From: Myxococcota bacterium
Lineage (GTDB): Bacteria; Myxococcota; Myxococcia; Myxococcales; Myxococcaceae
Assembly: GCA_049322255.1 (NCBI GenBank)
Contig: JBMORE010000019.1
Location: 1-34,228, forward strand
Length of the DNA: 34,228 nt
Direction: 5' to 3'
This document shows positions 1 through 34,228 of this stretch, in pieces (the stretch's first letter is position 1; every line of letters starts with the position of its first letter). Below the pieces are notes generated by a model. The model searched no databases. It saw only the letters and a list, made by a program, of their open reading frames with translations, and was not told where the DNA came from. Made by a program: the position numbers and the translations under genes.

Positions 1-1
1 G

Positions 2-127
2 ACCCGCTCAGGGAAGCGAGCCCGTTACCGCGGCATCCGGAAGAACCTCTTCGACCAACGACGACATGCCGCCCTCGTCAACCTTCGGGCCCTCGCCTCA
101 CTCGACCTAACCGGGTCAGCTCTCTAG
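2..127 (+). mobile_element. C-terminal end of an IS1182/IS5-like DDE transposase (cut by the window edge, possibly a remnant)
   Basis: Frame 2 reads TRSGKRARYRGIRKNLFDQRRHAALVNLRALASLDLTGSAL*. RARYRGxRKNLFDxRRxAAxxNL resembles the C-terminal motif of DDE_Tnp_1_6-type transposases. Not in the supplied ORF track. No terminal inverted repeat was recognised. Confidence 0.65.
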
Positions 128-564
128 CGTGGGTCAGGCGTGAGGGAGACGCCCGTTGGCTTGGACGTGAGGGTGAGCTTCTTGCCGCTCACCACCACGT
201 CGGCCACCACGACGAACTTCTCGTTCTTGTAGTCCGCCCGTGTTTCGGCTCCCTTGGGCCGATCGAGGGCGACGTCCCATTGGCGATCCGCCAGCGAGTA
301 ACGGACGTCGCGCGCGTGGGAGACTTCCTTGCCCTTCGCGTCCAATAGCCGCACCGATTTGAGCTCGATGGTGGGCTGGGCACCGCTCTTCGTCGACGCG
401 CGAAAGGAAACGGTGGCGAAGAGCGGCCGCGCCGCGTTGGCGGGCAACGTCGGAATGGAGCTTTCCTGCAAGAAGGCCTGCAGCTCGGCGCGGACTTTCG
501 TCTTGGAGGTAAACGACGCCGATGAAGCAGCAACCGAAGGGGAACGAACGGCTCTGATGGTCAT
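124..564 (-). CDS. Hypothetical protein (~146 aa)
   Basis: ORF 124..585. The ATG at 564 is preferred because CAGGAG (SD-like) lies 6 nt upstream. Composition is protein-like, but no family was recognised. Confidence 0.6.
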   Translation of the reverse strand: MTIRAVRSPSVAASSASFTSKTKVRAELQAFLQESSIPTLPANAARPLFATVSFRASTKSGAQPTIELKSVRLLDAKGKEVSHARDVRYSLADRQWDVALDRPKGAETRADYKNEKFVVVADVVVSGKKLTLTSKPTGVSLTPDPR

Positions 565-694
565 ACCCGTCTCCTGACCCCGCATTCTCGGCGATCGGCC
601 GTCAAAAGTTTCTGGGGCAGCGCGTCATCGAACGATTGGCGCCCTTGCCTCCTGGGCGGGTACGCTTGAAGGTGCGGTTTTGCCGAGGAGGGCC

Positions 695-3142
695 ATGTCC
701 GCCTCATCGCCAGCTTGGTCCAGGTGGCTTGCGCTCTGGGTGCTCTTTCTCGGCACCAGCTGCCAGCTGGAGAAGTGCTACTCGAGCGACGTGGGCGTGG
801 GCTTGGGAAGGCTGACGATTCGACACGCCGCCATCCTCACCAACCTCGTCACCCGCGATGCCCAGTGCGGTTTCGCCAGCCGCCAGGTTCTCGACTCGGC
901 GCTGGTGCAAGGGCAGCCCGGGCAGGAGGGCGCGGTCACCTGGACCATCGACGGCTGCCAGCTCGACTTTGGTGAGCTCCACCCAGTCATGCGCGACTGC
1001 GTCGACGTGGAGACGTTCGCCTCCGGCCGGGTCAAAGTGTCGGCCACCCGCCGCATTCGCGGAACCATCACCGGCAACCCGGAGAGCCCCGTCATCCCCG
1101 CCGGCCCTGACGCCATCTCGATGGAGCTCGACCTCGAGCTCGACGACTTTCACATCCGGCGCTCCAACTCCAAGGCCACCCTCACCAACGTCTCCGGGGC
1201 GCTCCACTTCGTCGTCGAGCCCCATCTGGCCTTGAGCCGTACGAACGGGGTCTGCGCCGTCCCCACCATGGACGTGAGCTTCTCCCAAATTCGTTACGCC
1301 AACGCCTCGGTGGTCATCGACAGCGGCGACCGCGTGTTTCCCGTCGACGTCCCCTCCTCGGACTTCGGGGCGCAAATGGGCAAGTGGAAGGACCGGGAGA
1401 ACTCCCTCGAGGGGAACATCACCGTCTGGGATACGCCGGTGGCCTTGACGCTCCCGCCCGGCGAAGGGCTCGACCCTGACTACACCCCGGAGAGCTACCT
1501 CGAAGGAATCGCTTGCGACGAGAACCTCGCTCTGCCGCTCCAATACCGCTGTCCCTCCCTCAAGGAGCACCTCGCCCACGGGGCGGCGCGGCTCACCGTC
1601 AACCAGTTCGGCACCCTCGCCTCCCTCGTCGACGCCGACGTGCGGTGCGGCTTTTCCAGCCCCACGGTCACCGGAGCGGCCATCGTCTCCGGCACCCCGG
1701 GCGGGCCGGGCAAAGTCACCTACCGCCTGGCGCAGCCGTGCGTCCTCCAATTCCCCGTGCGCACCGTCGCCACCCGCGACTGCGACGGCAACGAGAAATC
1801 GGTGGAGGGCACCGCGGTGGTGATCGGCACCAAGACCGTCACCGGCATTCTCACCGGCGACGTCAACCAGCCGGTGGCCCCCGACAGCCGTGACCCCGCC
1901 GAGCTCTCTCTCTCCGCCACCTTCACCGACTTCACCGTCGACGACTCGGGGAGCGGCACCCGCCTCACCGCCCAAAGCGGCACCCTCGCCGGCCGGCTGC
2001 GGCCCCGCCTGGCGCTCGACACCCAGACAGGCATCTGCTCCCACACCACCTCCATCGCCGAGCTCCAGGACTTGGAGTGGACGGACGCCACCCTCCTGTT
2101 GGGCTCGGGCGCCTTCCACTTCGAAGTGAAAGTTTCGGTCTCCTCCCTCCAGGCCCAGAGCGGGAGCAAGGGGGAGCGCACCAACTACCTGGCGGGCCTG
2201 CTCATCAGCGACGGGCTGCCCATCGCCATTCCCCCGGCCGGCGTCGCTCCTCTCCTCGACCCCGACTACCAGGCGGAGGCGTTCGAGCGTTCTTTCAGCT
2301 GCGCCCCGCACTTCAAGTTGGCCACCACCGAGGAGGAGTGTGACGCGGAAGCGGCGCTGGCGACCAACGCGGCGCGCCTGGTCATTCAGACCGCGGGGAC
2401 GCTGGCCTCGATGATCAACAGCGACAACCTCTGCGGGTTCGAAGACGTCTTGGTGAAGCTCAACCCCACCCGGGTGGAGGGAGACGACGGCTCCTTCGGC
2501 CTGTTGGCGTGGCAGGTGGCCGACTGCCGGGTGGGACAGACCGGGGTCTCCCTCGTCTCCCAAAGCTGCGACGGCAAACGAACGCTCTCCACCGGCTACG
2601 CCCAGGTCGACGCTGAGCGGGTGGTGACGGGAGAACGCGACACCGCCTACGCGGTGGCCGATTCGATCATTCCCCGCACCCCCGACGCGGTGACCATCAC
2701 CTTGAGCGACGTGCTGCTCACCGACTTCTCCGCGTATTCGCTTCCCTCCGGCGCGGTGAGCCCGGTGGCCCGGCTGGTCCTTCACAGCGGGCGACTCTTC
2801 GCCGTCGTCGCTCCCATCGTGGGCGAGCGGCAAAGCGAGCCCGGCCGCTTCGACGTCCCCACCCCCGTGGCCACCTTCTCCAACGTCCGCCTGCTCGACG
2901 CCTACGCCACCCTGGAGGTGGGCGGAATGCGCTTCACCCTGGTCATCCCCGAGACGCGCCTCTTGGCGCAAAACGGCTCCTTGCGCGGGGTGAGCAACAC
3001 CCTCTCGGGCACCCTTCGGCTGGGCAGCGGCCTGACCATCGACTTGGCCGCAGTGCCCCTCGACCCCGACTTCGAGCAAACCGCCTTCGACGCAAGCTAC
3101 GCTTGCACTCCCGACTTGAAGGCGCCCATTCCACCCAACTGA
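695..3142 (+). CDS. Large secreted or lipoprotein built from three tandem ~260-aa Cys-containing repeats
   Basis: ATG at 695 follows GAGGAG. Signal peptide ends LFLGTSC. Repeats begin GLGRLT / GAARLT / NAARLV, each has DxxCGF, and each ends LDPD[YF]...[AS]C. Confidence 0.85.
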   Translation: MSASSPAWSRWLALWVLFLGTSCQLEKCYSSDVGVGLGRLTIRHAAILTNLVTRDAQCGFASRQVLDSALVQGQPGQEGAVTWTIDGCQLDFGELHPVMRDCVDVETFASGRVKVSATRRIRGTITGNPESPVIPAGPDAISMELDLELDDFHIRRSNSKATLTNVSGALHFVVEPHLALSRTNGVCAVPTMDVSFSQIRYANASVVIDSGDRVFPVDVPSSDFGAQMGKWKDRENSLEGNITVWDTPVALTLPPGEGLDPDYTPESYLEGIACDENLALPLQYRCPSLKEHLAHGAARLTVNQFGTLASLVDADVRCGFSSPTVTGAAIVSGTPGGPGKVTYRLAQPCVLQFPVRTVATRDCDGNEKSVEGTAVVIGTKTVTGILTGDVNQPVAPDSRDPAELSLSATFTDFTVDDSGSGTRLTAQSGTLAGRLRPRLALDTQTGICSHTTSIAELQDLEWTDATLLLGSGAFHFEVKVSVSSLQAQSGSKGERTNYLAGLLISDGLPIAIPPAGVAPLLDPDYQAEAFERSFSCAPHFKLATTEEECDAEAALATNAARLVIQTAGTLASMINSDNLCGFEDVLVKLNPTRVEGDDGSFGLLAWQVADCRVGQTGVSLVSQSCDGKRTLSTGYAQVDAERVVTGERDTAYAVADSIIPRTPDAVTITLSDVLLTDFSAYSLPSGAVSPVARLVLHSGRLFAVVAPIVGERQSEPGRFDVPTPVATFSNVRLLDAYATLEVGGMRFTLVIPETRLLAQNGSLRGVSNTLSGTLRLGSGLTIDLAAVPLDPDFEQTAFDASYACTPDLKAPIPPN

Positions 3143-3168
3143 CGAACGCAGAAAGCCTCGAGCGACCC

Positions 3169-4662
3169 ATGCGCACTTCCCACGCCTTGCTCTCGTGGAG
3201 CCTCGCGGCAGCTCTTCTGACTCAGTGCAGCCCGCCGGTCCCCAACGTTCCCGACGGCGGCGACACGTGCGCGCAGCTCCCCGATGAGCCCGACGAGAGC
3301 GGCACCGACAGCAACTGCGACGGCGTCGATGGCGATGCCCGCCAAGCCATCTTCGTCGCGACTTCCGGAGACGACACGAGCCCGGGAACGCGCGAGGAGC
3401 CGATGCTCACCATTCAGGCCGCGCTCTCCCGGGCGGTGGCCGAGGCCAAGTCCCACCTCTACATCTCCGAGGGCACCTACGCCGGGCCGGTGACGTTGAT
3501 GAACGGCGTCTCCCTCTATGGCGGCTATGTGCGTTCGCGAGCGTGGGCGAGAGACCCCGGCGCGGCCACCACCATCCGCTCGACGTCGGTTCTCTCCAAC
3601 CGGGTGGTGGCGGTGGAGGGCAAAGCCATCACCAGCCCCACGGTGCTCGAGCGATTGACCCTCGAGGCAGCCGATGCCTCCGGGCCGGGAGCCTCGAGTG
3701 TGGCGCTCTACTGCTTCGGCTGCACCGCGGTGACGGTGAGAAAGTGCCAGCTCAGCGCCGGCGCGGGAGGAGACGGTTTGCCCGGCACTTCCGGGTCCAA
3801 CGGCGGCGCTGGACAGGCCGGGCTCGGAGGCGGTCCCGGCGCGTGCGACAACAATCAACCTGGCGGCGCCGGGGGGGCGAGCGGCTTTTCCTCCTGCGGG
3901 CAAACGGGCGGCATCGGCGGCGCGGGCGGCAACTACGGCTCCAACCCGGGTCTTCGCGGCAACAACGGCGCAGGCGGAACTTCGGGCGGCGCAGGCGGTT
4001 CGGGAGGAGACCCCGGGGGAGCAGGAGCGCCGGGGGCCAATGGAGCCAGCGGCACCGACGGCTTGGCAGGCGCCGGAGGCAGCGGTGGCACCTTGGTGGG
4101 CGGTTTTTGGCTCGGCGCTGCGGGGGGTGACGGAACGAGCGGCAGCCACGGCAACGGTGGAGGAGGCGGCGGTGGCGGCGGCGGCCAAGGCGGCGCTTTC
4201 GTCAACGACGGGCCGGGCAACGGCGGCGGTGGCGGCGGTGGCGGAGGCTGCGGAGGCTCCGGAGGGCTCGGGGGGAGCGCGGGAGGAGGCTCCTTCGGGG
4301 TGTTTCTGCTCGGTTCGCCCGGCCTTTTGCTCGTGGACAACCGCATCGCCAGCGGCAGGGGAGGCGCGGGGGGCGCTGGGGGAGTCAGCGGCGCCGGAGG
4401 CCCGGGAGGCAGCGGCGGCAACGGCGGCCAGGTGTGCACCAGCGAGGTGGGCGCGGGGGGCCGAGGCGGCAACGGGGGCAATGGGGGCAACGGGGGAAGT
4501 GGCGGAGGCGGCGCCGGAGGCCCCTCGTTCGCCGTGTTTCAGGCCTCCAGCTCGGTATCGGTGGCTGGAAACACCCTCACTCACGGCGCGGGCGGCCTGG
4601 GCGGCACCTCGTCCGGCAACCCGGGAAGCGACGGCGCGGCGGGCAACGAGGGAGCGCCGTAG
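3169..4662 (+). CDS. Glycine-rich (PGRS-like) lipoprotein with DUF1565-like N-terminal region
   Basis: ATG at 3169. Signal ends AALLTQC. DSNCDGVDGD resembles the myxobacterial putative metal-binding motif. IFVATSGDD..PGTREEPMLTIQAAL is a DUF1565-like start. Long GGxGGxG tracts follow. Confidence 0.85.
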   Translation: MRTSHALLSWSLAAALLTQCSPPVPNVPDGGDTCAQLPDEPDESGTDSNCDGVDGDARQAIFVATSGDDTSPGTREEPMLTIQAALSRAVAEAKSHLYISEGTYAGPVTLMNGVSLYGGYVRSRAWARDPGAATTIRSTSVLSNRVVAVEGKAITSPTVLERLTLEAADASGPGASSVALYCFGCTAVTVRKCQLSAGAGGDGLPGTSGSNGGAGQAGLGGGPGACDNNQPGGAGGASGFSSCGQTGGIGGAGGNYGSNPGLRGNNGAGGTSGGAGGSGGDPGGAGAPGANGASGTDGLAGAGGSGGTLVGGFWLGAAGGDGTSGSHGNGGGGGGGGGGQGGAFVNDGPGNGGGGGGGGGCGGSGGLGGSAGGGSFGVFLLGSPGLLLVDNRIASGRGGAGGAGGVSGAGGPGGSGGNGGQVCTSEVGAGGRGGNGGNGGNGGSGGGGAGGPSFAVFQASSSVSVAGNTLTHGAGGLGGTSSGNPGSDGAAGNEGAP

Positions 4663-6337
4663 CCAAAATCATCCACCCCCACCACGGCCAACCGGCCGCT
4701 GCTGCCGCGCCGCAACCACAGCCGACTTGGTAAGCCGCAGGGAGCGGCGGACGGGTGCACGCGACCTCGACGGAGAAGCGTTGCTCGGAGGTACCGCTCG
4801 CGTTGGTCACCGCCAGCACCACCGGTTGCGGCCCCACTTGCTCCTGCCTCGGAGTCCAGCGTACCTCGCCCGTGGCCGCATCCACCGAAAGGCCCTCCGG
4901 CACGCTGACGGCGGCGAAGCTCACCGGGGTCGGGCTCGTCGCCCTCAGGTCGTACTGGTAGAGGCGGTCGCACTCCGCGCTCGTCGGCGGCGAGCTGTCG
5001 AACACCGGCGGCGCACCGCAGGCGCTCTCGAACGCTCCCAAGTCGGGCGCGGTGCCGTAGAAGGTTCCCCCGTCGTCGGCCGGGGTGAGGTCGGGTTGCT
5101 CGGGACCCAAATCGAGGCCGGTGTCGATGGCGCAGTTGGCGCACCCGGCGAGAGAAAAATCATCCATCGCCGGAGCGGTGAAGGCGGGAGCGCACGACTG
5201 GTTCCCCGTCCCCGGCGCACAGGGAGAACCTACACAGTCCCCTCCTTGGTTGGAGAAGAAGAGGTTGTGGTCCACCACCGTGTCCAGGGCGGCGATGTTC
5301 AACCCTTGGCCGCCATTTCCCTCGAAGATGTTGTTTTGAACCCGCACCCGGGTGACTCCCGCTCCGATGTCGACTCCGGCTCCGGTATTTCTCGCCACAG
5401 TGTTGTGCACCACGCGCGCGCCATCGCTGCCCCCGTACAGGCGAATACCCGTGCCGTTGGTGCCCACGATGAGGTTGCCCTCGATGATGTTGTCTACCGT
5501 CGCCGTATCGCCCACCAAGATGGCAACAGTCCCGTTGTTCTTGAAGGTGTTGAAGGACACCCGATTGCCAACGGAGCCGGAAAAGATTCCCACCCCCTCG
5601 TTGGGATTGTCGCGGAAGACGTTGCGGTAGATGAAAACCGAGGTGGTCGAGGCGGCCAGCCTCAAGGCGTCGTTGTCGCTGCCCGAGAGGGTGTTCTCGA
5701 GCACGTCGACGCAGGACGAGCCCACGATGTAGATGCCGTCGGAGCCTCGCAGCGCTCCGTTGTCGGCGATGACGTTTCGCGCGATGACGTTCTTTTGGGT
5801 ACACGGGGCCTGGGAGCTCCGCAGCAGCACGCCGAAGGAGCCGTTGCGGCGAAGGACGTTGTCGGTGATGTGGTTGCCGGCGTTGCTGCCGTCGAAGACC
5901 ACCGCTTCTCCCTGGTTGTCCTCCAAGACCGTGTTGGCCAGGGTGTTTCCCGTCGAACCGCTCCGAATCCAGACCGCCGCGCCCGAGCCAAACCCGCCGC
6001 CGAGGAACCCACGGACGGTGAGGTTTCGAAGCTGATTGTTTCCCGCGTTGAGCCGAAATCCTGTGCCACCGCCGAAGGCCGCGCCGTCGATGATGACCTG
6101 CGCAGCGTTCGCGCCGTCGATGGTGGCGCCGGCTGGGTCGTCGAGCGCAGGAAGGCTCGCGTCGAGCACGATGGTGCCCGGGTTGAAGACCGCCGCATCG
6201 AAGGTGATGGTGTCGTGTCCGGTGTTGGCGTTGGCGAGGGTGATGCACTCGCGCAGAGAGCCCGCCCCTGAGCTCGCGGTGGTGGTCACCACCGGGCAGA
6301 CAGCCATCGTCAACGAGAGAAGCGAAGCGAGCGCCAC
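4577..6337 (-). CDS. Right-handed parallel beta-helix surface protein with C-terminal Ig-like domain and MYXO-CTERM-like tail
   Basis: VVTTTASSGAGSLRECITLAN beta-helix cap, repeated Nx(I/V)xxNxxxxN rungs, AIDTG...PDLGAFE end motif, PEGLSVDAATGEVRWTP Ig-like domain, then GCGC + hydrophobic stretch + Arg-rich tail. Confidence 0.85.
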   Translation of the reverse strand: MALASLLSLTMAVCPVVTTTASSGAGSLRECITLANANTGHDTITFDAAVFNPGTIVLDASLPALDDPAGATIDGANAAQVIIDGAAFGGGTGFRLNAGNNQLRNLTVRGFLGGGFGSGAAVWIRSGSTGNTLANTVLEDNQGEAVVFDGSNAGNHITDNVLRRNGSFGVLLRSSQAPCTQKNVIARNVIADNGALRGSDGIYIVGSSCVDVLENTLSGSDNDALRLAASTTSVFIYRNVFRDNPNEGVGIFSGSVGNRVSFNTFKNNGTVAILVGDTATVDNIIEGNLIVGTNGTGIRLYGGSDGARVVHNTVARNTGAGVDIGAGVTRVRVQNNIFEGNGGQGLNIAALDTVVDHNLFFSNQGGDCVGSPCAPGTGNQSCAPAFTAPAMDDFSLAGCANCAIDTGLDLGPEQPDLTPADDGGTFYGTAPDLGAFESACGAPPVFDSSPPTSAECDRLYQYDLRATSPTPVSFAAVSVPEGLSVDAATGEVRWTPRQEQVGPQPVVLAVTNASGTSEQRFSVEVACTRPPLPAAYQVGCGCGAAAAAGWPWWGWMILATALPRCPPRRRFPGCRTRCRPGRPRRE

Positions 6338-6410
6338 GTCGAAAGTCGATTATCGAGGCTACGTCGACGGCCCGCCAGGACTCCGCCGCCGGATGCAGAC
6401 CCCCGTCGGG

Positions 6411-7625
6411 TCAGAGGTGCGGATGCGCCCTGAGGAAGGCGAGCATCGGCACCTCCCAGTCGTTGCCACTGCCGTCCATGAGGCCATCGGGCCAGCGTAG
6501 GTGGTTGATGGTCCCGGTGGTTTCGGTGCACAGCGCCACGGGAGCGCAGGCCGTGACCGCCACACCCGCCCCGGTGATGATTTGAAAAGTGACGTTGGGG
6601 TTGCCGACGCCCGTGGCGAGCTGACCGACCCAAGTCTCCGCTCCGTACCCCGGAGGCAACCCGAAAGCAGCCTCCTGCGCCGCGCTGCACGCAGTGAGCG
6701 CATCGCAGGCGCGTACCAGTAGATAGAGGGGCGCCGTGGACGTCGGATAGGGGTTCAGCTCGCAAGACGGCGTCTGGGTCGCCGAGAGGTTCTCGTACGG
6801 GTTGTAGAAAGCGTAGACCGCGCCTGCAGCCACCCTGTTTCCTCCAGGAGTAGGAGCTCCATGGCGAAGGAGAGCGTAGAGCTCGGCAAATGCCGCTCCA
6901 TTCGACCAACCCATGACGTAAATCCGCTGCGGGTCGACTCGGTTTTCTGCGACCAAGGCATCGATGAGCCGATCGGTGTTGACCACGTCCGGGTTGGTGG
7001 GATGGCGGAAGTAGGTGTCGTGGTGGGTGGCGTCGCTGTGGCTGGTCGGCCAGTGGAGGTACCGGCCTTGCACTGACGCCAAAATAAAACCCGGACGGGC
7101 TGCATCGCCGCTCAGGTCGAAGTCGAGCGCTTTCTCCCGCAGGCGGGTGTTGTTGTAGACGTTTTGGGCGCTCCCGCCCGAGCCGTGGAAGTACAGCACC
7201 AGCGGGCGAGGTGACGACGCCGAAGCACCGGGAGGCCGGTACACACAGCCGTAGCGCTTGATGCCGTCGGAGTCGGCCCATTCCTCTGGGAGCCCGTCGT
7301 CGAACAAGGGGTGGTCCGACACCGAGGTGCGACAGTCCGGGACTCGGGTGGAAGTGGTGATGGTGCTGCGAACGATGCCTCCGTCGGAGAACTCCATGCC
7401 CTTCTCACAAGGCGCTGCCACGCTGCACACCGCCAACGGCTGTGAAAGTCCCGTTTGTGGGTTGCACGAGTAACCGCCGTCGCTGACACCGGCGTCGGCG
7501 AAACCAGCGTCCACTTCTCCGGCCGCATCTTTCGAATCACTCGCATCTTCCACGGAGCCGTCTGGTGCCGCGGGGGTGCTCGAGCAAGCTGCTGCCAATA
7601 GTAGAACCAGCGTCCAAGCTCTCAC
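6411..7625 (-). CDS. Lipoprotein alpha/beta hydrolase (PHB depolymerase/esterase-like)
   Basis: Lipobox LAAAC, PLVLYFHGSGG, nucleophile elbow RIYVMGWSNG, candidate catalytic Asp (RACD) and His (NHLRWP). The GTG start overlaps the upstream TGA (GTGA). Confidence 0.85.
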   Translation of the reverse strand: MRAWTLVLLLAAACSSTPAAPDGSVEDASDSKDAAGEVDAGFADAGVSDGGYSCNPQTGLSQPLAVCSVAAPCEKGMEFSDGGIVRSTITTSTRVPDCRTSVSDHPLFDDGLPEEWADSDGIKRYGCVYRPPGASASSPRPLVLYFHGSGGSAQNVYNNTRLREKALDFDLSGDAARPGFILASVQGRYLHWPTSHSDATHHDTYFRHPTNPDVVNTDRLIDALVAENRVDPQRIYVMGWSNGAAFAELYALLRHGAPTPGGNRVAAGAVYAFYNPYENLSATQTPSCELNPYPTSTAPLYLLVRACDALTACSAAQEAAFGLPPGYGAETWVGQLATGVGNPNVTFQIITGAGVAVTACAPVALCTETTGTINHLRWPDGLMDGSGNDWEVPMLAFLRAHPHL

Positions 7626-10045
7626 GTCTCACCTCGGCCAACGCGGCGAATCGGCTTTCGAAACCAGCCCAACAATCCCAGCGCCACCATGAACGGAATT
7701 GGCGCTGGGAGATGATTGCACCCGCACCCGATGCGCAGGTGAAGGGGCCCTGGGCCACCATTCTGGCACTCCGTGGAAACGGCGCAGGGAGCGCCTGCCG
7801 GTACATTCGCCGAGACCGCGATGACGGCGCGGGTGACCCGAAGCGACGGGTCGTAGGTTTGGTACACCAGACCGACGTGCCCCACCGTCGCGGGGGCGAG
7901 CATCAGCTGCGACTCTTCGTACGCCGTTCCCGCGGCCAGCTCCAGCGGCCCCAACCCGCCATCGCGTCGGACTCGGCGCAGGAAGATGTCTTGCCCGGCG
8001 TCTGGAGTGGGGAGCTCGACACCCACCACATAGTCGACTCCGTCGAACACCACCTGCGCCGGTCGTACTTGGCGATACCACGGGTCAGGCGCGGCCTCGG
8101 GGATTGGGGTGGGAGGCACCACTTCGAGAGGCGGGACATCGAGAATGCCGCCGTCGCTGGCGATGCGGGCGCCGTACACCACTTCGACGTTGGACGAGAC
8201 CTTCTCCTGCCAGACGACGAGGAAGTCCTCTTCGTCCGAGGCGACGGTCGGGTCATAGGCTTCCAGAACGTCGTCTCTGAGAATGATGCCGCCGTCGTCC
8301 ATCCGCCGGCCAGAAGAGTCCAAGCGCAAGGCAACGACAAATTCTGGCGTGTAGGACTGGGCGAAGGCGGCCAGCCCCTGTCCGGCAGCATTCACCGCCA
8401 AGGACGGGTCGCTTTGGTGACCGGACCTGGGCCAAAGCACCCGTGGCGGCTCCGCCAGGCCGCCGTCGAGGTCGAAGCGAGCCAGGTAGAGCCCTTCCGC
8501 CGGGTTGGTGCCGTAGTTGGACCACAGCGCCCACAGCTCCTCCCCTGCCTTCGCCAACGAGATGCGGGAGAGGTTTTCCCGATAGTCGCTCGCTCCGAGC
8601 AAGACGGCATCGGAGACAACGCGTGTCTGCGGGTCGACGAAGGCCAGCCAGGGACGATAGACGCCCCACCACACGTGCTCTCGCCACGCCACCGCGAATC
8701 GGCGGCCGGTCCACGCGACGCTGGGGCGGTCTTCGTCCTCCGAATCCCGGCTGATTTGAAGGGGGGGCTCGAGCACCTTTCCCTCCTCATCGGCACGCGC
8801 TGCCCAGATGTCTCGTTCTTTGCCGCGGGTATCGGCCCAGACGACGAAGAAGGTGGAGTCGTCGAAGGCCACGGCGGGCTCGCCATTTCGATGCGACAAG
8901 GAAAGCAGCGCGCCTGCATCGGCGACGTCCAACGTGGTTGGCAGCTGGGCGGCATATGGCGCACCCGCACCCCAACGACGCGTATCGAACCACACCAGAA
9001 TCCCTCCGTCGCCGCTCGCCGCCGGACGGTGCTCGTATTGTCGATCGCCAGGCGGAAAGGACTTCCGGACGAGCCCACCATCGGCGTCCCACCGCGAAAG
9101 AAAGAGCTCGTGCGCATCGAGCTCTTCCACCACGAGCCAGGAGTCACCACTGACGACGGCGCGCGCGCCTCTCACGGATCGTCCAGACCCAAGGCGTACC
9201 GGAGCGGGATCGAGCACCGAACCATCCGGGGCTAGCCGACGAGCGAACACATCTGTCGCAGATTCGCCCTCGAGCCACAACACCAGCGCCTGTTGAGGCC
9301 CTCCCGCTACGGTGGGCGAGGTCGAGGAGGGTTGCTGGCCAAGCGCGATGGGTGCGCTCGCCCCCGCCGCTGACACCACGACCGCGCGAACCTCGAACCC
9401 TTGCGCAATGCCGCTCTCCCACGTGACGACGAAGTCGCTCCCGGCCGCCGCGACATGAGGCTCACCCAGCGTTCCCGGAAACATTGAAAGGACGTTCCCC
9501 GACGGCTGACCGGAGTCGCTCACCCTACGCCCGACGATTCCGCTCTCGTTCCACACCACCAGGTACTCGCTTCCATTCCACGCGGTGGCGGTTCGGGCGC
9601 GGCTCACCGACGCCGGGTCGGACAGCTCCACCGGAGCGGACCAGGTACCTTGGGTGACATCGACGGTGAGGACCATGATGCGCTGATTGAAATCCCGGAA
9701 AGCCACCAGGCAACTGGAGGCTGCGCACGCCACCGAGGGCTCCCACACCCCGCCTGGGTGCCAAGCCAGCTCCAGCCCCGCCGGGTCGAGCGACCGTCCC
9801 GTGCCGTCGAGCCGCGCCCCCATCACCGCCGGACTAAAGAAGCCAGTGCGGTGGTCCGTCCACACCGCCAGGTAGCCTCCGGCGTAGGAGGCGACACCCA
9901 GCCTCCACTGGCCTTCCGCACCGTCGGTAAGGACGGCGGGCCCGATGTCGACCGGGTTCGCCGCCGACACCGAAGCAGCCACCGCAGGCATGGCAACCAG
10001 CCACACGAGCGTGACGGCCGCGGCCCTGGGCCCACGACCAAACAT
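7622..10045 (-). CDS. Secreted beta-repeat protein with MYXO-CTERM-like tail
   Basis: Signal peptide, about a dozen ~55-aa repeats of the form PxVAxxxxx[YF]LVVW...ARxxxxGxxLD, and C-terminus LRIGCGC + PFMVALGLLGWF + RKPIRR. Confidence 0.85.
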   Translation of the reverse strand: MFGRGPRAAAVTLVWLVAMPAVAASVSAANPVDIGPAVLTDGAEGQWRLGVASYAGGYLAVWTDHRTGFFSPAVMGARLDGTGRSLDPAGLELAWHPGGVWEPSVACAASSCLVAFRDFNQRIMVLTVDVTQGTWSAPVELSDPASVSRARTATAWNGSEYLVVWNESGIVGRRVSDSGQPSGNVLSMFPGTLGEPHVAAAGSDFVVTWESGIAQGFEVRAVVVSAAGASAPIALGQQPSSTSPTVAGGPQQALVLWLEGESATDVFARRLAPDGSVLDPAPVRLGSGRSVRGARAVVSGDSWLVVEELDAHELFLSRWDADGGLVRKSFPPGDRQYEHRPAASGDGGILVWFDTRRWGAGAPYAAQLPTTLDVADAGALLSLSHRNGEPAVAFDDSTFFVVWADTRGKERDIWAARADEEGKVLEPPLQISRDSEDEDRPSVAWTGRRFAVAWREHVWWGVYRPWLAFVDPQTRVVSDAVLLGASDYRENLSRISLAKAGEELWALWSNYGTNPAEGLYLARFDLDGGLAEPPRVLWPRSGHQSDPSLAVNAAGQGLAAFAQSYTPEFVVALRLDSSGRRMDDGGIILRDDVLEAYDPTVASDEEDFLVVWQEKVSSNVEVVYGARIASDGGILDVPPLEVVPPTPIPEAAPDPWYRQVRPAQVVFDGVDYVVGVELPTPDAGQDIFLRRVRRDGGLGPLELAAGTAYEESQLMLAPATVGHVGLVYQTYDPSLRVTRAVIAVSANVPAGAPCAVSTECQNGGPGPLHLRIGCGCNHLPAPIPFMVALGLLGWFRKPIRRVGRGET

Positions 10046-10052
10046 GCCTTCC

Positions 10053-11948
10053 TTAGGGGTACTCGTAGGTGATTTGAAGGTACGGCTCGTTGGTGAACGA
10101 GTCTCCCATCGTCACGGTGAGGGCGTCTGAATTCCCATCCGCGCTGCTGTCGGTAGGAACGAAGCGCAGGCGGTATTGGCTTTGGGTTCCCCGATTGGCC
10201 CGGTTGGCCCAGTCGTCGTTCACCTTGGCGGTGGCAGTCACGAAGCGGTACCCGCAGCAGCTGGTGGCGAGGGCGCGCGACTCTCCCGCAAGAACGGGGG
10301 CCGCCAACGCCGACACGTCGGGCGCACCCGTGAAGCTCACGCTCTCTGCTTGGAGTGTGCCCAACTCGGTGAAGGGGTTTCCAATGCTGCTGGCAAGATT
10401 CACGTAGAGGGTGGCGCTGGTGATGGCGGTGAGCGTCGTGGGCAGGCTGGACAGGTTGAACCGCAAGAAGACGTTTCGGTAGAAGTCGTTCGAATCGTCA
10501 CCTACCAGGGCCTGGGTGCCGCTCGTGCTGCTGCTACCGTTGCTGCTGACCGAGCCGTCCAGCGAGCCGGTGCTGGTGATGGTCACCGTCGCCTGCTGCA
10601 CCACCCGAAAGGAGCGAAGCTGTGGCGCCCCCTGCAAGGCGTTGCCGGCGAGGTCTTGCGCTTGGCTGTTGATGCGCCAAGTGACGGTGGCACCGTAGGG
10701 CAAGGTGGCCGGAGGGTCGTAGGTCATCTCCGTTCCCGCGGTGTTCCAGGACAAGACGCCCCCGGCAAAGCCGGAGGGGTTGGTGATGGCAAAGGCGTTC
10801 TGGACCGAGGCCTGGTCCATCGGCTCGGAAAACAGCACGGTGATGTTGGAAAAAGGGCTCGCCCCCGTCGCGTTGTTCGCGGGCGTGGAGCTGACCAGGG
10901 TGGGAGGGGTGGTGTCGGGCACCAGCGCCGTGCGGAAAAAGAAGGTGAAATCGGCGGCCAAGGCGTTGCCCGCGACGTCTTGGGCACCGGTGGCGATGCG
11001 CACGCTGTAGGAGGTGTCACCGCCCAACGATGACTGAGGCTGGCAGGTCATCAGCTTGGAGCTGCTGTCCCAGGTGAAGGTGCAGCTCACCGCCGGCGTC
11101 GCCGAAAACGCTCCTTGCGCGCTCGCTCGGTTCATCGGCTCGGAGAAGGTGACCGAGATGTTGGTGGTGGAGGGAACCCCAGCGGCGTTGTTGGCTGGCG
11201 AGGTGTTGAGCACGGTGGGCCGCGTGGCGTCTGCTCCGGTGCTGAAGCCAAAGCGGGTGCTTCCGCTCAAGTCCCGGCCGCCGAGGTCCTTCCCGGCGAT
11301 GTCCACGGTGTACGGGGTGCCGTTGGCAAGCGGCGCCGGCGGGGCGTTGAAGGAAACCGTCTTGTTGTCGCTGGTCCACTCCGGTGTTCCCGGGTCGTAG
11401 GCCGGGTTCAGGGTGAGGCTCACCGTCCCCGTCTCCATCGCCTTGCTGAAAGTGACCGACAGCCGGGTGTCGGCGGCCACGTTGGCGGCTTGGTCGGGAG
11501 GAGTGGTCGCCACCACCGTGGGAGGGACGAGGTCGGGCGAGGTCTGGGTGGTGAAGGTGACGAGGGTGGCGGCGAGGATGTTCCCCGCCAGGTCCTGACC
11601 GGAGATGCTCACTGCGAAGGTGGTGCCAAAGGAAAGATCGGCCGCCGGAGTGAGCCGTAAGAGCGTGTCTTGGATCTCCCAGGTGGGCAGACCCAAAGAG
11701 ACGTCGGGCGAGATGGCCACCCGGACGCTCGCCGTGTTCATCGCCTCCGAGAACTCGAAGGACAGCGGTGAGCTGACCGGTACGTCGGTGGCTCCGTGCG
11801 CGGGCACGCTCGCTGTCAACGAAGGGGAGGTGACGTCGTCGCCTCCTCCTCCGCCTCCTCCGTCGACACCCGGAGAAGAGCTGCCACAGCCGGTGACCAG
11901 CACGGTCACGAGCACGACCACCGCCCCCTTCAGTGTCCTTGTGCGCAT
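10053..11948 (-). CDS. Lipoprotein with four Big_5 (SbsA-type Ig-like) domains and a C-terminal DNRLRE/CBM96-like domain
   Basis: ATG at 11948 follows AAGAGGAG. Lipobox LVTGC. Four repeats DxxxPx(L/V)xxxxPxxxAxxV...FS[EK]xM...DxAGN-like. C-terminal FLRFNLSSLP...ITSATL...PYLQITY. Confidence 0.9.
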   Translation of the reverse strand: MRTRTLKGAVVVLVTVLVTGCGSSSPGVDGGGGGGGDDVTSPSLTASVPAHGATDVPVSSPLSFEFSEAMNTASVRVAISPDVSLGLPTWEIQDTLLRLTPAADLSFGTTFAVSISGQDLAGNILAATLVTFTTQTSPDLVPPTVVATTPPDQAANVAADTRLSVTFSKAMETGTVSLTLNPAYDPGTPEWTSDNKTVSFNAPPAPLANGTPYTVDIAGKDLGGRDLSGSTRFGFSTGADATRPTVLNTSPANNAAGVPSTTNISVTFSEPMNRASAQGAFSATPAVSCTFTWDSSSKLMTCQPQSSLGGDTSYSVRIATGAQDVAGNALAADFTFFFRTALVPDTTPPTLVSSTPANNATGASPFSNITVLFSEPMDQASVQNAFAITNPSGFAGGVLSWNTAGTEMTYDPPATLPYGATVTWRINSQAQDLAGNALQGAPQLRSFRVVQQATVTITSTGSLDGSVSSNGSSSTSGTQALVGDDSNDFYRNVFLRFNLSSLPTTLTAITSATLYVNLASSIGNPFTELGTLQAESVSFTGAPDVSALAAPVLAGESRALATSCCGYRFVTATAKVNDDWANRANRGTQSQYRLRFVPTDSSADGNSDALTVTMGDSFTNEPYLQITYEYP

Positions 11949-12044
11949 GTCGAGCTCCTCTTTGCGAATGAGCCAAGGTGCGGCCGGCCGATGACGCTCC
12001 TGAAGGCTGAATCGGACCACCAGCGCCGAGTATAGTCGCGGTCC

Positions 12045-13971
12045 ATGCGGCTTGCTCCCGTGGGCGTTCTGCTGGTGGCGATCAGCGCGAGCGCCTGGGC
12101 GCAGACGAGCTACATTTGGACGGGCGCGGCGGGCACCTCGAGCTGGACGACTCCCGCCAACTGGAGCCCGAACGGAGTACCGGGCGCGGCCGCGGGTGAC
12201 TCGGCCGCCATCAGCTCCGCGGTGACGGTCGACCTCTCCGGCGCGTTGGCCAACCCGCTCGCCGCGCTCGCTGTGCAGGGTGGAGCGACGCTCGCTCTTT
12301 CCGGCTCGACATGGACTCTGGCGGTGACCGATGGCGCTGGAGCATTCATTGTCGGTGGCGCCAGCCCNNNNNNNNNNNNNNNNNNNNNNNNNNNNNNNNN
12401 NNNNNNNNNNNNNNNNNNNNNNNNNNNNNNNNNNNNNNNNNNNNNNNNNNNNNNNNNNNNNNNNNNNGGAGAACCTCGTCGTCCGCGGGGCGGCTTCCTT
12501 GCAGCTGGGGCCAACCGAAGGCATCGAGCTCTCGGGAGCCTTCACTGTGCCCGCCAACGAGGTGGCGGCGGTCGCTCCCTGGAATGGCTCCGGGGGAGGA
12601 AGCTTGGCGCTGCGGGCAGCGAGCGCGTCCATCGACGGGGCGCTCAGCGCCATTGGAATGGGCTATCGCAGGCAGGTCTACTACCAGCCCGGCGAAGGTC
12701 CAGGGGGCGGTACGAGTGACGACGACACGGGTACCCGCGGGGGTGGAGGTGGCGGGGCGCATGGGGGGGCAGGGGGGAAGGGCTCGCTGGGCCTCGACGG
12801 CGGAGCGACCTATGGTTCCTCGACGGCCCCTTTCGATTTCGGGAGCGCCGGCGGAGAGTCCTTCTACCAAGACACCGCGGGGAACGGGGGCGGCGGCATC
12901 TTCATGGACATTCGCGGCGCGCTCGCCGTGAACGGGCTCCTCGCGACCGGCGGGCAGTCCGGAAACTTATGGAGCGGTGGGGGCGCCGGGGGAAGCATCT
13001 TTGTCACCGCGGGCTCGTTCTCCGGCGCGGGAATCATCGACGCCAGCGGAGGTGCTGGAGGAAATACGGCCGGGCAGGAGGGAGGCGGTGGTGGAGGCGG
13101 GCGCATCGCCATCTACACCAAGCTGTCCACCTTCAACGGCATCGTGAGCTCCTCCGGGGGTGCTGCCCTCAACCCGGGCGCTCAGGGAACCATCGTGTTT
13201 CCCCTGGGAGACTCGCTCATCACCCTCGTGACTCCGCCCAAGGACGCGCAGAGCGATGGCCAGCTCTCTTGGAGCGGACCCACGCTTCCTACCGGCGGCG
13301 TCTACACCGTCTACGTCGACGACGACGCCCACCTGGGCGAAGGCGAGCCGTCTGCGAACCATCGGGAGATAGGCGACCCGATGGTGACCAACTCCACCAC
13401 GAGCACCGCCCTGACAGTCAGCGGCTTGATGCCAGGGAGGCAATACTTCTGGCAGGTGGTGGCCCAGGACCCGAACGGAGCCATCCTCGCCGGCTCTACC
13501 CTCTCTCGCTTCGTCGCCTGCGTACCCGGCTCTTGCGTGGCCGCGGATGGCGGCTGGGTCTACGAAGTCCCCGACGGCGGCGCAGCGGCGCCCCAGTTCC
13601 GCTCCACCCCGGGCGCATTTGCCGAGTGCGGCAAGCCCTACGAATACAGCGAAAGCGGCCGGCCTACCCTCACCGGCGTCGATCCATTCTCGTTCACCGC
13701 GCAAGGCCCCGAGGGCTTCGCCGTCGTGGCCGACACCGGAGAGGTGCTCTGGACACCCTCGAGCGAGCAGGAGGGCGTGCATCGGCTGACGCTCACCGCG
13801 AGTGGCCCGGGCGGGTCCGACTCCCAAAGCTGGTCGGTGGTGGTGGTGTGCAAGACCCAGCGAGACCTGCGCACCGGTTGTGACTGCCAAAGCTCAGGGA
13901 GCCTGCCGTTCGTCGCTGCCATCCTCCTCGCGCTCGGGTTCGCCGTCGCCGGGAAGAAAAGACGTCGATGA
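12045..13971 (+). CDS. Secreted Gly-rich protein with Fn3-like and Ig-like domains and MYXO-CTERM-like tail (interrupted by assembly gap)
   Basis: N-terminal part: signal peptide + YIWTGAAGTSSWTTPANWS. Post-gap part: GGGGGAHGG / GGGAGGSI / GGGGGGRI Gly-rich domain, GLMPGRQYFWQVVA, Ig-like domain, LRTGCDC + TM + KKRRR. The two frames are joined only by a 100-N placeholder. Confidence 0.75.
12368..12467. other. Assembly gap (100 N)
   Basis: Run of exactly 100 N, typical of an unknown-length scaffold gap. Confidence 0.98.
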
Positions 13972-13985
13972 CGAACCGGTGACGC

Positions 13986-15146
13986 TCAGGGTGTCCTCGG
14001 CCCAAGCAGAAAACGCATCGCCCCGGGGAATCGCTGCGCCCAGTAGGTCTCATGGTGGGTGGCTCCGGCCTGGATGACATGGAGCAGATCGACGCCCGAC
14101 TGATAGCCGCCAGTGACGTACGTCTGCGCGAGCTGCGCGGTGTTCGCCATGTCATCGCTCGACGGGCCCGAGTCGCCGCTGTCGATGTAGACACGCAGCG
14201 GCCGGGGCATTCTGTTATTTGCGGTGGTGACGAGACCGATAATCACCTGGTTGTCCCACCACGTCGACGGCGACAGCTCGCCGATGAGCCCGAAGACGGC
14301 GGGGTGCTTGGTGCCGGCGTACGCCGACACCAGCCCGCCCAGCGACGAGCCGATGAGGACCGTAGTCTCGCGACCAGCCAGGGTGCGCAGCTCATTGTCG
14401 ACGCGCGGCTTGAGCTCACTGACCAGCATCGTCAGGTACTGGTCGGCACCGCCCCCGGCGCCGACGTTGCTGTCGCGGGTAGGTGTGTATTCCCAGAGGC
14501 GGTTCGCGGTGTTCGTGACCGCGACGACGAGGGCCTCTTTGAACGCGCCGCTCTCGGCGGCGTCGTCGAACGCCTCGTCGACCCCCCACTCGTTGCCGCT
14601 GAACGCGAGCGTTGGGTCGAAGACGTTCTGGCCATCGTGCATGTAGACGACCGGGTAGTGGGCCCGCGTGTTCTCGAAGTAGCTCGCCGGGTAGTAGACC
14701 CAGATGTCGCGGTCGTTGTTGAGCGTGTTGGAGTGGAACGCGGGCCAGCGCTTCTCGAACCAGCCCTTCACCGTGTTGAAGCGCGGGTAGGCGTCGACGG
14801 TCTCGCCGGGCCGGACTCGATAATTCGGGCCGCGCGACCAGGTGGTGTCGTCGAGGAGCGGCTTCCACTCGGTCTCGGTGACGATCTCGGTGGTGGAGTA
14901 CGTCCACGTGTCGTCGGCGCCCGAGGTGAACGCGACGCCGGTGTTCCAGTTCAGCGGTCCGCCGCTTCCGCGGAGCAAAATGCTGCGCGCACCGGCTGGG
15001 TAGTGCACGCGAATGGTGGTCGCGATTTCGCCGGGGTCCTGACCCGCATCGCTGCCGCCTCCCGCATCGTTGGAGAGCGACGCATCGGGCTGCACCGGGA
15101 CCGGGTTGCAGGCGGCGAGGGCGAGGGCGAATAGGAGCGAGCGCAT
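13986..15146 (-). CDS. Lipoprotein esterase (PF00756-like alpha/beta hydrolase) with N-terminal CBM20-like domain
   Basis: Lipobox LALAAC, IRVHY..LRGSGGPLNW..G N-terminal domain, YPVVYMHDGQN, GSSLGG nucleophile, HHETYW. Confidence 0.9.
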   Translation of the reverse strand: MRSLLFALALAACNPVPVQPDASLSNDAGGGSDAGQDPGEIATTIRVHYPAGARSILLRGSGGPLNWNTGVAFTSGADDTWTYSTTEIVTETEWKPLLDDTTWSRGPNYRVRPGETVDAYPRFNTVKGWFEKRWPAFHSNTLNNDRDIWVYYPASYFENTRAHYPVVYMHDGQNVFDPTLAFSGNEWGVDEAFDDAAESGAFKEALVVAVTNTANRLWEYTPTRDSNVGAGGGADQYLTMLVSELKPRVDNELRTLAGRETTVLIGSSLGGLVSAYAGTKHPAVFGLIGELSPSTWWDNQVIIGLVTTANNRMPRPLRVYIDSGDSGPSSDDMANTAQLAQTYVTGGYQSGVDLLHVIQAGATHHETYWAQRFPGAMRFLLGPRTP

Positions 15147-15258
15147 CGGCGCGTGACCTTAAGTCTGCGCTCGAGGCTCCTGCAAACGCGCCCGAGAGGA
15201 CGCGGCTTCCATTTCGCCGAAGCAGTCGAAGGCACACCGGCGCGACCGACCCGGGGTG

Positions 15259-16074
15259 CTACACCGGCACGCCGAAATCGCGCAGCGCCGCGTTGAGCGA
15301 GGTCTTCTGGTCGGTGCTCTGCTTACGCTGCCCGATGATGAGCGCGCAGGGCACTTGGTAGCTGCCAGCAGGGAACTTCTTCTCCCGCATCCCGGGGATG
15401 ACCACCGAGCGCGCCGGCACCCGGCCCTTGTGCACCTTCTCGGTGGGCCCGGTGACGTCGATGATGGGAGTGGAAGCGGTGAGCACCACGTTGGCGCCCA
15501 AGACTGCCTCCTCTTCCACCACCACGCCCTCCACCACGATGGAGCGGCTGCCGATGAACGCTCCGTCCTCGATGATGACCGGAGACGCCGAGGGCGGCTC
15601 GAGCACGCCGCCCAGGCCCACGCCCCCCGAGAGGTGCACGTTTCTTCCCACCTGGGCGCAGGAGCCGACGGTGGCCCAGGTGTCGACCATCGAGCCGCTG
15701 CCCACGTACGCGCCGATGTTCACATACCCGGGCATCACCACCGCTCCCGGCTCGATGAAAGCCCCGTAACGAACGGTGCCCGGCGGCACCACCCGCACCC
15801 GCGCCTTCTCCAGCCCCTTCTTCAAGGGCACCTTGTCGTAGAATTCGAAGGGCGCCAACTCGATGACCTCGAGCTCGCTCACCGCGAAGAAGAGGAGAAT
15901 GGCTTCCTTCACCCAGGCGTTCACCGTCCACCCGGCCTCACCTTTTTGGGCCACGCGCAGCTTGCCCTGGTCGAGGAGCGCCACCGTCTCGCGCACCGCG
16001 TCGGCGTAGGCCTGGTTCGCCAGCAGCGCCCGGTCGGCGAATGCAGCGGAGATTTTCTTTTCGAGATCGGTCAT
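15259..16074 (-). CDS. dapD: 2,3,4,5-tetrahydropyridine-2,6-dicarboxylate N-succinyltransferase
   Basis: LLDQGKLRVA, WVKEAILLFF, YDKVPLK, RVVPP, YVNIGAYV, MVDTWATVGSCAQVG, GGVLEP and KTSLNAALR match the DapD signature along the full length. Confidence 0.97.
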   Translation of the reverse strand: MTDLEKKISAAFADRALLANQAYADAVRETVALLDQGKLRVAQKGEAGWTVNAWVKEAILLFFAVSELEVIELAPFEFYDKVPLKKGLEKARVRVVPPGTVRYGAFIEPGAVVMPGYVNIGAYVGSGSMVDTWATVGSCAQVGRNVHLSGGVGLGGVLEPPSASPVIIEDGAFIGSRSIVVEGVVVEEEAVLGANVVLTASTPIIDVTGPTEKVHKGRVPARSVVIPGMREKKFPAGSYQVPCALIIGQRKQSTDQKTSLNAALRDFGVPV

Positions 16075-16104
16075 ACCCGAGGGCGTTTAGCAGATAATCC
16101 ACGC

Positions 16105-16992
16105 GTGCTTCCCACCATCGACGGACGGCGCACCTGGAGCCTGCGGGGCCCGATTCTGGCCATCCTGCTGGCGGCACCGCTTGCGTGCACGGTGGACATA
16201 CAGGACTACCGCTTCCGAAGCTGCGACCTGGAGCGGCCCTGTCTCGAGCCGGAAGTCTGCGTGCGCGGGCAGTGCCGTTCAGCCGACGCGACCGCCATCC
16301 CCCACGAGGGTTTGCGCCTGTGGCTGAGCGCCGACCAGGGGGTGATGACCGAAGACGGTGGGGTGCTCCAGTGGAATGACCGCTCCGGAGCCGAGCTGGC
16401 CGCGCTGCAGCCTACCTCGAGCGCTCGTCCGACCTGGTCGCCCGACATCGCCAATGGAGGTCCAGGGGTTCGCTTCGACGGGCTCGACGACTTCCTGACC
16501 TTCACGCTCCCGGTCAACGGCTGGACCTCGATGACCCTCGTGCTGGTGACCGCCTCCGCCGCGAATCATGTCCCGGGCAGCGCCGGCATTCACGCCGCAC
16601 CTCTATTGTGGGACGAGACGGCCGAGTGGGGGCTCGTCTTTCTCAACCCTGGCCCACAGAGCATTCACTTGCGCTTCGGCACTGGGCAAATCGACAACTT
16701 CGCCAGCTTCGGTCGCCCATCGAGCATGGGGACGGCGCTTTCGGTGACGATGGCGGTGAAAGATGGCGGCAGTGAATCGCTGTGGGTCGACGGCGCACCC
16801 GTTCAGAGCTTCGCGGGAAAGCTGTCCACCATCGTCGGCTGCACCGACTTCGCCTACCTGGGACAGGGGCTGATGTCGACCTACTTCCCCGGCACCATCG
16901 CCGAGGTGCTGGTGTACGACCGAGCCCTCGACAGCGCGGAGCGGGCGGCCGTCTTCAGCTACCTGAAGCTGAAATACCCCACGGGAGAATGA
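16105..16992 (+). CDS. Lipoprotein with LamG/concanavalin A-like jellyroll domain
   Basis: GTG at 16105 (the track ORF from 15256 is antisense to dapD). Lipobox APLAC, short Cys-rich segment, GLRLWLSAD, VxxWNDRSG, FDGLDD, FPGTIAEVLVYDRAL...YLKLKY. Confidence 0.85.
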   Translation: MLPTIDGRRTWSLRGPILAILLAAPLACTVDIQDYRFRSCDLERPCLEPEVCVRGQCRSADATAIPHEGLRLWLSADQGVMTEDGGVLQWNDRSGAELAALQPTSSARPTWSPDIANGGPGVRFDGLDDFLTFTLPVNGWTSMTLVLVTASAANHVPGSAGIHAAPLLWDETAEWGLVFLNPGPQSIHLRFGTGQIDNFASFGRPSSMGTALSVTMAVKDGGSESLWVDGAPVQSFAGKLSTIVGCTDFAYLGQGLMSTYFPGTIAEVLVYDRALDSAERAAVFSYLKLKYPTGE

Positions 16993-17009
16993 GGTGGGGG
17001 CTGGGCCGG

Positions 17010-18488
17010 TTAGCGCCTCAAGTCCTCCCGCACGGTGACCGACCTGCCGGCCTCGACCTGAACGGAAATCGTTCTGTCCACGCCCAGCTCGCGGTTGACC
17101 AGGCGCATCGTGTGCGGTCCGGCGGAAAGCGCGAGCGGCGCATCGAGCGGCGTCATCCCCACCCGCTTTCCGTCGACGAACACCTCGGCCCACGGCGCTA
17201 TCAACACCTTCACCTCTCCCGAAAGCACCCTCCGGTTCCGCTCTGGCCGCATCTTCGGGTGGGCCGCCTTCGGTGAATGGGGCTGGGAGGGGGAGGCCGG
17301 CGGCGGAACGAGCGCGGTCGGCGGTGGGGGCGGCGCAGGAGCTGGCTCGACGACCTCGAGCCGTGGTTCTTCTTCACCTGCGCGAGCCCACCACCAGGCT
17401 CCTGCTCCAAGGCAGCCGGCCACCGCCACCGCCGTCGCCACTTGCCAGCGAACGCTTCGCCGCACCACCACTTGTTCGGTCTTGGCCTCGGGTCTGGCCA
17501 GCGGCTGGGTGCCTCTCTTCACGGGGGCCGTTGCCGATGCGCCATTGCCCTGTTCGAGGGCAACATCGGCCAGCGTCGTTTTGAGCCAGCTCTCGGTCAC
17601 CGGCTCGGTGGTTCGAAAGGGGGCAAGCGCGTGCAGCATCGCATCCGCCGATTGGAACCGTTCCTCCCGTTGCCCAGCGAGGGCCTGTTGCAACAGCCCC
17701 TCGAGCGCTTCGGGCGCCTCGGGCCTCGTCGAGCGAAGAGACGGCGCGTTCCCTTCCAAAATCCGTTCGAGAATCTCCGCGGGCGACCTCCCCGTGAAAG
17801 GCGGAGCACCGGCGAGGAGCTCGTGGAGCACGGCGCCGGTGGCATAGAGGTCGGCGCGGGGATCGAGAGGCTCCCCGCGAATCTGCTCGGGCGGGGCGTA
17901 ACCCCAGGTGCCTTTGGCGTGGCGTGTGAGGGCGAAGGAGGCGTCGAGGGCCTTGGAGATGCCGAAGTCCACCAGCTTGACCACCCCCGACCGGGTGAGC
18001 AGGACATTTTCGGGGTTCACGTCGAGGTGGACAATCGGGCGCGGCTGCCGGTCTTCCGAAGTGGCCAGGTGCGCGGCCCGGAGCCCCGCCAAGAGCTGGC
18101 AGATGATGTCCACCGCCACCTGGAGGGGAATCTGGCGGGCGTGCGATTGGAGCAGTCGCCTCAGCCGGCCCAGGGAGAGGCCGTCGACGTACTCCATGGC
18201 CATGAAATAGGTCCTCTCGTCTTGGGCGAGCTCGAACACCTGGGCGACGTTCGGGTGGCTCAGCAGCGCGACCAGCTTCGCTTCTCCCGTGAAGCGTTCG
18301 ACGAAGCCGGCGTCCTCGCTCAGATGCGCCCGGAGCACCTTGAGAGCGACTTCTTTCCGAAACCCGCTCGGCCCGTCGCGATGCGCCAAATAGACGTCAC
18401 CCGAAGCCCCGGCGCCGAGGACCCGGATGATGCGGTACGGACCCAGCTGGCGCGCGTCCCCGCCATTTTTCGTTGGGCGCTCTGTCAC
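17010..18488 (-). CDS. Hanks-type Ser/Thr protein kinase with TM segment and C-terminal PEGA-like domain
   Basis: LGAGASG, VALK, HLDVNPEN, KLVDFG, DLYATG, TM segment, Pro-rich linker, PWAEVFVDG..GMTPL..LSAGPH. Confidence 0.95.
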   Translation of the reverse strand: MTERPTKNGGDARQLGPYRIIRVLGAGASGDVYLAHRDGPSGFRKEVALKVLRAHLSEDAGFVERFTGEAKLVALLSHPNVAQVFELAQDERTYFMAMEYVDGLSLGRLRRLLQSHARQIPLQVAVDIICQLLAGLRAAHLATSEDRQPRPIVHLDVNPENVLLTRSGVVKLVDFGISKALDASFALTRHAKGTWGYAPPEQIRGEPLDPRADLYATGAVLHELLAGAPPFTGRSPAEILERILEGNAPSLRSTRPEAPEALEGLLQQALAGQREERFQSADAMLHALAPFRTTEPVTESWLKTTLADVALEQGNGASATAPVKRGTQPLARPEAKTEQVVVRRSVRWQVATAVAVAGCLGAGAWWWARAGEEEPRLEVVEPAPAPPPPPTALVPPPASPSQPHSPKAAHPKMRPERNRRVLSGEVKVLIAPWAEVFVDGKRVGMTPLDAPLALSAGPHTMRLVNRELGVDRTISVQVEAGRSVTVREDLRR

Positions 18489-19786
18489 TCCTCCAAGCGT
18501 ACCCCGTACTTCGCCGCCAGACGCTGCACGTGGTTACGGTTGATACCCGAGCGACGGGCCGCCTCGGAGAGGTTGCCCTCCGAGGCCTCGAGCAGCTTGG
18601 CGATGTACTCCCGCGCGAAGACGTCGACCAGCCGCTCCTTCGCCTCCTTGAAGGGCAGAAGCTTCTGCTCGGTTTCCACCCACTCTGAGCGGGAGTCGAA
18701 GCCCACGCCGGTCACCACCCGCTCGATGACGTTGCGAAGCTCGCGCACATTCCCCGGCCAGCCGTAGCTGCACAACTTTCCCAAAAGCTCCGCCGACAGC
18801 TCGAGGTCGGCCCGCCCAGCCTGGCGGAGAAACTCCCTGGCGAGCGGGGGAATGTCGTCGGGCCGCTCACGCAGGGGTGGCACTCGGGCCAACACCACCG
18901 CCAACCGGAAGAACAAATCTTTGCGAAAGCGCCCCGCACCGACCTCGGCGCTCAGATTCCGGTGTGTGGCGGCGACGACCCGCACGTCGACTTGGCGGGG
19001 GCGATCCTCTCCCACCTTACGCACGGCGCTGGCATCGAGCACCCGGAGCAACTTCCCCTGCACCTCGAGAGGAAGCTCGCCGATTTCATCGAGAAAGATG
19101 GTTCCTCCGTCGGCTTGAAGGAAGGCGCCTTCGCGATCGCTCACCGCTCCGGTGAAGGCACCCCGGACATGACCAAAGAGCTCACTCTCCGCGAGAGAGG
19201 ACACCAGGGAAGAGCAGTCGACGACCACGAAGGGATGTTGGCACCTGGGAGACCGGTCATGGATGGCCCGGGCAATGACTTCTTTCCCGGTTCCGGTCTC
19301 GCCCCAGAGGAGCACGGTGGAATCGGTCGGGGCGATCTGATTCAGCAACCCGAAGAGCCCCCGCATCTGCGCGCTCTTACCGATTGCCTGCCCGAAGCTG
19401 GGTTGGGCGTCTGGCCGTCCCAGGTCCTGCTCCTCGCACGACAACTCGAGCCAGGTGGTTCCCAGCTCGAGCCGGCCGCTCTCCAGCACCGCTTCCCGGA
19501 TTCGAGCCCCCGCGAGGAAGGTTCCGTTGGTCGAGTCGAGGTCGCGAACCCGAACTCCATCGCTGCGCGCCGCCAGCTCGAGGTGAAAACCCGAGACGGT
19601 GTTGTCCTGAAGCTGGAGGGTCGCCTGCGGGTGCGTTCCCACTGTGGCGGTTCCGGTGAGGGTGAGTGTTTTGCCCGTGTCCGGCCCCGAGAGAACGCGT
19701 ACGTGAAACGACCGAGCACGTAAGGTGTTGGTGGTCGCGTCGAACCGGAGCAGCTGGCTCCGCTCGCGCAGCGGGGTGGTCGCCAT
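18485..19786 (-). CDS. Sigma54-dependent enhancer-binding protein with N-terminal FHA domain
   Basis: FHA ([13 protein letters not shown]), Walker [39 protein letters not shown], Fis-type HTH ([14 protein letters not shown]). Confidence 0.96.
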
Positions 19787-19793
19787 CAGGCCC

Positions 19794-20543
19794 TCACCGA
19801 GAGCTCCAAAGGAGGTAAGCGGCGACTCCGGTGAAGAGGAGAGAGCCGGTGAAGGCGAGGTTTGCCTTCAAGGCGTCACCCTGCGCAGCCGAGGCGTTCT
19901 GGTGGGCGGTGAAAGTGTAGGTCGCCTGGTTGGCCAGCCGCTCATGCTCCTTGGCCGACGCCCCGAAGAAGACGCCGCCTCCGGCCAGCGCGGCCGCCGC
20001 TCCTCCCATCACCCACGGAAGCACGCGAGGGTACGGCGGTGAAGGCTTTTCCTCCGGAGGAGACGGGTTGACGAGTGCATTCGCCAGGGTTTGGTTGCTT
20101 TGAGACGCCGGCGCCTCGGGAGGAGACGCTTCAGATGGAAGGGCTTTGACCACCTCGGCAAAGACGGCGTGAATTTTGGGGCTGGTCATCGGCGGCAGCT
20201 GCACCTGGCGGTCGAGCTGCAGGGCGAGGCCGAAGTACCTCTCCGCCTCGGTGCGGTGCCCCAAGTTGAAATGACAAAGGCCCCGGTACAGCTCGATTTC
20301 GGCGAGGACCTCGAAGCTGGCCGATTCGCGCCCCGCTTGCTCGAGCCGTTCGAGGCAGCGGTCGAACTCGAGCCCGTCGTAATACACTTTCGCCTGCTGG
20401 AGCCACGGTTCACCGGCTGCGACCGGAGCGTCGGCGCCGAACGCCGCGCCGCCAGCGACCATCAGGCCAACCGCCAGAACCCGGGTGAGATGAACCAGGA
20501 GCAACCTCGAGCGCAGGAGAACCTCCGCAATTCTAGCCAGCAA
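19794..20543 (-). CDS. Exported TPR-like protein with C-terminal membrane segments (start uncertain)
   Basis: AKVYYDGLEFDRC...ELYRGLCHFNLG...FGLALQLD helical repeats, Pro-rich linker, two hydrophobic C-terminal segments. The true start may be downstream of 20543. Confidence 0.8.
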   Translation of the reverse strand: MLARIAEVLLRSRLLLVHLTRVLAVGLMVAGGAAFGADAPVAAGEPWLQQAKVYYDGLEFDRCLERLEQAGRESASFEVLAEIELYRGLCHFNLGHRTEAERYFGLALQLDRQVQLPPMTSPKIHAVFAEVVKALPSEASPPEAPASQSNQTLANALVNPSPPEEKPSPPYPRVLPWVMGGAAAALAGGGVFFGASAKEHERLANQATYTFTAHQNASAAQGDALKANLAFTGSLLFTGVAAYLLWSSR

Positions 20544-20582
20544 CGGCGCGGGCCGGCCACAAGAGGCGACCCTCGATCCGCC

Positions 20583-22028
20583 TCACACCAAGACCTCGGA
20601 GATAGGGTTGGTCACCTCGTAGTTCGCGGTTACGCCGCCGCCGGCTCCGGTCACGGGTGTCGACGGCATTCCCAGCTTCGGCAGAGCAACGCCGACGGCG
20701 TGCGCGGCGGTCAAGAGCACCCGGCCTCCTTCGTTGTTGCTTCGATCTCCTCGATTCGAGTGGTAGTTCCCCTTCAGCCGCCCGCCGGCTTTCCCGATGA
20801 ACAGGTAGGGGTGGTAGTCATGGTAGTGCACCGGGCCGCACTCGCTGGTGGCGACCATGAGCAGCTGGTCCAGCAGCGTGCCCGAGCCCTCGGGGATTTC
20901 TTTGAGCTTGCCCACCAGGTACGCCAGGTTCTGCATGACGAACTGGCAATAGCGGCGCATGTCGGGGGTGTCGGCGTGCGAGTAGGCGTCGTGCACCCCT
21001 TCGCCGCTGCTCAGCCCAATCTCCGGGATGGTGCCGCTGCACTGCGTGGGAGTGAGCTCGAAGCAGAACAGCCGCGTGAGGTTGCAGGACAGCGCGTAGA
21101 CCAAGAGGTCTGCCATCACCTTGTTTCGAAGCGTGAGCTGTTCTGCCGACGCGTACGCTTGGGGGACGGGAGCGGAGCTGCACTGGCTGGCCACAGGCAC
21201 CCCTCCGTCTACCTGGGCGAGGGCCGCCACCCGGCCCTCCATCTCGCGCACGCTGTCGAGGTGGGCTTGCAGCCGGAGCTGATCCGCCTTTCCCAAGCTC
21301 TTGGAGAAGGCGCTCAGCTCGGGGGCGACGACGTCGAGCACGCTCTTTCGGAAGCGGTTGGTCACCACCGAAGCAGAGGGCGCTCCCGACGGTTCGGGCG
21401 GAGGAGCGCCCGCCAGCGGAGCGAAGACCATGTTGTAGAGGTCGACCGGCGATTTGTAGAAGGAGCGAAAGCTTCCTCCCCGGTTCCAGGAGCTCGAGCT
21501 CTCGTACAGGTTGCCGACGCGGAGAGACAGATTCAAAAAAGAGTGCGGGGTGTTGAGGGTTGCGGCCCAGCTCTCGTGAATGAGCGCATCGATGCTCGGG
21601 TGAGGCATGCTCTGGTTTCGAAAGCCGCTCGCGCCGGAGTCGAGGACGTACTCCGGGTTGTGTGAGGCGGAGAGCGACAAGCCCCGGGAGGGGATGTGCG
21701 CTGCCGAGCCTGCCGCCGTGTAGGAGTAGTTGGTGAAGACCGTGAGGTGCTCCTTGAAGGCGGCCAGGTGGCTCAGGCCGGCGGGCACCGACCAGGCAGC
21801 CCCCGCACCGCTTCCCGTGGGAAGGAAATCGTCGTTCGCTCCGCCGATGGCCGGCCACCCCAGCCCCCAGAACCAGGTCCCGAAACGCAGCGGGAGGGGA
21901 GCTCCCTGTGCATAGGCGGTGCCGTTTCCGTTGAGGAAGCAGTCGAGCGTCGGCAGGCCCAAGGCGACAGTGAGCCCTCCGAGGCTGCCCTTGAGGAAGC
22001 TGCGTCTGGCGAGTTTTCGCATGGTCAT
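20583..22028 (-). CDS. DUF1552 (HXXSHH family) protein with Tat signal
   Basis: ARRSFLKG...LGLPTLD, PSIDALI, SVLDVV...LGKADQLRLQAHLDSVREME, ALSCNLTR, EGSGTLLD, GKAGGRLKG. Confidence 0.92.
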   Translation of the reverse strand: MTMRKLARRSFLKGSLGGLTVALGLPTLDCFLNGNGTAYAQGAPLPLRFGTWFWGLGWPAIGGANDDFLPTGSGAGAAWSVPAGLSHLAAFKEHLTVFTNYSYTAAGSAAHIPSRGLSLSASHNPEYVLDSGASGFRNQSMPHPSIDALIHESWAATLNTPHSFLNLSLRVGNLYESSSSWNRGGSFRSFYKSPVDLYNMVFAPLAGAPPPEPSGAPSASVVTNRFRKSVLDVVAPELSAFSKSLGKADQLRLQAHLDSVREMEGRVAALAQVDGGVPVASQCSSAPVPQAYASAEQLTLRNKVMADLLVYALSCNLTRLFCFELTPTQCSGTIPEIGLSSGEGVHDAYSHADTPDMRRYCQFVMQNLAYLVGKLKEIPEGSGTLLDQLLMVATSECGPVHYHDYHPYLFIGKAGGRLKGNYHSNRGDRSNNEGGRVLLTAAHAVGVALPKLGMPSTPVTGAGGGVTANYEVTNPISEVLV

Positions 22029-23638
22029 GGCGTCTGCTCGTTGTTGGGGTTGGGGGCGATGAACCGGAAGGAGTCGTGGAGCACGATGGCTCGAACCAGC
22101 TGATCGAAGTCGAAGCGGCGCTCTGCGCTGACACCGTGCGCCGCCAACAAGTCGATGCTCGGGTCGGCGACCTGAGCTCCGGTTCCGTAGGTGCGCACTT
22201 TGCGGAAGAAGCAGGCGGCGAGCCGGTCCTCTTTCTCGAGCAGCACCGTGGCGAGCTGCGGCAGGCTCTCCACCGTCTTTCCGTCGATGGTCGAACGCGC
22301 CTCCACCGGGGCTCCGTCACGGACGGTGGCGTAGCGCCCGAAGGCGTCGAAGCTCTCGTACACCAGACCATAGGGGTCGAACTGCCCGTGGCAGCTGCCA
22401 CAAGGCTGTGTGCCGCCGATTTTTTGGACGCGCTCTGCCACGGTGTCCGAGTCGGAGAGCTCAATCCCGCTGTTCTGAATGAGATCGTTGAGGTTGGCGG
22501 GGGCGTAGATGGTTCGACACAGCAGATGATTGAGGATGAACAGGCCCCGGTGAATGGTCGAGGTGTACTTGCCCCCCGAGTGGGCGACCATCATCGCCCC
22601 GTTGGCCAACAACCCGCTCCGCGCCGGCAGAATCGGCTCCTCTCGCCAGGTCGAGTCATCGGGCGGAGCGGGGAAAATTCCGTAATGCTCCGCAAGCGAC
22701 TTGTTCACCACGGTGCGATCGAATCGGAAGAGCCCTCGCCAGTCGCCGGTTCGGTGAACGGCCGCGGCGGTGCGCTTGAACTCCTGGGTGAAGCTGTTCT
22801 GGAGCGCCTGAAGCTCGTTAGGGAAGTACCCGGCAGTGAGCGACTCGTCGAGGTGGTTCACCCGCCAGATTTCTGACAAGGCATCGGCGAAGAGCTCCTC
22901 TCTGAGCACGGAGTCGACGAGCAGCCGGTCCACCTGCTGGGCGAGGCCCTCGGGGGTCGAGAGCGCACCCGATTCGGCGGCGTCGATGAGCTCGAGATCG
23001 GGGTTACCTCCGAGGAGAAAGAAACCCACCCGGCTCGCGAGCTCCATGTCGGTCAACCGCCCGCCGACGCCGTAGAGCTTCTGGTAGAGAAAGTGAGGGG
23101 AGTTGAGCAGGGCGACCAGTGCGTAGCGCGCTCCCTGGAGAAGCTCCGTCGGCCCTTGCGATGCGGCAATCGCCTTGTAGCCCTCCACCTCGGCGGCGGT
23201 GAGCGTTCGGCGGAAGAGTTTCTTGCCCACGGCCGCGATGGTCGCGCCCAGGCAGGCGTCGTCCATTTGGGCGATGTCGCAAACGAAGAGCTTGTCCGAG
23301 TGGTCGAGGACCAGCTTCTCCGTCGCGGAGAAGTAGCCCTGGAAGTCGATCATCGAATGGGCCGCGGCCAGCCGGTTGGACTCGTACATCCCCAGCGAAG
23401 GCTCGTCGTAACGCAGCTCCACCTGCTCGATGCCGAAGCTTCGAAGGAGTGTTCGGCGGAGGTGTTTCTGGGTGAGGAGGTAGGTCTGCGCGGGCGCCGC
23501 GGGCGCGCTGAGAAAGGAGGCTTCCGGTGTCTGCCCAGAAACGCCAGCACCCAGCTCGCCGATGATTCCCTCGCATCCACCCAGGACGGCGAGGAGCGGC
23601 CACAGAGGCCAGCTGCGTGAGGGGGAGCGCTTGCTCAT
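22025..23638 (-). CDS. DUF1592/DUF1588/DUF1595-type lipoprotein with one CXXCH motif
   Basis: ATG at 23638 follows GGAGG. Lipobox LGGC, LFRRTLT, LLNSPHFLY, ELASRVGFFL..PDLEL, RSGLL, STIHRGLFI, CGSCHGQFDPYG. Confidence 0.92.
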   Translation of the reverse strand: MSKRSPSRSWPLWPLLAVLGGCEGIIGELGAGVSGQTPEASFLSAPAAPAQTYLLTQKHLRRTLLRSFGIEQVELRYDEPSLGMYESNRLAAAHSMIDFQGYFSATEKLVLDHSDKLFVCDIAQMDDACLGATIAAVGKKLFRRTLTAAEVEGYKAIAASQGPTELLQGARYALVALLNSPHFLYQKLYGVGGRLTDMELASRVGFFLLGGNPDLELIDAAESGALSTPEGLAQQVDRLLVDSVLREELFADALSEIWRVNHLDESLTAGYFPNELQALQNSFTQEFKRTAAAVHRTGDWRGLFRFDRTVVNKSLAEHYGIFPAPPDDSTWREEPILPARSGLLANGAMMVAHSGGKYTSTIHRGLFILNHLLCRTIYAPANLNDLIQNSGIELSDSDTVAERVQKIGGTQPCGSCHGQFDPYGLVYESFDAFGRYATVRDGAPVEARSTIDGKTVESLPQLATVLLEKEDRLAACFFRKVRTYGTGAQVADPSIDLLAAHGVSAERRFDFDQLVRAIVLHDSFRFIAPNPNNEQTP

Positions 23639-23687
23639 GGTTCCTCCGAGCTTCGGGGGCCGACCACGCACCCCGTGAGGGCGACAG

Positions 23688-23704
23688 AGCAAGGCGAAGA
23701 CCAG
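23688..23704 (-). promoter_or_regulatory. Candidate sigma54 (-24/-12) promoter of the DUF1592-DUF1552 cluster
   Basis: Minus strand reads CTGGTCTTCGCCTTGCT, i.e. TGG-N8-TTGCT with canonical GG-N10-GC spacing, 49 nt upstream of ATG 23638. Confidence 0.55.
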
Positions 23705-23827
23705 CTCGAAGCGCTCGGAAACACCTGGAATGATTGACGTCGACCGGGACCAAGGCGCGAAGTGGTGGCCCTCCCCCACAGCCCGCTGCGATGTGGGCGT
23801 GGCAGGCGGAGACACGCCGCCGCGCCT

Positions 23828-24247
23828 TCAACTCCCCAGGTAGTGCAGCACCACTTTGCGCAAGTAAGGCGCGGTGCGGTGCTCGAAGACATACAGGCCT
23901 TGCCAGGTGCCCAGTGCCATTTTTCCGCGCAGCACCGGAATGGAGAGCTGCGTCTGGGTGAGGGCGGCGCGAACGTGGGCGGGCATGTCGTCGGGCCCTT
24001 CGGCATCGTGGAGGAAAAGCGAATCGCCGTCCTTCACCAGCCGGGAGAAGAAGCGGTCCAAGTCGGCCTGCACCGCGGGGTCGGCGTTCTCCTGCACGAG
24101 CAAGCTCGCCGAGGTGTGCTGAATGAAAAGCGTGAGCAACCCCTCGGCGGCGCCCACCGCCTCGAGCCAGCGCGCCACCTCGTGGGTGACGACGTGCATG
24201 CCCCGGCCGCGGGTATGCACCTCCAGGGTGTGGTGAGCCTGCCGCAT
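23828..24247 (-). CDS. yjbQ: YjbQ/UPF0047 family protein
   Basis: HTSASLLVQENADPAV, HDAEGPDDMPAHVRAAL, LGTWQGLYVFEHR. Confidence 0.95.
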   Translation of the reverse strand: MRQAHHTLEVHTRGRGMHVVTHEVARWLEAVGAAEGLLTLFIQHTSASLLVQENADPAVQADLDRFFSRLVKDGDSLFLHDAEGPDDMPAHVRAALTQTQLSIPVLRGKMALGTWQGLYVFEHRTAPYLRKVVLHYLGS

Positions 24248-24276
24248 CGAGGGCCCACCCTACTCCAACGCCGCCG

Positions 24277-24903
24277 TCAGAACGTCGCGCCCATCCGCAC
24301 GGCGCCGTCCCAGCGGGTGCCGTTGCGCGCGTCCTGGGCGAGTACCACCCCTTGCGCTACCTCGAGGGCGAAGGCGTTGGAGAAGAGCACGTTGAAAGAA
24401 AAGCGCGCGTCGGCGGTGAAGCTCTTCCACCGGTAACGCACCCCGCCCCCCAGCGGCACGTAGCCTACGGTGTCGTCCTGGAAGCCGAGGATGGGGTTGA
24501 GCACCTCGTAGCTTTCAAAGCCGATGCCGGCCAGCGCATAGGGCTGGACGGGCTGGTCGGTCAGCCCCACGTTCAAGGCAGCGTGCCCGCCGTTGCGCAC
24601 CACGTCCGCCCCTCCACCGGCGCCGCCCGAAATGTTGGTCTTCAGGTCGAATTCATGCACCGCGCCGGTGTAAGCCAACTCCGCCCCCAGGTAGGAAAAA
24701 GGAAAAATGCCCACCGTGGCGCCCCAGGCGAAGCCGGGCTCGAGCTCGCTGGCCATGCTTCCGGTGAAACCCTCCACGCCGCCGCCAGCGAGCACGGTCA
24801 AGTCGAGCAGCCGCGAGGGCCGCTCCTTCTCCTGGTACGTCACCGGAGCCTGGGCGAGGGCGCTGGTGCTTGCCAACAGCAGCGCTGCAAAGAGGCGTCT
24901 CAT
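24277..24903 (-). CDS. Small outer-membrane beta-barrel protein (OmpA/OmpW-like)
   Basis: ATG at 24903 follows GGAGGAG. Signal peptide (ASTSALA-Q), GGGVEGFTG, AELAYTG, VQPYALAGIG, VPLGGGVRY, C-terminal Phe. Confidence 0.85.
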   Translation of the reverse strand: MRRLFAALLLASTSALAQAPVTYQEKERPSRLLDLTVLAGGGVEGFTGSMASELEPGFAWGATVGIFPFSYLGAELAYTGAVHEFDLKTNISGGAGGGADVVRNGGHAALNVGLTDQPVQPYALAGIGFESYEVLNPILGFQDDTVGYVPLGGGVRYRWKSFTADARFSFNVLFSNAFALEVAQGVVLAQDARNGTRWDGAVRMGATF

Positions 24904-25004
24904 GTTCTGCTCCTCCTTGCCGCCAAGGTTTCTTCTGCGCCGCGCGGGGTGCAACTTCGCCGCTCCTTCAAAGAGAGCAGCCAAGGAGACGCCCGGCAGT
25001 CTGG

Positions 25005-26093
25005 TCAGGGCTTGGGCTTGGCCACGGTGCGCTCGGGAAAGTAGTGGGCGAGGATTCGCCGGTAATCGAGGCCCTGGTGCGCCATGGCCAGCGCGCCGTG
25101 CTGGCACAGCCCCACCCCGTGGCCCAAGCCGTGGCCTTGAAACTGAACCACGCCCTCGACCTCCTCCGCCGAGACCTTCATCCCCTTGAGGGTGTGGTAG
25201 CCGAAGGCCCTCCCGATGCGCGCGAGAAAGTCGACGCCGGAAAAGCGCGTGCCGAAGGAGCGCACCTCCACCGCCCGGCCTGCCCGGTCGCGGCGCAGCA
25301 CCTCGAAGGCCGCGCCCTGGCTCTTCAAGCCCAGGGCCCGGGCGAGCGAGGGCCGGTCCATGCGCCACTGCCAGCGAAAATCAGGCGCAGCGGCACACCA
25401 CGGCCCGCGCGCCGTGGTGTCGTTGACTCCGCCCACCGCCCCTTCTTCAGCGAAGACGTCGGCGGCGGCGCTGGTGTGCCCTCCACAGCTGGAGTGAAAG
25501 TACGCCGCCCGCAGCACCACTCCTCCCACGTAGAGCACCTCGCCCGCGGTCGTCTTCACCGCTTGGTCGACGTCGGGGCGCTCCTTTTCCCGGCCCAGAT
25601 AGAGCTGGCAGTGGGCGAGGTCGCACACGTCGTACCCGTACAGCTCGTGGCGACCGCGCGAAGCGAGGGCGAAGGTGCGCGACACCACCGCCTGGGCGGC
25701 CAGCGCCGCGGGAGGACCGGCCAGCTCGGCGCCCACCACGCCGCGCAGGTACTCCTCCACCTCGACCTCGTTGAGAAAGGTGAGCCCTCCACCGGCGGCG
25801 GCGACCCGAAGACGGCCGCGAAAGACGCGCGTCAGCCGCTCGGTGCGCACGGTGGCCTCGGTCGTCCACAGCTCCTGGCAGCGAAAGGCCTCGTTCACCT
25901 CCACCTCCGTGCCCATCGCCCGCAAGGCGAGCTCGCCGCCGCCTGTCATCGCGACGCCGTCGCAGGCCACCTTTGCGCTCACCTTCAGGCGCGCCACGTC
26001 CAGGCGCTCCTTCTCCAGCACGCGCACTCGCAGCGGCGCAGCGAACGCGAGCGCTCCCCACAGCGCGGCGGCAAAACAGACAGCACGGTCCAT
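25005..26093 (-). CDS. SpoIID/LytB domain lytic transglycosylase
   Basis: ATG at 26093 follows AAGGAGG. EEYLRGVVGAE, ALAAQAVVSRTFA, YDVCDLAHCQLY, YFHSSCGGHT, GHGLGHGVGLCQHGA, ILAHYFP. Confidence 0.94.
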   Translation of the reverse strand: MDRAVCFAAALWGALAFAAPLRVRVLEKERLDVARLKVSAKVACDGVAMTGGGELALRAMGTEVEVNEAFRCQELWTTEATVRTERLTRVFRGRLRVAAAGGGLTFLNEVEVEEYLRGVVGAELAGPPAALAAQAVVSRTFALASRGRHELYGYDVCDLAHCQLYLGREKERPDVDQAVKTTAGEVLYVGGVVLRAAYFHSSCGGHTSAAADVFAEEGAVGGVNDTTARGPWCAAAPDFRWQWRMDRPSLARALGLKSQGAAFEVLRRDRAGRAVEVRSFGTRFSGVDFLARIGRAFGYHTLKGMKVSAEEVEGVVQFQGHGLGHGVGLCQHGALAMAHQGLDYRRILAHYFPERTVAKPKP

Positions 26094-26184
26094 GCCTCCT
26101 TCTCTACTACGAGCTCTCCCGTCCGCGCCCGGTCGGCCTGCCGCCTGGCGCCCCACCGTCCAAGCGGCGTACAGTCGCCGCACG

Positions 26185-26757
26185 ATGCGGCGTTTCGCGG
26201 CGATGCTGCTTTTCCTCGCGGCTGCCCAGGCCCGGGCGGCCGAGCCTGCGGCGGTGGCGGGTGAGCGGCACGAGCGGGCACCGCGCAGCTACGCCAATTT
26301 GCGCGTGGGGGCCTCCAGCTCCAGCGCCCACCCGGAGCTGTGCCTCGAGGTTTCGCCCCTCGAATTGCTGGGCCTGGAAGCCTGCGGCACCGGCTCGGGC
26401 TTTCTCCACAACGACCCGGCGCCGGAAATTGCCCACTTCCGCAGCAAGTGGAAGCTCACCGACTGGCACACCCAAATCGGCTGGCTGCAGCCGCGCGTGG
26501 GCTTCGGCTTCGCCGAGCTTCAAGTGGGAGAAGACGGGGCGGGCTTCGACTTCGCCGGCACCGGCGTCACCGGGGTGGAAACCGCCGGCCCCGAGCTGGG
26601 CGCCTCGGTGCGCGCGTTGTGGCCGGTGTGGGGCGGCTTCGAGCTACTCGGGGAGCTCAACCTTTCGCTGGGCTACTTCCACCACGCCCCCCGGTTGCTG
26701 CTTCCGCAAAACCGGTGGCAGCCCTCGGCCAGCTTCACCCTGGGCTTCGGCTTCTAG
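26185..26757 (+). CDS. Hypothetical exported protein, probable small beta-barrel
   Basis: ATG at 26185. Signal MRRFAAMLLFLAAAQARA, alternating amphipathic strands, C-terminus FTLGFGF. Confidence 0.75.
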   Translation: MRRFAAMLLFLAAAQARAAEPAAVAGERHERAPRSYANLRVGASSSSAHPELCLEVSPLELLGLEACGTGSGFLHNDPAPEIAHFRSKWKLTDWHTQIGWLQPRVGFGFAELQVGEDGAGFDFAGTGVTGVETAGPELGASVRALWPVWGGFELLGELNLSLGYFHHAPRLLLPQNRWQPSASFTLGFGF

Positions 26758-27045
26758 GCCAGGCCCAGCTCGAGGTCGCCGACCCAACGGAGATGTTCGC
26801 CGAACGCTCCCGTCATGGCGTCGTAGAATTTCCGATCGGCGGTGACGAAGCGCCCTTCGTTCTGAATCGCCAAGACGAGGTAGAGACTGTCGTAGACGGT
26901 TCGACCCACGGCGGTCGCCAAATCAAAGGCGGGCCGCAACAACGGCTCGCTTGAATGTATCTCCAAGGGGAAAACGTCCAACGAGCGTAGGATTCCCTGG
27001 CCTTCTCGCGCGGAGAGCTCCTTCAGGCGCTGCAGCCAGCACGGA
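26754..27045 (-). pseudogene. N-terminally truncated VapC/PIN-domain toxin remnant
   Basis: AFDLATAVGRTVYDSLYLVLA..GRFVTADRKF matches the PIN C-terminal half. I found no N-terminal VxDxS strand, no plausible start and no antitoxin. The 5' boundary is approximate. Confidence 0.75.
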
Positions 27046-27088
27046 TTTGGGCCGCCTGGTGCTCGTGCAATCGAGCTCCGCTTTGCCT

Positions 27089-27117
27089 TTGCCCCCCGGC
27101 GCCGGCCCTCGTATCGT
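27089..27117 (+). promoter_or_regulatory. Sigma70-type promoter for the ECF sigma operon
   Basis: TTGCCC (27089-27094), 17-nt spacer, TATCGT (27112-27117), ending 9 nt before TTG 27127. Confidence 0.55.
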
Positions 27118-27126
27118 CGCGCCGCC

Positions 27127-27744
27127 TTGGCCACCGACGACCTCACCCTCGTCCAGCGCGTCAGAAGCGGCGATCAGCGGGCGTTCAAGCTCTTGGTGGA
27201 GCGCTACCAGCGCAAAATCTATTCGGTCGCCTTGGGGATGCTGCGGGACAAAGAAGAGGCGCTCGACGTCTCTCAGGAGGCCTTCGTCAAGGTCTACAAG
27301 TACCTCGACCACTTCAAGGGCGACGCCTCCTTCTACACCTGGCTCTACCGCATCACGGTCAACGTGTGCATCGATGTGATTCGCAAGCGCGGGGGCAGTG
27401 CCCGCGAGGCGGTGGAGTACGACGACTCGGTGGCCCACGACGCGTCCGAGGCGAACCTGGGCGCCTTGGGCTCCCGCTTGGGCACCAACCCCCAAAAGAG
27501 CGCCCTGCGCCGCGAGCTGGCCGAAAAAATCGAAGAGGCCCTCGCCCAAGTCCCGGAAAAGCACCGCGCCATCTTGTTGCTGCGCGAAATCGAAGGCATG
27601 AGCTACGAAGACCTCGCCCGCACCCTGGACATCCCCAAGGGCACGGTGATGAGCCGCCTGTTCCACGCACGCATCAAGGTTCAAAAAATTCTGAGTGAAT
27701 ACCTCGAGTTGGATGAAGCCAAGAGCGGGGTAGGAAACGAATGA
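27127..27744 (+). CDS. ECF RNA polymerase sigma factor (RpoE-like)
   Basis: GDQRAFKLLVERYQ, DVSQEAFVKVY, FYTWLYRITVN, LREIEGMSYEDLA..GTVMSRLFHAR. Confidence 0.96.
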   Translation: MATDDLTLVQRVRSGDQRAFKLLVERYQRKIYSVALGMLRDKEEALDVSQEAFVKVYKYLDHFKGDASFYTWLYRITVNVCIDVIRKRGGSAREAVEYDDSVAHDASEANLGALGSRLGTNPQKSALRRELAEKIEEALAQVPEKHRAILLLREIEGMSYEDLARTLDIPKGTVMSRLFHARIKVQKILSEYLELDEAKSGVGNE

Positions 27745-27779
27745 AATAACGAAGAAGCCCCCTCGTCTCTGCCCTCGTC

Positions 27780-28382
27780 ATGGCCGCCCATCCTGCTTGT
27801 CAGACCTTCATTCCCCAGCTCTCCCCGTTCATCGACGGAGAGCTCACCCCCGCCGACCGGGTGACGGTCGAGCGTCATCTGGCCGTGTGCAAGGAGTGCA
27901 CGATGCGCACCGCCGACCTACGCGCCGAATCGGGGCTCTTGCGGGTGGGCATGGAGATGCTCGCCGACGAGGTGGACTTCAAAGACTTCTCCCAGAAGGT
28001 GCTGGCCCGCATCACCCCAGACAAGCCGCCCTTCCTCGAGCGGCTCAAGCTTTCCCTCTCGGAAATGTTCCTTTACCAGCGGGGCACGATGCTGACCGCC
28101 CTGGCCACCGCGGCGGTGGTGATGCTGGTGGCTTTGCCCTTCCTCCTGCGTGGGGGCACCCCGGTGGGTTACGCCCAAAAACGGCTCGAGGTGCAGACGG
28201 TGCGCATCGACGACTCGGCGAACGTGGCCCCGGTGGTGATGGAAACCGACAGCGGCGACGCCATCGTCTGGACGGTGGAGCCTGTCCGCGAAAAAGACGA
28301 GCCCAAGAAGAACGAGGGCGATGAGGCGGCCAACGAGGAGCTGGGCATCGAAAAGACCAAACCCAAGGGAGGAGAGCTGTGA
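27780..28382 (+). CDS. Zinc-binding (zf-HC2) transmembrane anti-sigma factor
   Basis: LSPFIDGEL...HLAVCKEC (HxxxCxxC), one TM segment, directly downstream of the ECF sigma gene. Confidence 0.92.
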   Translation: MAAHPACQTFIPQLSPFIDGELTPADRVTVERHLAVCKECTMRTADLRAESGLLRVGMEMLADEVDFKDFSQKVLARITPDKPPFLERLKLSLSEMFLYQRGTMLTALATAAVVMLVALPFLLRGGTPVGYAQKRLEVQTVRIDDSANVAPVVMETDSGDAIVWTVEPVREKDEPKKNEGDEAANEELGIEKTKPKGGEL

Positions 28383-28858
28383 CGTCTTCGCTGGGCCGGG
28401 CGCTCTGCTTGGGAGCGCTGTTCCTACCCCTCGCCGTTCTCGCCGAGGGGCCGAAGGTCGAGGTGCTGGCCGAGGTGGTGCTCGCTTCGATGGAAGGAAA
28501 CCTCGTCGACCCGCCCTCGTTGGCGCCGATGCAAAAGAAGCTCGCCCAGCGCAAGAAGTACGGCTCGCTGCGCCGGCTCTCGGTGCAGAAGGTGGTGGTG
28601 GCCCAAGCGCCCTCGCAGCTCCGGCTCCCCAACGAGAAGGTCGCCACCTTCCAGCTCAAGGAGCTCAAGGAGGGCGTGGCCAAGGTGGAGGTGAAAGTGC
28701 CTCCGCTCTCCACCGTGTACACCCTGGGCCGCGAAGGTTCGCTGTACCAGGCCGCCGGGGAGCACCAAGGCGGCGACTTGTGGCTGGTGCTTTCCTCGTC
28801 CCAGCACGCACAGCCCCGCCGGGCGCCGGCACGACGGGCGCAACAACTAAAGCCATAG
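28379..28858 (+). CDS. Hypothetical exported protein, third gene of the ECF operon
   Basis: GTGA start/stop overlap with the anti-sigma gene, GGAGGAG upstream, signal peptide, typical codon usage. Confidence 0.8.
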   Translation: MTSSLGRALCLGALFLPLAVLAEGPKVEVLAEVVLASMEGNLVDPPSLAPMQKKLAQRKKYGSLRRLSVQKVVVAQAPSQLRLPNEKVATFQLKELKEGVAKVEVKVPPLSTVYTLGREGSLYQAAGEHQGGDLWLVLSSSQHAQPRRAPARRAQQLKP

Positions 28859-28896
28859 TTGACGGGCGGCTTCGTCGTCTACTATGTTGTTAGTTG
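28844..28896 (+). promoter_or_regulatory. Promoter with two palindromic operator boxes upstream of the BlaI-like gene
   Basis: CAACTA-aagcca-TAGTTG (28844-28861) and CTACTA-tgttgt-TAGTTG (28879-28896) overlap TTGACG (28859-28864) and TATGTT (28883-28888). Confidence 0.8.
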
Positions 28897-29301
28897 ATGG
28901 CTCGTCGAAAAAATCTTCCCCTCCTCACGCGCGCCGAAACCGAGGTGATGCGGCTGCTCTGGCAACACGGGCCTTCCACCGTGCAGCAGCTGATGGAGCG
29001 GATGGAGCGCCAGGTGGCGTACACCACCGTGCTCACCATCGTGCGAATTCTCGAGCAGAAGGGCTACATCGCCCACGCGCCGCACCCGCAAGGAGGCCGC
29101 GCTCACCTGTACCGGGCGGCGGTGGAGGACTCAGGCGTTCGACGGCGTCACGTGCGCGACTTGGTCGACCGGCTCTTCGGCGGCCGGGCCGACGGTTTGG
29201 TGGTCGGGCTCATCGAAGACGAGGCGCTCACCCGCGACGAGCTCGAGGGCCTGCGCGCGCGCATCGACCAGGTATTGGGACCGAAGAGGAGCAAGCCATG
29301 A
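28897..29301 (+). CDS. BlaI/MecI/CopY family transcriptional repressor
   Basis: LTRAETEVMRLLWQHGPSTV, AYTTVLTIVRILEQKGY, LVDRLFGG, LTRDELEGL. Confidence 0.95.
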   Translation: MARRKNLPLLTRAETEVMRLLWQHGPSTVQQLMERMERQVAYTTVLTIVRILEQKGYIAHAPHPQGGRAHLYRAAVEDSGVRRRHVRDLVDRLFGGRADGLVVGLIEDEALTRDELEGLRARIDQVLGPKRSKP

Positions 29302-30452
29302 ACCTCGAAGAGTTGGGTTGGGGCGTGCTGTGCGCCTACGTGGCGCTACCGCTACTGAGCTGGTCGGTGCGCGAAGCGACGCAGCCTTTCTCGCGCGCTT
29401 CGGCCCTCACGCTGGTCCTGGCCCTTTCGACCGTTTCGTTCGCCTTGCCGCAGCTGCGCTCGTTGAGCGTGGCGCAGGGGGTTGCGCTGCCGGCTTCGAC
29501 AGCGCCGTTGGTCGCCTCCGCGGTGGCGGCGGTGCAGTCCGCGCCTTACCGGTTGGGCTTCTTTGAAGCGGTAGGGGGCGGATGGCTCTTGTGGGTAGCT
29601 CTCGGCGCGATGGTTGCGCTGGTTCGCCAGCGCCGCGGGGAAAGGCTTTCTGTGCCGCCGCCCTGGGTGCGCGCGCGTGTGGAGGGTTTGGCACACGAGC
29701 TGGGTCTGACGGCTCCTGGTGTGGGGGTCGCCGAGGCAGGCGGCATCCCTCACCTGCGAGGCGTATGGCGGCCCACGGTGGTCGTTCCGCGCGTGGCGCT
29801 GGAGAGCCTCGACGAAAAGGCCGTCGGCTTGGTGTTGCGCCATGAGCTGGTGCATTTGTCTCGCGGCGACCACCTGCGTTTTGCTCTGGCCCGGTGGGTC
29901 GAGGTGCTCTTCCCCTTGTACCCTGCGGCGCGAACCCTCACCCGGCGGCTGCGGTCGGCCTGTGAAGATGCAGTGGACGAGCGGGTATTCGCTCATGCTC
30001 CCCGCGACTATCCCCGCGTGTTGGTCGACATGGCCGAGTTGCACCGCTTCGGCCCGGCGCAGCCTCCTCTGGTGGCGATGGCCGCCACCGAGCTCAACCG
30101 GAGAATCCGCATGCTCACCGTGTCTGCCCGGCGTCCGCCTGCGCAGCCCTGGTTGGCGTTGCTCATCTGCGCCGCCTTCACTGGCTCCGCATTGCTCATC
30201 CCGTCGACCCTCTTGGCGTCCAACGAGGAGAGCCACGACCTGCAGATGATGGCGGGGGAGTCGAGATTGTTGAACCTGACGTCAGACATCTCCCGGATCG
30301 CGGTAGGCAACCCCGACGTGGTCGACGTCGGCATCCACGAGCGCTCGGCGGTGAGCCTCCATGCAAAGGCGGCAGGGAAAACAACCCTCTTGGTGTGGAA
30401 CAAAGCCGGGCAACGGTCGGTCTACCAGCTTTCGGTGGCAGCAAAGAGGTGA
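29298..30452 (+). CDS. BlaR1-like M56 metallopeptidase with C-terminal pilus-secretin N-terminal-like (T2SS-T3SS_pil_N) domain
   Basis: ATGA overlap with the repressor gene, N-terminal TMs, GVWRPTVVVP, LRHELVHLSRGD (HExxH at 29841-29855), EDAVDERV, LNRRIRML, TM, then RIAVGNPDVVDV...AKAAGKTTLLVW. Confidence 0.9.
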   Translation: MNLEELGWGVLCAYVALPLLSWSVREATQPFSRASALTLVLALSTVSFALPQLRSLSVAQGVALPASTAPLVASAVAAVQSAPYRLGFFEAVGGGWLLWVALGAMVALVRQRRGERLSVPPPWVRARVEGLAHELGLTAPGVGVAEAGGIPHLRGVWRPTVVVPRVALESLDEKAVGLVLRHELVHLSRGDHLRFALARWVEVLFPLYPAARTLTRRLRSACEDAVDERVFAHAPRDYPRVLVDMAELHRFGPAQPPLVAMAATELNRRIRMLTVSARRPPAQPWLALLICAAFTGSALLIPSTLLASNEESHDLQMMAGESRLLNLTSDISRIAVGNPDVVDVGIHERSAVSLHAKAAGKTTLLVWNKAGQRSVYQLSVAAKR

Positions 30453-30469
30453 CCGGCGAGATCCGCCGG
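30453..30469 (+). terminator. Short GC hairpin after the M56 gene (possible terminator or stabiliser)
   Basis: CCGGCG-agatc-CGCCGG immediately after the stop codon. No U-tract. Confidence 0.3.
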
Positions 30470-30490
30470 GGCGTTGGGTAAGCTTCGGCT

Positions 30491-31831
30491 GTGACTGCGC
30501 TGGCCGTCCTTCTCGCCTTTGTCTCGACTCAAACCGACGTTCCGCCGGCCGCAGAGCCGCCGTCGACGGAGAGTCCGCCGGCGGCAACCGGCGCGGTGCA
30601 CTTCCGTGGCGCGTTGGAGACGCTCTTTCAGACCTTTCCTTCCGGCACTCCCGGCGGCCAGCAAGACCTCTTCGGCCACGCCACGCCCGTCTTGGCTTTC
30701 GACGGGGGCGAGGACTTCGCCTTCGAGCTGGGGGCCACCTTGCGCCTGCGGGTCTTCGACGACCCTCCCGAGCAGCGCCCCAACGACTACGGGCAGCTCC
30801 TGCGCCGGGAAGACTGGGACCAGACGAGCGACTACGGCCAGCTGATTCGCGAGCTGCGCATCGGTAAGGAGGACTCCGCCTTCTCTCTCTGGGCCGGCCC
30901 GGCACAGGGTTACACCCTAGGGCACGGACATCTGGTGGCGCGTTACTCCAACCGGGAGAACACCGACTACCACCCTGCGGCGGCGGGCCTCTCCTTCACC
31001 ATCGGCCCCACCCAGACCGAGCTCTTCGCCAGCGACTTCTTGGGCGCCCGCCTCTTTGCCGCGGAAGTGGACGCGGACATGGGCCGCATCCTCGGGGAAG
31101 ACCCCGCTGCTTTCGACCGCTACCATCTCTCCTTCTCAGTGGCCCACGATGCCGGCGTCGCCGGCGGCCGCGCGCCCCCGGTGACGCTGATGCATTTCGA
31201 CTTCGACGCCGCGCTCCATCGCGCCGGAGCGGTGCAGGTGTTCGCCTTCGCCGGCATCGGCTCGCGCATCTTCGTGCCCGCGGCCGACTTGGGCGCGGTG
31301 GCCGGTCTTTCGGTCGACGGCGCCACCGGGCCCCTGCGGCTGGGCGGAAAGTTCGAAGCGCGCAAACAAGGCGGAGGCTTCCGTCACGGAATGTTCGGCC
31401 CCGCTTACGAGCTGGCGCGTTTTGCCGGCACCGGCCTCGCTGGCGAACCGGTCGCCTCCGAGCAGCTGCCCGACGCTTTCTCCGGCTACGCCGAATTCCG
31501 AATCGCCAGCGGCGGCGAAGCGGCCCCCCCAGCCGAGCCGTTCGTCTCTTTTTCCGCCGCGGGTGAGTACTTCTCCTTTGGCCGCACCGACGCCGACGCG
31601 GCGCTGGCGATGCGCATCCTCGGGGGAAGGGGGCTGGCCACCCTGCGCGCCTCGGTCATCGGGGTGGGCGTGCGCCCGCGTTACGCCCTCGGAGGCGAGG
31701 GACGTTTTCGCTTCGCCCCCGCCTTCTACGCCGTAGCCGCAGGCGGCACCGTGTTCTTTCCGCAACCCGATTCCACACTCGTACGCGGGGTATACGCCGG
31801 CGCAGGAGTGGGCGTGGATTTCGAGCGCTGA
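30491..31831 (+). CDS. Hypothetical outer-membrane beta-barrel-like protein
   Basis: Hydrophobic N-terminus, Pro-rich linker, many Gly/aromatic alternating strands, ends GAGVGVDFER. Confidence 0.75.
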   Translation: MTALAVLLAFVSTQTDVPPAAEPPSTESPPAATGAVHFRGALETLFQTFPSGTPGGQQDLFGHATPVLAFDGGEDFAFELGATLRLRVFDDPPEQRPNDYGQLLRREDWDQTSDYGQLIRELRIGKEDSAFSLWAGPAQGYTLGHGHLVARYSNRENTDYHPAAAGLSFTIGPTQTELFASDFLGARLFAAEVDADMGRILGEDPAAFDRYHLSFSVAHDAGVAGGRAPPVTLMHFDFDAALHRAGAVQVFAFAGIGSRIFVPAADLGAVAGLSVDGATGPLRLGGKFEARKQGGGFRHGMFGPAYELARFAGTGLAGEPVASEQLPDAFSGYAEFRIASGGEAAPPAEPFVSFSAAGEYFSFGRTDADAALAMRILGGRGLATLRASVIGVGVRPRYALGGEGRFRFAPAFYAVAAGGTVFFPQPDSTLVRGVYAGAGVGVDFER

Positions 31832-31956
31832 AGCTCGGCTGACGACGCCGGAGGAAAGAGGAGGAAAGAGGCGCACCTTCCTCACCTTGTGCTTGGCGGG
31901 AGCGAGGGTCACTATGATTTGGGGATGTCGAGGGCGGGGAGGGCGGAGGCAGGCCG

Positions 31957-32397
31957 GTGCTGTTCAAAATCCTCATGTCGTTCGGCCTCGGGATGGTGGC
32001 AACCTCCTGCGGTCTCGTTCCTCCACCTGCTGAAGAGGAGGGCGCGCGCTGTCCCCGGTTACGCGGCAAGTACGCCGCCACGTTCCGTCTCCTCGAAACC
32101 GAAGGCACCTGCCAAGGCGCGAAGCAAGAGAGCCATGACCCGCTCGACTTCGATCCCCACGGCCGCTACGTGTCTCCGGTCGAGGGCCTCGTCCACTGCT
32201 CGACGCACCAATCCGAGTGCAAAGTGGAGGTGAGCTGTGGCTCGATGGCGCTGGGCAATGCGCGCGCGCGCCTCGACGCCGTGGTCTCGGAAGACGGAAA
32301 CACCTTGAGCGGCATCGGACGCGTCGAGGGCTCCTACCAGGGCTGTGTCCGGGTGGTGTACGAGGTGCTCGCGGTTCGCGCCGAAGTGAGCCGATAG
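31957..32397 (+). CDS. Small Cys-containing hypothetical lipoprotein
   Basis: GGAGG upstream of the GTG, lipobox-like VATSC, six further Cys. Confidence 0.7.
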   Translation: MLFKILMSFGLGMVATSCGLVPPPAEEEGARCPRLRGKYAATFRLLETEGTCQGAKQESHDPLDFDPHGRYVSPVEGLVHCSTHQSECKVEVSCGSMALGNARARLDAVVSEDGNTLSGIGRVEGSYQGCVRVVYEVLAVRAEVSR

Positions 32398-32448
32398 AGC
32401 CTCGAGCGCTTCCTGACCGATGGTGACGCAATGTAAGGTGCGCGGCGG

Positions 32449-34179
32449 TTGTTCGTGCGAAGGACCTTCATGGATTCCGTCGCTGCTCCCTCCTCCACCC
32501 CTCTCTCCCAGCTGGACAAGACGCTTGCCCGCGTGAAGGAGGGCGCTCGCCCGTTCGCCCGCCTGTCCCTCGAGGCACGCATTCGCCTCCTTCAGTCTGT
32601 GCGCGAGGGCTACCGCACCGTCGCCGAAGAATGCGTGCGCGCCGCCTGCGCCGCCAAGGGCATCGATTTCCATTCTCCTCTCTCGGGCGAAGAGTGGCTG
32701 CTCGGGCCGATGATTACCTTACGCACCGTGCGGCTGCTCCTCGAGTCCCTCGAGGACATCCGACGCCTGGGAGCACCGCGCATCGATCGCTCGTGGCTGC
32801 GCACGCTCCCGGACGGGCGGCTGGCGGTGAAGGTTTTCCCCACCACCTCGCTCGACGCCGTCTTGCTCGCCAAGCAACAGGCCGAGGTCTACATGCAGCC
32901 CGGGGTCACCGCCGAGAACCTGCGCGAGCACCAGGCCTCCTTCTACCGAAAACCGCACCAGGGCCGGCTGTGCCTGGTTTTGGGCGCGGGGAACGTGAGC
33001 TCCATTCCCCCGATGGACTGTCTGTACAAGATGTTCGTCGAGGGCATGGTGTGCGTGCTCAAGATGAACCCGGTCAACGCTTACGTCGGCCCTTTTCTCG
33101 AGCGCGTCTTCCAGGCACCCATCGACCAGGGCTACTTCGCGGTGGTGTACGGCGGCGCCGAAGAAGGGAGCTTCCTCGTCAATCACCCGCTGGTCGACGA
33201 GGTGCACATCACCGGCTCGGACAAAACCCTCGACGTCATGGTGTGGGGCCCACCGGGACCCGAGCACGACGAGCGCAAGAAGAAGAACCAACCCCTCCTG
33301 CAAAAAGGCATCTCCTGCGAGTTGGGCAACATCACGCCGGTCATCGTCGTCCCCGGCCCCTACGAGGAAGGCGAGCTGGCCTACCAGGGCACCAACGTCG
33401 CGGGCATGGTCGCGCAAAACGCCTCCTTCAACTGTACCGCGGCCAAGCTCCTGGTCACCTCCCGGTCTTGGAGCCAGCGGCAGCGGTTCATCGACTTGGT
33501 CGCCGCCGGCCTGGAGCGCGCCGGGCCACGCAAGGCCTACTACCCGGGCACACCAGAGCGTTGGACGAAGCTTTCTCAAGGGCGCGCGAAGGTGCGGCTC
33601 ATCGGCACCGAGAAAGAAGGAGCGCTCCCTTACGCGCTCCTGCTCGATGTGGATGCCACCCGGCTCGACGACACCGTCTTTTCCCAAGAACCCTGGAGCC
33701 CGGTGCTTTCGGAGACGGCGCTCGCCGGTGGCGACCCGCGGGAATTCCTCGAGGCGGCGGTGGACTTCGTCAATCGCCACGTGTGGGGCACGTTGGCGTG
33801 CAGCCTCATCGTGCACCCCAAGACGCACGCGGAGCACGGCCCGGCGGTGGAAAAAGCCATTGAGAAGCTGCGCTACGGCTCGGTGTGCGTCAACACCTGG
33901 TCGGGAGCGGCATACGGCCTGGGCACCGTTCCTTGGGGCGGGCACCCCAGCTCCACATTGCAGAACATCCAGAGCGGGCGCGGCTGGGTGCACAACACCT
34001 TCATGCTCGAAGACATCGAGAAGGCCGTTTTGCGCGCGCCGGTGAAGGCCTTTCCCATCGCTCCCTGGTTCCCCGGTCACCGCACCCTGCATCAACTGGC
34101 GAAAAAGCTGTTGGAGATGGAGCTCCATCCCAGTTGGCTCAAAGTTCCTGGCATCGCTGCGTCGGCGATGAGGGGGTGA
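32449..34179 (+). CDS. Aldehyde dehydrogenase family protein (start 32449 TTG or 32470 ATG)
   Basis: LGAGNV, VLKMNP, VHITGS, catalytic Glu in CELGN, catalytic Cys in FNCTA, LRYGSVCVN, PWGG. Confidence 0.9.
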   Translation: MFVRRTFMDSVAAPSSTPLSQLDKTLARVKEGARPFARLSLEARIRLLQSVREGYRTVAEECVRAACAAKGIDFHSPLSGEEWLLGPMITLRTVRLLLESLEDIRRLGAPRIDRSWLRTLPDGRLAVKVFPTTSLDAVLLAKQQAEVYMQPGVTAENLREHQASFYRKPHQGRLCLVLGAGNVSSIPPMDCLYKMFVEGMVCVLKMNPVNAYVGPFLERVFQAPIDQGYFAVVYGGAEEGSFLVNHPLVDEVHITGSDKTLDVMVWGPPGPEHDERKKKNQPLLQKGISCELGNITPVIVVPGPYEEGELAYQGTNVAGMVAQNASFNCTAAKLLVTSRSWSQRQRFIDLVAAGLERAGPRKAYYPGTPERWTKLSQGRAKVRLIGTEKEGALPYALLLDVDATRLDDTVFSQEPWSPVLSETALAGGDPREFLEAAVDFVNRHVWGTLACSLIVHPKTHAEHGPAVEKAIEKLRYGSVCVNTWSGAAYGLGTVPWGGHPSSTLQNIQSGRGWVHNTFMLEDIEKAVLRAPVKAFPIAPWFPGHRTLHQLAKKLLEMELHPSWLKVPGIAASAMRG

Positions 34180-34228
34180 GGATGGACAGGTGCTTCGCCG
34201 CCGTTGGCGCGCGCCCAAGCGGGAAGCG

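Follow-up and report, generated by a model that had tools for sequence, protein, structure and literature searches.

What does a BlaR1-type membrane protease respond to when its outer domain resembles part of a Tad-pilus secretin, and not a penicillin-binding domain? The question is raised by two genes in the myxobacterial genome G000 (assembly 4.85 Mb, 99.6% complete), on contig C19, the whole of which—34,228 nucleotides—is the window analysed here. The first gene encodes a small repressor of the BlaI/MecI/CopY family, and the second a membrane zinc protease of the M56 family (P0001) with a short folded ‘head’ at its C-terminus (Table 1). Searched with profiles, the genome yielded a single BlaI and a single M56 protein, and PF13629 matched three times.

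The gene pair and its surroundings

The two genes are translationally coupled, as the initial annotation had proposed: the end of blaI and the start of the protease gene, at 29298, share an ATGA overlap, and the products match PF03965 (92.9 bits) and PF05569 (60.2 bits; cut-off 31; residues 150–273), the latter with the metalloprotease motif HELVH. A longer frame of 522 aa, opening at 28884, was set aside as a run-on over blaI, homologues of the protease beginning at the Met at 29298. The repressor scores below the NCBIfam cut-offs for BlaI, MecI and CopY alike. Copper repressors of the CopY/TcrY kind carry a Cys motif at the C-terminus; this protein has no cysteines and scores 56.1 with TIGR02698, for which the cut-off is 121.95, and that assignment was rejected.

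Table 1. Positions of genes, domains and predicted control sites in the window
Feature	Position	Strand	Remarks
BlaI operator 1 (predicted), palindrome ACTA-N6-TAGT	28846..28859	.	PWM 25.3; overlaps upstream gene end, abuts -35
Sigma70-like promoter, TTGACG ... TATGTT, or TACTAT at 28880-28885	28859..28888	+	start codon within ~10 nt
BlaI operator 2 (predicted), over -10 element	28881..28894	.	exact ACTA-N6-TAGT; PWM 22.5
blaI, BlaI/MecI/CopY-family repressor, 134 aa	28897..29301	+	PF03965, 92.9 bits (cut-off 22.6)
M56 (BlaR1-type) membrane zinc protease with PF13629 head (P0001), 384 aa	29298..30452	+	PF05569 and PF13629
Catalytic motifs HELVH (182-186), D191, ExAVD (E223)	29841..29978	+	HELVH at 29841-29855
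Last TM helix (285-300) and signal-peptidase-like site P302-x-x-L305-x-A307	30150..30218	+	predicted cut before S308
PF13629 outer domain (Tad secretin N-domain / CpaI type; VirB9-N-like Ig sandwich), residues 312-380	30231..30437	+	
Conserved 446-aa gene, context outside the cassette	30491..31831	+	38 nt downstream of M56 gene

The blaI–M56 cassette occupies an insertion slot. In G000 it lies between a hypothetical gene of 159 aa and the 446-aa gene; at two other loci, L239 and L243, these same genes adjoin one another, with the cassette absent; and their order is kept at 7 of 11 relative loci, in five of which other genes fill the slot. The 446-aa gene itself is present in 16 of 18 other genomes of the family. 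As a dedicated target of the repressor it was rejected, being widespread in the family and, at L239 and L243, a neighbor of the upstream gene with no cassette between. No terminator-like site was found in the gap that separates it from the protease gene, and read-through into it is possible, in G000 alone. The codon score of the protease gene, within the lowest 3.4% of 2933 genes, hints weakly at acquisition.

No β-lactamase or transpeptidase family turned up in a Pfam scan of 31 proteins or pieces from the window, which runs to the contig end at 34228, and here too the initial annotation, which had noted no β-lactamase gene nearby, was right. The genome has six matches to PF00905, none of them on this contig. 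Could the pair be a switch for β-lactams or cell-wall stress all the same, one that operates without a penicillin-binding domain? The idea draws on family names (BlaI-family repressor, BlaR1-like protease) and seems to us barely credible: the protease has no transpeptidase domain, and CenIR and PvmSR, also without one, have no effect on β-lactam resistance according to the reports that describe them (10.64898/2026.04.08.717257; 10.64898/2026.08.03.742534).

The protease and its outer domain

In the body of the protein, H182, E183, H186, D191, E223 and D227 are invariant among 18 aligned members. The AF2 model, made from an 18-row alignment (pLDDT 87), comprises membrane helices, the protease, a last helix at residues 285–300, a linker that is loose and of low confidence at residues 304–307, and a seven-strand sandwich; the membrane topology that it implies is a predicted one. 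Its best Foldseek matches are 8ext, 8exs and 8exp, the closest structure being BlaR1 itself (8exp: VIA Z 14.4, rmsd 7.5, 238 residues aligned), and no match to the NCBIfam family blaR1_generic was found at E 0.001. The pair thus has a good deal of what defines a BlaIR system—an adjacent PF03965 repressor, the M56 motifs, a BlaR1-like fold in the predicted model and paired operators as a sequence pattern—without the features of canonical BlaR1 or MecR1, a C-terminal PF00905 domain and a linked β-lactamase or PBP2a gene in the window.

What stands in place of the penicillin-binding domain, in the ~70 amino acids that follow the last transmembrane helix, is a domain of the CpaC/RcpA type, PF13629, and the reading of it as such in the initial annotation holds. 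The head of the full protein matches the profile at positions 2–71 of 72 (E 8.2e-18, 64.3 bits, cut-off 23), and the last 75 aa alone match PF13629 at E 2.5e-19; scores span 64.3–69.2 bits, against that same cut-off of 23. The residues quoted earlier are present, although the span assigned to them, 30234–30440, is a few codons off. Sequence matches in the PDB are RcpA (8odn, E 3.9e-5) and the secretin 8jvb, and a structure match in the Atlas reaches a TM-score of 0.93. Whether the head is no more than a generic domain of the Big_2 type, a check that had been proposed at the outset, receives a divided answer: the last 75 aa match neither Big_2 nor any other Pfam family up to E 0.1, but by fold S-layer/Big_2 domains (VIA-align Z 9.1 and 9.0) tie with the VirB9 N-domain (Z 8.7, rmsd 2.5, 76 aligned). 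The fold is a generic Ig-like sandwich. The N-domain of RcpA, likewise, is VirB9 N-domain-like (Tassinari 2023, PMC10499894).

A small and scattered family

The fusion of M56 to PF13629 is real, and it forms a rare, small and patchy family. A HMMER search listed 150 matches, and the 76 that were scanned with Pfam comprised 18 with both domains, 45 M56 proteins without PF13629 and 13 PF13629 proteins without M56, two of the latter being kinases. Among the matches scanned, the fusions form 19 clusters at 50% identity, that of P0001 included; beyond these there are the fragment P0069 and, from a remote M56 lineage, the fusion P0108. All of the named members belong to the Myxococcales. A strict first look through 363 genomes of the order found the fusion in seven, a lower bound; of eight matches at 1e-45, six are full fusions, one is cut by the contig end inside its head (G398), and one is a sister protein with a different head (G232). 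The large genera sampled yielded no fusion (0/21 and 0/18, for example). A locus scan with an 8-row alignment gathered at least 160 loci, among whose listed matches L141 was the only fusion; word-index searches found 6 and 5 proteins, and plasmids had no match. On a quick protease tree the PF13629 heads call for three changes, and a single origin of these heads on M56 is still conceivable.

The company that the fusions keep differs in every genus—RluA in one, an esterase in another, a kinase and hisS, or an ECF operon, in others—and at the seven loci inspected neither a Tad gene nor a β-lactamase was apparent beside them. Convergent genes follow the pair in G325, G409 and G484, with no cargo gene.

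Promoter, predicted operators and regulon

Immediately upstream of blaI is a sigma70-like promoter (one site found, 0.1 expected in shuffled sequence), and the related form TTGACG-N18-TACTAT occurs in the promoters of G051, G286, G409 and G484. Two copies of the palindrome ACTA-N6-TAGT accompany it. In all 4.85 Mb of the genome the exact palindrome occurs at these two places, 28846 and 28881, and nowhere else, 1.2 occurrences being expected genome-wide. When a weight matrix built from other genomes was scored on G000, only the two promoter sites reached 20 or more; the next, at 16.8 and lower, were at the level of chance set by 40 column shuffles, and 5 sites reached 15 where shuffled matrices averaged 7.6.

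The same arrangement recurs among relatives. Two palindromes of the type ACTA-N6-T(A/C)GT, usually 35–38 bp apart and placed over the -35 and -10 elements, mark the homologous promoters examined: those of G000, G051, G286, G325, G409 and G484, and of the sisters G232 and G132 (G398, where no blaI was called, is left out of this count). The strict pattern is restricted to the blaI–M56 promoter in 5/5 other genomes. The relaxed pattern finds own-promoter sites only in G051, G286, G409, G484, G232 and G132, no site in G398, and one extra site in G325; in G000 it finds two further matches, one intergenic (C166:36948) and one within a gene (C149:8139), as against one control match. BlaI would bind, we infer, at the paired operators. 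These stand out at their own promoter alone, and the predicted regulon is therefore, to all appearances, the operon itself, though degenerate operators may exist elsewhere. Regulons of this self-only kind, with paired sites, are reported for BlaI in Clostridium thermocellum, where response genes lie within the operon (PMC8457756).

A mobile module on a variable chassis

PF13629 is a promiscuous, mobile module in these bacteria. It occurs 3 to 11 times per genome in five other genomes, in secretins, in free secreted proteins with one to five copies, in zf-HC2 Ser/Thr kinases (P0039, P0057 and L277) and in a VWA protein with an AgmX/PglI tail. An ECF sigma factor, a secreted two-copy PF13629 protein and a one-copy kinase are consecutive genes in G325; a free 107-aa near-copy of the KilC N-domain is encoded just upstream of kilC in G398; and in Myxococcus xanthus the domain appears, as MXAN_1370, in a type IVa minor-pilin cluster (PMC13190605). 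The proteases, for their part, are equally catholic: sisters of P0001 end in AgmX/PglI domains (five of the ten tested score above the cut-off), in SecDF P1, in Cys-rich tails, or in no head at all, P0041 stopping right after the last transmembrane helix.

Heads that are interchangeable or absent within a subfamily might be passengers for the most part, the EL1 loop or the membrane part reading the signal and any small folded periplasmic domain being tolerated. The domain tree fits this, M56 heads being unclustered in it (25 rows need 21 changes, against a mean of 22.9 in shuffles, and 78 of 500 shuffles need no more than that), and so do PetP, PvmS and mycobacterial BlaR, which are head-less (10.1101/2020.07.31.226407; 10.64898/2026.08.03.742534; Kurtz 2026). 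PetP and PvmS work in that state, and for such head-less relatives sensing by EL1 or the membrane has been proposed (10.1101/2020.07.31.226407; 10.64898/2026.08.03.742534). Yet the fold core—R333, D343, G360, T362, W367 and R373, kept in all PF13629 classes—is retained by 75–100% of the 24 M56 heads compared, and no fewer than 19 divergent clusters still have the domain, from which selection on the head is implied; a second M56 lineage (P0108), moreover, has the same domain. We rate a passenger head as unlikely, and prefer to treat it as the part that binds the cue.

That part changes quickly. Between proteins 60–80% identical in their conserved portion, heads are 34% identical on M56 (26 pairs) and 65% on KilC (43 pairs), so that the M56 head drifts about twice as far as the KilC N-domain; AgmX heads on M56, compared in the same way, are at 39%. 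The EL1/TM region keeps pace with the head in its drift (61% vs 57% between G409 and G484), and the rapid change may, for that reason, be plain relaxed constraint. Repeated replacement of heads was at one stage considered, the correlation between protease and head identities being 0.11 over 231 pairs; with close relatives added it rose to 0.33 (276 pairs), and the idea was dropped in favor of fast drift with replacement possible.

Is the cue the Tad machine?

G000 possesses a Tad system of the Kil type, with CpaC/KilC, prepilin peptidase and FHA genes on contig C53 and CpaB/KilB on C146 (gene names after Seef 2021, PMC8460266). The initial annotation supposed that the pair senses a periplasmic protein in place of an antibiotic, and suggested the assembly state of the pilus or secretin. 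The first of these suppositions fares better than the second. A protein is the natural class of ligand because the N-domain of RcpA co-purifies with RcpC/CpaB, whose C-terminal hairpin it is modeled to take (Evans 2025, PMC12307814); Caulobacter CpaI, which shares the domain, bridges CpaB to CpaC in models (bioRxiv 10.1101/2025.11.05.686773, 10.1101/2025.11.06.686991). By analogy with these models, the ligand of the M56 head would be a protein also.

The pair would be a Tad/Kil assembly sensor if the head bound the C-terminal β-strand of unassembled CpaB/KilB, or a domain of the CpaI/CpaC type, and reported the state of the machine. A profile made from the family's heads scores the KilC N-domain of G000 at 84.7 bits, as high as P0001 itself, and the two are 34% identical over 71 aa. 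The likeness does not extend to detail, however: ten positions that are 91–100% conserved in 11 KilC-type N-domains, and which are probably surface positions, are kept in 0–29% of 24 M56 heads and in P0001 not at all (0/10), while the P0001 head groups with a second type of secretin not found in G000 (SH-aLRT 97, on only 70 columns). Drift at twice the KilC rate also tells against a conserved partner. The addition of a strand, on the other hand, is largely backbone-mediated and tolerates drift.

Genomic evidence for such a link is no stronger. CpaB is present in G000 and in all five other fusion-bearing genomes tested, but it is near-universal (42/46 genomes, against 7/363 for the fusion), so co-occurrence is uninformative and was rejected as evidence. 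None of the seven fusion loci has Tad genes beside it, and no significant operator was found at Tad genes; the extra relaxed match in G325 does fall in the start of an ORF for a Flp/TadE-like pilin, but at the level of chance (10 control matches). A prediction of the complex between the genome's own CpaB/KilB (residues 108–271) and the head (308–384) scored 0.00, gave no verdict and carries no weight either way. With PF13629 as promiscuous as it is, Tad sensing is weakly supported, and we consider it rather improbable.

How the switch might work

The reading that we favor, and to which we give about an even chance, is of an autoregulated BlaIR switch, for something other than β-lactams, in which the exchangeable and sheddable head has a periplasmic protein or strand, variable in kind, as its ligand and signal peptidase provides the reset. 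BlaI dimers on the two operators would keep this portable two-gene switch low. A periplasmic cue would then activate the membrane protease, leading, if BlaR1 is a guide, to self-cleavage near A260–M261 and to destruction of BlaI; cleavage of the repressor is presumed here by that same analogy. Loss of BlaI would cause the pair to make more of itself, a positive feedback loop for which no further target is evident. Partners of the RcpA N-domain and of CpaI dock at the open edge of the sandwich, and the likeliest cue here is a protein surface, or an exposed β-strand, that does the same with PF13629; the partner is probably variable and lineage-specific, not the conserved Tad machine. The head would be exchangeable, taken from a stock of periplasmic modules that myxobacteria possess—PF13629, the AgmX/PglI C-terminal domain, SecDF P1 and Cys-rich tails—and its removal by signal peptidase behind the last transmembrane helix, which is probable, would turn the receptor over as in BlaR1.

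Probable shedding of the head

This last step is suggested by the linker, where a nearly invariant proline, P302, precedes a small-x-Ala motif. A rule that combines the Pro with the -3 and -1 residues, written post hoc after the alignment had been viewed, fits 17 of 22 fusion members (9.7 in shuffles; p 0.001), 21 of 37 sisters (11.7) and 63 of 134 other M56 proteins (34.0), as against 15 of 83 control transmembrane segments (13.7). The positive control is weak, with 87 of 325 putative signal peptides conforming (shuffles 74.0; p 0.018), and these p-values are overstated, the members being related. A signal-peptide matrix trained on the genome, run earlier, showed no enrichment (2/23 family members over the threshold vs 7/66 controls), though it is a poor classifier that recognizes 139 of 437 positives. 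In Staphylococcus aureus, SpsB cleaves BlaR1 at the equivalent place, in the linker that follows its last helix, which the authors of that study propose to be turnover of unliganded receptor (Alexander 2023, PMC9834060). On this pattern and that precedent, a signal peptidase probably sheds the head here as well, and the predicted product is 77 aa long.

Might the shed head be an output of the switch, too? With this operon as the one apparent target of BlaI, induction would mass-produce a receptor whose PF13629 domain, once cut free, could serve as a periplasmic adaptor like CpaI or could decoy the partners of secretin N-domains. A regulon apparently confined to the operon, the want of a cargo gene and the signal-peptidase-like site are all consistent with this, and the predicted product resembles the free secreted PF13629 proteins, such as that of 107 aa in G398. 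Against it, the same site precedes unrelated heads among the sisters and other M56 proteins, the shedding of BlaR1 is proposed as turnover (PMC9834060), the self-only BlaI regulons that are known have response genes in the operon (PMC8457756), and a head that drifts as this one does is hard to square with a single conserved target. We think this role doubtful. Bolder still, and a long shot, is a self-amplifying shedding switch in which free secretin N-domain floods the periplasm and, as a CpaI-like adaptor or a CpaB/KilB decoy, tunes the Kil predation pilus.

Much would follow if it were so. In many BlaR-like proteins the variable head would be a secreted effector and not just a sensor, our reading of this class of receptor would change, and contact killing by myxobacteria would acquire another point of control. 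A head that is just an exchangeable sensor would make the fusion another among several hundred M56 architectures. If the sole target is indeed the operon, one must ask what such a loop produces. The family is, in any event, a tractable case: a folded head of 70 aa, a homologue whose class of partner is known, a defined pair of operators, and natural head swaps on a single chassis.

Relation to known systems

BlaIR systems that do not respond to β-lactams, and M56 proteins of many architectures, are already known. InterPro holds 254 such architectures; ~6% have a transpeptidase and 96% lie near blaI, and some 94% of BlaR-like proteins lack a β-lactam-binding head, their signals being mostly unknown (Kurtz 2026, bioRxiv 10.64898/2026.04.08.717257). 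The text of that report names no architecture with PF13629, and two of its supplement files (PMC13492132) had no match to it. We found no paper on the M56–PF13629 fusion in a search that most subscription papers lay outside, and the fusion may already figure among InterPro's 254; PMC7593790 served as a background source only. New are the M56–PF13629 architecture and the operator that goes with it, a regulon that seems confined to one operon, and the deployment of PF13629 as a signaling module.

The nearest well-studied relatives are BlaR1/BlaI and MecR1/MecI of S. aureus (8EXP–8EXT; PMC9834060), which have in common with the pair the repressor, the HExxH/E/D protease of M56, the four-helix membrane layout and paired palindromic operators; the signal-peptidase site after the transmembrane helix is demonstrated in BlaR1 and predicted here. 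They differ in that the pair has a 70-aa PF13629 head where they have a penicillin-binding domain, and no β-lactamase target. CenIR of Clostridioides difficile, PvmSR of Pseudomonas aeruginosa, PetRP of Synechocystis and mycobacterial BlaIR also combine BlaI with an M56 protease, without transpeptidase, for purposes other than β-lactams, but their heads are disordered or missing and they regulate other genes, whereas the head here is folded and there is no evident outside target. With the Tad secretin N-domains (of RcpA, CpaC and KilC) and Caulobacter CpaI (PF13629/IPR032789), the head shares a Pfam family, a VirB9-N-like fold and core residues; it differs in being carried by an inner-membrane protease, outside Tad loci, without the KilC-specific residues, and in being far less conserved. 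Myxococcota M56 proteins with the AgmX/PglI C-terminal domain (NF033768), such as that of G232, belong to the same protease subfamily and have the same operator beneath a different head, and in the zf-HC2 Ser/Thr kinases with PF13629 it is the head that is alike and the cytoplasmic output that differs.

The gene cluster around the cassette

The RpoE of the cluster that surrounds the BlaI-M56 cassette is about 78-87% identical across Myxococcaceae. The 446-aa protein of the cluster looks by eye like a beta-barrel, and matches ImpL63 weakly. The slot 5' of the 446-aa gene varies in content from genus to genus. In two other genera (loci L237 and L238) a different BlaI-M56 pair adjoins the same gene, with an M56 protein of 765-768 aa, no Pfam-recognised head, and paired operators of its own. 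At L237, a small lipoprotein-like gene diverges from the pair. Divergent from rpoE in the window is a short ORF with a weak, below cut-off PIN-domain match (16.8 bits); no antitoxin partner for it is evident, and it is possibly a remnant.

Coordinates of features in the window and of related loci
Feature	Location	Remark
Secreted proteins (beta-helix+Ig, 4x Big_5, esterases) with DUF1592/DUF1552, TPR, sigma54 activator and kinase cluster	window 3169-15146 and 17010-23815	
Ns (assembly gap)	window near 12370-12470	
Short PIN-domain ORF	window 26754-27146 (-)	
RpoE, zf-HC2 anti-sigma, 159-aa secreted and 446-aa unannotated proteins	window 27127-28858 and 30491-31831	cluster conserved in Myxococcaceae
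Different BlaI-M56 pair	L237:8623-11315; L238:7849-10532	
Apparently truncated fusion	L058:9823-10603	G398:C19
Relaxed operator match in Flp/TadE-like pilin ORF	L325:1308-1523	G325:C164
Top non-cognate operator-like site	G000:C166:36932-36949	
Free PF13629 protein	L265:1763-2083	G398:C453
Divergent PF13629 protein	L003:1387-2103	G000:C167
ECF sigma, 2x PF13629 protein and kinase	L281:740-3206	G325:C282

Several secreted proteins of the long run end in Cys-Gly-Cys plus TM tails that resemble MYXO-CTERM.

Other fusions and operator-like sites

The fusion at L058 apparently lacks its N-terminal part, and neither blaI nor an operator was found upstream of it in this genome, G398, which is 87% complete; it is possibly a decayed or misassembled copy. 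In genome G325 the sole extra relaxed operator match lies over codons 4-8 of an ORF for a Flp/TadE-like pilin; judged against the control count, it is no more than expected by chance. The top non-cognate operator-like site in the window's own genome (score 16.8) is in an intergenic region, flanked on one side by a nucleotidyltransferase/HEPN-like pair and on the other by a lipoprotein-like gene, and is likewise at chance level.

PF13629 in other proteins

Immediately 5' of kilC in G398 is a gene for a 107-aa free secreted protein, a near-copy of the KilC N-domain (tree support 98) and a possible CpaI-like protein within the Kil locus. The window's own genome encodes, within a purS-purQ-purL cluster, a divergent PF13629 protein with a BON/SctD-like C-terminal part; similar proteins occur in other genomes (L272-L274, L282) in unrelated contexts.

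Three consecutive genes at L281 encode a Myxococcales-family-1 ECF sigma factor, a secreted protein with two PF13629 domains, and a zf-HC2 Ser/Thr kinase that has PF13629 as its head. Proteins P0039 and P0057 are likewise kinases with PF13629, and there are kinases that carry four PF13629 copies. This trio and the multi-copy kinases suggest PF13629-PF13629 pairing as a signalling input.

Many distant M56 proteins from other phyla (proteins P0077 and P0125, loci L142 and L178, and others) conserve Pro-x-x-Val-x-Ala at the end of the last TM, a pattern suggesting that shedding by signal peptidase is general across the M56 family.
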